A stretch of DNA of 64,000 nt from Schmidtea polychroa (Eukaryota): the NCBI GenBank assembly GCA_044892525.1, contig CM097885.1:34164001-34228000 (forward strand). Reading direction: 5' to 3'. How positions within the stretch are numbered: position 1 is the first letter of the stretch; the number at the start of each line of letters is the position of its first letter. A program made the translations under genes and the position numbers. The notes under the pieces were generated by a model. It ran no database searches, was not told where the DNA came from, and worked only from the letters and a program-made list of their open reading frames with translations. Positions 1 to 64,000 of this stretch are shown here, in pieces.

Positions 1-134
1 AATTAAAATCTCGAGTCAAAAAATTTCCAAGAATCCTTAATGGATAACCAGATTTCATTTGGTATGCTGAAAGAGCAAAATAAATACATTTTACAAAATA
101 CAAAAGTTGGGGAGCTATTTGAGAGTTAAATTTT
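1..134 (-). CDS. piezo: Piezo exon 38 (truncated by window edge)
   Basis: QLLYFVKCIYFALSAYQMKSGYPLRILGNFLT. Confidence 0.92.
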
Positions 135-1671
135 CTAAATATGAAATAAAATATTTATCGTTTAAAATTATTCATCAAACTTCTTTGTAATGTGAGGTAA
201 TGCAAAAAATAACCATGCGTGGATCAAAAGAACATGAAATATTTGAAATATGAACTTTCCTTTAACTTGTTTCCTTAGAAAAAGCGCTCTGTCAATAATA
301 ATGAATACAAACTGAGTAATAATCATTGTTATAAAAGGCACAGGAATCTAAATTTTCAAACTAAACAAAAATATTCTAAATTCATTTACTTTATTTGTTT
401 TAATGAAATCAAACGCATTATCAGCAGAATCAGTCTAAAAGAACGTGATAGTTGGAGGTGATTTATAAAAAATAATCACTAACCCCAGGACCAAATGAAA
501 CATAACCAAAGATAATTATCAGAAACGCAATAAATTCACAAAGAAACATAAAAACATAAACATCCACTTTTTTATTGAATTTTGGATTTGTCATTTTTGA
601 ATAAAATCTTCTCATTTTATATATTGGATTACAGGACCATTTGCTATTAAATCACATGTAAAAATAGAAATAATGATCGACAAATAAATACTTTGATGTC
701 GGAGAAGATTCTTCGTATGAGGATTTGATTTTCTAAATATTAAATTAAATATTTATGCTATATTTTAAATTTGATATGTAGCTATTTTGATATGTTAACT
801 ATTATATGCTTGAGTGGGTCTTTTAGTTTCTAGTTCAAATGTTATTATTTTATAATACTTGGATTGAATCCTTATCTAGAGAACAAGAAATTCCAAAAAT
901 TCTGAATTCTTGAAAGTGACTATTTATCAATATTTTAAGCTTCTTTACATGAATATATTAAAACATTGATGATTACCAATACATTACTGAGTCATTTTAT
1001 TTGCTGTTAGGTGGATGTTATGTTATTTGACCGGTTTATTGGAAGCTTTTCTTACATAGATTCAAGATACTCCAAACGAAATTAATATATCTTCATTGTT
1101 GAGTTTCTGTGAATTTTAATTTTAAATTGGACTTGATCTTGCGATTAAATATTTTTCTTGATTCTTCTTTAAATTTATGACTAGAAACTTGCACATTTCA
1201 TTGTATATAAATCGATAAAATATCAAACCAAATTTTAAAATGACCCAATCAATATATATTAGAATAAATTTTCCAAACTATAATAATTCAGACACTAAAA
1301 TAAAGGATTATGTGATATATAAAAAGAAAAAAAATGTGGTTCTAAATTACAGGATTTAATAGATCGGCCTCAGCGAGCAGTTTAAGCAATTAGCTTTATT
1401 TTATGAATTTCAGTATGAATTTCAATGATGTGTATCCACTGGATCTTTTCTACTCTGATCATAAGTGCTTGTGTCATCGTTGATCATAGTATGTAGATAT
1501 CGCATGAACAATTGAGACAAATGTTCACCAGCCATAACCACATCATATGAAATAAATCCAAGTTAAATTTCATATTTCAATTATACGCATTGCTCAAACG
1601 AAGCCGAAAAAGTGCCATAGCATTATACAGGCGATGATTTTGCACTCAAGGCTTTTATCTGTACCGTTTTG

Positions 1672-1757
<86 letters not shown>

Positions 1758-4700
1758 CATCATATTAACAATTTCATTAAACTCCATCTTAAATCTCAAA
1801 AGGAAAATGGTGAACTAAAAATGTTTTACCAAAAAATAAGTGTTCAATTTGAAAAATATGATTTTAATATTATTTCTTCCGAAAAATATATTGTTTCTGT
1901 TTCATTCAAAGGTCTAAATTTCTGGGCGCATATTTATCTTAATGATCCTTTTTCTTACTTTCCACAATGACGGTAATAAAATAAATAATCAGTCTTATTG
2001 AAATTCATAAAATATTGAATTAACGAAAATGAAATTTTAATAATTTTAAATACACAAAATCTAGATAACTGCAAAAATCATAATTAGTTGAAATATTTAA
2101 ATAATATTATTAATAGATGTTTATAAATCAACATGTGATGTTTATTTATATTTTAAACAACATTAAAAGAAAAAAAAGCATTTACAAGCGATTCGGTGCT
2201 TCTCGTTCATATTATTTATGAACCGTTTTATATGTAATAGTTGTCATAATTAATATCAACGGAAAACGAGTATAAAGCGTTTAATAACGCAATAAATTAA
2301 TAACTAACATTTCTTCCGTCTTGTTCTTTATCGACAATTTCTAAATCTTGAGCAAATTCTGTATGATCTCTCCACAGTCCATTATTTTTTAAATATCCAC
2401 GATGAAGAAATATAAAAAGCAATTGTATTAAATCAAGAATAGCATAATTTTTAGATTTTTCAATGCCAATTATGAGAGGAATCCACAAAGGATCAACTCT
2501 ATCGTTAGTAGTTTCATTAAAACTGATAAAATTGAATTGAAAGATATATTTGATTACGATTACTATCTAAAAAAATGTCTAATAAATCATGATCCAAAAA
2601 TACTACATTCTAAATAAAAAATATAACTTCAATGAACTATTTGGATTAATAATACTAAAATATTAAAAAAATTTCTCCTCTAAAATAATATTTTCCATAT
2701 AAAAATATAATATATTGCTGAAAATAAAAGTTAAAATTTAAAGGCGCCGACAACTGCTTAATCATTTTACAGATGAACCAATATATTGCAATGGTAAGGA
2801 AGATACATTGTCGCGTCTAATAAAAATTATGTAAAGCTAATTACTTAACAAAACTATCATACGTTTGCGACATTATTTGGCAAAAGTGCGCATTATATAA
2901 ATAGTGATTATTAGAATCGGGACAAAACACTGAGCTTCACAATGTATATTTTCAGAATTATTGAAGAATAATAAACAACCTTTAAAAAATAAAAAAATAC
3001 AATTTAGCTAGAGTAAATAATTACATAATAATTGAATATTGATAATGTTAAAGCTAAAATAAATTATGTAAATTATGTAATTAAGATAAATTACTTAACA
3101 AAACTATCATAAGTTGGTGACATTATTTGTGAAAGTATTTGGCAAAAGTGTGCAATATAAATAGTGATTATTACAAATAAGAATTGGGAAAAAACACTGA
3201 GATTCATGATGTATATTTTTCAGAATTATTGAAGTATAATAAATAAACTTTAAAAAATAAAAAACACCATTTAACAAGAGTAATTAATTACATAATAATA
3301 ATTGAATAATGATAATATTAATACAAAAAATTTTTATCAAATTATTTTGAAAGTAGAGTTTTGTTTTATGATCAAAGTTTTAAGAACGAGCTTTTGTCAT
3401 AAAATGAGGCATTATAATATGTTAATAATAATTCATTTAGTTTTTAAAAATATCATAAAAGATAAAAAGATTACCTCTGTATAAGTAATTAAAGCAATCC
3501 AAAAGTTTTTGGATGGTCGAGGAACTGAAAGCATAGCCCATAAAAATACCATGAGAGGATATGGTAAAGAGAACAAATTCCCAGATAGCATATGATTTAG
3601 AATCAAAAGAAAGTAACATACAAATTCAGAATAGATTATTGCTACATTTCCTAATGATATTGCAAGCAAAAAGAACCTCGATCTAGATCGTCGAAATTCT
3701 TGTTCCTTCAGATATTCTTCTTGATTTTTAGAATTAACAAGATTATGACTTCCGTCTCCAACTATTTCTACGACTATTGCTTCTAATTCAATTCTAAAAT
3801 AACAATTTTTTTTCATTATTTCAAATTATGTGATTAATGAATGTGTTCCTATGAATTAAAATAATAAAAATAAGAATTGAGAAAATACTCAAAACTAATG
3901 ACATTGAAATTTCTCCATTATATTTTAAAATTAAAATTACGTTGGATTTGTATATCATATGAATAATTATTTGGATAATATTTTTGCTTGTGAATTATTT
4001 TCAAAAATAATATATAAATCTACAAATTAAATGAATGTGGAGAAAAAAGAATTTATCGGAAGTGAGTAATTTGAGAAAAACGGCTCGAAAAGGAAGGAAA
4101 CTGTTTAGGACCCGACATTCAACTGAAAGTTAAGTTTTACAATAAAGAGTCGATAATCGACAGTAAAAATCTGCTTAGAAACACTGAGAATGGTAAAGAA
4201 CTTCCCAGGGATAACTGAATTTAAAGCTGAAATTCGTTTGTGCTACAAATTCATGAAAAGAAACAAATTGTCCATTCGTTCAGTCACATCAGTTGAAAAA
4301 CAATCACCTATTGATTGAAAAAAGAAAGAAATTTTCAAAAATTAATTCTTTGGCCTTAAATCTAGCGTGAAATTAAGGTAAATCGGGAATATAGTGGAAA
4401 TTGCAGCTATTTTTTGATATCCCCAGAACTAGAACCATTTATGAAAACGAAAAAGAGATCCTATGATAGAAAATCGCAATTAATACTCATCTTCAAGAAA
4501 AATACAATGCTTTTCAAAAATTAATTATCGTAACCATTACAACTAAAGGGTAGATAAATGAGACAATTAAAACTGAATAGGTCGATAAAGTCTAGAGAAA
4601 GAGGAAGAACTCGTTTTTCGTCAATCTTAAAGACTCAATTCTTAATTTTAGTATAAATGATGAAGATTCTGAAACATGAATTTGATGATTTCTAATAACT

Positions 4701-7700
4701 GTCTATAATTAGGTATTTATAATAATTATTTATAATAAATGATAGAATTTCATTTTATTTAATGAAATAAAATTTGAATTAATTTAAATCATTTCGACTT
4801 TGAAAAAATGTTTGAATAATCTGCATCCCTCAGTTTTTCAAAAATACAACTATTTTTTAAGTGTTGCCAACTGAGAAAACACGTAGATTATTTCATGTTC
4901 ATATTAATTTGCACGGTACTGTATTCGCGAGTATACAATAATTTTATAAAATTGTATTTTAACACCCAATATTTTTTATAAAATTGTATTTTAACACTCA
5001 ATATTTAAATTTTTTTTATAATTCATTGCTGCCAAGATCCAATTCCTAAAGTTGTTGAATCAACATAATCCAAGATTAATTGTTGAAATAATAAAAGCGC
5101 ATTTAATGTTTTAAAAATTAATATATATTTATAATTCATTAAAATATTTGAAATATAAAAAAAACCAACCTTCCATCTACTTCATTGCTAATTTTTGATA
5201 ATACTTTGAGTTTAACTAATCGCTTTTCATTGTCTAAAGTACGTCTGATTCTTCGATATTCTTTAGTCCAAGTATTTATCAGTACAATTAAATTGTCAGT
5301 CGTAGTTTGAATGAAGTAGTAAACAACTAGAATACTAGCTTTGAACTTACTCCAACAGCTTTCGGGATCTAAATAAATAAGATGATATTTTTGATATTTA
5401 TTATATATAATTATTGAGACCAGAGAACAACAGTAATATACAACATAAAACTATGATATTAGACATGAAAATTAGGAAAATCCTCTGATCGCGTGAATTT
5501 AATAGAATTTTAAAAAAAAATTATTAAAAAGTCAGAAATAATTTGTAGAGAAAATAAAAAAATAATAAACTTGTTTATATTGAAAAATAAAATATCTATA
5601 AAAATTTAATTTTTATCCCCATCACCATAGCATATATTAAGAGGCGGCGGCCATTTGAAACTAGAAAAACAGTTAAAATAAATTTAAATAAATTCAATTG
5701 TCAAAATGCACATTTCGTTAACTTATTCATATAGCAATATTACATTTTTTTGATTCTTGCATTCATTTGATTTATGTTATTCATTGATTACATTATTATT
5801 ATTATTATTAATAATAAAATACATGGAGAAAAATAAGATTTGAGATGAAATTATTTTAAAATAATATATTTTATTATAATAATTTTAAAAAATCTCCAGT
5901 ATTATTTCTGTAAAGGCATCATAAGAAATTCAACGACTATCATCAATTAACAATATACATTTATTCAATCACTTATTAAATTATTATATCGTAATTGTTA
6001 ATATTTTAATGATGTAAGAAAAATTATTAGTTACCTATTCTATTTTTAAAATCATGGAAATTCGAATAAGATGTTATATTAAAAAATACTATAGTTATAC
6101 TATCAAAAATACTATCATAACTCAATAAATTTTAAGTAGTTTTCGAGTCCTCCTGTCAAAAACTGTTAAGTATACAGAAATAATTTTCTTTAATATAATT
6201 TAAAATTAAAATATTTAATGTTTTGCAGAATATCATACATTTTACATTTTCAAGCCACACTGTACATTTAATAATTGAATAAAGTAGTTTCAACAAATTC
6301 TAATTGTAAATAGAGTTAAATAATTTAAATAATAATGAGCTTTCAAAAAAACTTTTAAAACAAATTAATAATAATGTTGCTATCCACAAAAATAATTTAA
6401 ATTATGATAAAGAGACTTTCAAACAATATGGTCTTTGAATAGAGGTATAGTAATTTTATAGTTAACTACAATTATAAATAATATTTGTAACCACGAAAAT
6501 TTAAAAACATTTTCAAATTAATTTTGATTTTTAATTTCTTCCAAATTTACAATATTGGCGTCAATTTATCTTGGACGACATCGTATTCTCCATTTTCAAA
6601 AATTGGCCAACTTTTTAAAATCCATGTTTTTTAATTTTGTTGAAGTAATAAATTGACGATATCTAATTTAAAATGTCATAGAGAAGAAACATGGTTTTGG
6701 ATTAGAGAGGGAGTGAATAAAATCTATTAAGGTAAAGAGATTACGTGAGGTGTATGTGTACGAATAAACAATTTTCAATGAATTAACTTAAGTTTGAAAA
6801 AAATAATAAGAAAAATACAAACTTCGGCCAATTTTTAAGATTCAAAGTGTCCGCAGTGTCATTCAATAAACTTTTAAGTGAAATAGATAAACTCTCCTCG
6901 TTTTCCAAATCTTTGTCAGGTAAAATTTATCTTACGCCGAAATGGTTAATTTTTAGTATGAAAATATTAATCCAAGTATTTTTAATAATAAATTAAGAAT
7001 ATTCGTGTAAGAATATAATTATTAAAAATTAAATAAATGATTGTATGCATTTTTATTGTTAATAGATAATTTTAGTTAAACTTCTAAGTGGAAAGAAAGG
7101 TACTTCTGCAGTATTTACCCAATAATCAATATTATAATTTAATACGTTCAATTAAATTATTAAATGAATAGGATCCAAATTTTGATTTACACAAAAATTC
7201 AATTAAATAGCCTTCAATAAATTCAGTTTATTCCACTTCTTTTTTTTCTTCACTTAACTATTCCACCCTATTAGTATGAAAGCCAGTATTAGGGTCCGAA
7301 AAGGTTTCATAATGGTTTACAACATGGTGAATATAACCCAATTTGAATATGCTGGCCATCCGTCGCTTATAATTATTAATCCGGGAAGAATATATTGCTG
7401 AATCAGGTGTAATAGGGTTGATACATTACGACTTTCAACAGAATAATAATCGCTTTCTTGGTGATTGAATCGATTGGTCCAAACACCCATTGTTGTCGAA
7501 TAACTATTTATCGATTATATTTTCTTCTAACAAAGAGTCTCATCAATCTCAACCTCTCTTCCATCCCCACCAAGCTGTACTGGATGCTCCATCATTTTCA
7601 TGGCACAAACTTCTCTTAGAAAGTTTTGCCAATATACAATTGTACGATCGGCAAATCCCAGTTCTCTTTATTTTCTTAAAAGAACATTCTTCATAAGTCC

Positions 7701-10700
7701 AAAAATAGATGAACTTCACTAACAAGCCCAAAGATATATTGAAATCTGCGAAGAATGTTCCCGTGAAAAAACTTCTCTGAAAAATTGCTCATCTTATTCC
7801 ATTTTTCCATCTTTCTTCCTCAGGATGAACAAATTCTTTAACAATGAAGAAAGCAAACAGCTTCGCAAAAATCAACAGTATTTTCGACGTTTTCTCCAAG
7901 AGCAAAGTATAATTTTCCCAAAAGAGTAGTTATTAGGTTAATGGAATTCATGCCTCAAATATATAATTTAGATAGATCATTTAATATTTATTTATTTGCG
8001 TTGGGTGAATACTGCAGAAGTACTGAAAGAAATTCCTTGTAAATTATTAAAATAATATTCAGAATTACAGAATTTAAAAAATAATAAATATTAAATCTCA
8101 ATTTTTAATTTTCTCAATGGATCTTATGAATAAAAAATTTACAATTTTTATTTTTCTACTTAAATTTGAATATGGATATTTTTGTAAAAATAAATTCGTG
8201 AATTGAATAATCGAAAAATACCAAAGAAAAAAAACCCGGGAAATATTGACATCATTTATCATTCTATTATTTTTAGACAAAAAATAATCAATAAATAAGA
8301 ATCCAAAAATTCAGCCCCACTAATTACCAAACTTTGAGATAATTACTAAAAAGTTTTCTATATTAATTAATATTTAATTATATTGCAAATTTGAAATCCA
8401 ATACAACACAGTCATTATTTAATATGAAACATAATCCATCAAGAGACGTCACTACTTTATAAAAGCTGTAAAAATGTACAATAGCCCCTTACCTGGGACA
8501 GTGAGTAGATTATCTTCAAAATCCTTTTCTTAAATATTAAACAATAAAGTTAAAATTAAGAAACAGAAATAATTTAATATCAAAATAATAGCATACGAGT
8601 TGATTTTTCAATCTTTTTGTCTGTTTCATCTTTAGAAATCAATTCCGGCACTGAGTTTGAGCTAATGTTCGTGTCCCTGTAGGTTAACGGATTCAAATAT
8701 TTTTCACTTTCAGGTGTGTTAGCGTAATATAAATCGGAATTGAATATGCCTTGATCATTGGTCGATTGATTATCTTGAATTGCTACAGAATGAAACGAAT
8801 CCTCGGTAGTAGTTTCAGAAATATGTGCAGGAGGTGGAGTATTGTAAGCATCTGGTAGGGAATTTAACTCATCATGCTCAGACTAAATTAAAGAGGGATT
8901 AATAAATTATATTTATCACTACATTGAATTTATTGAAATGAAGAATAAAATTTATTAACCAAGACCAGTTTAATACTTTTTGCCAACACCCAATGTTAAA
9001 GTTAGATGCTATAATGTAATCATTATTCTAACCGCATCTTCAACAACGACAGCATTAGACCGACGCAATGTCTACAATTAACGTTTATTAAAAGAAGGAT
9101 ATAATTGGACCTCAATAAATTAAAACTAAGCAAATACTATTTAAAAAGAAGCGCAGCAAATAATTAATTTTAGAATATAACAACACCATTTTTTATAATA
9201 TTATTTAAATAAGAAATAGAAACGTGTTTTTAATTTTTCAGCATAAAATCAACCGTGAAATTAGCATTTAAAGCTTTTCGTTAATCGTTTGGAGATTTTA
9301 TTTAAAAGATTGATATACTATGTTAATAATGTATTTAAAATGTAAAACTTGCAGTTACTATTTCAGAAATCCACAAAGGAAGCCCTAGGTGAAATAAATA
9401 TATTCCAGAATGAATTTAAGGATTTTCTTAAATTAGGTAATAAAATCTTAGAATGATAGGTTCATAGATCTCAGAACCTCGAAAGAAAATTAAACGCTTA
9501 AAACACAAAATCGCAGTTTATTTTATTGAAAGAAACTTGGAATATTAGAATCGAAAAGAATTTATATTTGTATAGGAACTAGATATCAAATTTTCCATGC
9601 ATATTTGGATTGACATGGATTTCTTTAATAATTCGGTTACTTTCATTGATATGATAAAGGTGAGCAAATTATCTTTCAAATTTGACAATTGGAAAGTAAA
9701 ACTTCCCATATCATGTAATAATTTCTATACCTTTGATTTATAATTAAAAAAACCCATTAGAGTCGAGCAACTCGTGCGCCGTACGAAAATTATAGTGTGC
9801 AATGAAAAGATTTGAAAAATATTTTAAAATGCCAGCGTTTTTTTACTTGAGAATATAAAAAATAAGTTTTATTTTTTTAAGCAAGAAATTAGATAATAAT
9901 GGCAAAATTATATAAAATTTATTGAAAAGCGATTTTTGTATTTTAAATATTTTTCGAATGCGTAGGAAATTTCAGTCACCGTAATTTGTGTAGTACGTTT
10001 GTGAAGGACATTGTTTATTGTGACAAAATGCAATTGACCAGATTCAAGGACGCAAAAGGTCTTCAAGAAAAACAAAAGTGCTTAAGTTGTTCACTGTATA
10101 ACTCATCGAGAAGTTCTCGTTTCAAAGATTGTCATTTTAGTTCTGTATGAAAACTCGACGAATTCGTCAAAGCGATGAATTATATTTAGGTGAATTCTCC
10201 AATTAAGAATTTTTGCAATATGATGCGAAGGGTCGTTTTACAAAGCTTTACAAACTGAAGTTTGTTAGAAAATGTTTGAAATAGATTTGTCTGTTTAAAA
10301 GTTGAAATTATTTCATTAGTCGAAATCGAAGAAGTTGATTTTTCATTTTTGAAGGATGACATTCTTAGGTTATGAGTATTATCATTGAGCGATATTTTCA
10401 ACAAGCTGGATGAAGTAAATTTGAGTTTAAAATGAGCTCAGGAAAACTTCATCATATTTTCGGGCAAGTTGAATGCATTTAAAGAAAAGCTGAGTTTGTG
10501 GAATTCAAAAGTTAGCCGGGAACCAAAAAAGGTTGCTCGGAACTGCTTTGACTTTTACAAGTGTATATTTTCGGTACTCGTGAACTTGAAGTATACGAAA
10601 CTCGAAAGACTTCGTATAGTTGATAAGAAATACGAGTTTATTTTTCGAAAATTGAGCCACTTATCAATCTTATTGTACTATCAATTTTTTCTCTATGATA

Positions 10701-13700
10701 GTACACTTAATGAAACTTTCTTTCTCGTTTTCAAGATTTTAATTTTTTTAATTAATAGGTGCACCGCGAAAAAATTTTTTTTTTGATCTGACACTGCATA
10801 CTGTCACAAGATTTACAACTAGGAAATAACATAAAATATGAAACAAATATTTGTATAAGTAGATCAAACGTCTATAGTAAGCTTGACATTAACTTGGTTA
10901 TATTATTATTTATATTTAAGGCTTCTTATTTCATTTTTTATTTTGCTTTTATTATATGCGAATTAAATTTTAGATAGACATTAATGATAACTAACAATTT
11001 TGCAAACCGCAAATATCAATGAATTCGGGAAAACAGGAAGTGGAGTATTTTAGATAAAATTCGATGAATCTGTGGATAACGTGCAAAATAATATGGGATC
11101 TCGTTAGTAGTGTCGACTAATAATTCTTAATTATATATTTATTAAGTAAAATGAATACATCAAGAATAGTGATTTTCAGAGATGGAAATTTATTTCTAGA
11201 AATGCGTGTTCACATAAAAATATATATGACGCAAGAAATACAATGTTCAAAGAAGCACTCCATCTTACAAACCAACTAGTTTTATCATTAAAAATATTGA
11301 AAAAATAAAAAATGCAAAATAGAAAAATTAAATAATAAAGTTAATATACTACTGAAATAACTTTTAAGGTTATCTTGTAGCTTATTTACTTATTTTTAAT
11401 ATAATTTACGACAAATAAAAAATGGAAGAAAATGAGAAAATAAATGTCATAATTCATTAGTAATTATTTTAATTTTAAATAAGATCGAATAAACTGTACA
11501 AAATAAAATTTCAATATAGTGAAAAAAATGACAGTACTCTCATAATATAGCTAACTTCACGATTGCATTATACATTGTAAATATGAAATTTTACCAAAAA
11601 AGCAATCAAAAGGTTTACGTTATTATTTTAATTTAAATATTTTAAACTATTTTATTTTAAATATTTTAAACTATTTTATTTTAAAATTCCTATAATCATT
11701 AAATATCCTCTGGCATGTATAGTCCGACCAGAATTATGAGGATATGCAATGAAAATTCAAATTCAAATTCAAATTTTTCATACATATAAATTAAACAAAA
11801 TTTTTGATTGCCTTCTATGAAAATGTTGAGATTTTATCCCAATAACTATTTCACTAAAATTCGATTACCTGACATGAATAAGGTTGATGAATAGTTTTCT
11901 TAATTAATAAATTATTTACGGTTTTAAAACAACAAATTTTATTTGGAGACACTTGAAAATATGAATCATGATAACTTAATGCTCCTTACAATCCAATAAA
12001 ATTATAAAGAAAAATTTTTTAAATATTTTATTTAATAAATATTTCAAAGAAAGAAATTATTTTATTTTGTTGCTATATAACAAAAGATCAATAAAATTTT
12101 TAAAAATAAGCAAAAATTTTATTGATCTATTCACTAGATAATTATATTATATTTAATTATATAACAACAAAAACCTTTAAAAATTATTAATTATTTTATT
12201 TCATAAATTATAAAAATCGGTTTGGATAGAAGATGGTTAGAAGCATTAAAACAATGAATCTCAAGTATCTCGGTTTAAATTAAACTAATTTCAAAATATA
12301 AAATTTCAAATATCTAAAATTTAGATCGAATAAAAAGAAAAGTCTTAATCAGGAAAATTTATTGTAATATAAAATGTGAAGTTTTGTGATAATTCAGAAG
12401 ATCAAAAAATTTAAATCTGCTTATGAAAAGATCGATGAAAGGCTTTATAAATTCAAATGTGTTTATTTTATTTGTAAATAAGTGATGTATAGATAAAATT
12501 CGTTTTTTAAAATGAAAACATAATTTACTTTCAGCACCGAGAACATGTGGATAAAATCATGTATCTTATGAGATTAATTTATTGAAAGCGCACACGACAG
12601 CAGATAAATTTAATTAGTAACCAAATATAAAAAATTTTTTAAATGTCCTTTCACATTATTATTACAATTATTATAATTAAAATTAAATTATTAAGTTACA
12701 GGTTCTTTTAAAATTTACATGTGGAACTTTTGTACGTCAATTTGAGTTTTTGGATATTAGGAAAGAATAAAAATTGTTTTAGTTTATGATAGATTATAGG
12801 AATAGTGCAACATATGCATGACACTGTAAAACATATATTCAAGATACGTGGATTTATTCATTTGAACAGTATACGGATAAAATTAAGAGTTAGTATATAA
12901 TTGACGACACAAACTATAGGGTTTCTCAAAAGAAACTAACATTTTAAATATAGCAAAATTAGGTTTGAAAAAACCTGTTATTTTATTTAAATCCAAATTA
13001 CAACAAATTATGAAATACGTCATGGTATAAAGTTATATCTTAACATTCTTTTGTTGAAGTTTTACATGGTATTTTGGGTCATTTATTACTGCTCACGCCG
13101 CTATCTTTCAATTCTTAAAATGTCTTATAACCATTAATATTGTCTCTTCATTATGTATCTCCACAAGAAACTTACAGTGGTGTAAAATTAAACGATTTTC
13201 TTGTTAATTGATATTCAATTTTTCGAAAGAGCTCGACTTTGCATGTAATTACCAAATTGTTTCACTAGATGTGAGGCATGTGACGCTGTTTTTCAAAAGC
13301 AAAGATTGTTTAAGTCAATATAATAAAGTTCAGCACATATTTATGACGCATTAGTTACATTCAAATTTCTTGATTTCAAATGATCAATTGTCTTTATTAA
13401 CATACCCACTTAGATGAAAATAAATTTCATCATAAAGCAAAAAGCTTCAATACAAAATTCGATATAGAATGCTCACCGATATTTTCAGTTTTGAGTGCTT
13501 TATGGTATTGATATGCTTGAATAATTCTCAGCACTTTCTTAAATTATCCGTTTATTCTGTAGTACAAGAAATTTTTTGAGTTTCTCACAAAATCCAACTT
13601 TCACAAATTTCTTAATTATTTCTTCATTTTTCTTTAAATTTTTTGATTTGTGATTGCCAAATATGGTACATATTTCCCGAATCTTTTTTGCAAAATATTC

Positions 13701-15474
13701 CCCATTTTAATAGTAAATTTTTATAATTTGAATATTAGCCCAACATTATATGATTTCATATTCTCAAACTCAAACCTTCTGCTATTATATATAAAAAAGT
13801 AATGTTCAGATTTTAAACCTTTATAAATACTTTATTTTAAAATGTTAGCAAATTTTGAGAAACCATATATTTGAAGAAAACTTGACAATCTTTGAAAGTT
13901 TATAAGCTGATTGTATAAAACTAAGAAAGATTTTCAATCAATTTCGTATTTGGAAATCTTTATTTATTGCAACGAACCATGAAAAAAATGGTATCGAATC
14001 GGAACTCTTATAAATGAGAAAATTTTTATGAATAACGATCAATTAATGGATGGTCTCATAGTCGAAATAATAAAGAAATGAATTTTGTTATAATTCACGA
14101 TAAGTTTTATAAAACGAGCCACTTTGTTATATTCAGGAAATCAAGAAATTTATTTTAGTTAATGAAAATATTAAAGTGAATTTTATTAAAAATAAGCTTT
14201 TAATCTTAATAACCTGAATTATATTTTTAAAGTTTTTTATTTTTGTTTAAAGCTATAAAACTTTATTAGAACACATGCATTATTTGTTACAGCTAGGCTG
14301 AGGTTTATGTACATGCATAAACACTTCCCGGCACAATTTGTTTATACAAACTTGCAAGTAACGAACCGATGCATTGTGATGACAAATAGTAAAACTAGAT
14401 TAATAAGCGTTATGTTCAAATGTGTTTTATTAATATTTTTGAACACTTGTTTTGAAATTCAAATCAGTGAAAGTTTTCACCAATGTCATTCAAGAATTAT
14501 ACAATAATACAACTTTTACTCTATATTTCTTTGTCATAAGTGAGTAATTATTTTAGGAATTATTTGCGTGAATATTCTGATTTGTAGACATTTAAAGTTC
14601 AGAATTTTGCAATGATCTTTAATATACAAACTTTTGAATGGGTCACACACGAACTATTCGGATAATTCCGATGAATTTTAAAGATTGAAGTCGTCAATAA
14701 TTTTAAATTATAGTCATAGAATAGACATAAGCAATTCTTTCTAAGAAAGGATTTAATAAATGATGATAATAAATTACGAATGACTGCATTTGATCAAATA
14801 TTGTTGATATTTAGAAGCCCTTTCAATTTTGAGAATGTATTTGAGATTTTTAAAAAAATCGGAAACTTAATACTAAAAAATGTAATAAATGCTCATTAAT
14901 AAATTGTGTATGTGTAACAATTCGTCAAATGACAATTAATAATTATTCTAAAGCATTATTTAAACTTACCCGTCTTGTTTGCCTACGACCTTGAGTATCC
15001 AATCCAACAGAAGACTTTAATTAAAATATATTTATAAATTATTAAATATTTAAAATTACAAAAACAATAAACATGGTATATTTAATATACTATATTATAA
15101 AGGTATAATTTTCAGTTAGGATATTAAATATGAAATAAATATCGTAAATTATAATATAAAGGAAGAAAATTAAATTATAATTGGAAAAATTATCAAAAAT
15201 TTTCTAATAAACTCACGTGAATAATTCGACAATTGCAAAATAAAATTGATACATTGACAAATAATCAAACTCAACAAACGTTAATATTTGAAATTGAACG
15301 AGTACAATTTAAAAAAATGAACAATTTCTTTTCAAGTATAAAATAATTAGACATTGTTGGAATAAAATACACTCAAATAAAGCTATCTGTTGTAATATCA
15401 AGGTATATTTTCATAAAATACCGTAAACATACATTGAATATGCTTTCTATATTAATATCCAATACAACAACAAC

Positions 15475-15555
<81 letters not shown>

Positions 15556-18500
15556 TATTATTATTATTATTATTATAAAGTTCACTAACTAGAATAATAC
15601 AAGTGATTTATGGCTGTTTATTGAATTTTCCGCAAATTTTTAAATAAACGAAATTTATTATTTAATTCATAATTCGTGTTTTTATTATATACAATAACTT
15701 AAAATATTTCTAAGTAATACACAAACTAGAAATATAATAAAACACCAGATTAAATAATTTAATTTACCATTGACTCCAATCGACTTCCTAAGTGTACACT
15801 TGATCGGCGATTCATGGGTAAATTTTCTTTGCATTCCGATTGAGTTCGTTTAAATTCTCGAATAGCAGACCTAGGACCTTGTTCCATAGCTCTATTTATT
15901 AACTGAAGTGGATTTAGAGTATTTTGAACTTGAAGAGGGTTAGCATCATCTTCTTCAGAGCTGTCTGAGTCCTAAGTTTGGTATTTCATTTTGAAATTTG
16001 TAAATAATTTAGTACTTTGGTGTCCTTATTTATTTCCATTATAATTTTATTTTGATTATCCAAACTCTTGCGCGAAGACTCTGTTGTACATCTACTTTCA
16101 CTAATAGGCTTTAGCAAATTTCTAGAATGACTTGTAACAACATTAACAGCATTGGCTACTCCTTGCGAATCCAAGGAATCCACAGGACATTTTTTATTTT
16201 GGTTGTTTGATGTATTTTTATCAAATGTATCTTCAGATGTAATTGTCATTTTTTTTGAACAAGATTCATCAACATTTTCTTCTATATCTTCATCATCTTC
16301 TTCAGGATCACCCTCGAAAAGATAATAGTCACCGGATCGAACCACTGAATTAAGTTGTATTTATCGAAATCTTTAATAATGAATCCAGCATTTTAAAACT
16401 ATCAAAGGTTTTGGTACTCAAAAATAAAATTTAATAATTTTCTTATTTAATACAATTAGTTTTTGTGAAATGTGAAAACTTTCGAAAAACTTGAAAATTT
16501 CAAAATCAAATGTTATCTTGTCACAAAATACCATTATAAGTCATAAATGGAAAATAAACGACTATATTAGCATTATAAACGACATTCTTAACTGATGTGC
16601 ATTTTTAACAAGTAAAAAGATATTTGAGTGTATAAATAAAAAACTTATTTTATATTACATTCTTTTTATGATTAATATTGAAAGTATTCATTATTAGTGA
16701 AATTAAATATTAAAAGCAATAAATAGTTGCCCACTTAGATGACAATATTGTTAAAATCCTAAAATTCCTTTTCTAAATACCATGTCAAGTTTCACTGACA
16801 GCGAAGACAATTTACACTCATATGACTCTTCATTTCCTCTACTAATTGCGCGATTTTGCGTTTCTTTCATTTGCGAGATTTTCTTAAGAATGTTTGAGTG
16901 GCGTCTTCTTATTATTAATAATATAGTTCAAATAAATATAGTTGACGTGTTTAGTAAGTGTTAAGGCGACCAATATTTTAAAAGACGATAAAAAACACAA
17001 GATTGATATCTAGTCAGTGACTGTTGAATTTGATAAAGAAGTTTCGAATTTATAGTTTTAAATATATTAATTTTGGGATGATGACTTCATGATCGATAAG
17101 ATAATGAAGCATTATGTGACTTCCAACATCAATTCAAATTTCGCTTATTTGTTTAGAGCATAATTAATTATTTTACCTTACTCCGTGCCCGAACAATGAT
17201 AGTAAATTCTAATATAATAAAATTCTATAATATCATTTACAATTTCGTTTATCTTCATTTCTTACAGAATAATAGATCAATGTTTTGTTTTCTATTTAAA
17301 ATAAACTTTCGCTACAACCTTGTTCAAATGGATTACGGAAATAATTTAGCCTTGGAATTAATTTGTTCCAGATTATTCATTATTTCCAAGGCTAAATTAT
17401 TTATACACTCCGTTCAAATATTTTATTATTTAGATATGATCAGCACAGTGATTTAGGTGTTTCAGAGAAAATTTATCAAAATAAAAGTTTATATTTTAAT
17501 GGGAATTTAATTTTAAAATGAATAAAAGCGTAATAAACCTAAATAATGTTCATTCAGTTCTGGTTTTCCGTGTTGAGCTTGGCGTTGAATGATTTTATCA
17601 ATTTTCTTTTTAATCTTATCCAAAACACATTCTTCTTTCAATTTTTGCTCCCGAATAGATGCCATCATTTTTCTATTAATTAAATATGCTCCTCTGAAGG
17701 TAGAGTTAAACATAATACAAATATATAAATACACCTAGAAGCAAATCTATTTTGAACATTGAGATCTAGCACAACATGACAAAAGTTTTTTGTCATAAAT
17801 ATCTTTCGTTGTAAGATTATAAAAAGGAAACAAGTGACATCCCAATGCAATCCGCTTTCGACTGAAGAGCAAGTATCTCCATGCACTAAAATCATTTAAA
17901 AAAACTCGTTCATTGATAAATATGAATAATCAACAAAATAGGTGGATTTTAACATAGTAAAAACTCATTAAATTTGAAGGAATTTATCAGAGATATCACA
18001 AACTAATAAAACTTATAGCTAAAATAGATAAATGATTACAGTACATTTCTCCACTACAATAAATTTTATTTTATTCAGGATGATACAAAACCCGATATAA
18101 AGAAATTATTTTAGGAATAACAAAGACAGATATCTTAACTGTGAAACAATACATTAAGAACATTTTATGGCTTTTACTTATGAGGAATAAGAAAATAAAC
18201 TAGAAATAATGATAAAATTAGTATTATAATACTTTAAGCGTTAAATTTTATTCTACAAGTTAATATTAGCTTTTTTCAATGCGAAATTTAATTTGGTGTC
18301 GGCCCACTGAAACACCCGCTATTTCCAATGTTTATAATGTGGGGTAATAGTTACTTCTGGTGATAAAATAAACTTCTAATGCATTATAATGTACTTTAAA
18401 TAATTTTTCTAAAATATGCTAATTTTTCAATCTTCTGGATTATGAAAAAAATTGTTTGAATTATAAAATAATTTTTTTTAAACCTACGTTTGAATGTTTT

Positions 18501-21500
18501 ATAATATGAATTATTTTAGCAGTAACAAATTTTCCGTTTTAAATTTTCTAAAATTTCAAAATAAAAACAATGAATTATTTAGCATATAATGACTGTTTCA
18601 TTTCGCGTTGGTGAATAATTTTTGAATAAATTTATTTAGCAGTAACCGTTATTATTAAAAGAAGTTAAACGGTTCTCGGATGATTTAAGTGACATTAGAT
18701 ATGATTTCTAACGATAGACTAATTTCAAGCAAATTTGAGTTTCATCAACACCATGTAGGAAACCCATTTCTAATCCAAATCAAGCCATAAAGAACTTGAC
18801 CTCTCAACCACCCAGCCTCTTCTAATAACGCATTTTTACCGCTCTTATCAACAATATAAATATATTTGACATCTTTCAAATTAATGGTAAATTAAGCAAT
18901 GGAATCAACAATAGTAAGTTATAATTGAATGACATCAAATAGTTGTCGAATGACTAACTTGGCTAAAATAGTTTGGTTTGAAGTTAAAAATTCAGTCAAA
19001 ATCTTCTTTTAATACTCGAGCCATTTTTCAAAATTCAAAATGTTTCGGGGGCCGCAAACAAATATACGTATTCAAAAGATATGCAAAAAAATTATAGATT
19101 AAAATTATATTCGTAGCAAATTTGATACAAATTATTTTGATGGGTCATCTTTTTTAGCTTGGACGAAAACAAAATTTGTTGCATTTATTCTTTATATTTG
19201 TGATGAGTAATTTAAAAGACACTTTGAGACACATACTCAATGACAATAATTATTAAATATAATGAAAAAATAAAAAGCGAATCAAGTACATTTATCAGGA
19301 GTCACAAATAAACCTTCAAAAAGCCGCATGCGGCTCACGAGCCACAGGTTGGCCTCCCCTGTTATATATCAATATTAGTTTTATATCTAACACAGATTCT
19401 TTAAGTTTATTTTCAAGTGTTACTTTATAGATAATATTTAAGTTCCTGTTGGTGATTAAATTATAAATTTTAGACCAAATAGATAGAATTCAGAAGTTAT
19501 TTGCAATTCCAGACTTGATTAAGATTTAAGTTGGACAAGTTTCTCAGAACATGTTCAATTAGATAACAGAATCCCATTATAATTTTCAGAATATTTTTTA
19601 GTAATAAAAATGAAATTGGATATTTAAACTGCATTATTAATTGTGTATACCAAGAGGTTATATTTTGAAGTAGTCATTTAATTATAAAAGTATTTATATA
19701 ATTGACATAGAATACCAAAGGTTATTTTCAATTTCGAGATAGTACTTGCATAAGGTGTGTTCAAAAAAAAACTTCAAAACTGCTCTACTTTTTTATTTTA
19801 CCATATATCATGATGAAATTTGAAACAAAATAAAAAAAACATTAACCAGAAATATTTTTTGAGATGATTCCAGAAACTCTCAAAAGTACGAATTTTAAAT
19901 GCACATGGATGGTTGATGGCTTTTCGAAAGTTACATTGCAGTAGGAGAGGTCTGGTAAGAATATGTAATATCCCCTGGTGTAATACTAATAAAGAAATGG
20001 TAAGAGGTGCAGCTGCAGACATTCTTCGATGTAAATGGAGGCCTCAGAATGGGATTTTCGGACCAACAACGAGGACAATCCACGCCTTAACACTGCATCA
20101 CACGCCAATACTTGCCAGCAAAGTTTTCATGGAATATGAGGCATTTCTCTCATGTGGCTAGTTTCATGAGGATTTGACCTACCCTTCCACCAGGCTTTTT
20201 GACGAAATTTTAGAGTACTATCATGTCTTTCTATCTCACTAATTTTAGATAATTTAAAATATGGATATTGAAAAAGATTTTTGACAATGACAAATACTAT
20301 CAAAGTTTTATTTTAAGCAACTAAAAGATTTTAATTTTATATCTTTTAATTATGCCATATACAGTAATACCTCGTACAATGCTCTATATGCGTTCCTGGA
20401 AATTGAAAACAGACTATAGGAGGCAAGAAACTCAACTTTAGGGGTTATGTTACTTCTGTGTCAAATAAATACCATTTTTTATTATTTTTAATTCATTTTT
20501 AATCAATAAATGGAAGGTACATACATTTAATTCAGTTCAATATATATTTCAAAATAAAAATATTCGATACTTCTTCAATAAATAAGTTTTCTTTATGTAA
20601 ATTAAATAAATATGTATGTATCAAAAACATAAAATAATAACATGATGAAATTCAAAATAGAAAAACTAAATTAAATTCTACATATTCCGTAAGAAAAACT
20701 GGTCTAATTTAGACTGTTGCCGATTCGGTTGTTTCTCTTTTAAAATTTCAGTGTACAGAGTAAAACTTTTTGAAACATCTCTCTTAATAAAATCAGCGCG
20801 TTCAGAATCAGGGTCATTGTCAGTTAGAACATTTAAAGCTTTGGCAATTATTTCTAAATTTTCTTGTAAAACTTTTTTTGTCAATTTCTTTGGCGACTCT
20901 AAATTTCTTGAATTTTTTGTTAAATCTTTCACACTTTCTTTCCGTCCCGACATTATTGATAAGAAATTATTTAGTTATTTAAAAAAAATAAATAGGAACA
21001 TTTCAACAAGAAACACTGATAAACTGTTTAATTTTTGTTTCTAAAAAATTCAAATGATTTATGTGAATCCCCAAAATATAAACAAAAATGTATGGAAATT
21101 TGAAATAAAATACATAGAAATCAATTTTACTATATATGTATATGTATTCTTTTTAATGATTTTTTCATATCAAAAATTTTTTTGAGCGTTAAAACGAAAC
21201 AGTGTTGTAAGAGGGAGCGTTATACGAGATTTTACTGTAGTTCATTCACGATTCATTACGGCAGGAAGCAGTGGCCACCCATAACTGCTTACTCCACAGT
21301 TAAAGAAATGTTTTCCAATGCCAAAGTAATATTACATAGTGACAGTAGACAAAGTAAAAGTATGACTCAATTATTGAATCGACCAAAGTAAAATTACCTC
21401 CAATTCACATAAAGATGGGCTTAATGAAAAATTTCCTACCAGCTATAAATAAAATGGAACTGAGTTTAAGTATCTCAAGTTCCAATTCTCTAAGATTTCT

Positions 21501-23909
21501 GATGCAAAACTTAAGGCAGGTATATTTATTGGACCTCAGACCTGCAAGGTATTGTATAATCATAGATTATCTGATGTCAAAATTGTACTAGGATTATAGG
21601 ATTAAATGGCATGGACAAAATGAATATAAAAAAACGAACTAGACTGATAGATAAGCAATAAAAATACATTTTAATAAATATCATGTCCAATATCATTTTG
21701 TCCTAGAACGTTTTTGAATCCTGTGCCCTTTTCAAGTTATAAAGAAGTTTTTGTTGCCAAGTATTTCTCAAAAAAATTATATTTACAGATGAAACAAGTA
21801 TTGTGTATTTTATTTTAGTCATTACTATTGAACTTAAAATGCTTTTTTAGAAATACAACAGTTTAATATAATAACTAAAACCTATTAGTTATATGATATT
21901 TTTGATTAAGATCAAAAATAAATTATTAGTCCATATAACAAAAAATTGTATTATAGAAAATAACAATGTGGATGGGACAATTTAAAAATTATTAGTTAAA
22001 CACAGATGACGGTTGTGAGGAAATACGATTAGAAAAATCTCAAATTTATGTATTGCGAAATGCAGTGTATAATATAATATTTCATAATTTCAAATTTACT
22101 TTGGTTAATAGCTATCATACTTCTATCCCAAGACATTGGATTGATGCATTGAACACCAAATAAAGGAATCATCCAACAGAATTTTTTGCTTATCATCCAA
22201 TCCATATAAGCGCATCCAATTAATTGAAGAGTACATTTTGAAAGGATAACGAAAAAATTGTAATAGATAATAACATTCCAACTAATACATAGCATTAATA
22301 TTGCATAGAGAAATCACTAAAAAATACGATGCAATGAGATTGCTTCTTTTGCGTAGCATGATATTTTGGCCCATCCATAGATAAATAAATGCCAAAATCA
22401 TATAACCCAGACAAAATAAAGTTATCCAAAAAACACCCGTTGTAAAAACAATTGCCAAACTGAGCCAATATGACCAATAAAATATTGCATGTTTCAAATA
22501 ATCAACGTAGGAACTAAAAACATTATCGTTTAAAAGAATTAAAAAATATAACGATAATGGAAAAATATCCAAATTTCATTCAGTCAAATAAATATCTCCT
22601 TAAAAGCACGAATTATATTAATTTGGATATTTTCCATTTTTTTTATTAAAAATTTAAAAAATTTTTAATTCATAATTATTAATATGAAAATTTCAAATAA
22701 TAAATCAGAATAGATAATAATACTCTTTAGTGCTGACAAAATCTTTATCGATAGTCTTTGGCAATTCATTGCAGAGAATGGGTCTGTTCTTTCCACCACC
22801 ATAATTATTAACCGTTACTGAATTTTCAATTATAAATACTCTGTACTGAAGAGCCACAAATACAAATTGAAAGAAGTCCGCTAAATTTAACAATGTTAGA
22901 ATTTGGTGAATAATAATAATTGTAAATTAATTAGTAATTTATTGTTAATAATTTATTTTAAGTTAGACGTAAATTTTACCCATTATTTTTTTAGCAGAAG
23001 GGGGATATTCATAACTTGGTAAAAATAGCCATCTTTGAAGATTTTCTTTAAGGCTTGTAAATGGATACTCTAAAATGTAATAGTGAAGAAAATTCGTAAA
23101 AGATGAGTCTTTATTATTAAAGACATACTTTTACAGAGTCCTGGCGGCAGTCCAACATAAATAGCATATTCAATTGGAAGTAAAACGCCTAAAAATAGCA
23201 TATATGGCAACCAAATTTTGGAACATATTCTCCTTTGCGTACACAGGAAAATGAGAAGTAATATTAAATAAACGAGTGAATAAACATCAACTCGTAAACA
23301 TGCAACGATAACCGTGACAATAAAACTCAGCTAGTGAATATGAAATAATTTAAATATTTATGAAACAATTTACTTCAAGTCCAAGTTTGTAGAAAGCAAA
23401 ATTTATGCAGAATTTAAATAAGTTTATTAAACTATCATCGATGCTTTGTACGGTAGTTTCAGGGAAAATAATTCCAGTTTCGGGTTTTGTTGCATTTGGA
23501 CATTTATAAAATTGCCGTTGATGATATTTTACGACGTGCCACAGAGCACAAACAACTAATACAGCAGTCCATTTCTTGATGAAATGCCAACAAAATTTAT
23601 TTAATAATAAATAAATTTTACTAACCCAAATATGGTCTTGAAAGTTATTTACTTTTTCTAATCCTATCCATTTTGCATTATCAATTTGATCCATTGATTT
23701 GTTAAAATTTGTTGTCTAAATAAATATTTCAAATGAAATATAAGTTCTAAAATATAAAAATTTTAATATAAATTTTTTTCTAATAATTACACGTGTCTTC
23801 ACTTCTGGTTAAATATATAAGATTTACTTAATTTTAAATTTGTCAGTGTATTGATCTAAAGTGCCAAAAATTGAGACAATTCTATAATAATCATAATAAA
23901 AATAGTATT

Positions 23910-23948
<39 letters not shown>

Positions 23949-26900
23949 TTCATATTACAGGAAACCCTCGATTAACGCGGTTAATTGGTTCCCAAAAAAC
24001 GACGTTTTAATCAAAACCGCGTTATTTGAAGTTAATAAGCAATGTGAATAATTATAATTCGTTCCAAGTCCTTCAGAATAGCAACCAACATTTCTTTAAA
24101 TACAATTTTTATCGCTATTTAGCGTACCATAGATTATAAACGAAGGATAATAATATATATTTGCGGCAATTTAATTCGGACAGTAAATAAAGTAAAAAAA
24201 CAGTAAATAAAGCATTAAGTATCCACTAACTTATTCATATTTGGTAGCAATTAAAACATATTTTTCTGTGAGGTAATTGTTGTTGAAAAATCAGAAGTAT
24301 TTAACATACGGGCAATAAGTAATTCCTTTAAACTTGTGCTAATGATCATTGATAATAAAGAGTTTAGCATAGATTATTTATTTATTTATTACTATATTAA
24401 AATGATATGCATATTATTCATTAATTTATTTAATAATTGAAAAATAGATATTGAAAGAAAGTATAAAAACTTACAAAAGCGGAACAATTTGTTGACCAAT
24501 TGAATTTATTAACCGTTTTCAGTTGGTAGATCATTTTCATCAAAACCGTCAATGAGCACCAAAAGAATGATCCGGTAACTAACATTGTATGGAGCTTATG
24601 AAAGGGAAATCCAACAACAACCATTATAATCAATATTGTGTTACAGGCATTTTCCTAACAATTATAGTTTAAATATTTAAAAATATAAAAAGTGATTTAT
24701 ACAACATTTTTAATGTGTAATTCCACGCCTTTTAGTTGATTTTATTTATATTTCTCTCGTGTATGAATCACTGTATTAAAATCATTATTTATTTGAAGAC
24801 TTTTGTCTTAAAATTTTCTTGTGGTTTACATTAAATATTTACAATGGGATTTTTTTTGAATCTCAAATCTGAAACTTCTTTTTGCACGCAAAGAATTTCG
24901 GAATTATTTATTACGAAAAATTATCAAAATAACTTACTCAAATTTTCCTGATTATTGCACATATTTTATGCTTTTTTATTATTATTATTTTCATATTTAT
25001 ATGTAAATCGCTTATTAATATTAAAAATCAACAATGCATGTAACAAAAACAATACTTAGTAACTATTGAATAGATTATTCTTATTTACTTTACTTGTGGA
25101 TGCTATTTTAAAATAAATTTTAAAAGGAAACTAATTAATCAATTCGGTGAAAATAATCAATAGTCTCAATAAAGGTAAATAACATCCAAATATCTAATGA
25201 AATAATTTTGATAAATATATCATATGGTCAAATTAAAGTCATGCTGGGTTTGAGATGAAAATCAAATTTTGTTGCATATTTCATATTAAATCGGTTGAAG
25301 TAGAACAATTTTCTATATTCGAAAATTTATTAAGTGATCGGAGTGAATTTTCCCGATAAAAACATGAAAAAATAAGTTTAAGTTCTTGAAAATCCTGGTT
25401 CAAATTATTAGCTACGACTGATCATTAGTATTTTTAAAGACTACAAATTTTAATTTATGACGCATTTTTAACTTCTTTTTTTTTGCCATAGACAAAATCA
25501 ATACTTAGCAATTATGATGAATATATTCGCAATGTAGAAATTTAAGTGAATCTCTTTGAACTGGACTTATGTCTTTGCATTTTTGTATTTCTATCGTTAG
25601 ATAATGTCAGAAACTTGTATTTTGCATTATGGTTCATGGCTTGCGGTGCGCTGAAAAAGTTAAAAATAATTTTAAAAAAATGTATTTATTAAAAAGCCTG
25701 AATACTATGAATCAGTAAATATATCGATTTTTTTTGAATTTCACAATTGTGAATATCAAAAACATCGATATATTTACTGATTCATAGTATTCAGGCTTTT
25801 TAATAAATACAATGGAAAAGAAATCAGTCGTGAAATTTGAATAAAAAAGTTCTTATAATTCTTAAAAAAATTTGTAATTTAATAAAAATGAACAATATTT
25901 TATCAATATCGATAATATAAAACTAGTGCCAAAATCTTTAAAAAATAAATGTAATACTAACTTCATTTATACATGCAGAAACAATTGAGAATACGACAAT
26001 TTTCGTAAAGTGACATTCGAAAAATCGCCAAACTTTCGCATATATAACTTCAAAAAATTGTTTCAACTTCTCTATAATGATTTGAAAGGCACTGTTGACA
26101 TCTTCAATGAACGCTAAAGAAGAAAAAATAAAACTAATGTGAATAAAATATGACAAATTTTTAAACAGATTGTTAAATTCAATTATTTAATCGGAAATAA
26201 CTTTTAATAGCAAAAAAAAATTAATAGCAAATCGTAGAAGCTTATTATACAAATCGCCAACAGACATGCCAAATGTACTATAAATATATTATTTCTCTAG
26301 CAATTGCAATTTATTTGACAAATTTCTTTGAATTTAATTTGTGTTTATTCATTATCATACAATTATGATACAAAGTGTATATTTACCAGAAACATTTGAT
26401 GTAGAAGAACTTGATGTTGAAATATTTAAATTATCTTCAAATTGACCAACTTCTCTGCTATCGCCATACCTAAAAAAATTAGTGGAGGTAAATAACTCCT
26501 AAAAAATATTTAATAATAATAATATTAAACAAGTGAATGATAATATAAGCCTTTTGCTGCAAAGTACCGTATATTTCGGCATATAAGGCGACCGTCAGAT
26601 AAGACGAGGTACAAAATTAGAGCAAATTTTTATGATTTATCATATATCGGTTGTAGTAGTATAAATACAACTACCTGTACTGCAATACTTTCTTTTATAT
26701 CGGTTGTATAAGACGACCCACAATTTTCAAGGGTGATTTTTTGACTTTAAGGGTCGTCTTATACGCCGAAATATACGGTATATATAGAATAAAATGAAAT
26801 AATTTTCGATTATAAAAATAATCCTTATCAATTTCCATTTTTTTTTCCATTTTCCACTCTGATTTATTTTCAATTGGCAATGTATTTATAAAAAAAATTG

Positions 26901-29900
26901 ACTATGAATCAGTAAAAATATAAAAAAACATCGATATCTTTACTTATTCATAGTCAATTTTTTTATCAAATTATTTCATTTTATTCAATATATATATTTT
27001 GCACCAAAAGGCTTATATTATCATTTAATTTTATAACATTTAACATTGCCTCTTTAAATCTGACATTTTTCTTTTGGATGTTTCCATTGACTTAAATTTC
27101 TTGATAGCAGCATTAATTAAATGTTTAAAAATTAAATGATAATTTAATGCTTTTGCTGCGAAGTATATATTTAATAAAATGAAAGAATTCTCAACTATAA
27201 AAATAGTCCTTTTCAATTTCCTGGTATTTAGTTGTTTCAATTTTCAACTGCTTTTTGATCTTCTATTTTATTTCCATTTTCTTTATTATCATTGGTTAAA
27301 AATAAACTAAATCTAAATAAAACTTTGAAGAATTTAAAATTGTTTTAATTAAATTTCCTCTAAAATTCAGAGGATTTTTTAATTTTTAAAGCTTCTATAA
27401 CAATACATAAACATTTATTTTAATAAATAATATAAAATATTAAAAAATACGTTTCTAATAACTATTTACATACGCAATTTAAAAATGTTGCTGATGAATA
27501 GAATATTCAGATAAAAATAATTATTTTTTTGTGTTGTCTCCCTAGTTCTTTTTTGGGTATAATTCATTCTTTCAATGTCCTTATTGTGATATCCGTTTAT
27601 GTGTAGGACTTTATTGAAGTTTAATTGCTGTTTATAGTCCAGTACTTATTTTCTTCAGTACATCGATTGTCTATCCTTTGTTTCTCGTTTTTTATGACAT
27701 TTACTTTCTGTAAGTATGGCAGCGCTGATCTTGGGTGCATAAATACTTCTTTGTGAGCTGGATTTTTTGTAGAATTCTTAGGTTTGAGTATCTACTTCTG
27801 TTTTAATTTTTAGGTTCAGTAGAGAGGGGGGTCCATTTTCTTCCTGTTATTCAATTTCAAACTTAATATATCGGTGAGCCGCAATAAATATATAAAATAT
27901 TTCTTCCGCTTCTTTTCTGCTCTTGGTCGTGATAAAAAGTTTTATTTAGATTTAGTTTATAACCAGTGAGAAGTAAGAAAAATGAAATAAAAGAGAAGAT
28001 GAAAAAGCATTTGAAAATTATTTCATTTTATTAAATATATACTTCGCAGCAAAATGCTTAAATTATCATTTAATTAGACATAATAATAATAAATACTATT
28101 TGTAAAAAATGAAATAATAATTAAAATGAAAATACAAATACAAAATACTTAAAATCTCACAGAAATCTATTCATCGAAGACAATTTAAGAAATGGTTTGT
28201 GGAAATATCGAACTTGGACAATAATTACAACAAGAAAGACAACTGGTGTCAGAAGACCTTTAAATAGATCAGATGCTTCATATGTTTTCAATCCTATGTC
28301 TTGTAAACTGAAAAAAATTAATTTTAAAAATAAAATAGCATTATTTTTCTAGATTAAAATTTAATAAAAAGAAATATATCAAGGAAATTAATTAAAGTTT
28401 TTAAAAACATACATTTCTTCAGATAATCCAGTTTTATTTTTCCAAAGGTATGGGAATTGATTAAATTGATATGTGTAAATGCACAGAAGAACAATGACAC
28501 TGTAGACAATAACAAACCACCAGAAGACATACATCTGCTTTCTCCAGAATGAATACGAAAACTGAAAATTATTAAACTCTGAATAAATTTTGTTCTGTTC
28601 TATTTACCATAAATGTCATAAGGAAATAGACTAGCAAAAGCATATAAACTATTCGAAATACAACTACCGGTTCTTGGATAGATACAAATAGCATTGCAAA
28701 GCAGCAGACAAGAATCCAATATTTTTCACAAATTCCATTTAAAAAGGATACTATATAATAATATCAAATTTTATAAATTTCCAAATTGTAGTAAATACCA
28801 ATTTTTTTATAGATCATATTGTCGACATTGCCAAAATAGGCTTCAGAATCTGCATTGCTACTTTGGTCAAATTTTGAATCATTCAAAATCTCATTTTGCT
28901 TTGATGCATTCAACAGGGTCTCAGTCATAAAAAGACGCAAAGTCAGCCAAAATATAACCAAGAAACTAGTCTTAATAACAAATGGGTATTTTAAAACTTA
29001 GTATAAAAAAATTTAGTTAAAAATTAAATAATCGTACATAATGCAATACACAAATTAGAAAAGAGAACCAAACAATATCGTCATGCTTTAAATTGCATTT
29101 AACAATTTGAAATAGATGGACCAGAAATTTGGCAACATTAAATTGTAAAATTGATTTATAGAAATCACTTTTAGACAGGGAAATATTCGAGAAACATAAG
29201 GTATGAATAAAGTGAAGCTTGGAATTAAATTTTCAATATCTCATGATTATTGCATCAAACTATTGAAATTTTCGCATTACTGATAAATTTTTTAAATAAA
29301 TTATATTTTTAATAACTCACTTTACTTTTGCTTCTTTGTTAGTCATGGAAAGTTGCAATGTGACACTAGAAAAAACTCTAAAATTGCTTATTTTTATAAT
29401 TAAAAAATCCCGTAATAATGCCCATATTTTTTACTAGTGTTGTGTATACTTAATGTTAGCATTTTATCTTTCTTCCATTCTATAGTAAATGCCCATAATA
29501 ATTTTTACACCAATTTAAATCGAGAAACGAAGCATCAAAAGAGATAATTTAAAATTGAAATTAATTCTTTCTAAGTATTCAGAAAATGGTTTAAATATTG
29601 ATCGAAATCGTGGAAGAAAGAGAAAATTACTATAATCATATAAAAATTTATTTGTGAATGAATTTTAGAATTCCTTTAAAAACCTGATTTAAATAAAAAT
29701 TTAATAAATCATACTGCTTTTGAAAGTTAATCATTAATAATGGTGTCATTACATAATTACGTCATGCCAAAAATGACCATTTTTGACCCACCCATCCGCC
29801 AATTCATGTTTGGTCACATTTCTGTTGATCCACCAACTCAACCACATAGTGACGTCATTTTATTGTTTACGAAATGAGGGTAGCCTAGTGGTACTACACG

Positions 29901-32900
29901 GCCTCTAGACTAATCGAGAGCTTGCTGTACCAAAAATAATTGTTAGTCATCGTTGTCTAGTCAAAGTATCACTGTAGCATAGTAACAGAGGAAGATTGTT
30001 GCAATAATAATTCTTGTGGTCAATAAAATACAACTAGCGTGACGTCACATTCAGCTCAACTCATCCACCTACCCACGTCATGTTTTCAAAGAACCCACTT
30101 GCCCACTCTCGAGCGTGACCTAATTATGCCCTCTAACTATATAATAATAAATACGAAAGCTATATTTCACAAAACATTATAATTAACATTGAAAAAAAGA
30201 AAAATTAAATAACAATTTAACTTACCATATTTTATAGTTTTACCATAATTTATAGTTTTGTGTAACAATCAAAGTAATTTAAAAAATAATACAAATCATA
30301 CTTTGATAAATTGAATGGATTATATTTTATACAAGGAATATTTACATTTTTTTTACTCTATCAAATAAAGAGTGTCCTAAAAATTTGTCCAAAGTTTTTA
30401 CACAAATTTAACATTTATTTTAAATATAGTTCTATAGTAGTAATTCAAAATTTATAACCTATAATTAAGCAAAGCATTTTAAAATACAAATACACCACGT
30501 TACGCTGCTTTAGTTCATGTTATGTTAAAAAAAACTATTAGGGCCTTACTTGATTTCATATAAATTATAATTTATATTTTGTACTGAATATAAATAATTT
30601 ACAAATTTATTAAAGGTGATAATGTTTTACATACTTACCATTACTGCTAAAGGTCCTGTGGGAATCGCCCACTTGTGAAATCCAATTTCCGAGAGATCTA
30701 TTTTAGATCCGCTCGCTGTAATTGAAAATTCCGGTAATTCAGTCAAATTAAAGCCATATATGTATTGGATTATAATCAAAGCAGTAGCATATAACACAAT
30801 CAATGGACTCATGTACAGACAAGCTTTTCTAGAGTCTGGCATCATCCAAAGATAGCAAGCTGATAAAAGAAGAATAAATGACATCCATGATTTATATGTC
30901 ACACTCCATGCCTAAACAAAATAATACTTTAATATTTTCTGAAATTAAATTTGATCTATTTAAAAAAATATTTAGGTAATTATTAGAAGTTTAAAAACTT
31001 TAAATCGCGCTGAATCTGTGGATTATACGGAAAGGTGATTATGAAGTGATTATATTGAATAAAAAAGTTTATCTATACCTCGTAGCTTAACATCGCAATT
31101 TACAGGTTCATATTATCCCTGATATCTGAAATCCTAAATATCCAAAATGTCATCGTTGAACAAACCGGCTTACCAGATATCATATTAATAGTAATTCTTT
31201 TAGTCACTTTCCAACCCATAATTTTGAATAAGAATCTCGCTCCTATATATCTAAAGATGGAAATGATTCAATTTTCTATTCATTCTCGCAATCACTATGT
31301 TTATAATAGAATTTTAAAAATAATGACTTATTATATTTTATTGGTAATTCATTTAATTTAATCAACTTTAACCATTTCACTGCGTTTAGTTTGTATAACG
31401 TCACGCGTAAAATATTTTCTAGTATATAATATATTTTTAATATATCTACGCGATAATGTTTAATCCACTACGCCACGAATCATTAGAACACAACGTAACT
31501 CAGTAGCAGTCATTACGAGACCAACGTGTCATACGCAGGGAAAGGGTTAAGTTTTAATTGTCTAAAACATCAATAAAATTTTGGATAAAAAAATTCATTT
31601 GATTGAATGTTTTTAAATATATTTAGTAATATAGTACATTTCATGATACCAAATAAGATTAAGGACTAAATAAAGACTATTGACAATTTTGAATAATACG
31701 AAGTAAATATTGGAGAAGGATGCGAAATGAGATTTACTTTTTGAAAAGCCAGTTTTTTAAACATATATAAAAATACAAATCTTTAATTAAATTATAATAA
31801 TATTAAAATTTTATTATAAATTATTATAAATTAGTTTTGAAAATTATTAATGTTTCTGGTGATAATTTGCGAAAATATTATTGATTAATAAAACATTTTT
31901 GCTTGAATTTATAGTAGGTCAAGAGGATGTTGTTGTGATGGCAGGGGAAATTAATGGTGAAGAAAAGAAAGAAGTAAGCTTCTTTCATTGTACTTCACAT
32001 AAACTAAATGTTCTAAATGTTTAAATAAAGGCAAGATAATTGGAACACGGCGAATTATGTAATTAAATTTTCAATGAAAATTATTTAAGTGGAAAAACAT
32101 TAAAGGTAAATGTTCTTCTATCGTAGAAGGAATACAAAGAATGATAATGGAAGGAAATAACGCTAACATTTGACAAAGTACTTTTTATTTACATCATACA
32201 TGCACATCAATCAATTTCTAAATTTGTCTACATGTTATGGAACATTACTAAACTATACTTGAAATTTAAAATATTCTTCAAAGAACAGCGAAAACCCTAT
32301 CCTACTCACTGTTTAATAATAGACTAAATGGCAATAGTATGATGAGTAGAAAAAATGAAATAGGAATATTTTAAAAAAGTAGTTAATTGTTTTGATTTAA
32401 AAAGATATTTGTAATTTCTTTTTTAACATAATTGTAAAATAGAAAATCGGAATTTCTTTTTTTAAATAAATGCTAGTTGCCAGAAATTATTTATATTTTT
32501 AATGTTTTATGTTTTTATTTACTGTTATACGTTTGTTGTTTCTTTAGATATTTTATGAAACAAAAATCTAATAATTTTCCTTTTAAAAATGTGCTTTGAT
32601 CTAAATCAATTTATAAGTCAGAAATATAATGAATAAAATAACAAATTTTAGTGAAATATCCGGTAGGCGTCTACGAGGTAGTCTAATATATATTTTAAAT
32701 CACATAAACGAGGCAATTTCCATTAAATGTGTACATCTTGTACAAAAATAAAACACCAATCAATACATAATTTGTCAATGAATGAAAAATAAGTCTCCAA
32801 CTATTCCCTTGAGATTTTTTATAAACAATGTATCAAACAGCACCGCAAAAATTATCAATACTATCAGATTATTAATATTTGTTCTTGGACAATGCTCTAA

Positions 32901-34536
32901 TAAATATGTTTTAAAATCAGAAACTATCGGTGATATTGATCAATTAAAATAACGTTATTGCAACCGAAAATGTAGTATACGAAATCAAAAAGTGAAAGCA
33001 AGGGAAAAGCATGGGAAAAATTGAAAAGTATAAAAACAGTACTAAGTGGTTACAAAGAAAATCCAAAGTTAACTACTCATTTTAATGAAGGTAAAGACAA
33101 GTTTTAAATATATTACTTCACCAGAGTTCATTATGCAGATGTTCAGTCAGTTAATTCAATTTTTACCATTTAATCTTAATCCGCAATTTTAGGATATTGA
33201 AATTTATTTTTTAAGATATTATATATGTATACTTACATATATAATATCTTTATTTATTAACAACCCGTATAAATTTGACAAATTTAAATGGTTTTACAGT
33301 TCTTAACAATTCTATTTAAAAAAATATTGATTAAAATACAAAAATGTCAAATTTATAAGAAAAATAAAATCAATAACGAATACAACAGCTTGACAATATA
33401 TATCCCAATAAAATTATTAAAAATTTAATTTAATATAATAATTTTCAAGATAAAATAATACTTTTAATCTTGTTTTCTTTTGTAATAACTAAATCAGTTG
33501 CAAAATTTTAAACGTTGACGATTTAATTATCGAAGTCATGAATAAATAATATCAGATTTAGTCTAAGTGAAATGAAATTCTCATTAAATACTGTTTTTAG
33601 AATAACGATGAAAATTTTTTAAATGACGACCACCTTGTTTTTAATTATGCTTTTAATTTATGATTTAACTTTACTTATACCAATAATAAGATATTTAAAA
33701 TCAAAATAGATTTTTTTGAAAACTAAAAATGCTAGCGTGCAAATTTCGGCAGCAAATTCGAAAGAAAATGTGCACCTTGTTAGTCATTGGCAAATATTCA
33801 CTTTCGGTTTTTAAATTCCTTATGTTTTATATGCAGTGAATCTAAATTTCGTTTAATTTCAATATTTGCGAGATGGTTTATTATTTCTACTATTTTATAT
33901 GAAACGGGAGAACAACAATGTTTCAATATTTCGTTAAAAGACTTTACTAAGGAAATATTTGTTTTATAAGTCATTAGTTTATCTATTAGTTGATCTTAAT
34001 TTATATGAGAAATGGAATGTATAATAATTAAACAGCATTTTAACTCAAAAAGAAGCTGTGCCATTAAGATAAATACATAAAAACACGAAAGACTGAAAAT
34101 TGGTACTACTTTGTTGGTATTGAAAAAAAGTGACAAATTGTGTAAAATCTTGTGCGAAAGAAAACATCAATCAAGACTCAATTTGTCAATGAAGAAACTA
34201 GAAAATATTTCAATTTACAATACAAAGATTTTTGTCATAATCAATTCTAATAAGGCACTTTAATCCCAAACGAATCCGGGTTAATCAAATTATAAAATAC
34301 TTTTTTACAAATCCAATATTATATTAATATACGACACAATACCTGAATGAAAAACTATAGACTATTCGAGAGAATTTTGCTGGCACGGAAGCAGACCAAA
34401 ACCCCTTACAACTGGGTCAAAGAAGCGGGAAAGTAAATGGAGATGACAGAGCAGGACATCCATGGAAGTTAAGATCAAGAATTCCGGAAAATTTTTCCGT
34501 TGAGAGAAAAGAGATAGATTTAAGTTTGTGGAGTGA

Positions 34537-34604
<68 letters not shown>

Positions 34605-37600
34605 AAATAAATAGATAAATATGGATATTGCCTTCCATTTCTTATCTCTCTTTCGTAGGTTAGTGTTTTAATAATGCCTTTACAAATTGTGTTTTTATTC
34701 ATTTTAATCATTGCTATAAAACGCTCAATTTCTTTCGTCATCAATATAAATTTAAGTAATAATGCTTCCTTATTGAATGTCTATTGATGTGTTTACATAC
34801 TTTGATTAACAAAAATTTGCAACGGATAAAACTGAGATTGTAACTTTTTTTCTTTTCTTTATTTTTTAATTGTTTCATTACACACTGTATTTCCATTATA
34901 TTTATGAAAACTGAAAATATCAATACATATTTATCTCGAACCATATATTAATAACTTTATTTGAGTTATCTCATATTTTGTCCATCGAAAGGTTTATTAT
35001 ATTTTTCATCATATCTGGATAGCTTGTATGATTAAATTACTAAGTTTTCAAAAATTACTATACAACTTCTGATCATTAAACTATAAAGGTTTATGAACTA
35101 ATCTAAACATTTGTGAATTTATCATTGACAGTTCACTGTTATTCGATATTTCATTTATTTTCATTAGAACAAAAAATCGAAAATTAATTCTATACAAAAA
35201 AAATTTCACCTATGCTCTTGTGAAATGTTAGTAAAGGCAAAGCCAAAAATTTGTTATTCATAGAATTAATTTTCGATTTTTTGTCAGAATCAAAGTAAAC
35301 AAAATATCAAATAAAGAATACAGTTCAAATCAAAATAACTTTGTCTGACAAAGTTGATAAATATTTAAACTGAATTTAATATGCGTGATAATTACTTGAT
35401 AATATTCAATGTTCAGCATTTATTAATAAAATATCAATAAACAATATTAATGAAGTTTTTATAAAATATTTAATTTGTGAATAATTAATTTTTAAATCGA
35501 TTAATATATTAATTTAAATTAATTTGCAAATTATTAATTTCGAAATCGATTAAGATATTAATTGAAATTAATTTTCCAATCATTAATTTTGAAATATATT
35601 AATATATTAATTTGCCAATTATTAATTTCGAAATCGATTAAGATATAAATTGAAATTAATTTTTGAAATAATTTAATATTTAGCCCGTAGTGGAAGCATA
35701 AGTTTTCTTAAATATGTGGAAAAAATCACAGGTTATAGTTCAAATTTTACGGTAATTGAAACATGTAAAGTATTATATGTAAATAATTTGATGACATTTT
35801 TGCAAATATTTATAATAAATATTTTAACTTGAAAATAGTAAAATTAAAAGCTTACCATCATGGCAATGAAAGTAAAAACAAAACTATTTCGAATTGCTGT
35901 GTTTATAATACTGAGAAGTAACGGGCGTTCAGTAGGGGTTGGAATAAGCAATGGTGATTTGATTCTTTCATCATCAAGTGCAGCCATCGAAGGACTTTGA
36001 TTATCTTGAATTTCAGAAAAATTATTTTCCACGTTAGTAATGTCGCCGGCTGCTCCAGAATTCAGAGCTGCATTAGGCTTAGGAATTGTTTGATATTCTC
36101 CATGTTTTGTTACATTTCCAGTTCTATTCACTATGTTTTGATCAGGAATAAGCTGCTGAAAATATAACTAACGCCATCAATATAATATGGTGAATATGAG
36201 TGAAACTTGTAGAAAATTTTTTAATTTTTTCATATTCAAAAAAAGGACTGCAAAATAAATTTCTTAGGTTAGAATTTATTTATATAAGATTATAGGAAAT
36301 TAAATTAAAATTACATTCATTTTTTTGAATATTGTCTAGCTTTTTACATTTATTAGAAAATTGACTATGAATCAGTAAAGATATAAAAACATCGATATCT
36401 TTACTGATTCATAGTCGATTTTTTTCATTTTATTCAATATATATTTTGCAGCATAAGGCTTATATTAATATTATATTAATAAATACAATGTCAATTGAAA
36501 AGAAATCAGAGGTGAAAATTGAAAAAAGTTCTTAGAATATAAATGAATTAATGCAATTTTATATATCGTGCACATTAGGGTGGTAACTTTTTGACTTTTT
36601 TTCAGAAAATGTGACGGCCATGGTCCTACATTATGAGAAAAAAGTAGAAATTAGGAAATATATATTTACTTTTGGTTTTCCTTTGAAAAACATCACCCAC
36701 CAAAAAATATATGATTTGTTCATTGTGTAATAATGTTATTGAAGTGAAGCAACATGTTATGTCATAAATCCTTGTTACTGAATATAAAGTGTAAATTGAG
36801 ACTCTCAGGAGATTTGCAATTCAAAGATTGCATAAAATATATGGCCTCGGCACAAATATTGCTGCGATGGCTGTCAATTATCGATGGTTCTTTACTCCAG
36901 TAGTTATCAAAACACTTTTTTTAGTATTTTCATAATTTTGAAGACTTTCAGCATAGGAATTTTCTAGAAAATGGTGATTTTAAAACCAAATGTCTAGCCA
37001 AATTCCACAAATAAATGAACAAATCTGAAGCAATCGATTTCTGGCAATAAAATAAAATCCAGGATAGCATAGATTCCACGTGAATTCTACCACGAGTGAG
37101 GTTTTTGATCAAACAATAAATACAAACAATATAAATAATGTTTATAGACCATTCCTCATATAGTAGTACCATGACCATATAAATTTAATGCACGTGATAG
37201 TTAAAAATTACAAATCTCATCAATATGAAAACTAATTAACGATCAAGATTGAAAATCTCAAAGATGGGTTGAGAATTGCTCTTTCTGAAATAATGCTGTC
37301 GAATGTATAATAAGTAACAAAACACCGTCAATCATATTTCACATCAATTGTCATTTCTCTTGATATTCGTATAATTAAAAGCATTATTATAATTATTTTC
37401 AATTACGTAAGTGTGCCGCTAGAGTAAAAAAGAGGAACATTATGGTAGGGTACTGGTAATTTAACTTTACAAGCTTTTCTTTGTGTTAGCAACTGAAATT
37501 TGTAATATAGATTGATATAATTTTTATTAAGAAAACGATGTTGGATATGGTGCTTTACCCCGGGAATGAAAACCCCATATTGTACGAATTTTATTATCAT

Positions 37601-39513
37601 TTGAATTTAAAAGTATAAATTAAATTAATTTTTTTAATTATCGTTACTTGTAACTCGGGATCATGCTCATTAGATTGTTTCAGAGAAGACAGTTTAACAT
37701 CTTCTTTGTAGGACTGGAATTATTATATGTAATTTGTGTAATGTGTTGTAAAAAACCTACCCTGACACGAGGTACCGACTCCCTACCCTTTTCAAACCAT
37801 CGCCTAGTTTCAGTTGCACAAAGATAATAAACATACATGATTATACATGGAGATAAATAATCAATCCATCTGTGGATATAAAAATTGACCTCTCCCCTTG
37901 TTTGACAAGAAGTATTAACCAAATAATATAAACCGAGGAGTCTGGAAATATAATTATAATGATATAGTACTTGTGCGATCAGATATTATTGTTCAATAAA
38001 GTATATTTGTAAAAAAATTATGTAAGCAAATTCAATTAAGTGAGAAAAATAAAATTCGAAGCTCGTTTCCATTTACTTGCTAATTGAATTAATATTTCAT
38101 AATTACATTTTTTAAGGGTATAATATAAGTTGGGAAAATATGTTACTTGTCCACTTATATCATACTATACTGTAGATTTTTTCCCAGAATGTCACAGAAG
38201 CTGATAATTTCACTGTCTTGTTACCATGATAAAAAAAACTATGCCTAGTTGTAATTATTGATAAAGATAAAATGAAGAGTCAGATAGATAAACAAATGTC
38301 CTCTATTAGCAACACCTTATATGCACTGGCCTTCCATTCTATAATCAATTCTGAATCAGATAAAGAAATGCATATTTTATTAATTTCCTTTCTGAAAATG
38401 CGTAAGTATATTTTAAAAATCTTACATCGCGTCGGAGACTTTTTTTAAAAATAAGGAAACTACATAAATAATTACATTTAACTTCATCAATAATTGTCAG
38501 ATAAAGTACTAACTATATTTCTTTCTTAATATCTTATTATACATTCCACATAATGTATTTGATTTCTTTTCTTTTCCCATCGTATGTTTAGATTAAAAAC
38601 ATCCCTTAACAGACTAAGCATTAAATTCGATTGCCTCATTTAAATATGTTATCTAACAAAAAAACGGAATCCCAACAGTTATTTTGTCTTAACATCTATA
38701 AAATAACAGTTACACAAAGATCTTTTAAATACTCGTTATGACCATTTAATACCTAAATAAGAAATAAAAATAATAGATAAATCATTTGTGTGTGGATACT
38801 ATTTATAATGTAAAAATTGTTTAATTTCTGTCAATGTCGTGCATTCGATAAGGAATTTCAGAATTTTGAAGTTATCAGCAAAGAAATGTTTTTAGCAATT
38901 GAAGAAACTGTGCTGAGAAAACCCAATCCAACACAAAAATTTATGACTTGGTTGTCTGTGTTAACAAAATATAGCGTTTTAGTTAGAAAAAGTTCAGGAT
39001 AATGATTGGAAATTAGAAAAATGTAAAAGTAGTGAATATTGTGAATTTGAAATGTATTACTACAAGAATGACTACAAGTGTATATGTGTATGTGTGTGAA
39101 ATTGCTTTTTCAAAATAACCTTGTGGCATATTAATTGTTTAGTGGATTTATTTCTCCTTTATTTCAGATCATAAATAGAAGAATCCCATAGTTAAAACTT
39201 TAATTCCAAATAATTTATCATTAAAAAGTAAAGTAAATGTGTTTTTGAAATATAATTTTAATAAACATTATAATAATGAAAATTAAAATTATGGTCAAAT
39301 AGTCATAATCATTGAAAACTCAAAAGCTATTCAAGATTTAATTATAATTAACTATTAAAACCAGGCGAAAATGTATTTTTCAAATTGGTTTAAATAATTT
39401 AACACATGCTAATTTCCGTAAATCAAAGTTCAGCACATAATAAATCAATGTAATAAGTGTATATTCTGATAAGATAAAATAAAATAAGTTAAAATATAAA
39501 GATTAGTAAGTTA

Positions 39514-39552
<39 letters not shown>

Positions 39553-39607
39553 TAATAAAATATAATAATAAAATAGTAAAAAATAATAAGTAATAATAAT
39601 AATTAAA

Positions 39608-39673
<66 letters not shown>

Positions 39674-40949
39674 TAATAATATAAATAAATTACGATAATA
39701 AATAACCTGGATGAAAAATTGTTATTCGGTAAATAATATTGTACAAATTCTATTTGGACCAAATATAGCAAGCACACATGGATAGCCGAATACATGAGAA
39801 GGAATATTCGCATATATGCAAAATTAGTGGTTATAACTTTATTTCCACAAGCCCAAAATGTGCATATTCCGAGAAATCCAAAAAGATAGACGGAATTCAA
39901 AATGGATGGAGATATAATGCCAGCAAATCCGGTAACAACAACATTGAAAAAAACAAATAAGCTTTGCATTGCCCATGCACGCCAGATTTTTTTCTGCAAT
40001 CGATCAATTCCGAGGGTGTCGTGCAAATAGTTATGAGTGTCATGAATTTTTCTGCTTTGATGATGTTCGGCATTGTTGTCAGATAAAATGTTTCCACTTT
40101 CATGTTGAATGAAAGACGTTTCTGTAGTTGTATCGTCAGTAAGCCGTTTCATAGGTCGACTAGGACCAGGTAACAATGAATCGGGGGTTTGTCCATCATC
40201 TGAGATCACATTGTTATGATTATCTTCTTGTGATTGTTTATCATTAATTGAAACTTGACAGCCTTTCGACGTGCAATTACGAAAATAAATTAATTGCACA
40301 ATACTGGTAACTAAAATCACGTAATCCGGTAATACTAGTCTTAAAACTCGATAAAACAATACTCCTTTTAAACTAGAATAAAAATTTTATAATTAAAAGT
40401 AAAAATCACTGTTAATAAAATAAATAGTAAATTAAATATATTCGAAAATTGTGTTATTGTTGTCGTTTGAATGAAGTTATAATGTAGGTTCTAGAATTTG
40501 ATTAAGTCAGGGGAAGATGTGTCGTAGTAGTTTCTAGTAGCTTATAAATTAAACTTGTTTACTTAAAATAAATGCAAATAAAAATAAGCAATTCAAAGTT
40601 GGTTTTAGAAAAAAAATGCATAGACTAAAATTTAATTCCAGGGAGCAATTCCAGAAAAATTACCGCATTTATTATGTTCTAGATTGAATGTTGTAATGAT
40701 TTTATATTTAATATAATATCTAACGACCCTTCTTAAAATAAAATTTTTGTTGTATTGTTGGGTGGTTCAGAAACAAGGAATTATTATATCAAGGTTAATC
40801 GAAGTCTCTCCATGTGTAATACAAAATATATCGTGACAGTTTTTAAGGGAAATGGTAGATATATAGATTGTTGGCACAGCTGGTCACTTTTAATCCTATT
40901 CACAAACACTTTAATTTTTACTGGAATAAAATTTGTATTTTTGTTGTTA

Positions 40950-41031
<82 letters not shown>

Positions 41032-44000
41032 TGCTGATGCTTCGATCACAGTGCATTATAATGAATGTACCAAAATAGTTATTATTAATAGCAAGTAAAA
41101 AATAGTAAGAAAATTTTTAAAAGTGTAATTTTGAAAAAATCATTCAGTTGTCACAACACTAATTTTTAAAAAAAAGGAATAATAAAGTAATAGATGTCCA
41201 AAAATATAGAGATAAATAACACAAGCCTATATAATTTTTGTAAATTTCAAATTTACATAAGCTTACAATGTTATTTCAATAATAAATAGTTAAAATTGAA
41301 GTAATTGATAAAATAACACGCGAAAGAATTAATGCAAATAAAATAAAACAAAAAAGAGATAATATCTTAAGTTGCAATTATTGATAAAAGTTTTAGATAT
41401 ATTAAAAATACTAAACTTGCATATTATGCAATAATTTATCTATTTCATTTTCATGTTAATTTTGAGCAAAACGATTTATTTGATTTCAAAAGGATACATA
41501 ATTTTAAAATTTATTGAAAAATTTCACCAAAACATTATAATTAAAAGTTGTTATTTTAATGTGATAATGGATATATACAATTCTTAAGGATAATCACTAA
41601 TTTGAAACGAGCTCTTGAATTTAATTTTATATCAATGATAAAGATTTCTTTTTATTTTCATGACTTTATTTGATCTGTAGTTATAAAAATTTAAGAAAAT
41701 ATTTAATTAGTAGTGAAAATTTTTAATTTTAGTCACCTTTGATTTGTTTTTGATATTTTTTTTTGATATTTTATATATTTTCATTAAATAAAAAATTGAA
41801 TTATTGTTCTTTTGTCAATGCAAATAAATATATAGTGACAGATAAAATTAAAAATGTACTGATTTTATTGATAATAAAAAAAAATTATTCAAATTAATAT
41901 ATACCAAAATTTGCTTGAGCGAGCTATATTTTTGTTTTGGCAAAACATCTGTAAATAAAAAAATTCTACCAAATATTACTTTCAACTGAAACTACTTCGA
42001 CAAGGAAGCAAATTGTGTGGCATGAAACAAAATTCTATCCACATTTTACAATATAATTACGAGTTATAATTCTCACAATAAGTCAGTAAATAAATGTGAT
42101 AAAATTAGTTTTAACAAAAACATTTTGTAATCTCTTTTATTAAATGGATCAATTTCTATAATATTCAATATTTATGAGAAAAATAAAATAAATATTTAAA
42201 ATAATATATAAGCAGCTTATTGATAATATTGAAAATATTGATTTTCTAACAATTATTGGAACGTTTAGTTAAGAAATGGATTTCTCTAATCGTTTTCAAC
42301 TATTTGTTGTTATAAATCATTTTAGAAAATGACATGTTAAATTTCTAAAATTAAATTTTGGGAAAAATTTCAAAATAGTAAAATGTTTATTGTTCTTTTC
42401 ACTGATTGATAATAGGTTTTATTGTTTCGATGACAATAAATCAATAAAATTCTTAAGAACAACAAATTTTAGACAGTCTTATATTTGTATTAAATTTATC
42501 ATTTATATCTTAAATAATCCATTCATGTCCATCGGATCGTGTTCGACTCAATTGAAAAAATTATAATTTCTTTGAAAATGAGGCAAATCTATATTATGTT
42601 ATAACAAGACAAGCGTTTTAATAAATTTTTTTGTAGTTTTTTATTTTTATTTTGTAGTTATAGATAATGAACAATGATTAGTCAATAATGTTTTTAAAGA
42701 TGTCTGAAAAAAATAAAGTTTGCTATACCTAAATGAATTTGCCCTACTTTCAAAACAAAAGACTCATTTAATTTTCTCTAAACATAATATTTATAATCAA
42801 ACTTATTAACTTTAAAAAATGTAAATTTTCTCACATTTGTATATTTTTAAAAATATTTTTGTAATGAACAAATTTTAACATAAATAATTCTTTGCATAAT
42901 TTGATTATTAAACCCTACAATGCAGTTTATTAATATTAAATACTTTATACCAATTTACTTTTATTTTTAAATATTGTGTATTATTTTAGACCCCAAACCT
43001 TTAATCTGAGTAACTCAAATAATTTCCTACTATTTATTTGCGTTAGACACAAAAAACATGAAAATATAAATAATTATATATAAAAAAAGATATGCTATTT
43101 ATCTCAGAACTCATTTACTCTCAGTACGCCTTCCATTTACCAATCTGTTTTCATTTATAATAAATGAGATAAAAATTTGAAATAAATTTTTTCAAACAAT
43201 TTAAAATTTAAATAATTTAATGGAATTATTTTAAAGAAAAGCATAAAAAAATGTGAGATATGTTTAAAATCATTTTAAAATGAACATATGTAAAAGAGGG
43301 AAATTTTGCGTGATTTATCATGAAGATAGAAGACATTACTTGGTAGTTCGAAAGACACATTTCCACACATAAGACAGCAAAGCCCTTACCTTAAAAATAG
43401 ACATCATTGTTTTCATCGACAAATTCGTGATGTCAGGAAAAAACTTTTTATAACGATTGATTGAAAATTTAAATTTTTTTCAAATCATGGCCATTGAATT
43501 TCAGGATATTCATCTTGCAATGTGGAGATATTGAAAGTTTACACAAAGAGTTATTGCTATACATAGAAATTATCTCGCAGAAAAGTGTTGAGAAAATTTT
43601 GTAAATTACAAAATGAAAAAAGAATGTTTATAAGTGAACATGAACTTAATTAGCCCAAAAATATATTTTTGTAACTAAATGAATTTAAACACTTCTTTAA
43701 AGGGGTTAAAAATAAAATAAATGTTACTGCGAAGAAATAGGGTATTTTGAAAGGAAACACTAAATATTAAATAGTAAAATATAATTTGCAGACAAATTGC
43801 ATTAATAGATAACCGAAATATGAATAATAGAAAATGTAAATAAATTAATAAGCTTTATTTTATTTATCCAAACAATTTGTGAATTTCTTTATTTACATTG
43901 ATTTTAAAATTACTATATAAGTAACTTACGCATTGTACGTAAAAGTAGATACAATGTCACATCAATTTCCTGTGAAATTCAAACGGATATATATATTTTA

Positions 44001-47000
44001 ATAATGTAATTTCTGTTTCTTTATGACCAGCATTTACACTTTCGAAAAATTGTCATCAATAATTCGCATCCATTCATTGTATTTGCAAAATTACTATCTA
44101 ACCGTAATATTTCAACTTATTCTCTAGCCTGTTTTACTTTCTATAATTCTATCTAACTTCATTGCACCTTTACTTTGGTATTTAAAATGACATTTTTATA
44201 TTATTTTCTATTGGACAATTCTTTTTAGACGATTGTTTTCGATATACCGATTTTAAACTACAGTCCCGGAATGAAGAACCGATGATGTGGAGAAATCTTG
44301 TGGGCCTGTAGTCAGCTTGTAATAGTTTGTATGTATATAATTTCTTTTTGTGGCATTAATTTGTTTTTAAACTATATGGACATTTATTGCTATATAAAAT
44401 TTATGGTACGTAATTTAAATTTTCAAATATCCTTATTGTGCTTCTTTTAGTATTAATGAAAATGAGCACTAATAAAAATAAAATTATATTTAAATTGTTT
44501 AAGTTTATGAATAGATGAATAAAAAAAATCCTTGAAATGTATAAATCAATATTGTTTTTATTTTTTGTAAAAGTTTAATTTTATATCTGATGAATAAAAC
44601 AAAAGTTACCTTCTGACCCAAGTAGCAGATAATTTAAATTGGAAAATTTAAAAGTATGACTTGATAATTGATTGTGTATGTTACATTAGTCCATTAAAAA
44701 GACATTACGAAAAGCTAAAATTTTTAAATAGAAAAGAAATTTTCATGTCTCTGGCAATTAAAATTATAAATGTGTAATAAAATTTTTTGATTAGAATTTT
44801 TCAATTGTTGTTATTTTTGTTTAAACTGTTTAGTGAAAGGAAAGATATCTTAGAAAAGCATCATTAATAAAAGTATTAATGGTTTTTTGCGAGTTTAATA
44901 AATTGTATTTGATATTTTTTCGGAAATCAAATTAAAAAAATTAATCAATTTAACGTTGTTACTGGCAATGACAAAAATAGTAACTATATGCACTGTGAAT
45001 TTAAATTATATATAAAACGTATTAACTAAATTTTTACGAAATATATTAGGCATCTAGTGTTAGGTTTTCATTGTTTTATGGATCAAAAGATTCATCATTC
45101 AGAGAATGACGTTACTAAAATCACTAGATAACATATTGAAAATTGTAACAATAAAAAGTTAACTTCATCTATACACACTTTAAACAAACGAAAATTTCAG
45201 ACAATTTAGAACAATAAATTCAGTGTAAGATGGTTTATTCGGAAAGTGATATGTGTCACAGTATAGTTTAGGTGAAATTCCATTTTTTTTAATGAATATA
45301 TGGAGATTGTTTTAAAGAATAAGTTCTAGTTTAATGCAATAGGTCATCCTCGTGCAATGCTAATGTAACTATTTGTTAACCTCTTGTTTTCGAAAATTAA
45401 ATTAAAGCACTTGGTAAAATATGACAAAAATACTTGTTATTTTAAAGTATTTTAATGATCTATTAACATAAATAAAACTTCATTAGATTAGATCAAAGAA
45501 GTGGAATATTCTAAGGATGTTTTTCAATTTTTAGTTATGAAAATACATTTATGGTGGGGGATAATTTGTGTGGATCTAGATGAGAGAGGATCAAAAATTT
45601 TAGACCATGGATTAAGAAATGGTGTATGAGAATATTAAAGTATGTAGATTTTTTTATCCCATTGAGACTACCCATTTACAATTATAATCCAATTGAATCA
45701 GCTCTATTATAATACTGATCCCATTCACCGTGTTCTATTATAATATTGATCCCATTAACCTTTTCCAATTATAATACTGATCCCATTCAACCTGTCTCTT
45801 TATTATACTGATCTCATTCACCGTGTTCTATTATAATATTGATCCTATTCACCATGTCCCATTATAATACTGATCCCATTAACCTTTTCCAATTATAATA
45901 TTGATCCCATTCACCGTGTTCTATTATGATATTGATTCCATTAACCTTTTCCAATTATAATACTGATCCCATTCAACCTGTCTCTTTATTATACTGATCC
46001 CATTCAACCTGTCCAATTATAATACTGATCTCATTCACCGTGTTCTATTATAATATTGATCCTATTCACCATGTCCCATTATAATACTGATCCCATTAAC
46101 CTTTTCCAATTATAATATTGATCCCATTCACCGTGTTCTATTATAATATTGATCCTATTCACCATGTCCCATTATAATACTGATCCCATTAACCTTTTCC
46201 AATTATAATATTGATCCCATTAACCTTTTCCAATTATAATACTGATCCCATTCAACCTGTCTCTTTATTATACTGATCCCATTCAACCTGTCCAATTATA
46301 ATACTGATCTCATTCACCGTGTTCTATTATAATATTGATCCTATTCACCATGTCCCATTATAATACTGATCCCATTCACCCTGTCTCTTTATAATACTGA
46401 TCCCATTCAACCTGTCTCTTTATTATACTGATCCCATTCACCCTGTCCCATTATAATATTGATCCCATTAACCTTTTCCAATTATAATACCGATCCCATT
46501 CAACCTGTCTCTTTATTATACTGATCCCATTCACCGTGTTCTATTATAATATTGATTCCATTAACCTTTTCCAATTATAATACTGATCCCATTCAACCTG
46601 TCTCTTTATTATACTGATCCCATTCAACCTGTCTCTTTATTATACTGATCCCATTCAACCTGTCTCTTTATTATACTGATCCCATTCACCCTGTCCAATT
46701 ATAATACTGATCTCATTCACCCTGTCTCTTTATAATACTGATCCCATTCAACCTGTCCCATTATAATACTGATCCAATTCACCCTGTCTCTTTATAATAC
46801 TGATCCCATTCAACCTGTCCCATTATAATATTGATCCTATTCACCATGTCCCATTATAATACTGATCCCATTCAACCTGTCTCTTTATTATACTGATCCC
46901 ATTCAACCTGTCTCTTTATTATACTGATCCCATTCACCCTGTCCAATTATAATACTGATCTCATTCACCCTGTCTCTTTATAATACTGATCCCATTCAAC

Positions 47001-48312
47001 CTGTCCCATTATAATACTGATCCCATTCACCCTGTCTCTTTATAATACTGATCCCATTCAACCTGTCCCATTATAATATTGATCCCATTAACCTTTTCCA
47101 ATTATAATACCGATCCCATTCAACCTGTCTCTTTATTATACTGATCCCATTCACCCTGTCCCATTATAATATTGATCCCATTAACCTTTTCCAATTATAA
47201 TACCGATCCCATTCAACCTGTCTCTTTATTATACTGATCCCATTCACCGTGTTCTATTATAATATTGATCCTATTCACCATGTCCCATTATAATACTGAT
47301 CCCATTAACCTTTTCCAATTATAATATTGATCCCATTCACCCTGTCTCTTTATAATACTGATCCCATTCACCCGTTTCAATTATAACACTGACCCAATTG
47401 ATTCGGCCCCATTACAATACTTGATCCCATTGAAATTACCCATTTATGACAGTGATCTAATTCAACTTGCCCTATCATAATGCTGATCGCATTACAATAC
47501 TCATCCCATTTGGTTTATCCGAAAATAAAAATTAATAATGTCGCTATGGAAAATTATCTAGTATATAAAAAAAAGTAAAATTTTGAAATTTTGCCCCGAA
47601 TAAAATTTATTGATAGAATCTGAAAGTGTGAAAATTAATTGCACTTTGAACTTTATGTATTTTAAATGAAAATTAACGAGAGAAAATCGTGCCGATTTAA
47701 ACAGTTAATGGCCATCAGCGGTATCTAATTGATGAATTATTGTCATTTTATTTGTCCTCTATCTTTATGTTATCCTATAATTTAATTGTAAATTTTTAAT
47801 ATTTTTCAAATAAAAATCTGTAAATAATTACAACAGATTTGAAATGAAAATGCAGATTTACTTTGTTATTCCGATTTGGTGTGATATACTTGTTAATTTA
47901 TCAGTGCCTAAAATTCAATAAAAATAAAAATGACTTAGAAGTTATATACTTACAATTGGATAAAAATGACGGTTTGAATATTAATGGAATGTGAAATAAT
48001 GAAATTGATAACGAAAATAACCCACTAACTGTTATTAAAATAATTAAAAATATTTGTATTGGTACTAAAACGTATTAAATTAACATGTGCTAATAATTTA
48101 ATTGAAATTACTTCGGATATGAGTTCGATTATATCTAATAAAAGGACAAACTAATAAGAGGAGTAGATATATAAATGAAAATCCATTGTATCTGGTTATT
48201 GTAGCTAAAATAATATTGTGATTAGAAATTTAAAGAAGTAATAACTACATCCTAGCAAACAAACTGGAAGAAATCCTCTCAATAGTATATAGTCAAATGT
48301 TACCCAACTCAT
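1..48312 (-). CDS. piezo: Piezo-type mechanosensitive ion channel, multi-exon gene, 3' end beyond left edge of window
   Basis: 38 GT-AG exons joined by hand in consistent phase (~6.4 kb CDS): 48312-48249, 48204-48112, 48064-47954, 47907-47862, 40372-39707, 37941-37761, 36155-35856, 30911-30639, 28970-28799, 28750-28608, 28561-28413, 28307-28161, 26469-26387, 26113-25962, 24654-24475, 23715-23626, 23574-23374, 23330-23129, 23069-22980, 22880-22724, 22513-22328, 22281-22100, 17885-17735, 17693-17539, 16344-16016, 15971-15768, 15014-14970, 9071-9033, 8882-8597, 8528-8493, 5368-5170, 3793-3475, 2566-2309, 732-692, 643-484, 434-390, 347-181, 134-1. Piezo hallmark peptides: LPVCLLGSTITRYNGFSFIYLL, SGDYYLFE, FLWAMLSVPRPSKNFW, IIDRALFLRK, YPLRILGNFLT. 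Confidence 0.96.
181..347 (-). CDS. piezo: Piezo exon 37
   Basis: IPVPFITMIITQFVFIIIDRALFLRK...HAWLFFALP. Confidence 0.92.
390..434 (-). CDS. piezo: Piezo exon 36
   Basis: TDSADNAFDFIKTNK, phase 0/0. Confidence 0.75.
484..643 (-). CDS. piezo: Piezo exon 35
   Basis: DVYVFMFLCEFIAFLIIIFGYVSFG. Confidence 0.9.
692..732 (-). CDS. piezo: Piezo exon 34 (small)
   Basis: AG/GT bounded; provides the phase needed for the next exon. Confidence 0.55.
1673..1757. repeat. (ATT)n microsatellite
   Basis: Direct reading. Confidence 0.95.
2309..2566 (-). CDS. piezo: Piezo exon 33
   Basis: IKYIFQF...DLIQLLFIFLHRGYLKNNGLW. Confidence 0.92.
2825..3316. repeat. Diverged tandem duplication, two ~230-250 bp copies
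   Basis: aattacttaacaaaactatcata...cagaattattgaag...attacataataa recurs from ~2839 and ~3089. Confidence 0.85.
3475..3793 (-). CDS. piezo: Piezo exon 32
   Basis: SEFVCYFLLILNHM...FLWAMLSVPRPSKNFWIALITYTE. Confidence 0.95.
4050..4720 (+). mobile_element. Degenerate pogo-family transposase remnant
   Basis: RLCYKFMKRNKLSIRSVTSV (CENP-B-type HTH) and KG*INETIKTE*VDKV*RKR resembling KGWMNE..EWLDKVW; boundaries approximate. Confidence 0.65.
5170..5368 (-). CDS. piezo: Piezo exon 31
   Basis: TKEYRRIRRTLDNEKR. Confidence 0.85.
7099..8024 (-). mobile_element. Merlin (IS1016/IS1595-like) DNA transposon with decayed transposase
   Basis: ~24-bp TIRs GGTACTTCTGCAGTATT(T/C)ACCCAA; 8-bp TSD GAAAGAAA (7091-7098, 8025-8032); frameshifted peptides GGDGREVEIDE, RKYNR, WVFG, ISDGWPAY, VNHYETFSDPNTGFHTNRVE. 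Confidence 0.92.
8493..8528 (-). CDS. piezo: Piezo exon 30 (small)
   Basis: KDFEDNLLTVP|GTAAGG, phase 1/1. Confidence 0.55.
8597..8882 (-). CDS. piezo: Piezo exon 29
   Basis: Stop-free 95-codon acidic/Ser-rich loop, AG/GT bounded. Confidence 0.75.
9033..9071 (-). CDS. piezo: Piezo exon 28 (small, uncertain)
   Basis: TLRRSNAVVEDA; donor choice uncertain. Confidence 0.45.
9758..10797 (+). mobile_element. hAT (Buster/Charlie-like) transposon remnant
   Basis: SDIFNKLDEVNLSL...KLNAFKEKLSLW peptide; Buster-like 3' end ggtgcaccgcgaa...acactg; boundaries approximate. Confidence 0.7.
11940..12275. repeat. Imperfect long palindrome (foldback/MITE-like)
   Basis: Nested mirror blocks agatcaataaaatttt/aaaattttattgatct, ttgttgctatataa/ttatataacaacaa, gagacacttga/tcaagtatctc. 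Confidence 0.65.
12990..13750 (-). mobile_element. Tc1/mariner-superfamily transposase remnant
   Basis: DEIYFHLSGYVNKDN resembles the DE.HFHLSGYVNKQN motif; many stops; boundaries approximate. Confidence 0.6.
14970..15014 (-). CDS. piezo: Piezo exon 27 (small)
   Basis: SSVGLDTQGRRQTRR|GTAAGT, phase 0/0. Confidence 0.6.
15475..15576. repeat. (AAT)n microsatellite switching to (ATT)n
   Basis: Direct reading. Confidence 0.95.
15768..15971 (-). CDS. piezo: Piezo exon 26
   Basis: NPLQLINRA; AG/GT bounded, phase 0. Confidence 0.82.
16016..16344 (-). CDS. piezo: Piezo exon 25
   Basis: VRSGDYYLFE followed by an acidic stretch. Confidence 0.9.
17539..17693 (-). CDS. piezo: Piezo exon 24 (beam helix)
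   Basis: GAYLI...LDKIKKKIDKI. Confidence 0.88.
17735..17885 (-). CDS. piezo: Piezo exon 23
   Basis: GLHWDVTCFLFIILQRKIF...ASR. Confidence 0.9.
19020..19361 (+). mobile_element. hAT-like non-autonomous element 3' end
   Basis: gccgcatgcggctcacgagccacaggttggcctcccctg resembles a hAT-Charlie terminus; partner end not located. Confidence 0.55.
20362..21237 (-). mobile_element. pogo/Tigger internally deleted element
   Basis: TIRs CAGTAATACCTCGTACAATGCTC / CAGTAAAATCTCGTATAACGCTC, TA on both sides; ORF 20678-20953 is a Tigger-type C-terminus (DPDSER...QSKLDQFF). Confidence 0.85.
21240..21560 (+). mobile_element. DNA transposase remnant, probably Chapaev3-like (family tentative)
   Basis: HYGRKQWP...LPPIHIKMGLMKNF...(frameshift)FKYL...ISDAKLKAGIFIGPQ, resembling the widespread PPLHIKLGLMK transposase family. 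Confidence 0.7.
22100..22281 (-). CDS. piezo: Piezo exon 22
   Basis: WNVIIYYN...CWMIPLFGVQC. Confidence 0.88.
22328..22513 (-). CDS. piezo: Piezo exon 21
   Basis: SYVDYLK...WLSLAIVFTTG...FCLGY. Confidence 0.9.
22724..22880 (-). CDS. piezo: Piezo exon 20
   Basis: ADFFQFVFVALQYRVF...GGGKN. Confidence 0.88.
22980..23069 (-). CDS. piezo: Piezo exon 19
   Basis: YPF...LQRWLFLP. Confidence 0.87.
23129..23330 (-). CDS. piezo: Piezo exon 18
   Basis: RVDVYS...VGLPPGLC. Confidence 0.9.
23374..23574 (-). CDS. piezo: Piezo exon 17
   Basis: KFCINFAFYKLGLE. Confidence 0.88.
23626..23715 (-). CDS. piezo: Piezo exon 16
   Basis: IDNAKWIGLEK. Confidence 0.85.
23957..24070 (+). mobile_element. Tigger-like terminal fragment
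   Basis: TA|CAGGAAACCCTCGATTAACGCGG TIR-like end; partner end not found. Confidence 0.45.
24475..24654 (-). CDS. piezo: Piezo exon 15
   Basis: LMKMIYQL...TNCS. Confidence 0.88.
25681..25811. repeat. 131-bp near-perfect palindrome
   Basis: 48-bp perfect arms 25681-25728 / 25764-25811; the loop itself is largely palindromic around TCACAATTGTGA. Confidence 0.95.
25962..26113 (-). CDS. piezo: Piezo exon 14
   Basis: WRFFECHFTKIV. Confidence 0.87.
26387..26469 (-). CDS. piezo: Piezo exon 13
   Basis: AG/GT bounded, phase-consistent loop exon. Confidence 0.7.
26567..26778. mobile_element. pogo/Tc1-type MITE (212 bp)
   Basis: TIRs CCGTATATTTCGGC(A/G)TATAAG(G/A)CGACC, TA TSD; interrupts another repeat. 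Confidence 0.9.
26890..26966. repeat. Hairpin repeat family copy
   Basis: aaaaaaattgactatgaatcagtaaa...tttacttattcatagtcaattttttt. Confidence 0.85.
27130..28075. mobile_element. Segment bounded by ~65-bp inverted repeats of the hairpin repeat family
   Basis: 27130-27194 is the near-exact reverse complement of 28011-28075. Confidence 0.7.
28161..28307 (-). CDS. piezo: Piezo exon 12
   Basis: LQDIGL...LLTPVVFLVVIIVQVRYFHKPF. Confidence 0.9.
28413..28561 (-). CDS. piezo: Piezo exon 11
   Basis: WRKQMYVFWWFVIVYSVIVLLCIYTYQF. Confidence 0.9.
28608..28750 (-). CDS. piezo: Piezo exon 10
   Basis: KYWILVCC...VFRIVYMLL. Confidence 0.9.
28799..28970 (-). CDS. piezo: Piezo exon 9
   Basis: FWLTLRLF motif. 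Confidence 0.85.
29741..30134. mobile_element. PIF/Harbinger-like MITE
   Basis: Ends cataattacgtcatgc / gcgtgacctaattatg, TAA-like flanks, GC-richer interior. Confidence 0.5.
30639..30911 (-). CDS. piezo: Piezo exon 8
   Basis: AWSVTYKSWMSFILLLSACYLW, conserved in Piezo. Confidence 0.92.
31372..31546. mobile_element. piggyBac-type MITE (175 bp)
   Basis: TTAA on both sides; TIRs CCATTTCACTGCGT / CCCTTTCCCTGCGT. Confidence 0.8.
34540..34601. repeat. (TA)n microsatellite
   Basis: Direct reading. Confidence 0.95.
35169..35284. repeat. 25-bp perfect inverted repeat
   Basis: acaaaaaatcgaaaattaattctat (35169-35193) / reverse complement (35260-35284). Confidence 0.85.
35480..35670. repeat. AT-rich degenerate tandem repeat
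   Basis: Recurring attaatttcgaaatcgattaagatat(t)aattgaaattaattt. Confidence 0.7.
35856..36155 (-). CDS. piezo: Piezo exon 7
   Basis: Loop ending NSFVFTFIAMM|GTAAG; tandem CAGCAG acceptor (start 36155 or 36152). Confidence 0.85.
36357..36535. repeat. Hairpin repeat family copy with shared flanks
   Basis: gactatgaatcagtaaagatat...atatctttactgattcatagtc plus blocks also found at ~25801 and ~26974. Confidence 0.85.
37761..37941 (-). CDS. piezo: Piezo exon 6
   Basis: RLLGLYYLVNTSC...YLSPCIIMYVYY. Confidence 0.85.
39514..39700. repeat. Imperfect (AAT)n microsatellite
   Basis: Direct reading. Confidence 0.9.
39707..40372 (-). CDS. piezo: Piezo exon 5
   Basis: RLVLPD...AGIISPSILNSVYLFGFLGICTFWA; coding part of ORF 39511..40359. 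Confidence 0.9.
40952..41030. repeat. (ATT)n microsatellite
   Basis: Direct reading. Confidence 0.95.
45650..47510. repeat. 31-bp minisatellite, ~55 core units plus degenerate flanks
   Basis: TATAATACTGATCCCATT core recurs every 31 bp (AATA(C/T)TGATC at 45711, 45742, 45773...) with a small set of variable halves. Confidence 0.95.
47862..47907 (-). CDS. piezo: Piezo exon 4
   Basis: CTDKLTSISHQIGIT (Piezo C...QIG motif); restores phase to next exon. Confidence 0.8.
47954..48064 (-). CDS. piezo: Piezo exon 3
   Basis: TM helix PIQIFLIILITVSGLFSLSISLFH, AG/GTAAGT bounded. Confidence 0.85.
48112..48204 (-). CDS. piezo: Piezo exon 2
   Basis: STITRYNGFSFIYLLLLLVCPF, conserved Piezo N-terminal motif, AG/GT bounded. 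Confidence 0.9.
48249..48312 (-). CDS. piezo: Piezo exon 1 (start codon)
   Basis: MSWVTFDYILLRGFLPVCLLG, GT donor; resembles the Piezo N-terminus. Confidence 0.85.
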
Positions 48313-49312
48313 TACATGTAAACGATTTCTAAAATTAAAAATTGTAATTATAGTTATGATTTGAAAATGGAATATACCAAATAGATAGATTGAAATATAG
48401 TATTAACATCTTAATTTAAATAAAAAATTGAAATTAAATTATAAATAATATATTTTGAAATAAATTAAAGTTAATCAGAACACAGAGACTCAATTAAAAA
48501 CAAAATTCATTAAAATAACTAATTTTAGTATATTTAAACAATTTTCTCTGAGACTATTAATTCTTAAAATGTAAATCTAATTATAAAAGTTAAAAAGAAT
48601 ATTTAGAAATAATTGTTTAGAACAAAATTAGATTGAATCATAAATTCCTATTCAATAATTTATTTTCATCATTTAATGTTAATAAAGATTTGGATTCTGA
48701 ATAAATATTACGAAAAAAGACAAGTATCTAACATACGTAAAATTATTTTATGTATTTTAATGTAATTATAAGCGCGATATAATAAAACTTCATTTAATAA
48801 ATCTATACGTGTATTAGGAATCGTTGATCAAAGTTAGAATGGCAATCCACTTTCACAACTTTTTTCAGTATTCAATAAATTCGTTTTTAATTTGACCATT
48901 TTGTTTAAATAAATTATGAATATATTTATAATTCACATCATTAATATAATCCTATTATTTTGTTTACCATGAGCCGAAAGTAAAACAAACTACATAATGC
49001 ATGAAAGAAGATAAAGACTAACTAGGTCGATATCAAATACATATAGCAAATACATCACTCAATTATTTTTAATGATAACAAACATCAACTAATCATTAAT
49101 TATACAAAAATATCACCTAAATATAAAAAAACTAACAAAACAAGATCATCACAGGCATGAAGAACATCGAATACAAGATTGAACCACTGCTGGAAACGTC
49201 TAGGTCTCGTATTGCTCGCGATTTGCTAAAGCATGCAAATCTCCTCAAATAAATTAATAGGGAAATCACGTGTGATAAACATGTCGATCAAATCTACCAT
49301 CCAAGTGAATCG

Positions 49313-49367
49313 CCAAAAGAATAAATGATTCCCCAAAAGAATAAATGATTCCCCAAAGAATAAATGA
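49313..49367. repeat. 20-bp tandem repeat x~2.8
   Basis: ccaaaagaataaatgattcc. Confidence 0.85.
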
Positions 49368-49982
49368 CGTGACTCAGATTTGATCACGCATTTGAAAACC
49401 TACACTGGGGATTACAAACTTATGTTGATCCAGAGGGCCATTAACTATTAAATTAATTAAGTAGTAATAATTAAAATAGGACTGTTGGAGCTAGCACAAC
49501 ACAACATCTATGGCAAAAGTTTATTTAAAATTATAAAAAGACACCAAATAAACAATAAATTTAACTTATTTTTGTAAATTAATTAAAATTATTTACGTTC
49601 TTTAATGCATTTAAAATTTTTTTAATTAGTTGAATTTATTTGCGAGATAGTCTGAGAATTTTAAATTCAGTAGCCAACTGGTTAATGGATGAACCTGCAG
49701 GAATGCATTGAGCAGTTCCTCGTTCGGTTCAGAAATTAGACGAGTAGGGTATGATTTCAGACACTTTGGTAGCCTGGCCTTAAGTAGGTCAGAATCGGCA
49801 AGTTTTTTCGTGTCAGATACGACTTTCTCAAGAATGTCATATGGATTCTGATCAGTCTCTTCACCAACAGGCACTCCAAGATACTGATAAAATTCATTAG
49901 GTTGTAATTTTTTGATTTTAATGCCGTCGATCGAAATTTCACTATCTATTTCAAGGTTTGGCAATTGAAGATATGCACACTT

Positions 49983-52900
49983 TTAAGGGCGATATTCAAA
50001 GCCGATTTCAGCTGCAGTTGCGACAGCTATATCAGTGATTTTCTGAAGTTCTTCAACAGATTTTGTAACTAAAGCTATGTCATCTGCATATGCAAGGATC
50101 TTAATTGGAGATTTCCCAATCCTGAAAGGTCTACAATCGGATCGCGATACAGCTTCAAGTACTGGATTAATGGCCAAAGCAAACAATATCATCGATATTG
50201 GACATCCTTGTTTGACACCTTGTTTAATAGGGATGTTTGGCGTCAGAATATTACCACAGCTGTGAAAGGTACTTGAGTTGGAATATAACATCTGGATGAT
50301 GGATGCAAATTCCTCGCTTACTCCAATGAATCGGAGTAAGGACCACATGTATTCATGAGGAACACTAACAAAGGCATCTTTTATATCAAGCCAAGCAATT
50401 GCAAGAGGCTTATTTATGCTGTATTTTGAGTGTTCTAGTGCAGCAGAAAGAATTGAATTATGCTCAACACATCCATCATGTTGTGAGCCACTTTTTTGAC
50501 CGATATGTAAAAGATCATTCGAGTTTATCCAACTTGTCAGACGACTAGCTAAACAAGATGCGAAAACCTTGTAAATGACAGAAAGCAATGCAATTGGACG
50601 CCAAGACGAGACGTCATCATATTTTCCATCTTTATCCGGCTTAGGAGTTAGGAGCGTTTTGAAAGTCTTCCAACTGTCTGGTATGGTCTTGTTTAAAATG
50701 ATTTTATTGTACAAGAAAGTTAGCAATTTACCCTCGGGATCAAGAGACAACAAGTCACGATATTGATTTCCATCAATACCAGGACATGTGTTCTCAGCTT
50801 TCTTTAGTTCGATAAGTACTTCATCACATGTGAGCAAAATTAAACGAAGTTTAATTTGGGAACGTTTAGAGAACTCAAATATTTTATCCCATGATTTTTC
50901 TAAAGGGGTTTTGTGCATGAAATTCATGACAATATTTTGAAATTTTGGCATCACTGTGATATTTGTATTGTTGAAGATTTTATTGACTGTTGATTTCATA
51001 TCAGTCATGAATTTTGCGATTAATTTACCCTTGTTGATTTTTGAAGGTAATTTCTTTTTATTTCCCAAGTATGGTTTATGAGTTGATTTTAATTTGTCAG
51101 GGAATTGCTCAATGATAACGTCAATGATTTCGTTTGCATTGAAATCTGTCACTCTCCTCAGTAGTTCTAATGCTTTGAGTTTACGCAATTCTAAATTTTC
51201 ATTCCCCTCTTTATTTTTGTTACTGTTTGTTGGTCTTACAGTCTTTTTCCTATTAAAATCTTTTACAGTTGGGATAAATGAGCTGACGACATTACCAATT
51301 TCGCGTAAGTTCAAATTTGTAAGAGGTAAGTCTTTAGCATAGTTTTGGATGAACGCGCATATCAGGATTTGACTAACTAGACCTGATCCTCGAGTGTCAT
51401 GAGGACAATTACCAGTATATAATACACGGCCAGGTGATTCTCTGATTTCATTAATTTTGTTCCTCAGAATTTTGCAGGTACGAAGATAATTTTCATTACC
51501 ACTCAGTGTTGTCGGATTTAGAAGATAGTGCTCATCAGTTTGGTAATCAATGATAAACAAGATTTTCCGTGATTTTTCTGGTGCTACGATAGTAAATATG
51601 ACTTGTGCCTTGATCAACGATTCACAATCTAAAAATTCATTTAAATATCCAGTGCAATCGTCAAGAATCGCAGTGCACATTGTAGCATTTATAAACATGA
51701 ACTTTGTGGGTAAGTTTAATTTATGAATGTATTTTGATGTGATTTCATCATTAATTTTACAGTTAATTAAGTTTAAATTCCTGGAGATCTCGTTTGTTTG
51801 TTGTATTTTATAAGATTTAAGGGAGTCACTGATACTTCTACGGCAAACCTGATTGTCAAAAAGTAATTTTTCGACCAATTCAATGACAGCAGAAGCAAAT
51901 ATATCTGGGTCAACAGATGTGATGGAAATGTGGTCGATGTTGTGGAGACTATTGAAGTTGATCTTCGTTTGAGAAAGGAAAAATTTATTCATATAGTCTG
52001 TCATGTTTTCTCCTATGCCGATTAGTCTCTCAGTTAGAATTCTGTTGTTAAAGTTGAAAATGTAACTGATTCCTAAAACGAAAGAGAAAAGATACAGACT
52101 CCAATTCGTGTCGTCTGGAATGACGCTGATAACATGTTCTATTCCAGCAAATTGTTTAAACGTGACATTTTCCCTGATGAATATATCGTTTTGTGCAATA
52201 ATATTCAATGTCAGTTCAGTAGAGAGAACAGTAATATTACTTCTATCTTTATACCATTCACTAATCAAGTATGTGACACATGAGTTCTGTTTTTGGAGAT
52301 ATATCAGGTTATCATTTCTCACCTTCTTAACTCCATTCCGTTTGATTGTCTCCATGAATTTTGGAAGGCCACCCCCCGAAGTTTTGGGATCTTTTTGTTG
52401 TTGAGTAAGTTTAAACTGGTGGACCTCTTTCCTGATAGTCTCGATGAAGCAGCCCGACAAGCTCTGCCATTCTCCACAAATCATCATGGCATATGCGCAG
52501 ATGTATGGCCCACAATCGTAGCTATTATTTTGATATAAAAGGTTATTATGAGGATGAAAAGTCATGGCTGCTTTAAGGTCAAACAATTCATTCAGAGCCA
52601 TTGTGATCTTAAGAGCAATTGTTTTATTCGTAAAACTATGCCGATTTAGAAGGATTGGATCAATGAAGTAAGAAATTAGAGAAGATTTACAATAAACGAA
52701 CAAGATCCAATGAGATTTGTCGATGTTAAGGGGGCATAATATTACTTGTGCTTTCAAGACTCTTTCCGGAATTGGGAAAGTGTCATTCTCGAGGTTAGAG
52801 CACAAAATCTCAACGATAAAACATTTGATAGACGCAAATTCTGGGTTGATGATCTGATTTTCGAGAAAATTATCAATATCATCATCAGTGAACCAGATCT

Positions 52901-53027
52901 TTGAGTCGCGTTTTACCATCAAATTTTTATTATTATTAATGATGTCGCGATGTTTATCAGTATTTTTTGTGCTGTCTGCATCAGTCTCCTTAGAGATTGG
53001 GGCAGATGTTGAGACTGATGCAGGCAC
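49983..53027 (-). CDS. Ulp1/C48 cysteine protease + reverse transcriptase
   Basis: WFTDDDID, SHWIL, FIDP, QNNSYDCG; RT motifs CPGIDG, WRPIAL, WLDIKDAF, GVKQGCPIS, YADD. Confidence 0.93.
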   Translation of the reverse strand: MPASVSTSAPISKETDADSTKNTDKHRDIINNNKNLMVKRDSKIWFTDDDIDNFLENQIINPEFASIKCFIVEILCSNLENDTFPIPERVLKAQVILCPLNIDKSHWILFVYCKSSLISYFIDPILLNRHSFTNKTIALKITMALNELFDLKAAMTFHPHNNLLYQNNSYDCGPYICAYAMMICGEWQSLSGCFIETIRKEVHQFKLTQQQKDPKTSGGGLPKFMETIKRNGVKKVRNDNLIYLQKQNSCVTYLISEWYKDRSNITVLSTELTLNIIAQNDIFIRENVTFKQFAGIEHVISVIPDDTNWSLYLFSFVLGISYIFNFNNRILTERLIGIGENMTDYMNKFFLSQTKINFNSLHNIDHISITSVDPDIFASAVIELVEKLLFDNQVCRRSISDSLKSYKIQQTNEISRNLNLINCKINDEITSKYIHKLNLPTKFMFINATMCTAILDDCTGYLNEFLDCESLIKAQVIFTIVAPEKSRKILFIIDYQTDEHYLLNPTTLSGNENYLRTCKILRNKINEIRESPGRVLYTGNCPHDTRGSGLVSQILICAFIQNYAKDLPLTNLNLREIGNVVSSFIPTVKDFNRKKTVRPTNSNKNKEGNENLELRKLKALELLRRVTDFNANEIIDVIIEQFPDKLKSTHKPYLGNKKKLPSKINKGKLIAKFMTDMKSTVNKIFNNTNITVMPKFQNIVMNFMHKTPLEKSWDKIFEFSKRSQIKLRLILLTCDEVLIELKKAENTCPGIDGNQYRDLLSLDPEGKLLTFLYNKIILNKTIPDSWKTFKTLLTPKPDKDGKYDDVSSWRPIALLSVIYKVFASCLASRLTSWINSNDLLHIGQKSGSQHDGCVEHNSILSAALEHSKYSINKPLAIAWLDIKDAFVSVPHEYMWSLLRFIGVSEEFASIIQMLYSNSSTFHSCGNILTPNIPIKQGVKQGCPISMILFALAINPVLEAVSRSDCRPFRIGKSPIKILAYADDIALVTKSVEELQKITDIAVATAAEIGFEYRP

Positions 53028-53033
53028 GCACCT

Positions 53034-54995
53034 TCATTTAATCTTGGAGACTACTTTCCTCGTTTTCCTACTTGGTCTTGTTAGTAGGTCCTCCTGTTGA
53101 TCACAACTGGAAATTGCGGGAGTAGATGGGATTATATCCAAATCAACAGGCAGCTGTCGTTTCAGAGTCGCATGTTCTTGTAGATCACCCTCCAGAATGT
53201 CGTTAATCTCTATGGATCGAGATGGCTCTTTCACAGCTGCTTCCACCGAGGTGTCTAATCCAGATGTGTTTCTCCTCTGCTCACCATTACTTTCAATCAC
53301 AGATGTCAAGAGGACATCAAGCATGTCTGTGATAATGCAAGTCATATTTGGTGTGCAAATTTTCCTACAATGCTTAGGTATACGGTAGGAGAATTTACTG
53401 TTAGATAAAAATTTCTTTTTGTTTCTAATGATAAAAAAGAGAAATCTTTTAGCTTTTATCATCTCTTCTTCGGATGTGCCTAATTCCATTTGATTAATGT
53501 TGCGGCCCAAATTCTCAAGAACCTTAAGTTGGGCAGCCTTTTGTGGACAGATTTCATCAATTTTGTCAAGAAAGGAATTGATTTTATAGATGGTTTCTGG
53601 AGAGATAATGTTGTGTATTCTATCGATCTCCTCTGACAGTTTCCACTGTCGAAGTTTTAGTAGTCTTTCCTGACAACTAGAAGAGTAGTATGAAAGACTG
53701 GGGATCATATTAATCATCTCCGGACCCCAATTTTCGATGTTGTCGCACCTTAATGTATTGCAATTTTCAATTTTAGTAATTGAGTGCATCAAAAAACAAT
53801 TACGTAAATAGTTTTTAACGTACTCATCAAATGTAGGATTTGAAATGTGTATTATGGTGCCTTTTAAATTTAAATAGTTGATATAATATATTATGTCAAC
53901 CAGTTTAGATGGGGAGTTTGGCTGAGTCAGAAGAGAGTTAAGTATGGGGTCATCTTCTGACATTTTAACAAAATTAATCAATCCCAGGTTGAACATTATA
54001 TCAGACGCATTTTCAGAATGCGGGACTTTAGGAATTTCAGTAATTTTATTAGTTTTAATAAATTTGCCCTTCACAAACGAGATCTCGTTAGGGAAATATT
54101 TTTCTAATTTTAAATCATTAATTAATTTAGTTAGTAAATCAGGATTCTTATTTATATTCTCAGAAAAATATAATTCCTGAATTTCAGGAAACGATTTATA
54201 TAACTCTTTCAACTGTGATCGCGAAAGTTCTAAGGTTTGAAGACTGGTGTTCTCATTACCAGAGTCACAGCTATTGAAAAGATCTAATAAGATAAAATCA
54301 CCTTCAGAAAATTTTATCTGTGATCTTATCAAGAAATCGGGAAGTTCACGTCGTTGTTTCATTCCATTCAAGATGTTATTTGTCTGTGCCGCTCTTTGAT
54401 TTATATTTTTGATGGTAGCCGTCTCTGCGAGCTTATGTGAGAGGGAATACAAAAATCTTTTAATTACAGAGGATGCAGGGATAAAACTATCAACATATTT
54501 GTTAGTTTTAACAATATTTGAATCTATTAGCGAAATTTTCAATGCACTAGAAGTCTTTATCTCGATCGGGGCTTTCGCTTTATAGTTCAATTTATGGGAA
54601 ACGCATATGTTGTGGTTTCTGTAAAAGAAATGTGAAAAATCCACGATCGACAAAGGATTATCATTTCCAGATATAGAAGCTAATTCTTTATTTATTGTTT
54701 GAAATTTATTCAGAGTTTCCCGAGACTTAATTAATTTACCTAATTTTGGAAAAAGTTTTATCAAATTTATTTTCTCCGTCCTTGAAAGAGTTCTTACATA
54801 AGATGGGAAAATTGAATTTGAGTATTTTTTGTTATTAATCAAATTTTTGCTTTTAAAATATTTTGTATTTTGATACATTTTATTTTTCAAAAGGCCTTTG
54901 TTTTCTTTAGCCAAAAAATTTGAATCGTTTTTTTCAACTTTAATTATATTTAATTTTGATTTGTTTAAGTTATTTAATTTAATATTAGATAACAT
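53034..54995 (-). CDS. Retrotransposon polyprotein N-terminal region, unknown function
   Basis: 653-aa ORF in frame with upstream ATG 55679 and the downstream protease/RT. Confidence 0.75.
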   Translation of the reverse strand: MLSNIKLNNLNKSKLNIIKVEKNDSNFLAKENKGLLKNKMYQNTKYFKSKNLINNKKYSNSIFPSYVRTLSRTEKINLIKLFPKLGKLIKSRETLNKFQTINKELASISGNDNPLSIVDFSHFFYRNHNICVSHKLNYKAKAPIEIKTSSALKISLIDSNIVKTNKYVDSFIPASSVIKRFLYSLSHKLAETATIKNINQRAAQTNNILNGMKQRRELPDFLIRSQIKFSEGDFILLDLFNSCDSGNENTSLQTLELSRSQLKELYKSFPEIQELYFSENINKNPDLLTKLINDLKLEKYFPNEISFVKGKFIKTNKITEIPKVPHSENASDIMFNLGLINFVKMSEDDPILNSLLTQPNSPSKLVDIIYYINYLNLKGTIIHISNPTFDEYVKNYLRNCFLMHSITKIENCNTLRCDNIENWGPEMINMIPSLSYYSSSCQERLLKLRQWKLSEEIDRIHNIISPETIYKINSFLDKIDEICPQKAAQLKVLENLGRNINQMELGTSEEEMIKAKRFLFFIIRNKKKFLSNSKFSYRIPKHCRKICTPNMTCIITDMLDVLLTSVIESNGEQRRNTSGLDTSVEAAVKEPSRSIEINDILEGDLQEHATLKRQLPVDLDIIPSTPAISSCDQQEDLLTRPSRKTRKVVSKIK

Positions 54996-55783
54996 TTGTT
55001 CTTCAAATTTAGGTAAATAAAATTCTACTTTTCGAATTTTATTATTAACAGTTATTTTTAATTCAGGTTCCAGATATCCACATGCCTGAGCCTGATCGTC
55101 AAGAGAAGGGCCACTCCGGATAACCGAATCGGAACTCGATATTTTTAAAAATAAATTTTTATTTAAATTTTTTACTTCATTTCTAGTTAAGTAATTAGTA
55201 TAATTAGGATCATTATTATCATTATATATATATGTTCTAGATCCAGCATTTAAGGGTTTATTTATAATTTTAGGTTTAATTATATTTAAAGACTTTGAAT
55301 TATTTCTTAATTTAGTAATATAAGAAATTTTTTTATTTAATTTATGTTTTTGATTTTGAAAATCATTTACTTTATTTTGATAAGAATTATATTTATCAGA
55401 ATGAAATCCATTACTAAAATTGTTTTTAAATTCATTATTTTTTACAAAATTATTTAAAAGAGAAGCATTGGCATTCTCAGGTTATAAACTGTAATCTAGA
55501 TTTATATAGTTCAAAAATAAATCAATCTTACGTTTAATTTCCAGAAATCCATCCTCAATCGAAAACATCCTACTTGACAAGTCCAAAAGGCCATCTTCCA
55601 TGGAAATCAGTCCAGAATCTAATCTAGGCATATTTTCATTTGAACGTTGTGCATATAAATAGTTTTTGTCGATATCCATTTGTTAAAATTAACAATCAAT
55701 TTGCTACTGATAGATTGAAAGTAGTTATAATAATTTCAAATTTTCGTCTGTCACAATTTTTTAGCTAAATCAATTAATTTAAT

Positions 55784-55856
55784 TGCCGCGAACCGGGATC
55801 GAACCAGTGACCTTTAGATCTTCAGTCTAACGCTCTCCCAACTGAGCTATCGCGGC
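55784..55856 (-). tRNA. tRNA-Phe (GAA), complete, T5 terminator replaced by retrotransposon 5' end
   Basis: GCCGCGATAGCTCAGTTGGGAGAGCGTTAGACTGAAGATCTAAAGGTCACTGGTTCGATCCCGGTTCGCGGCA; all stems pair. Confidence 0.97.
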
Positions 55857-56027
55857 TTATTTACAATAACAGACATCAGCTCATCACTGGTAAATTCCAC
55901 TAGAGCTTTATTTTCAAATTTTCATCAAACACCAATCTTATTTCCAACGTTCAAATTCATTATCATTTGAATTCAGATCAATATAATATTTCAATTTCAA
56001 TATTTGACAAGTGACATAAATTTTTTC

Positions 56028-56032
56028 AAAAA
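56028..56032 (-). terminator. Pol III T5 terminator
   Basis: TTTTT 6 nt after the tRNA 3' end. Confidence 0.7.
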
Positions 56033-56038
56033 TTTAAT

Positions 56039-56111
56039 TGCCGCGAACCGGGATCGAACCAGTGACCTTTAGATCTTCAGTCTAACGCTCTCCCAACTGA
56101 GCTATCGCGGC
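56039..56111 (-). tRNA. tRNA-Phe (GAA), complete
   Basis: Identical 73-nt cloverleaf followed by ATTAAATTTTT. Confidence 0.97.
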
Positions 56112-56203
56112 TTATTTACAATAACAGACATCAGCTCATCACTGGTAAATTCCACTAGAGCTTTATTTTGTTGGGCTAGAACTGATTTCTAGACCCAAAA
56201 TAC

Positions 56204-56855
56204 TAATTGTGACTGAAACGTGTAGGTACACAGCAAGTAAAAAGCACCAAGTATAGTTAAATATTAAAACCTACACCAAATAAACAATATTAACTAAAGG
56301 AGAAAGCAACAAAAACATAAACAAAGAAATTAAATAAAATTATACAAATGCAAGAAGTGATGCAAAAATCTAACTCAAAAATAACCAAATAAACATAACA
56401 TTACCAAAAGCAAACTCGAATAACTTAAAAGACGATAAAAACAGTAAAACATTCCAGAAAAACCCAGAACATTCTATAAAATGGCGATGACCATCACAAA
56501 AGTCATCTAGAACAACAAAAGTTAAGGAAAATAAATAAATTAGTATTAAAAAAAAAAAAAAATCTCAAAAAGAATTCATAAAAACATCAGTTAAAATAAA
56601 AATTAAATTAAAAGTAAAATAGAATGTTCTGGAACCGTTCCAAATCCATCATGGACGTAAAATTAATGAAAAATAATTAAAAAATAAAAATATAAAAATA
56701 AAAACAAAAATTATGGCACAAAAATTGCCATTAAAAATAGCAAAATCGTAAAATAGAAAATTCTGGAATAAAAAGAATTCGAGTTTGTTTTAATGCATCA
56801 ATACATACACGTGTACAAAATAGGTATATATACTGACACGTTTCAGTCAGAATTA
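56204..56855. repeat. Segment bounded by 20-bp inverted repeats (possible nested element)
   Basis: taattgtgactgaaacgtgt / acacgtttcagtcagaatta, 19/20 match. Confidence 0.7.
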
Positions 56856-58474
56856 ACCATTATTTTATGCCAAAATTTTTGTGTCAACAAAATATCAACA
56901 GTGAGTACGATTGATTCATTTTATCTATTATTATTTTATTTTATTATTATGTATTGTTGTCTCAACTATGTTAAGCTATTAAAATGTTTTATATTTTGAA
57001 TTTGTTTAATTAAAGTTTTTTTTTGATGTACGAATGTTCAACGGCGTACCGGTATTCCTGCGTCGTTGTTCAGTCCTGCATTTAATTTTTGAATTTGATT
57101 TCACATGCACACATACATTATTTATATTATACTAATCACTTATTACATGGCTCTTTTTGTGTTCGGGTCCTTCGGAGGTCGAACTACTTCATGGTCCTGC
57201 CATGGAGTTAGGTCGAGGAAAACCTCCGTCTGACTCTTTGTATTTATGTAAGGTCGACCGTAAATGGTTGACTCAACACATAACACTAAGGTTTGTGGAA
57301 GTGGTCACAGTGGGGCCATGGAAGCAATATTCTTCCCGACTCATTACGTAATATACAATTAAACTCAACACTTAAAATTCTGAACAAATAACTCCACACT
57401 AAGGTCCTAATCTGAGTAGAACTCATACTTAAATTGACACAATTATACAAATCACAGCAATGTAGATGGTTGATCAGTTATGCTTAGACATATGCCGAAT
57501 TGGGTTTTCGTAACAGTCGTTTATAGTAATCAGAGTAATGGAAAGGTTAAAGATATTCGGCATACGTGTAAGTATAACATAATCTAGTTAAGTCTTCGAA
57601 TCAATATAACTGTAAATATTCCGGACCCCAAAAATTAAGATGCGAAATCCCATCTTAACATACTTATAAGTACTCGGTTGTAATAATCTTTTATGTTGAT
57701 TATAAAACTACAGGTGATAAATGACTATGTCGTTGTAGGTACGAATTATAGCCAGAGAATATAAATTAGGAATTCAGAAATTGAGGTATAAATCGGGAAT
57801 GGTAATGACCAATCTCCTAATGTAAAAAGTCAATCAACTTGAAACTAGTTATACATAGATATACTGCAACTCTGAAGTGATAAAATGATACCCAGAAATC
57901 GGTAAGACAATGTTGATAATAGAAAGGGAAGTTAGAAAGAAGTATACCAAGCTGACCAAAAATTAGAACCCAAAAATATGAAATTATAAATTAGGAATAC
58001 CGAATTACAAATTGTAAATCATAAAACCTAAAATTTTAAATCAGAAAATATAAAATCATAAATGGTAGAATATCGGATTATAACTTATAAGATATAAAAT
58101 TATAATTTACGAAATATAAATGGATAAATTATAAAATATGAAATTTTTAATTGTAAACGATAAAATTATAAATTATAAAATATCAATTCCTAAATTACAA
58201 AATATAAAAATTATGAATTGCAAAATAAAAATTTATAAACTATAAAACTTAAATTTGCAAGTTATAAAATATAAAATTATAAATTATAATTACCTATAAA
58301 CTATAACCACCTATATATTACTTAACAAAATGGTATAAATATAGAGTATGAAAAAACTAGAATTAATACTTAACTTAGAAATTTCGAAATATATATAGTT
58401 ACAATAAGCTTGCCTCTAAGTACAAAAATCCCTTTAAGATTATAAAATAACTGTAAAATTTTTGTAATTCTTAA

Positions 58475-58970
58475 TATCATCACTAGGGTTTCTATTAATA
58501 TTACTAATATTATTAGTATTACCATTATCACTAGTATCATTATTATCCCTATTCGTATCATTATTATTACTATCATTATTATTAATATGATCACTATTAT
58601 TATTATTATTATTACTATTATTACTATTATTATTGTTATTATTGTTAATATTATCACTATTATTATTATCATGATAATCATTATTATTATCATTATTATT
58701 ATTATTATTTTCATTATTATTATTATTATTATTACTACTATCATTATTAATATTATCATTATGATTATTATTACTCTTATTATTATTATTATGATTGATA
58801 TTATTATTATTATTAATCTCGTTATCATTACTATCCTCATTACGACCATTATTATTATCATTATCCTTATTATTATTATCGTTACCATGGTTATTATTGT
58901 TATCCCGGTTGTTGCTATTAGTACTATTAGCGATAAGTTATATACGACTTGACTATTATTATTACTAATA
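58475..58970. repeat. Degenerate (ATT/ATC/ACT)n triplet repeat
   Basis: Direct reading. Confidence 0.9.
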
Positions 58971-59003
58971 CTGCCCTTAATATATATAATTTAATTGTAG
59001 ATA

Positions 59004-59006
<3 letters not shown>

Positions 59007-59069
<63 letters not shown>
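59007..59069. repeat. (TA)n microsatellite
   Basis: Direct reading. Confidence 0.95.
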
Positions 59070-59070
<1 letters not shown>

Positions 59071-59959
59071 TTAGTCATGGTGGAATATATTAGTAAATGC
59101 ATAAATATTATACTGATTATATGGTATCATTATTACTACTTATAAAAATCAATATCCCAATCTGATATTGATTTTAGGATTTCCCCAATAAATTAAATAT
59201 AGAAACAACCCTTTGAGCCAATCAGAGGGATCAGAATTCGGAAAAACTATTTTTAGCAACACCCCCCCCCCTCTGGGAGAATGTTACCATTATTCAAGCC
59301 ACCTAGGGATGTGAATAAGGGGGTAGGATCAGCTATGCAAGTTAACACTGAATATATAATCAAACTTAAGTTTTATCAAATCAACCTAAACGAGAAATTT
59401 TATTCATCAAATTGCCTTGAATAATAAAGTACTGTACACCCGGGTTATAGATGCCAAGCACCATGATTTTCACCTAAGAACGAGAAGCCGAACTCCAGGA
59501 GCTGAATCTCTAACTCTCCAGCTGAAAAACGATCGCCAAATTGTCCCTAAATTAAACACATACGATGAAAGAATAAATTACCCCAAATGCATAGACGATG
59601 ATTTTACCACTTATAACGAATACAACCAGGGGAAGAGTAAGTGGGCAAGAGACTGAGCTCGTCACTAGTACCCTTCGCCTGACGTAATCGCATTTAGTGG
59701 AAATATTCACATCTACAGAAAATTACCTAAAATTTTCCAAAATTTTAACTTATAAAATTCAAATTACCAACTAGTGGTAAATAAATGACGAATGATTAAA
59801 TTAATAATTTAAAACAAAACCATTTTTTTTTGAGATTTTCGGATCGGGTATGGATTTTCTGATGTTAACACTTAACTCTAATGAATTTTTATTTAATTAA
59901 AAAGTATATCAATAGATTAAATAAAATTTGGTCATGTGAGAAGGATTTATATTAATTAC

Positions 59960-60059
59960 AATAAATTTAGTAGTATAATAAATTTAGTAGTATAATAAAT
60001 TTAGTAGTATAATAAATTTAGTAGTATAATAAATTTAGTAGTATAATAAATTTAGTAGT
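59960..60059. repeat. 17-bp tandem repeat x~6
   Basis: aataaatttagtagtat. Confidence 0.93.
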
Positions 60060-60162
60060 TAAGTACTATTGATTTTGAACAAGAACTTTCTGTATGTTTG
60101 TTGTGACATCTATTTATAAGCCACGTTGGCTACGAGCGGGCCTTAATATTCATATTATAGAC

Positions 60163-60528
60163 ATGTCGCAATCGAGCTCTAGCAGTGACGAGGGTACTGA
60201 CCATCAGATGATCACCCGTCTCCGGACCCGGTACATCTGGCACCATATACATCGGTGGGGTCAGGGAAGGGACCTGGACTGCGCAGATAGAGTGATCCGG
60301 ACGGGCCCCGAAGTAGATGCCCCGGCATGGGTGAAGGTGGAGCCGGGGAATAACCGGTTACAGGAGGCCCGAGATCAAGCAGCCTGGGAGGTGGAAGCCG
60401 CTCAGATGCGACTCAAGAAGATCGAGATGCAAATCAAGGCAGAAAAGGAGGGAGTGCCTCTGGAAGAATTGGAAGAATTCGAGGCACCCATGAGAAAGAG
60501 GGGAAGGCCCCGCAAGCACCCCGCGTAA
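60163..60528 (+). CDS. Orphan 121-aa protein with short coiled coil and C-terminal AT-hook
   Basis: GC-rich island coinciding with the ORF from MSQSSSSSDEG; ends RKRGRPRKHPA. Confidence 0.6.
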   Translation: MSQSSSSSDEGTDHQMITRLRTRYIWHHIHRWGQGRDLDCADRVIRTGPEVDAPAWVKVEPGNNRLQEARDQAAWEVEAAQMRLKKIEMQIKAEKEGVPLEELEEFEAPMRKRGRPRKHPA

Positions 60529-60817
60529 TTGTGAGAGGACAATTCGCTCGACATTGACAATTTGTTTTATATGAACTAATTATTAGGAATCTGCTGTGTT
60601 TTATTTTATCTTTTAATTTTGTATTAATAGACGTCGGGTGTTTATTCTCGAATAAAGTATTCTTATGTGTTTTGTAAATCATTTGATAGATGGGGTGATA
60701 TAAGGATGCCCTAGTAGGAAATGTTAACATTAATTCATTGATTTTAATATTTATCGTTCTAACTTTATTGTTGGGTGTAATGGGAACTAATGAATTTCCT
60801 CTTTAGTGTACAAGCTA

Positions 60818-61276
60818 ATGGAAAATCTCCGGAAGGATCGGGAGCAGGCCCAGCACCAAGCCGACGAACTCCGGGTCCGGGTGGACAAGTTGAAGGGAAA
60901 ATGTCGAGAGTTCGAAGGGACCTGGTTTAGTCCCGAAGCAATGAAAAAGAAAACCGCCCAGATCCTCCAGCTGCAAACGCAGGCCGCCCAAGACCAAATA
61001 GAGATCCGCGCCCTGAAGCTACAGGTGCGGGTGCTCGAAACTGAGAAAAACGAGCAGTTGGTACAAGGGGCCATAGCCAGACAAATACGGCCACTGGCTG
61101 TGGACCTCGCAACTATATATCCCCCAGCCGCTGAAAATAAGCCCAAAAGGAAACGGCTTGGCCGAAATATTCGGGAGAAATTGAAGAAAGCTAGGCTGGC
61201 CGAATACGAGCGGCAAGCAAATTCGTCACCAGCAGCCACGACGAAATTGGCCAGTCCTACCAATAAGCCTGTTTGA
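60818..61276 (+). CDS. Orphan 152-aa coiled-coil protein with basic NLS-like tail
   Basis: GC-rich island coinciding with the ORF; heptad-like Q/E/L/K-rich N-terminal half; KPKRKRL. Confidence 0.6.
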   Translation: MENLRKDREQAQHQADELRVRVDKLKGKCREFEGTWFSPEAMKKKTAQILQLQTQAAQDQIEIRALKLQVRVLETEKNEQLVQGAIARQIRPLAVDLATIYPPAAENKPKRKRLGRNIREKLKKARLAEYERQANSSPAATTKLASPTNKPV

Positions 61277-61802
61277 ACTTATATTCGGTTTAAGGTGTTT
61301 TGTAGTATATTTGTGTATTGTTGTAGTCTTCAAATAATATGTTCCTTATTAAAATAATGCACATTTTGCAGTGATAAAATAATGACTAGTATAGTTTATG
61401 ATTGCCTGGAAAATGAGAGTTTGTGCATAAGGTTGGGAAAACAATTTTGATAAAGGGACCTGAGGAATCGGACACACACCTTCTATCGGTAGTCCGTGAA
61501 CCCATGGAGTGCTCGACAATTATAGTGCTTTGATGCGCTCACTTTTTGCGAGTACTAAACCCTTGGTACAGTACCAACGTTGATTGCTCAACGGGTACCA
61601 AGAGGAAAACAACGTTGTATTCTGCGTTACGCTGGTAACAGCACTCAAACATTCAACCACCGGTAACCCACCAATTTTCAAATTTTCATCAAACACCAAT
61701 CTTATTTCCAACGTTCAAATTCATTATCATTTGAATTCAGATCAATATAATATTTCAATTTCAATATTTGACAAGTGACATAAATTTTTTCAAAAATTTA
61801 AT

Positions 61803-61869
61803 TGCCGCGAACCGGGATCGAACCAGTGACCTTTAGATCTTCAGTCTAACGCTCTCCCAACTGAGCTAT
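61803..61869 (-). pseudogene. tRNA-Phe lacking nucleotides 1-6 (retrotransposon insertion site)
   Basis: Identical to positions 7-73 of the intact copies; GCCGCG replaced by the element 3' UTR. Confidence 0.93.
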
Positions 61870-64000
61870 AGTTAAAACATTTATTAATTATAATAAATTT
61901 GATATTTGTATTTACAATAGGACAGTGTTCAGCATGGAACACGCCTTTCGAGAAAATAACAAGAACAAAAGAGTCAGAAAGAAATCGATCATATTCAATG
62001 TATTTTTCGGGATTATTTCGACTCAGATGTTAATGTCAATTTTCTGATTAGTCCCTGGCTCTGATGATATCGCAGTCATCGGATGTTTTATCCGGCTTTG
62101 AATATTGGAGTGTTCAATTACATCAGTTTTCACCAGTCATTCAACCTGCAATCTGTTTCCTGGGCTGATGTTGAGAATCTGAACCTTCAATACGCAGCAT
62201 CGAAACAATATCCCTGCAATAGACAAAAAAAGCATATTTACATGTTTATAAATATATACAACTGCCTTTCTTTTGGAGGGTTCATCTAAAATTCTAAATA
62301 TATACAAAGATATTTATACATATACATTGATATTTAAAAACCCGAGAATGACAATGCTTCTGAGATCTTAGAGCAATTTGTTATGGAGATTTTTCTAATT
62401 AAGGTCTGCTAAAGTGCCAGTTTTGTGGTAGTACCACCGTCTGGCAGAATGTGTGATGTTACTTATCGTACATTCCTTCAGTAGACTGTTTATTTCTGTG
62501 CGTTTAACTCCAATTTTTAAAAGGATTTCAGGAGTTGATGACGGAAAAGAACCCAAAGCTCCGATAATACAAGTGTCAAGTTCGACTTTGAAATCAGGTT
62601 TGACAGCTTGTATTTCATTCTTAAGCGATTCGTATTTAATTAAATTTGAAGAGTCAACTAGTTGAAAGTTCTTGACAGAGTCGATAGGACATTTCATGTC
62701 AACTAGAAAGATCTTCCTTTTCAACAAATCAGTGATCATTAAATCCACTCGTTCTTTGGAATTCGGAACAAGTGAACAGATATGATCTACTACAACAATC
62801 AAGTTGGGATTTTTCATTAATCGATTAGTGATTAATTTCAGACAGTCATCATGTCGCTCTGAGGCAAGGGTCAGATGGACTTTACAAGATTGAATGACAT
62901 GTGACATTGTCTCTTCCTCAGTTTGACAACGACGACAAAGTCTTTTACCACCTTTATTGTAAGGCTTCGCATTGACTGAGAGGGAGTTTGTGCGAGCTCT
63001 GTGTATGAAGTTCCAAGCAAATTCAGAGAGAGCACCACGAAAAATTGCGATGTTTATTTTAGGCGAAAGTCTGATTGCTGCAGCTATAATGTTGGAGTTA
63101 TGACTGTTCTCTCCTTTCAAAAGATAGGCATCGCAGAGTGCCATGTGCAAAACCTTAGACGTGGTTTGGCGTAAGTCAGAAGTGAGAATACACGTGCCAC
63201 GCATTGCTGTTGTAATATAAAGCGATGTTTCTTGCTTTGTTACAATAAATGCTATTGAGATTTTGTGATATTTTTCAAAAAATGCAATAGCAGTTCTGAC
63301 TCGCTGGAATCGAGTTTTCTTTCCAGAATGGCAAAGTTTGGATTGCTTACCATTGAGCCAGTCAAGACTCTCCTGTAGTGTAGGGTCTTTTATTCCGAGT
63401 CGAGGTCCAGTGACAAAGCTCAGAGAATCAGTGTTGATCTTTTTCGCAAAGTCACACTTCGATGTTAAGAGTCGAAAGAAATGTGTTATTGTCTGTGTGT
63501 GATATTCGTCAAGAAGGTCTACACAGTTTGCTCCTCCGTTTTCAGTTGAGTTGTAGAAATAACTTACTTCAGAGTGATTTGGCAAAAGTAACATTTTTCT
63601 GAGACAACTCCTCACTTGACTGGTGATGTTGACAGAACGATTACTATTGGCGCTTGGTTTTGAAAGAGCGCTAGTTTTAATTTCGCGAGTTCTAAAGGGA
63701 AAAATCAAACGTGAATGGACAAAGATCTTATAAGCTTTAAGTTTTTGCCATCCAAGTAGGTCAGAGTCGGCAAGTTTTTTCGTGTCAGATACGACCTTCT
63801 CAAGAATGTCATATGGATTCTGATCAGTCTCTTCACCAACAAGCACTCCAAGATACTGATAAAATTCATTAGGTTGTAATTTTTTGATTTTAATGCTGTC
63901 AATCGAAATTTCACTATCTATTTCAAGGTTTGGCAATTGAAGATATGCACACTTTTCAGGGCGATATTCAAAGCCAATTTCAGCTGCAGTTGCTACAGCT
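61870..64000 (-). mobile_element. NeSL-like non-LTR retrotransposon, copy 2 (3' portion; continues beyond right edge)
   Basis: RT thumb, CCHC knuckle, RLE and 525-nt 3' UTR joined to tRNA-Phe nucleotide 7. Confidence 0.93.
62395..63999 (-). CDS. Retrotransposon polyprotein C-terminus: RT thumb, CCHC zinc knuckle, restriction-like endonuclease (partial)
   Basis: KC...YQYLG; GGAN; CRRC...ETMSHVIQSC; RHDD; RVDLM...VDMKCP...KY; IIGALG; frame open to window edge. Confidence 0.92.
   Translation of the reverse strand, partial: AVATAAEIGFEYRPEKCAYLQLPNLEIDSEISIDSIKIKKLQPNEFYQYLGVLVGEETDQNPYDILEKVVSDTKKLADSDLLGWQKLKAYKIFVHSRLIFPFRTREIKTSALSKPSANSNRSVNITSQVRSCLRKMLLLPNHSEVSYFYNSTENGGANCVDLLDEYHTQTITHFFRLLTSKCDFAKKINTDSLSFVTGPRLGIKDPTLQESLDWLNGKQSKLCHSGKKTRFQRVRTAIAFFEKYHKISIAFIVTKQETSLYITTAMRGTCILTSDLRQTTSKVLHMALCDAYLLKGENSHNSNIIAAAIRLSPKINIAIFRGALSEFAWNFIHRARTNSLSVNAKPYNKGGKRLCRRCQTEEETMSHVIQSCKVHLTLASERHDDCLKLITNRLMKNPNLIVVVDHICSLVPNSKERVDLMITDLLKRKIFLVDMKCPIDSVKNFQLVDSSNLIKYESLKNEIQAVKPDFKVELDTCIIGALGSFPSSTPEILLKIGVKRTEINSLLKECTISNITHSARRWYYHKTGTLADLN

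Follow-up and report, generated by a model that had tools for sequence, protein, structure and literature searches.

R5 of Girardia tigrina, which reportedly has two ORFs, is said to insert into 28S rDNA, and NeSL-1 is said to use SL1 exons as its target. Both resemble the element described here in combining a reverse transcriptase (RT) with a restriction-like endonuclease (RLE), and NeSL-1 and Utopia-1_TSP resemble it in their N-terminal Ulp1-like protease, but the targets in our case are tRNA genes. tRNA genes are also the targets of some planarian LIN families, which among the papers listed are named only in PMC4640811 and PMC5035012. LIN25_SM from Schmidtea mediterranea was described as tRNA-Glu-specific, and LIN15_SM as using one D-loop site in four tRNA-Arg isoacceptors (PMC4640811, S6 Fig). 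Dada elements likewise enter several tRNA types, at the A box (nt 8-13), via primary sequence, although they are DDE DNA transposons that make target duplications, and their mechanism is unrelated (PMC8869645).

The window that we analysed is a stretch of 64,000 nt of the Schmidtea polychroa genome (CM097885.1, 34,164,001-34,228,000, GCA_044892525.1), and all coordinates are positions in it. It contains two copies of a non-LTR retrotransposon with an Ulp1-like protease, an RT and a restriction-like endonuclease (Table 1). In tRNA genes from at least eight isoacceptor arrays it is inserted in sense, between nt 4 and 5. We put at roughly 80% the probability that it belongs to the R5/LIN lineage of flatworm RLE elements as an active LIN25-type member and that its targeting and expression are as proposed below, the readthrough part having a somewhat lower probability.

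Table 1. Features of the window
Feature	Positions	Strand	Remarks
Copy 1	49782..55728	-	includes the 5' end; lacks the final 1.9 kb
ORF2, copy 1, as far as nonsense codon (49985)	49983..53033	-	Ulp1-like protease, two repeats, RT
Stem-loop 3' of TGA	52969..53031	-	19 pairs, 22-nt loop, -29.6 kcal/mol (predicted)
In-frame TGA separating ORF1 and ORF2	53034..53036	-	conserved
ORF1, copy 1	53034..55679	-	881 codons + TGA; nonsense at codon 66 (55484)
Leader of copy 1, 47 nt	55729..55775	-	equals end of short tRNA-Val array spacer
Intact tRNA-Phe(GAA) preceding copy 1	55784..55856	-	T-run terminator shortened to two T
Intact tRNA-Phe(GAA)	56039..56111	-	array unit 255 bp
Insertion unrelated to the element, 5.5 kb, in array spacer	56169..61673	.	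TG...CA ends, 4-bp target duplication (ATTT)
Target tRNA-Phe(GAA) of copy 2, nt 5-73	61803..61871	-	nt 1-4 replaced by element
Copy 2, 3' part	61872..64000	-	runs on past window edge; full length (locus L001)
3' UTR of copy 2	61872..62394	-	523 nt, terminal TTTTAA, without poly(A)
ORF2 C-terminal 534 aa, copy 2	62395..63999	-	RT end, CCHC, RHD, endonuclease motifs

The Two Copies and Their Described Relatives

Copy 1 is about 2% diverged from its nearest copies and carries two nonsense codons, and copy 2 has an open ORF2 and a frameshifted ORF1. The two differ at 8 of 247 bases, as originally stated, and the 3' UTR of copy 2 does enter tRNA-Phe in sense without poly(A). The original prediction placed this junction at nt 7 of the tRNA (61870/61869); the actual position is 61872/61871, between nt 4 and 5, and the earlier reading arose because of a substitution in the window copy, where nt 6 of the target is not the native G and nt 7-73 (61803-61869) are identical to intact tRNA-Phe(GAA) genes. 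Copy 1 does not begin directly behind a tRNA-Phe gene, as had been proposed: between that gene and the start of the element at 55728 lie 8 nt of Phe flank and then 47 nt of spacer from the tRNA-Val array (55775-55729). The proposal that both native junctions are at tRNA-Phe is thus right about the neighbourhood, which includes two intact tRNA-Phe(GAA) genes and a third beside copy 2, but does not extend to a restriction of the family to Phe.

The assignment to RLE-type, Ulp1-bearing, site-specific non-LTR elements akin to planarian LIN families is supported, and comparison with these families matched LIN25_SM by both 3' end and site (PMC4640811). In a comparison by eye, the 3' termini share 27 of 30 columns; both elements lack poly(A) and are inserted in sense at nt 4/5 before TGAT; moreover, one LIN25_SM copy lies in a match to the intron-bearing tRNA-Tyr found here, and some lie in tRNA-like repeats (PMC4640811, S6 Fig). 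LIN25_SM as described is tRNA-Glu-specific (PMC4640811), whereas eight arrays are used here. A description of the 5' boundaries, ORF layout or recoding of LIN25_SM was not found in the literature searched. Because Glu accounts for only 4 of 100 listed junctions (of 122), the window family is, by 3' terminus and site, a LIN25-type relative with wider target use and not LIN25_SM as described. Novelty of the target, which the original prediction marked as in need of checking, is largely refuted: the near-identical 3' end and the nt 4/5 site were already present in LIN25_SM (PMC4640811). Target breadth with near-identical copies in different arrays was not found in the literature searched; Repbase Reports and bioRxiv supplements may cover targets.

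LIN15_SM probably belongs to the same lineage, and its relative in S. polychroa (L097) has the same TGA and hairpin as the window family, from which it differs in its site and in ORF2 (54% amino-acid identity). Beyond Arg genes, this relative is found at Met, Asn, Ile, initiator Met and His genes. Sister families in the S. polychroa genome are located at tRNA D-loops, tRNA-Leu and 5S rRNA, and were not found in the literature searched.

A Fixed Site in Many Kinds of tRNA Gene

A 29-base pattern of the 3' end had 122 genomic matches compared to none for the reversed control, so the association with tRNA genes is far beyond chance. Junctions were tallied for the 100 listed among these 122 3' ends, 55 of them on small contigs, which may repeat the same arrays. 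The insertion position is fixed, as originally proposed: in 98 of the 100, the element meets a tRNA gene at nt 4/5. The targets among the matches listed are Tyr (43), His (23), Ser-TGA (11), Ser-GCT (10), Glu (4), Phe (3), Val (3) and Met (1), and on four large contigs Phe makes up 2 of 45 listed 3' ends. The sole Arg row among the 100 belongs to a sister family at a different site. Thirty further rows included Ser-GCT (11), Val (1), two tRNA-like sites and six AT-rich non-tRNA rows, about the control level of 5. No more tRNA types were found among the 134 of 140 matches listed, with search patterns that demand the GRT motif. The LIN25-type element enters at least eight kinds of tRNA gene, at one fixed site within the first few nucleotides.

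In eight tRNA arrays, 71 loci were compared. The six bases that follow the element are native nt 5-10 at 69 of them, and the first base 3' of the element matches the target (C, T or A), also at 69 of 71; the window copy, with CT instead of CG, is one of the two exceptions in the former comparison. The target consensus downstream of the junction is N-G-R-T-V-G, followed by the A box. The genes for tRNA-Arg(ACG) and tRNA-Lys(CTT) lack G6-R7 and are absent from the 98 junctions, and in one tRNA-Ala copy the insertion is about two bases further upstream, onto a GAT motif.

5' Junctions and Copy Relationships

The 3' junction is fixed and the 5' junctions are variable; there are no terminal repeats. 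His copies have at least eight distinct 5' joints, which lie between 22 and ~410 nt inside the array unit, and several of these copies are 5'-truncated. The Val spacer leader of copy 1 meets the Phe flank at a TAAAT microhomology. A 28-mer of this spacer adjoins the next tRNA-Val in empty units, and in four loci of the Val array and two of the Phe array it adjoins the element; since the Val spacer is present on Phe-array copies, we infer that templates can carry flank from a donor array. The spacer carried by copy 1 has no counterpart in the literature searched.

A long target-site duplication is made by R9. In tandem arrays, such a duplication proved indistinguishable from an upstream deletion (46 loci): upstream/downstream segments set against neighbouring units gave, in differences per kb, 6.0 vs 5.9 for His, 4.7 vs 4.1 for Tyr and 3.5 vs 4.7 for Ser-TGA, with Ser-GCT skewed by one broken locus. 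The Val joint lacks 9 bp, and we lean towards upstream deletion rather than long target-site duplication at the 5' ends.

Several findings point to mobility. Divergence among copies from the Met, Ser-TGA, Glu and Phe arrays is 0.0-0.1%, and both ORFs are open in 32 of the 75 loci examined. Both ORFs are under purifying selection (pN/pS 0.25-0.42 for ORF1 and 0.17-0.24 for ORF2), with the in-frame stop conserved. The His, Tyr and Ser-GCT copies each form an array-resident clade, often with one common 5' junction, and many copies may thus be array duplications.

How the Target May Be Recognised

By analogy with R2, the endonuclease would nick the bottom strand between tRNA nt 4 and 5, and the 3'-OH at the nick would prime reverse transcription on the UUUUAA end of the RNA. 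The 5' end of the cDNA would then be joined to upstream array DNA via microhomology, probably with the deletion of part of a repeat unit. What the protein recognises may be the downstream G6-R7-T8/A-box DNA rather than the isotype.

Ty3 and the Dictyostelium TRE elements are targeted through tethering to the RNA polymerase III machinery. It is conceivable, though unlikely, that the element described here is also tethered to this machinery (TFIIIC, A/B boxes) and that its endonuclease picks a short GAT-like site close by. All mapped sites of the LIN25-type family are tRNA or tRNA-like, a six-base motif alone is too short for specificity in 781 Mb, and sister families are present at other Pol III genes (tRNA D-loops and 5S rRNA), all of which would agree with tethering. 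However, the Ala copy tracks the sequence motif and not the position, none of the 100 rows listed shows an nt 4/5 junction in the arrays that the sister family uses (Arg, Ile, Asn, initiator Met), and LIN25_SM off-target sites start with TGAT-like bases in non-tRNA DNA (PMC4640811, S6 Fig).

There is only a slight chance that the isotype spread is mostly due to recombination, i.e., that unequal crossover and gene conversion multiplied a small number of insertions inside arrays and from one array to another. The 5' junctions common within arrays and the mosaic copies, in which the 5' part and the body fall into different groups, point in this direction, but array spacers are unrelated and yet all junctions lie at one tRNA register and have first bases that depend on the target, the many distinct and truncated 5' joints of the His copies also speak against it, and recombination accounts for copy numbers, not for entry into each array. 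The specificity for tRNA-Phe(GAA) of the original prediction, suggested by both window junctions beside tRNA-Phe and by two other Phe junctions among the matches listed, is refuted because Phe provides 3 of the 100 listed junctions (of 122), and the Phe copies are not a clade (their nearest are Val or Ser-TGA copies) and two 9.9-kb samples of the Phe array, 38 genes each, contain no element.

Encoded Proteins

The expectation of an Ulp1 domain upstream of the RT is confirmed: PF02902 (E 2e-5, above the cut-off) precedes PF00078 (E 3e-23). In copy 1, the protease has His at 52712, QNNSYDC from 52532 and SGGG at 52379; its His, Asp, Gln and Cys are invariant and the Gly-Gly is nearly invariant in 10 sequences. 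The predicted model of this domain matches SENP/Ulp1 structures, and the protease is predicted to be of the catalytic Ulp1-like type. It is followed by two more repeats of similar predicted fold, as suggested by predicted secondary structure and one weak pairwise match (E 5e-4). The closest solved relatives of the RT, whose YADD is at 50090 in copy 1, are R2 proteins (E 1.7e-49). At the C-terminus of ORF2 in copy 2, a CCHC knuckle starts at 62937, followed by RHD (62856), VDLMI (62748) and DMKCP (62700). The CRRC...H...C, RHD, VDLMI, DMKCP and KYESL motifs are kept in homologues, and zf-RVT scores below the cut-off, so at the motif level the C-terminus presents a putative CCHC knuckle and PD-(D/E)xK-type endonuclease. 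ORF1, with 14 homologues, has a basic C-terminal tail and no Pfam or Atlas match that would indicate its function; its model (pLDDT 64) has no Foldseek match at E 0.001, and the best VIA Z (7.8) is on low-confidence N-terminal helices.

An In-Frame TGA between ORF1 and ORF2

Decay was considered as the origin of the gap separating ORF1 and ORF2 and ruled out, given the conserved in-frame TGA. The two ORFs are in one frame, and the TGA is found in 57 of 57 copies having the junction and in 5 of 6 sister-family loci; in sister family L117 it is elsewhere, after the protease. The hairpin downstream has z of -2.7 to -5.1, and 0 of 200 shuffles were equally stable in each of 5 sequences. Codons in its arms are identical in 9 of 10 cases vs 44% elsewhere when compared to the 54%-identical family (P 0.004), and in 14 of 14 vs 21 of 38 elsewhere when compared to the 5S family. 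There is no compensatory DNA change in the hairpin: 11 of 19 pairs are invariant, 2 vary on one side and 6 are broken in some rows, and its covariation scores were reached by all 500 shuffles. For seven of 11 remote homologues the annotated protein begins at the same VPA/VPV, and the Ser...Asp vs Pro...Gly pattern of the homologues is compatible with a paired stem change, which counts as one event because the Pro/Gly rows make one clade. At gathering score, Rfam matches in six loci were limited to tRNA and 5S, without any ribozyme or SECIS family.

ORF2 has no in-frame AUG before codon 39, and many Tyr and Ser-GCT copies have none before codon 139-145, past the catalytic His. ORF2 is probably expressed by occasional UGA readthrough stimulated by the hairpin, which would yield an ORF1-protease-RT-endonuclease polyprotein of ~2,400 aa, perhaps cleaved by its own Ulp1-like protease at the conserved Gly-Gly. 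In its layout the candidate signal is similar to the readthrough signals of MuLV gag-pol and to the UGA signals of alphaviruses, with their in-frame stop, short spacer, ~12-bp stem and raised synonymous-site conservation; the difference is that those are viral and have UGA-C or UAG-G (PMC3159437), whereas the base after UGA is A here instead of the usual leaky C. This base counts against readthrough, as do the lack of compensatory DNA change in the hairpin and the different TGA position in L117. Readthrough in a non-LTR element, or a one-frame ORF1/TGA/ORF2 with a conserved hairpin, was not found in the literature searched; Repbase Reports and bioRxiv supplements may cover ORF layout.

In SART1, a structure 3' of the stop-start site is required, while translation of LINE-1 ORF2 involves an unusual reinitiation (PMC5972666), and with these precedents ORF2 might instead start by termination-reinitiation or at a non-AUG codon (GUG, codon 3), the hairpin aiding initiation. 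The Val codon GTG is retained in all aligned loci, and there is an out-of-frame AUG overlapping the stop or just after it. We find this alternative less likely: that AUG starts a short frame and not ORF2's, the GUG is within the predicted stem itself, and reinitiation needs neither a shared frame nor an invariable TGA stop.

Conclusions

With one protein entering many tRNA types at one register, the label "tRNA-Glu-specific" has to be revised for the LIN25-type family. Site-specific RLE retrotransposons are under development as gene-insertion tools, and to our knowledge almost all such work concerns R2 and 28S rDNA. Close relatives that coexist in one genome, have many intact copies and differ in their targets (tRNA nt 4/5, tRNA D-loop, 5S rRNA) are a ready system for tracing how target choice changes.

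More tentatively, and with somewhat less than even odds, the element may combine a gammaretrovirus-like UGA-readthrough polyprotein, cut by its own SUMO-protease-like domain, with membership in a lineage that radiated over Pol III genes (acceptor stem/A box, D-loop and 5S families), one member being a near pan-tRNA integrase. If the UGA is read through, this would add a recoding strategy whose use by non-LTR elements was not found described in the literature searched, and would suggest a role for the Ulp1-like protease that NeSL-clade elements carry, so far unexplained.

Target site of the element

The original prediction, which held the retrotransposon to be specific for tRNA-Phe(GAA), fails. 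A genome-wide pattern consisting of 29 bases of the element 3' end gave 122 matches compared to none for the control, and tabulation of the flanks, proposed at that stage as a check, revealed a fixed position in many tRNA types. Among the 100 of the 122 matches that were listed, junctions fall in genes of tRNA-Tyr (43), His (23), Ser-TGA (11), Ser-GCT (10), Glu (4), Phe (3), Val (3) and Met (1), the last two being a tRNA-like site and a copy of a sister family at tRNA-Arg; when four large contigs alone are counted, Phe accounts for 2 of 45 listed junctions. A second listing, of 30 rows, contributes 11 Ser-GCT, one Val and two tRNA-like sites not among the first 100, and includes six rows of AT-rich DNA, a frequency around the control level. 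The junction counts exceed the number of independent events because the copies in His, Tyr and Ser-GCT arrays cluster by array, often with a single 5' joint in common.

All 98 listed tRNA junctions share a single register, with the TTTTAA end of the element joined to nucleotide 5 of the tRNA gene. For 69 of the 71 loci retrieved, the six bases past the element are native nucleotides 5-10 of the same array, nucleotide 5 being C, T or A. Copy 2 is an exception among the 71: nucleotide 6 of its target is T where the native base is G, and for this reason the junction, which lies between nucleotides 4 and 5, had been placed at nucleotide 7. The target common to the arrays is N-G-R-T-V-G plus the A box; nucleotides 1-4 and the upstream flanks show no relation from array to array. 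One tRNA-Ala copy sits about two bases off register, on GAT of that gene. Three copies (loci L019, L095 and L096) join tRNA-like sequences away from arrays. The Tyr(GTA) genes (loci L071-L082 and L102-L104) have introns of 11 nt, and ARAGORN miscalls most of them as Asn.

Sister families at other Pol III genes

Relatives in the same genome occupy other Pol III genes, namely the tRNA D-loop, tRNA-Leu(TAA) and 5S rRNA. The 5S family (L112, L116), which has the TGA and hairpin of the window family, is inserted at about nucleotide 21/22 of 5S rRNA genes; among 100 of 163 3' ends listed, 86 are at 5S and 14 at a TAG-repeat element. No description of a 5S-specific NeSL-type family was found in the literature searched. 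The LIN15-like family (L097, L024) inserts in the D-loop of many tRNA types: 93 exact rows among 100 of 195 matches listed, with isotypes assigned by eye, comprise Met (40), Asn (35), Arg-TCT (4), Ile (3) and 11 tRNA-like or other sites, and the family is also present at initiator Met, Arg-ACG and His. The tRNA-Leu(TAA) family (L113, L114, L121, L122) is a close relative of the window element which differs in its C-terminus and 3' UTR and has the window-family register in 26 of 26 rows.

Features of the window region and genomic sites of related families
Feature	Location	Strand	Description
Copy 2	window 61872-64000	minus	first in minus-strand order; 3' 2.1 kb
tRNA-Phe gene		minus	second; lacks its first bases, directly after copy 2
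Spacer		minus	third; broken by 5.5-kb insertion
Insertion in spacer	window 56169-61673		5.5 kb
Two intact tRNA-Phe(GAA) genes		minus	fourth; 255 bp apart
Copy 1	window 49782-55728	minus	fifth; 5' 5.9 kb
31-bp satellite	window 45653-47494		~55 copies, higher-order period 124 bp
5S family	C1:86.5-86.7 M, C1:136.7 M, C1:192.8-193.0 M, C3:114.5-114.75 M
LIN15-like family	C2:87.8-88.2 M, C3:22.9-23.1 M, C1:13.6 M, C1:79.3 M
tRNA-Leu(TAA) family	C2:162.1-162.5 M
L117/L118 family	C2:142.97 M

Copy history and mobility

The assembly holding the window is 781 Mb. As initially described, copies 1 and 2 show 8 mismatches across their 247-base overlap. The insertion in the Phe spacer has TG...CA ends and a 4-bp duplication, and a search for a long ORF in it found none; judging by the LTR size of Burro elements, it is possibly a solo LTR from a giant gypsy element.

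The 5' ends of the copies lie between 22 and about 410 nt into the unit of the array, mostly at short microhomologies. A uniform array cannot itself separate upstream deletion from duplication at insertion; a comparison of the segments on either side of the element leans towards deletion, and 9 bp are missing at the Val joint. Copy 1 had been thought to start directly behind tRNA-Phe, but 47 nt that match the last part of the short spacer in tRNA-Val arrays come first; copy 2 and L016 carry 28 nt of the same spacer end. In Val arrays these leader bases are followed in some units by the next tRNA-Val and in others by an element. On the simplest reading, the Phe-array copies with a Val leader derive from a donor in a Val array that was transcribed from a start within the spacer. 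At the copy 2 locus (L001) and L016 (contig C103), whose bodies differ by 0.5%, an inverted duplicate of element bases ~93-409 stands before the 28-nt leader and resembles a fold-back template switch.

The window subfamily is found across Phe, Val, Ser-TGA, Met and Glu arrays, and differences as low as 0.0-0.1% between copies in separate arrays point to recent movement. Both ORFs are open in 32 of 75 loci examined, with no Phe copy among them. Between subfamilies (L072, L077, L089, L027), the N-terminal portion of ORF1 has been exchanged or has diverged strongly, with 28-37% identity of the Tyr and Ser-GCT types to the window type; only ~1.4-2.3% of non-synonymous ORF2 sites differ across those subfamilies.

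Coding capacity and the in-frame TGA

The coding region contains the Ulp1 protease and RT domain expected from the outset, as well as C-terminal CCHC and endonuclease motifs; among proteins of solved structure, its nearest relatives are R2 proteins. In the first domain of ORF2, His, Asp, Gln and Cys are retained and the predicted fold is like that of SENP/Ulp1. This domain is followed by a near-invariant Gly-Gly and then by two repeats whose predicted secondary structure matches that of the protease domain but which lack the catalytic residues. Ulp1/SENP-type proteases cut after Gly-Gly sites, and we infer that the element's protease may carry out self-processing. ORF1 has only 14 homologues, all unnamed, and domain, homologue and structure-model searches yielded no fold assignment; where it lies and its basic tail prompt the guess that it is a Gag-like RNA-binding protein.

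In full-length copies, ORF1 (~840-880 aa) and ORF2 (~1,530 aa) lie in the same frame, separated by one codon, and both are under purifying selection. All 57 copies that span the junction, one LIN15-like element included, have TGA as this codon, as do 5 of 6 sister-family loci. A 19-pair hairpin begins a few bases 3' of it (z of -5.1 in the window copy and -2.7 to -4.5 in four relatives), and synonymous sites in its arms are more conserved than in the remainder of ORF2. The first in-frame AUG of ORF2 is codon 39, or codon 139-145, past the catalytic His, in many Tyr and Ser-GCT copies that are otherwise intact; 7 of 11 remote homologues have a predicted start at the same position as ORF2. The arrangement is the layout of known readthrough signals described in PMC3159437. 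Judging from sequence, we estimate a probability of about 0.6 that ORF2 is made by UGA readthrough. Two mutually pairing codons in remote homologues (Ser/Asp versus Pro/Gly) are compatible with one compensatory change.

The alternative, that ORF2 starts by reinitiation or at a GUG, is about half as probable. Several observations speak against readthrough: in the hairpin DNA of available copies no two-sided changes were found and the shuffle control was not beaten, the base at +4 after UGA is A, and TGA is located elsewhere in one more distant family (L117, L118), where it follows the protease domain in frame. This family has a 1299-aa frame in 7 of 8 of its rows; one of its copies is antisense, ~170 nt downstream of a tRNA-Lys(CTT) gene.

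Relation to LIN25

According to PMC4640811, planarian LIN families target 28S rDNA, tRNA-Arg (LIN15_SM) and tRNA-Glu (LIN25_SM). In its S6 Fig, LIN25_SM joins tRNA-Glu between nucleotides 4 and 5, a Tyr-like gene holds one copy and TGAT-like sites hold others, and the last 30 bases are nearly the same as those of the window element; in our genome the genes for tRNA-Glu and tRNA-Tyr, like the Glu spacer, are nearly identical to the Schmidtea mediterranea ones printed there, which suggests that the host is a near relative of that planarian. By its 3' terminus and insertion site, the window element is of LIN25 type, a relative of a catalogued element. Targeting of tRNA genes at nucleotide 4/5 is thus already published; the breadth of targets found here is not stated for LIN25_SM in the part of PMC4640811 covered. 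What rises above the ordinary is the wide targeting in a fixed register, together with the leader transduced from the Val spacer, the UGA and hairpin conserved between the ORFs, and the family in 5S rRNA.

Follow-up and report, generated by a model that had tools for sequence, protein, structure and literature searches.

A complete tRNA-Phe gene in front of a LIN25-like retrotransposon of Schmidtea polychroa is most likely the preceding unit of a tandem array

A complete tRNA-Phe gene lies directly before one copy (copy 1) of a LIN25-like non-LTR retrotransposon in the planarian Schmidtea polychroa, and is most likely the previous unit of a tandem tRNA-Phe array, to which the element is connected by an imprecise, one-off junction. 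The window analysed here is a stretch of 64,000 nucleotides (GenBank assembly GCA_044892525.1, contig CM097885.1, positions 34,164,001 to 34,228,000), and positions given without a contig name refer to it. The gene is the edge unit of an array with a 255-bp repeat, and a further 47 tRNA-Phe genes are present in the adjacent assembly stretch. Because the gene belongs to such an array, a whole tRNA upstream of copy 1 is expected; any imprecise 5' joint in a tandem array leaves a complete tRNA upstream, so that no mechanism for rebuilding the gene is necessary. An earlier note on the window had proposed an insertion that regenerates its target, by a template jump onto a pre-tRNA, by a permanent tRNA head on the element, or by an unusually long target duplication.

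Results

The tRNA-Phe array and the copy 1 junction

The features of the region are listed in Table 1. The order given in the earlier note, in which an intact 73-nt tRNA-Phe is followed by 8 nt of trailer, a 96-nt leader (55775-55680, minus strand) and the ATG at 55679, is present as claimed. The tRNA-Phe gene is identical to its neighbor at 56039-56111 (minus strand), behind which the native trailer runs on with further T residues, such that the joint interrupts the terminator. The leader had been taken to be element sequence throughout; this holds for the part nearer the ATG, whereas 55781-55729 is like the spacer of tRNA-Val arrays.

Table 1. Features at and around the copy 1 junction, in window coordinates.
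Feature	Position	Strand	Remarks
Copy 1 of the LIN25-like element	49782..55728	-	3' 1.9 kb and downstream tRNA half missing
ORF2 of copy 1, Ulp1-like protease and reverse transcriptase	49983..53033	-	Pfam PF02902, E 1.9e-5; PF00078, E 3.3e-23
ORF1 of copy 1	53034..55679	-	ATG at 55679; ~880 codons in unbroken copies; ends with TGA in frame with ORF2
Piece of tRNA-Val array short spacer, before the element core	55729..55781	-	52/53 nt match (98%)
ATTAAATT, first 8 nt of native tRNA-Phe trailer, terminator broken	55776..55783	-	Comparison with next unit
tRNA-Phe(GAA), complete, 73 nt; array unit directly before copy 1	55784..55856	-	ARAGORN; Rfam RF00005, 70.1 bits
One whole 255-bp array unit, tRNA-Phe 56039-56111 and 182-nt spacer	55857..56111	-	
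Solo LTR, 5.5 kb, TG...CA ends, in array spacer	56169..61673	.	4-bp ATTT duplication
Remnant of tRNA-Phe (nt 5-73), the half of the target lying downstream of copy 2	61803..61871	-	Private change at nt 6
Copy 2 3' end, CCHC knuckle and endonuclease-like region	61872..64000	-	Terminus TTTTAA

The Val-like piece spans positions 3-55 behind the tRNA-Phe, and its native counterparts are the Val spacers at C1:219.9-220.4 Mb. The pentanucleotide TAAAT is common to the Phe trailer and the incoming Val spacer, and the base that follows it is the Phe-type T in copy 1, as against C in 36 and A in 2 of 38 Val spacers; the joint is thus one of Phe trailer to Val spacer at a 5-nt microhomology. Copy 2 likewise carries a Val spacer piece, of 28 nt, a Ser-targeted copy is preceded by a 40-nt piece of Phe spacer, and a copy beside Cys genes by a piece of Ser-GCT spacer. 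Within the Val arrays the element lies directly after the short spacer. From these arrangements we infer that the Val piece before copy 1 is a 5' transduction from the donor site, and that the element RNA would begin within host spacer upstream of the element core.

The surroundings of the junction include several other repeats. The solo LTR within the array spacer is unrelated to the junction; its relatives are found as direct pairs ~30 kb apart, and we take it to resemble the giant planarian LTR elements named Burro. A 31-bp satellite with ~60 copies occupies window positions 45560-47500. The tRNA isotypes seen in the genome are each arranged in a separate long tandem array, with units of 218-427 bp, and the tRNA-Val arrays contain a mixture of CAC and TAC genes with two spacer types.

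Element copies, open reading frames and classification

The element is a LIN25_SM-like RLE non-LTR retrotransposon, of a kind known from flatworms. It has the precise, target-specific 3' junction and the absence of LTRs that characterize RLE-type elements, and the Ulp1-like protease upstream of the reverse transcriptase (RT) that is a trait of the NeSL clade (R5/LIN lineage). The RT is closest to the R2 group, the top matches among PDB sequences being R2 proteins (E 1e-48 to 1e-22), and PF02902 is carried by 9 of the 11 best homologues; the close homologues have no family name. A CCHC motif and a D...D-x-K motif were recognized by eye in the C-terminal translation, a region with no Pfam match, and may represent a knuckle and a PD-(D/E)xK-type endonuclease. 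A search of Rfam with window positions 54900-62500 (E up to 1) returned none of the ribozyme families known to Rfam, HDV-like or other, and the 5' joints are variable, unlike the uniform joints expected of an R2-like co-transcript processed by a ribozyme.

Copy 1 is damaged, with a frameshift in ORF1 and a premature stop in ORF2, and forms the longest end branch within its clade. Many other copies have both ORFs open. A single TGA separates ORF1 from ORF2 (53034-53036, minus strand, in copy 1) and is followed by AGG in all 38 contexts found, which makes it a candidate site of stop-codon readthrough. Five sequencing runs in two studies contain window positions 52000-55775, none of them on record as RNA. 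An 830-nt RT segment, contained in 58 of 66 copies, is identical between copies in Val, Phe and Ser arrays, and likewise between copies in Met, Glu and Ser arrays, which points to recent movement from array to array.

A sister family with 65-70% identity has its insertion site before nt 19 of tRNA-Cys (G000:C1:270,741,300-270,750,000). The two families are nested at the tRNA-Cys site and beside tRNA-Ala.

3' ends and target specificity

A 21-nt motif from the 3' end of the element occurs 118 times in the genome; among the 100 matches listed, the two at C1:134.46 Mb and C3:38.18 Mb were discarded because no element surrounds them. Sixty-five 3' ends were inspected, many of which are array duplicates or alternative contigs and thus do not represent independent events. 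The earlier note had placed the cut after nt 6 of the tRNA, but in 60 of the 65 the element directly adjoins nt 5 of a standard tRNA gene, and the apparent nt-6 boundary arises because nt 6 of the tRNA-Phe remnant in the window has a private change from G to T. These 60 are distributed over genes for Phe (3), Val (4), Ser-TGA (9), Ser-GCT (10), Met (1), Glu (4), His (19) and Tyr (10). Three others lie in a dispersed repeat, at tRNA-like sites where the register to the A box is the same, one is in a tRNA-Ala gene 2-3 nt off, and one has no tRNA. ARAGORN calls of Pro and Asn for intron-containing tRNA-Tyr genes were rejected, the sequence having a GTA anticodon.

Eight arrays representing seven amino acids have the 3' boundary at this one position, nt 5, which precedes the A box by three bases, and the element nuclease seems to recognize the A-box region that many tRNA genes have in common.

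5' joints across the family

The 5' joints fall into 17 types, located between -29 and +338 relative to the end of the upstream tRNA. A clean upstream half-site (leader plus nt 1-4) is absent from all 61 testable copies. A search of the assembly with the +8 joint of copy 1 gave a single exact match, and the reversed control gave none. Target-regenerating insertion with a fixed tRNA head or a fixed duplication is not borne out by these data, there being no constant +8 joint among independent copies. Random breakpoints at other copies had been named in the earlier note as a pattern that would make this junction a one-off rearrangement; breakpoints do vary among the other copies, and the +8 joint is unique.

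Copy 2, whose 5' end had been put forward as a check, has its junction beyond the window (G000:C1:34,234,050), at +86 from the upstream tRNA end and not at +8. Its front consists of an inverted 317-nt piece (G000:C1:34,233,734-34,234,050) that duplicates element nt 148-464, an arrangement also present on contigs C103 and C337 and presumably akin to twin priming.

Only two of the 17 joint types lie within 12 nt of the tRNA end, Phe +8 and His +2, the latter belonging to a 5'-truncated copy and likewise situated at a terminator; the chance of at least two is P 0.12. Among the 5'-truncated joints measured (n=7), three have an exact overlap of 1-4 nt, one is blunt, and three have extra bases. Measured from the nick register, the joints of Phe copy 2, a His copy and a Glu copy (+86, +87 and +88) lie 155, 155 and 156 nt farther downstream and would correspond to duplications of these lengths, a cluster with P ~0.03 by simulation, in a test chosen after the cluster had been noticed. 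The two flanks of the Glu 156 joint have 4-5 differences.

Deletion or duplication of the target

At copy 1, a deletion of 178 bp and a duplication of 77 bp are indistinguishable, because its 3' end is lost and a homogeneous array yields the same sequence either way. Array copies were compared for identity between the upstream flank and the downstream remnant. The two were identical in 23 of 53 copies, where a random unit would give 29, and there is thus no general signal of duplication; the test is weak, as the arrays are near-homogeneous, the copies are non-independent, and later recombination may swap flanks. This comparison kept 53 of the 65 copies, leaving out four Val copies and eight with a short flank or no upstream target. 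In the His and Glu arrays, unit variants could not tell a duplication from a deletion, since they are shared by neighboring units.

Three insertions are located in a non-tandem, high-copy dispersed repeat with several tRNA-like sites. The 5'-truncated copy at G000:C2:77,876,367-77,878,665 (C2:77.876 Mb) has a true target duplication of 471 bp, with mismatches only in homopolymer length, which begins at the nick and ends at the 5' joint with a 4-nt microhomology; all 11 empty copies of this repeat have the target once. The insertion at C2:77.880 Mb has lost ~300 bp of target, and that at C3:49.98 Mb is rearranged or has a large deletion. The family can thus rebuild its target, but does not do so as a rule, given one such duplication and deletion or rearrangement in the other two of the three non-tandem insertions. 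Deletions demonstrable at non-homogeneous targets are those of ~300 bp (C2:77.88 Mb) and of 9 bp in a Val array (C1:220.2 Mb). The fixed 75-bp target duplication proposed in the earlier note is contradicted by this 9-bp deletion and by the spread of the joints; duplication of variable length does stand for one insertion, at 471 bp.

Discussion

We consider that the copy 1 joint probably arose when target-primed reverse transcription began at a nick between nt 4 and 5 and the Val-spacer end of the cDNA was joined by microhomology to the trailer of the preceding gene. The next Phe gene would likely have been nicked between these nucleotides, and element RNA starting in a host Val spacer would have been copied from the nick, supplying the 53-nt front piece. 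The cDNA end likely paired through the 5-nt match with the trailer of the previous Phe gene, and this pairing, if the outcome was a deletion and not a duplication, would have removed 178 bp and spared the preceding Phe gene. Weighing against this account are the 471-bp duplication at a non-tandem site, the second joint at a terminator (His +2), and the truncated joints at which exact overlap is absent, so that microhomology is not a feature of every joint.

The duplication counterpart of this event is a good deal less likely and supposes that a top-strand break fell 77 nt downstream of the first nick, which doubled nt 5-73 and eight trailer bases and rebuilt the gene upstream. It gains from the 471-bp case, with its microhomology and single-target empty sites, from the post hoc cluster of joints in three arrays, and from related elements: one 5' boundary of LIN15_SM lies ~40 nt past its 3' boundary (S6 Fig of PMC4640811), and a duplication of 1228 bp is recorded for ZfL2-2 (PMC2666801). 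It is opposed by the array flanks, which have no excess identity, by the differing flanks of the Glu 156 joint, and by the deletion or rearrangement at two of the three non-tandem insertions. A broader version is similarly doubtful, in which A-box recognition would direct a nick at nt 4/5 of any tRNA gene and the second strand would often be opened a long way downstream (~155 bp and up to 470 bp away, perhaps set by chromatin); many insertions would duplicate and rebuild their target, and copy 1 would be a 77-bp case.

The remaining explanations are less probable still. The first option of the earlier note has the RT switch templates, from the element RNA to the U-rich 3' terminus of pre-tRNA-Phe, the copied tRNA then annealing to the target. 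The structure this predicts fits copy 1, whose joint is inside the T run, and the His copy joins at +2; yet two of 17 types near the terminator are within chance, both joints have imperfect AT-rich microhomology with the incoming sequence, the upstream tRNA-Phe is free of copying errors, and the other 15 types lie away from any pre-tRNA end. We found no positive support for such a jump and regard it as improbable. Equally improbable is a joint made after insertion, by a deletion or ectopic recombination that linked a Val-type copy to the Phe trailer at the edge of the array. The condition of copy 1, with its missing 3' end, broken ORFs and long end branch, and its place at the array edge beside the solo LTR would suit such an event, but copy 2 combines the 28-nt Val spacer with an undamaged 3' end at nt 5 of a Phe gene, which indicates that retrotransposition alone brings Val-headed copies into the Phe array. 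A permanent tRNA head trimmed by RNase Z, or a duplication fixed at 75 bp, is almost certainly wrong. Sibling copies within one array do often have a common joint (Ser, Tyr and Val), as is expected from array amplification; against this, joints vary, the upstream tRNA differs by array, copies outside arrays have none, and near-identical copies stand behind Val, Ser, Met, Glu, His or Tyr genes or behind no tRNA. The sense strand furthermore has 63 runs of at least four T, 19 of them of at least five, the first being 96 nt behind the tRNA, and these 19 longer runs make a Pol III co-transcript implausible.

The closest described relative is LIN25_SM of Schmidtea mediterranea, a member of the R5/LIN lineage of the NeSL clade that was called tRNA-Glu-specific (Kojima and Jurka 2015, PMC4640811). 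It has the same register, before tRNA nt 5, and a similar 3' terminus, TTTAA, without a poly(A) tail, and in S6 Fig it appears also with one tRNA-Tyr flank and with tRNA-like flanks in Polintons (PMC4640811). Insertion before nt 5 of tRNA-Glu(TTC) is found in S. polychroa too, at 4 of 65 3' ends. The sequence likeness to LIN25_SM is drawn by eye from its printed last 40 nt, which are similar and not identical, and that figure gives no 5' boundaries (PMC4640811), whereas the copies described here have variable 5' joints, carried spacers, a 471-bp duplication, and targets in eight arrays of seven amino acids. LIN15_SM is an RLE element of the same lineage that also targets tRNA genes, those of several tRNA-Arg isoacceptors, but inserts near nt 23 in the D-arm and not at nt 4/5 (PMC4640811). 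NeSL-1 and Utopia-1_TSP share the Ulp1-like protease ahead of the RT and differ in targeting spliced-leader and U2 genes; for Phytophthora Utopia, the same source reports that the expected U2 5' half was not found upstream of array copies (PMC4640811). In the open literature, Repbase Reports aside, neither the 5' joints of LIN25 nor nt-4/5 targeting across several isotypes was found described.

The 5' ends are best compared with those of R2, for which variable, microhomology-primed joints with deletions are established where upstream homology is absent (PMC2718515; PMC3774820). In both, the 3' ends are precise while the 5' ends vary and include deletions, microhomologies and extra bases; upstream host sequence can form part of the R2 RNA (PMC2718515; PMC3774820), as would be the case for the LIN25-like family. 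R2 differs in its 28S rDNA target and its HDV-like ribozyme, none having been found by Rfam in the part of the window searched. The LIN25-like family, for its part, has two ORFs in one frame and a Ulp1-like domain, and its 5' ends can be altered over hundreds of bases. With ZfL2-2 in cells, duplications on the kilobase scale are found alongside large deletions (PMC2666801).

The scope of LIN25_SM-like elements is thus broadened from tRNA-Glu alone to many tRNA genes. The natural set of 5' joints, which includes small and large deletions, a 471-bp duplication, an inversion and carried spacer, informs the question of how RLE elements join the second strand.

What the first reader, a model, noticed from the sequence alone, without database searches (positions are those of the whole stretch)
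56165..61677. 5.5-kb TG...CA element with ATTT TSD: probable giant solo LTR just upstream of a tRNA gene
Seen: the empty site is available in the neighbouring unit, so the boundaries are exact. Termini TGTTGGGCTA / TAACCCACCA are 8/10 inverted, the TSD is 4 bp, and there is no pol or paired LTR. Established: TG..CA ends with a 4-bp TSD typify Ty3/Gypsy integrases; giant Gypsy elements (Burro) are described in Schmidtea; several LTR elements target the region upstream of tRNA genes. Inference: a solo LTR of exceptional length, inserted 54-57 bp upstream of the tRNA at 56111.
Basis: partly seen in the sequence, partly recalled or inferred. Interest (0 to 1): 0.7.

Follow-up and report, generated by a model that had tools for sequence, protein, structure and literature searches.

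The report
Giant solo LTR, not tRNA-targeted
This 5.5-kb insertion is the lone end-repeat of a known kind of giant flatworm retrotransposon (Burro type) that most likely landed in a tRNA gene array by chance, and the unusual part is that its family has no purine tract where second-strand DNA synthesis normally starts, carrying instead a conserved hairpin and a look-alike of the primer tRNA's end that would likely serve as that signal.

Summary
Observation confirmed. The element is 56169-61673 (5,505 bp), TG...CA, with an ATTT duplication, and its flanks are identical to the empty array unit. It is a solo LTR. The same sequence occurs as 99.7-99.98% identical direct pairs around a ~25-kb interior with a tRNA-Pro primer site and Gag-MATH-Env-PR-RT-RH-IN-ankyrin plus TRAF and BIR-RING genes, the published Burro/GYPSM1 layout. 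The length is normal for the family.

tRNA targeting is refuted: 0 of 47 other left insertion flanks carry a tRNA, and genome-wide only this copy among 2,803 LTR starts lies just upstream of a called tRNA. The tRNA-targeted element here is the neighbouring LIN25_SM-like LINE (29 of 30 ends inside tRNA genes).

Two extras. The LTR carries two ORFs under purifying selection (AT-hook; coiled coil), which this scan noted before on other DNA. The family and three related LTR families also have no polypurine tract: a conserved hairpin plus a tRNA-Pro-end look-alike precedes the 3' LTR (1,051 of 1,070 genome matches). Its role in plus-strand priming is inferred, not shown. Verdict: known kind of element with one interesting open lead.

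The parts
56165..56168 (+). Left copy of the 4-bp target-site duplication ATTT
56169..61673 (+). Solo LTR of a Burro-type giant Gypsy element, 5,505 bp, TG...CA; + strand is the element's sense strand (PBS and pol lie on this strand in paired copies)
56169..56860 (+). 5' end of the LTR: nested inverted repeats predicted to fold into one long hairpin (z = -6.1; 0 of 20 shuffles as stable)
   Evidence: prediction only
57981..59069 (.). Low-complexity tandem tracts inside the LTR (7/22-bp AAATTAT repeats, (TAT)n, (AT)n); source of most length variation between copies
60163..60528 (+). LTR ORF-A, 121 aa, acidic stretch plus C-terminal RGRP AT-hook-like motif; open here; dN/dS 0.11-0.21 against 8 diverged subfamily copies
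   Evidence: AT_hook below Pfam cut-off; 5 of 10 members match at E<=1
60818..61276 (+). LTR ORF-B, 152 aa from the first Met, predicted long helices plus a basic KRKR stretch; open here; dN/dS 0.09-0.12 against 5 diverged copies (3 more saturated); its Met is not conserved, so the true start may be in an upstream exon (inferred)
61440..61673 (+). 3' end of the LTR (U5 side, next to the PBS in paired copies); predicted multi-stem fold, z = -2.8
   Evidence: prediction only
61674..61677 (+). Right copy of the target-site duplication ATTT
55784..55856 (-). Host tRNA-Phe(GAA), first unit of a 255-bp tandem array; its upstream spacer is the empty-site reference
56039..56111 (-). Host tRNA-Phe(GAA); the LTR sits 54-57 bases upstream of it
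61803..61869 (-). Third tRNA-Phe gene, lacking its first 6 nt where the neighbouring LINE's 3' end joins it
61870..64000 (-). 3' part of a separate LIN25_SM-like (NeSL-related) non-LTR retrotransposon, the tRNA-targeted element at this locus; not part of the LTR

Best explanation
The 5,505-bp TG...CA insertion is a solo LTR of a Burro-type giant Gypsy retrotransposon, likely left by recombination between the two LTRs of a ~36-kb element that had integrated with a 4-bp duplication, and its place in a tRNA-Phe array is likely a chance hit rather than targeting. Shown: boundaries and TSD; the same LTR in direct pairs around gag-env-pol; a tRNA-Pro PBS 8 nt after the LTR; no tRNA beside other insertions; two LTR ORFs under purifying selection; no purine tract before the 3' LTR. 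Inferred: integration by the element's DDE integrase; LTR-LTR recombination as the origin of the solo; recent age (flanks identical to the array unit, 98.4-98.7% identical to the nearest paired LTRs). Inferred, and weakest: plus-strand synthesis is primed at the conserved hairpin plus YGGGYCCCSG motif 7-9 nt before the LTR, which resembles the tRNA-Pro 3' end and mirrors the 7-8 nt between the LTR and the PBS, so both DNA strands would start from similar primer-template duplexes (about 0.35; 5'-3' RNA pairing about 0.35; other about 0.3).
For: Both LTR ends recur as same-strand pairs about 29-37 kb apart. Paired LTRs are 99.68-99.98% identical in 4 of 4 pairs compared. Whole-element TSDs are 4 bp: TCAT, TATT, ATAA, CTAT, GTAT, AAAA, and one pair with one mismatch. 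PBS TGGGGGCTCAGCCGGGAT is complementary to the 3' end of the genome's tRNA-Pro(TGG). Interior domains in order: 3 CCHC knuckles, MATH, viral fusion glycoprotein, protease, RT, RNase H, integrase, ankyrin, then separate TRAF and BIR-RING ORFs, as described for Burro1/GYPSM1 (PMC6431247, section 7 read whole). Solos are common: 9 of 40 position-ordered LTR starts. Against targeting: 0 of 47 external left flanks of 1.5 kb carry a tRNA (classification; ARAGORN). Genome-wide, 8 of 2,803 LTR starts have a B-box-like word at the right distance, and only the window's own is a tRNA by ARAGORN. For right ends it is 5 of 3,534 matches, none a tRNA. About 3 and 4 such hits are expected by chance. The genome holds 1,893 tRNA-Phe and 1,555 tRNA-Pro end matches, the listed ones almost all in tandem arrays, so an occasional chance hit is expected. 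No PPT: 9-11 purines in the last 20 nt and a longest purine run of 4-6 in the last 70 nt, in 5 of 5 junctions folded. The motif has 1,070 matches (0 in the reversed control), 1,051 of them directly before an LTR start.
Against: The pattern test covers one geometry only (tRNA start about 28-88 bp from the LTR end, pointing away) and consensus B-boxes. Two hits (L147, L158) show A-box-like words that neither ARAGORN nor Rfam calls tRNA, so a weak bias to Pol III-type sequence is not excluded. The 2,803 count mixes subfamilies and truncated copies: 28 of 40 starts had no matching right end within 9 kb. The priming idea has no direct support: the hairpin stem is invariant (no covariation), the motif pairs with the PBS at 12 of 12 positions in two families but 10 of 12 in two others, and the duplex beat shuffles in three of four families (fractions 0.003, 0.037, 0.003; 0.18 in the fourth). 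A search for integrated LTR-LTR circle junctions gave 3 hits, none carrying the predicted spacers.
Confidence: 0.9

Rival explanations
1. The element targets DNA just upstream of tRNA genes, as yeast Ty3 and Ty1 do through Pol III factors.
For: The window copy lies 54-57 bp upstream of a tRNA-Phe gene. Ty1 and Ty3 integrate near Pol III genes (PMC4974528, passages).
Against: 0 of 47 other external left flanks and 0 of 19 other external right flanks have a tRNA within 1.5 kb. Genome-wide, 1 called tRNA among 8 + 5 pattern hits from 2,803 + 3,534 end matches, near the chance level. In a 255-bp array every position is within about 180 bp of a tRNA.
Confidence: 0.03
2. It is a non-autonomous Ginger-like or other DNA transposon with short terminal inverted repeats.
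For: TG...CA ends, 8/10 inverted termini and a 4-bp TSD also fit Ginger (recalled, no call).
Against: The whole 5.5 kb occurs as near-identical direct pairs around PBS-gag-env-pol.
Confidence: 0.01
3. The solo is itself a mobile unit or a self-contained two-gene expression cassette, not only a recombination scar.
For: Both ORFs are open in this copy and under purifying selection between subfamilies. Solos outnumber 5' LTRs 9 to 2 in the position-ordered sample. Contigs of runs guessed to be RNA cover the ORF region.
Against: A solo has no PBS and no 3' motif, so it cannot be reverse-transcribed as a unit by the element's route. Selection on the ORFs is explained by their use in full-length elements. 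The runs are not on record as RNA, and contigs cannot be assigned to this copy.
Confidence: 0.1
4. The conserved motif before the 3' LTR is not a plus-strand primer but a partner for long-range 5'-3' pairing with the PBS region that circularises the ~30-kb RNA, as CYC5/CYC3 do in Ty1; plus-strand priming then uses some other non-purine site.
For: The motif pairs with the PBS in one register in all four families, with A>G and C>U changes that keep G-U pairs. Ty1 cyclisation and the Ty3 bipartite PBS are precedents (PMC4974528, passages). Direct pairing of the motif with tRNA-Pro was no better than shuffles.
Against: It does not explain why the motif sits at a fixed 7-9 nt from the LTR start, mirroring the PBS spacer, nor what replaces the PPT. 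Pairing there would compete with the tRNA primer.
Confidence: 0.35

Closest known systems
Burro1 / GYPSM1 giant Gypsy-like LTR elements of planarians (PMC6431247, section 7 read whole; Grohme et al. 2018 and Lee et al. 2026 not held, known only through that review and passages of PMC13465017)
   Same: Interior about 25 kb, total over 30 kb, thousands of LTR copies; one polyprotein with Gag (three CCHC knuckles), MATH, Env between gag and pol, PR-RT-RH-IN and ankyrin; BIR-RING gene; one copy's frame is 4,812 codons stop to stop (from coordinates) against 4,873 aa for Burro1.
   Different: Sequence identity to Burro1 not tested. BCL2-like, SUMO-like and dUTPase-like motifs were not seen by Pfam (the review found the last two with HHpred). 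The LTR ORFs and the missing PPT are not mentioned in the section read.
Ogre elements of plants (PMC6431247, section 7)
   Same: Very long LTRs (1.9-6.5 kb), so 5.5 kb is within the known range.
   Different: Plant lineage, 11-13 kb interior, no Env inside the polyprotein described there.
Yeast Ty3 and Ty1 (PMC4974528, passages)
   Same: LTR retrotransposons primed by a host tRNA; 5'-3' RNA interactions aid reverse transcription.
   Different: They integrate near Pol III genes, which this family does not do. They use tRNA-iMet, and (recalled) canonical polypurine tracts.
LIN25_SM, NeSL-related planarian LINE (PMC4640811, passages and S6 Fig part 2 plus search passages) - for the neighbouring element only
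   Same: Similar AT-rich 3' end and the same junction just before the A-box of tRNA-Glu(TTC); S6 Fig also shows it in other A-box-like sequences.
   Different: Listed there as tRNA-Glu-specific; here the best 30 copies sit in Ser (10), His (7), Val (4), Glu (4), Phe (3), Met (1) genes and one degenerate tRNA-like sequence.

Membership tests
Solo LTR of an LTR retrotransposon | TG...CA ends flanked by a short TSD, no interior | tested here: met
Solo LTR of an LTR retrotransposon | Same sequence occurs as direct pairs around gag-pol with a TSD around the whole element | tested here: met
Ty3/Gypsy LTR retrotransposon | Domain order PR-RT-RH-IN | tested here: met
Ty3/Gypsy LTR retrotransposon | tRNA primer-binding site after the 5' LTR | tested here: met
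   tRNA-Pro(TGG), 8 nt after CA
Ty3/Gypsy LTR retrotransposon | Polypurine tract before the 3' LTR (usual feature, recalled; not used to define the clade) | tested here: not met
   hairpin plus YGGGYCCCSGAGTG instead
Burro / GYPSM1 | Size over 30 kb with an interior up to 25 kb | tested here: met
   interior about 25.4 kb between L032:793 and L035:3193; LTR starts about 30 kb apart
Burro / GYPSM1 | Env in frame between gag and pol in one giant polyprotein | tested here: met
   PF24664 between MATH and protease
Burro / GYPSM1 | MATH, BIR, RING and ankyrin cargo; three CCHC knuckles | tested here: met
Burro / GYPSM1 | BCL2-like, SUMO-like and dUTPase-like motifs | tested here: inconclusive
   no Pfam hit; no profile-profile library available
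Burro1 specifically | High sequence identity to the published Burro1/GYPSM1 sequence | not testable with these tools
   sequence and original paper not held
Pol III-targeting LTR elements (Ty3/Ty1 type) | Most insertions just upstream of tRNA genes | tested here: not met
Ginger-like DNA transposon | Stands alone, not as paired direct repeats around RT | tested here: not met

The most novel reading that the evidence does not exclude
Burro-lineage elements replicate without a polypurine tract. The plus strand is primed by an RNase H-resistant RNA that mimics the 3' half of the tRNA-Pro primer (hairpin plus YGGGYCCCSG), so both strands start from look-alike duplexes and the linear DNA carries 7-9 extra bases at each end that integrase must trim, instead of the usual 0-2.
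Probability: 0.3. Interest if true: 0.75.

Novelty: new member of a known kind. Interest (0 to 1): 0.38.

Why it matters
The solo LTR itself is ordinary for this genome, and the proposed tRNA targeting is wrong, which matters for annotation: two different elements share this tRNA array and only the LINE is site-specific. The lead worth following is the family's replication signals. A polypurine tract is treated as a standard LTR-element feature and is used by annotation tools (recalled); here over a thousand 3' junctions in at least four families lack one and share a different conserved motif. If it is the plus-strand primer, it would be a new priming mode for a reverse transcriptase, testable in vitro with short oligonucleotides. 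Solo LTRs with two open, selected genes are also a possible source of dispersed regulatory proteins in a stem-cell model animal.

Tried and rejected
tRNA targeting: rejected (see best explanation). DNA-transposon reading: rejected.

Circle-junction search for linear-DNA end sequences: 3 hits, uninformative. Direct pairing of the 3' motif with tRNA-Pro (Ty3-type bipartite PBS): no better than shuffles in 4 of 4 families.

Homologues of the LTR ORFs outside this genome: none at E<=0.001; ESM Atlas gave no usable hit for ORF-A and only scores under 0.9 for ORF-B; the profile search of representatives was still queued and gave no result. Structure predictions gave only helices with pTM 0.32 and 0.35, so no fold search was run.

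Expression: no RNA holder listed on record. Contigs of three runs guessed to be RNA cover parts of the LTR, and one shows an A-tail near 56520; no control on a silent stretch was obtained, so this is not used as evidence. The bacterial promoter scan is irrelevant to this genome.

Literature: no paper held joins Burro, planarian and polypurine; searches found no report of this motif or of an AT-hook ORF in an LTR (listings only). The two key Burro papers and their supplements could not be read, so absence from print is not established.
Full report
1. Observation. The element runs from 56169 to 61673 (5,505 bp), begins TGTTGGGCTA, ends TAACCCACCA (8 of 10 inverted) and is flanked by ATTT. Both flanks are identical to the empty spacer of the neighbouring array unit. 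The two tRNA-Phe(GAA) genes are at 55784-55856 and 56039-56111 on the minus strand, and the insertion is 54-57 bases upstream of the second. No pol lies inside. The site is the left edge of a 255-bp tRNA-Phe tandem array that continues beyond the window: 15 genes in the next 10 kb and 1,893 matches to the tRNA-Phe end genome-wide.

2. It is an LTR. Searches of the own genome with each end returned the 40 best of about 3,000 and 2,300 candidates, many as same-strand pairs about 29-37 kb apart. Right ends are followed either by unique DNA or by one fixed sequence holding TGGGGGCTCAGCCGGGAT, 8 nt after the CA. Left ends are preceded either by unique DNA or by one fixed sequence. The first is complementary to the 3' end of this genome's tRNA-Pro(TGG). 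Four pairs of LTRs are 99.68-99.98% identical, and the window's copy is 98.2-98.7% identical to eight LTRs of its subfamily and about 74-84% to a diverged one. Whole elements carry 4-bp TSDs. Of 40 LTR starts taken in chromosome order (starts with an interior junction or an evident partner about 30 kb away were mostly left out), 9 were solos with an exact TSD (8 of 4 bp, 1 in a microsatellite), 2 were 5' LTRs, 1 had no matching TSD and 28 had no matching right end within 9 kb; solo lengths were 2.6-7.2 kb, six of nine between 5.0 and 5.7 kb. The window's length is therefore typical.

3. It is Burro-type. The interior of two paired copies holds, in order, three CCHC knuckles, MATH, a viral fusion glycoprotein (PF24664), protease, RT, RNase H, integrase and ankyrin repeats. 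Separate ORFs were also seen, with Pfam hits in the one copy scanned for them: RING upstream, and TRAF and BIR-RING downstream. This matches the description of Burro1/GYPSM1 in PMC6431247 (section 7 read whole): interior up to 25 kb, a 4,873-aa polyprotein, Env between gag and pol. PMC13465017 (passages) reports a BIR-RING gene in Burro1 that protects stem cells. The original Burro papers were not held, so assignment to Burro1 rather than a sister family is untested. That the host is a planarian is inferred from these element families.

4. It does not target tRNA genes. ARAGORN found no tRNA in the 1.5-kb flanks of 47 other external left junctions (19 ranked by similarity, 28 in chromosome order; two appear to be duplicates of one site) or 19 other external right junctions. 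A genome-wide pattern for an LTR start with a B-box-like word 80-140 nt away gave 8 hits among 2,803 starts; only the window's is a tRNA (Rfam negative for the 6 of 7 others scanned). The mirror pattern gave 5 hits among 3,534 right-end matches (130 in the reversed control), none a tRNA. Chance gives about 3 and 4 (from only 4 background hits, so rough). Against this: the test covers one geometry, and two hits show A-box-like words. With thousands of arrayed tRNA genes and thousands of insertions, one hit in an array is expected.

5. The tRNA-targeted element here is the neighbour. A non-LTR element with Ulp1-like protease and RT and a C-terminal zinc knuckle and endonuclease-like region read by eye ends at 61870, inside the third tRNA-Phe gene, which lacks its first 6 nt. 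Of the 30 best-scoring 3' ends (40 listed, 901 candidates), 29 join tRNA genes at the equivalent place: Ser 10, His 7, Val 4, Glu 4, Phe 3, Met 1; one joins a degenerate tRNA-like sequence. End sequence and junction resemble LIN25_SM (PMC4640811, passages and S6 Fig). This is a known kind, and this scan has noted similar LINEs elsewhere in the genome.

6. Genes inside the LTR. ORF-A (60163-60528, 121 aa) ends in an RGRP AT-hook-like motif; ORF-B (60818-61276, 152 aa) is predicted to be long helices with a basic stretch. Against diverged subfamilies dN/dS is 0.11-0.21 (8 copies) and 0.09-0.12 (5 copies; 3 more saturated); among near-identical copies it is noisy, 0.1-1.2. ORF-B has 23-29% identical relatives in the LTRs of another family. 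No homologue was found outside the genome. A role in regulating the element's DNA or RNA is inferred. Earlier notes of this scan describe LTR genes of this kind on other DNA; they are leads, not support.

7. No polypurine tract. Before the 3' LTR there is no purine run (9-11 purines in the last 20 nt). Three other tRNA-Pro-primed LTR families, with LTRs of 1.6, 4.2 and 4.2 kb, two of them with Env in the polyprotein, show the same thing: an invariant hairpin AATTGCG-GGN-CGCAATT, then YGGGYCCCSGAGTG, then TG. The motif has 1,070 matches in the genome (0 in the reversed control), 1,051 directly before an LTR start. It resembles the tRNA-Pro 3' end and pairs with the PBS in one register (12, 10, 10 and 12 of 12 positions). 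Spacers mirror each other: CA to PBS 8, 7, 7, 7 nt; motif to TG 9, 7, 7, 7 nt (the fourth value is one too high through a slicing slip). The absence of a purine tract and the conservation are shown. The function is inferred: a tRNA-mimic plus-strand primer (about 0.35), a Ty1-like cyclisation partner (about 0.35; PMC4974528, passages), or something else. No circle junction was found to test it. Searches found no report of it (listings only; earlier notes), but the key papers and their supplements were not available.

8. Verdict. A real, young solo LTR of a known kind of giant element; the targeting idea is refuted. Interest 0.38, carried mainly by the missing polypurine tract.

Noticed in passing
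window 61870-64000 and L049 1-5735 (minus strand): LIN25_SM-like LINE inserted in a tRNA-Phe gene; the family's 30 best 3' ends fall at the same position in six tRNA isotypes. Its 5' end in L049 is followed by an inverted duplication of about 300 bp.
   Followed up: partly
window about 49626-55760 (minus strand): Second copy of the same LINE family (97% identical over 247 nt), truncated at its 3' side, with Ulp1-like protease and RT.
   Followed up: no
L035 3150-3193, L191 1690-1730, L197 1600-1644, L207 1610-1650: Conserved hairpin plus YGGGYCCCSGAGTG motif in place of a polypurine tract in four LTR families.
   Followed up: yes
L189-L191 (G000:C1:5728807-5744373): Short family with 1.6-kb LTRs about 14 kb apart; only a CCHC-bearing Gag-like frame was seen among ORFs of 250 aa or more, so possibly a non-autonomous relative sharing the same PBS and 3' motif.
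   Followed up: partly
window 56169-56860: Nested inverted repeats predicted to form one long hairpin at the LTR's 5' end (z = -6.1); an A-tail in one contig set near 56520 hints at a polyadenylation site early in the LTR, unverified.
   Followed up: partly
window 49483-49570: Short stretch starting TGTTGGAGCTAG with weak similarity to the LTR's first 130 bases; possibly the end of a related, truncated LTR.
   Followed up: partly
G000:C2:109111042-109168233 (L010, L013-L016): Several LTR-end plus PBS units repeated about 6 kb apart next to a full-length element; looks like a tandem amplification of the LTR-leader junction.
   Followed up: no
window 45703-47396: 31-bp (124-bp higher-order) tandem repeat with strong strand skew, about 55 copies.
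   Followed up: no
G000:C1:130901009 onward (L081): tRNA-Pro(TGG) genes in a 475-bp tandem array; 1,555 matches to this tRNA end genome-wide (may include a few element primer sites), showing very large tRNA arrays in this genome.
   Followed up: partly
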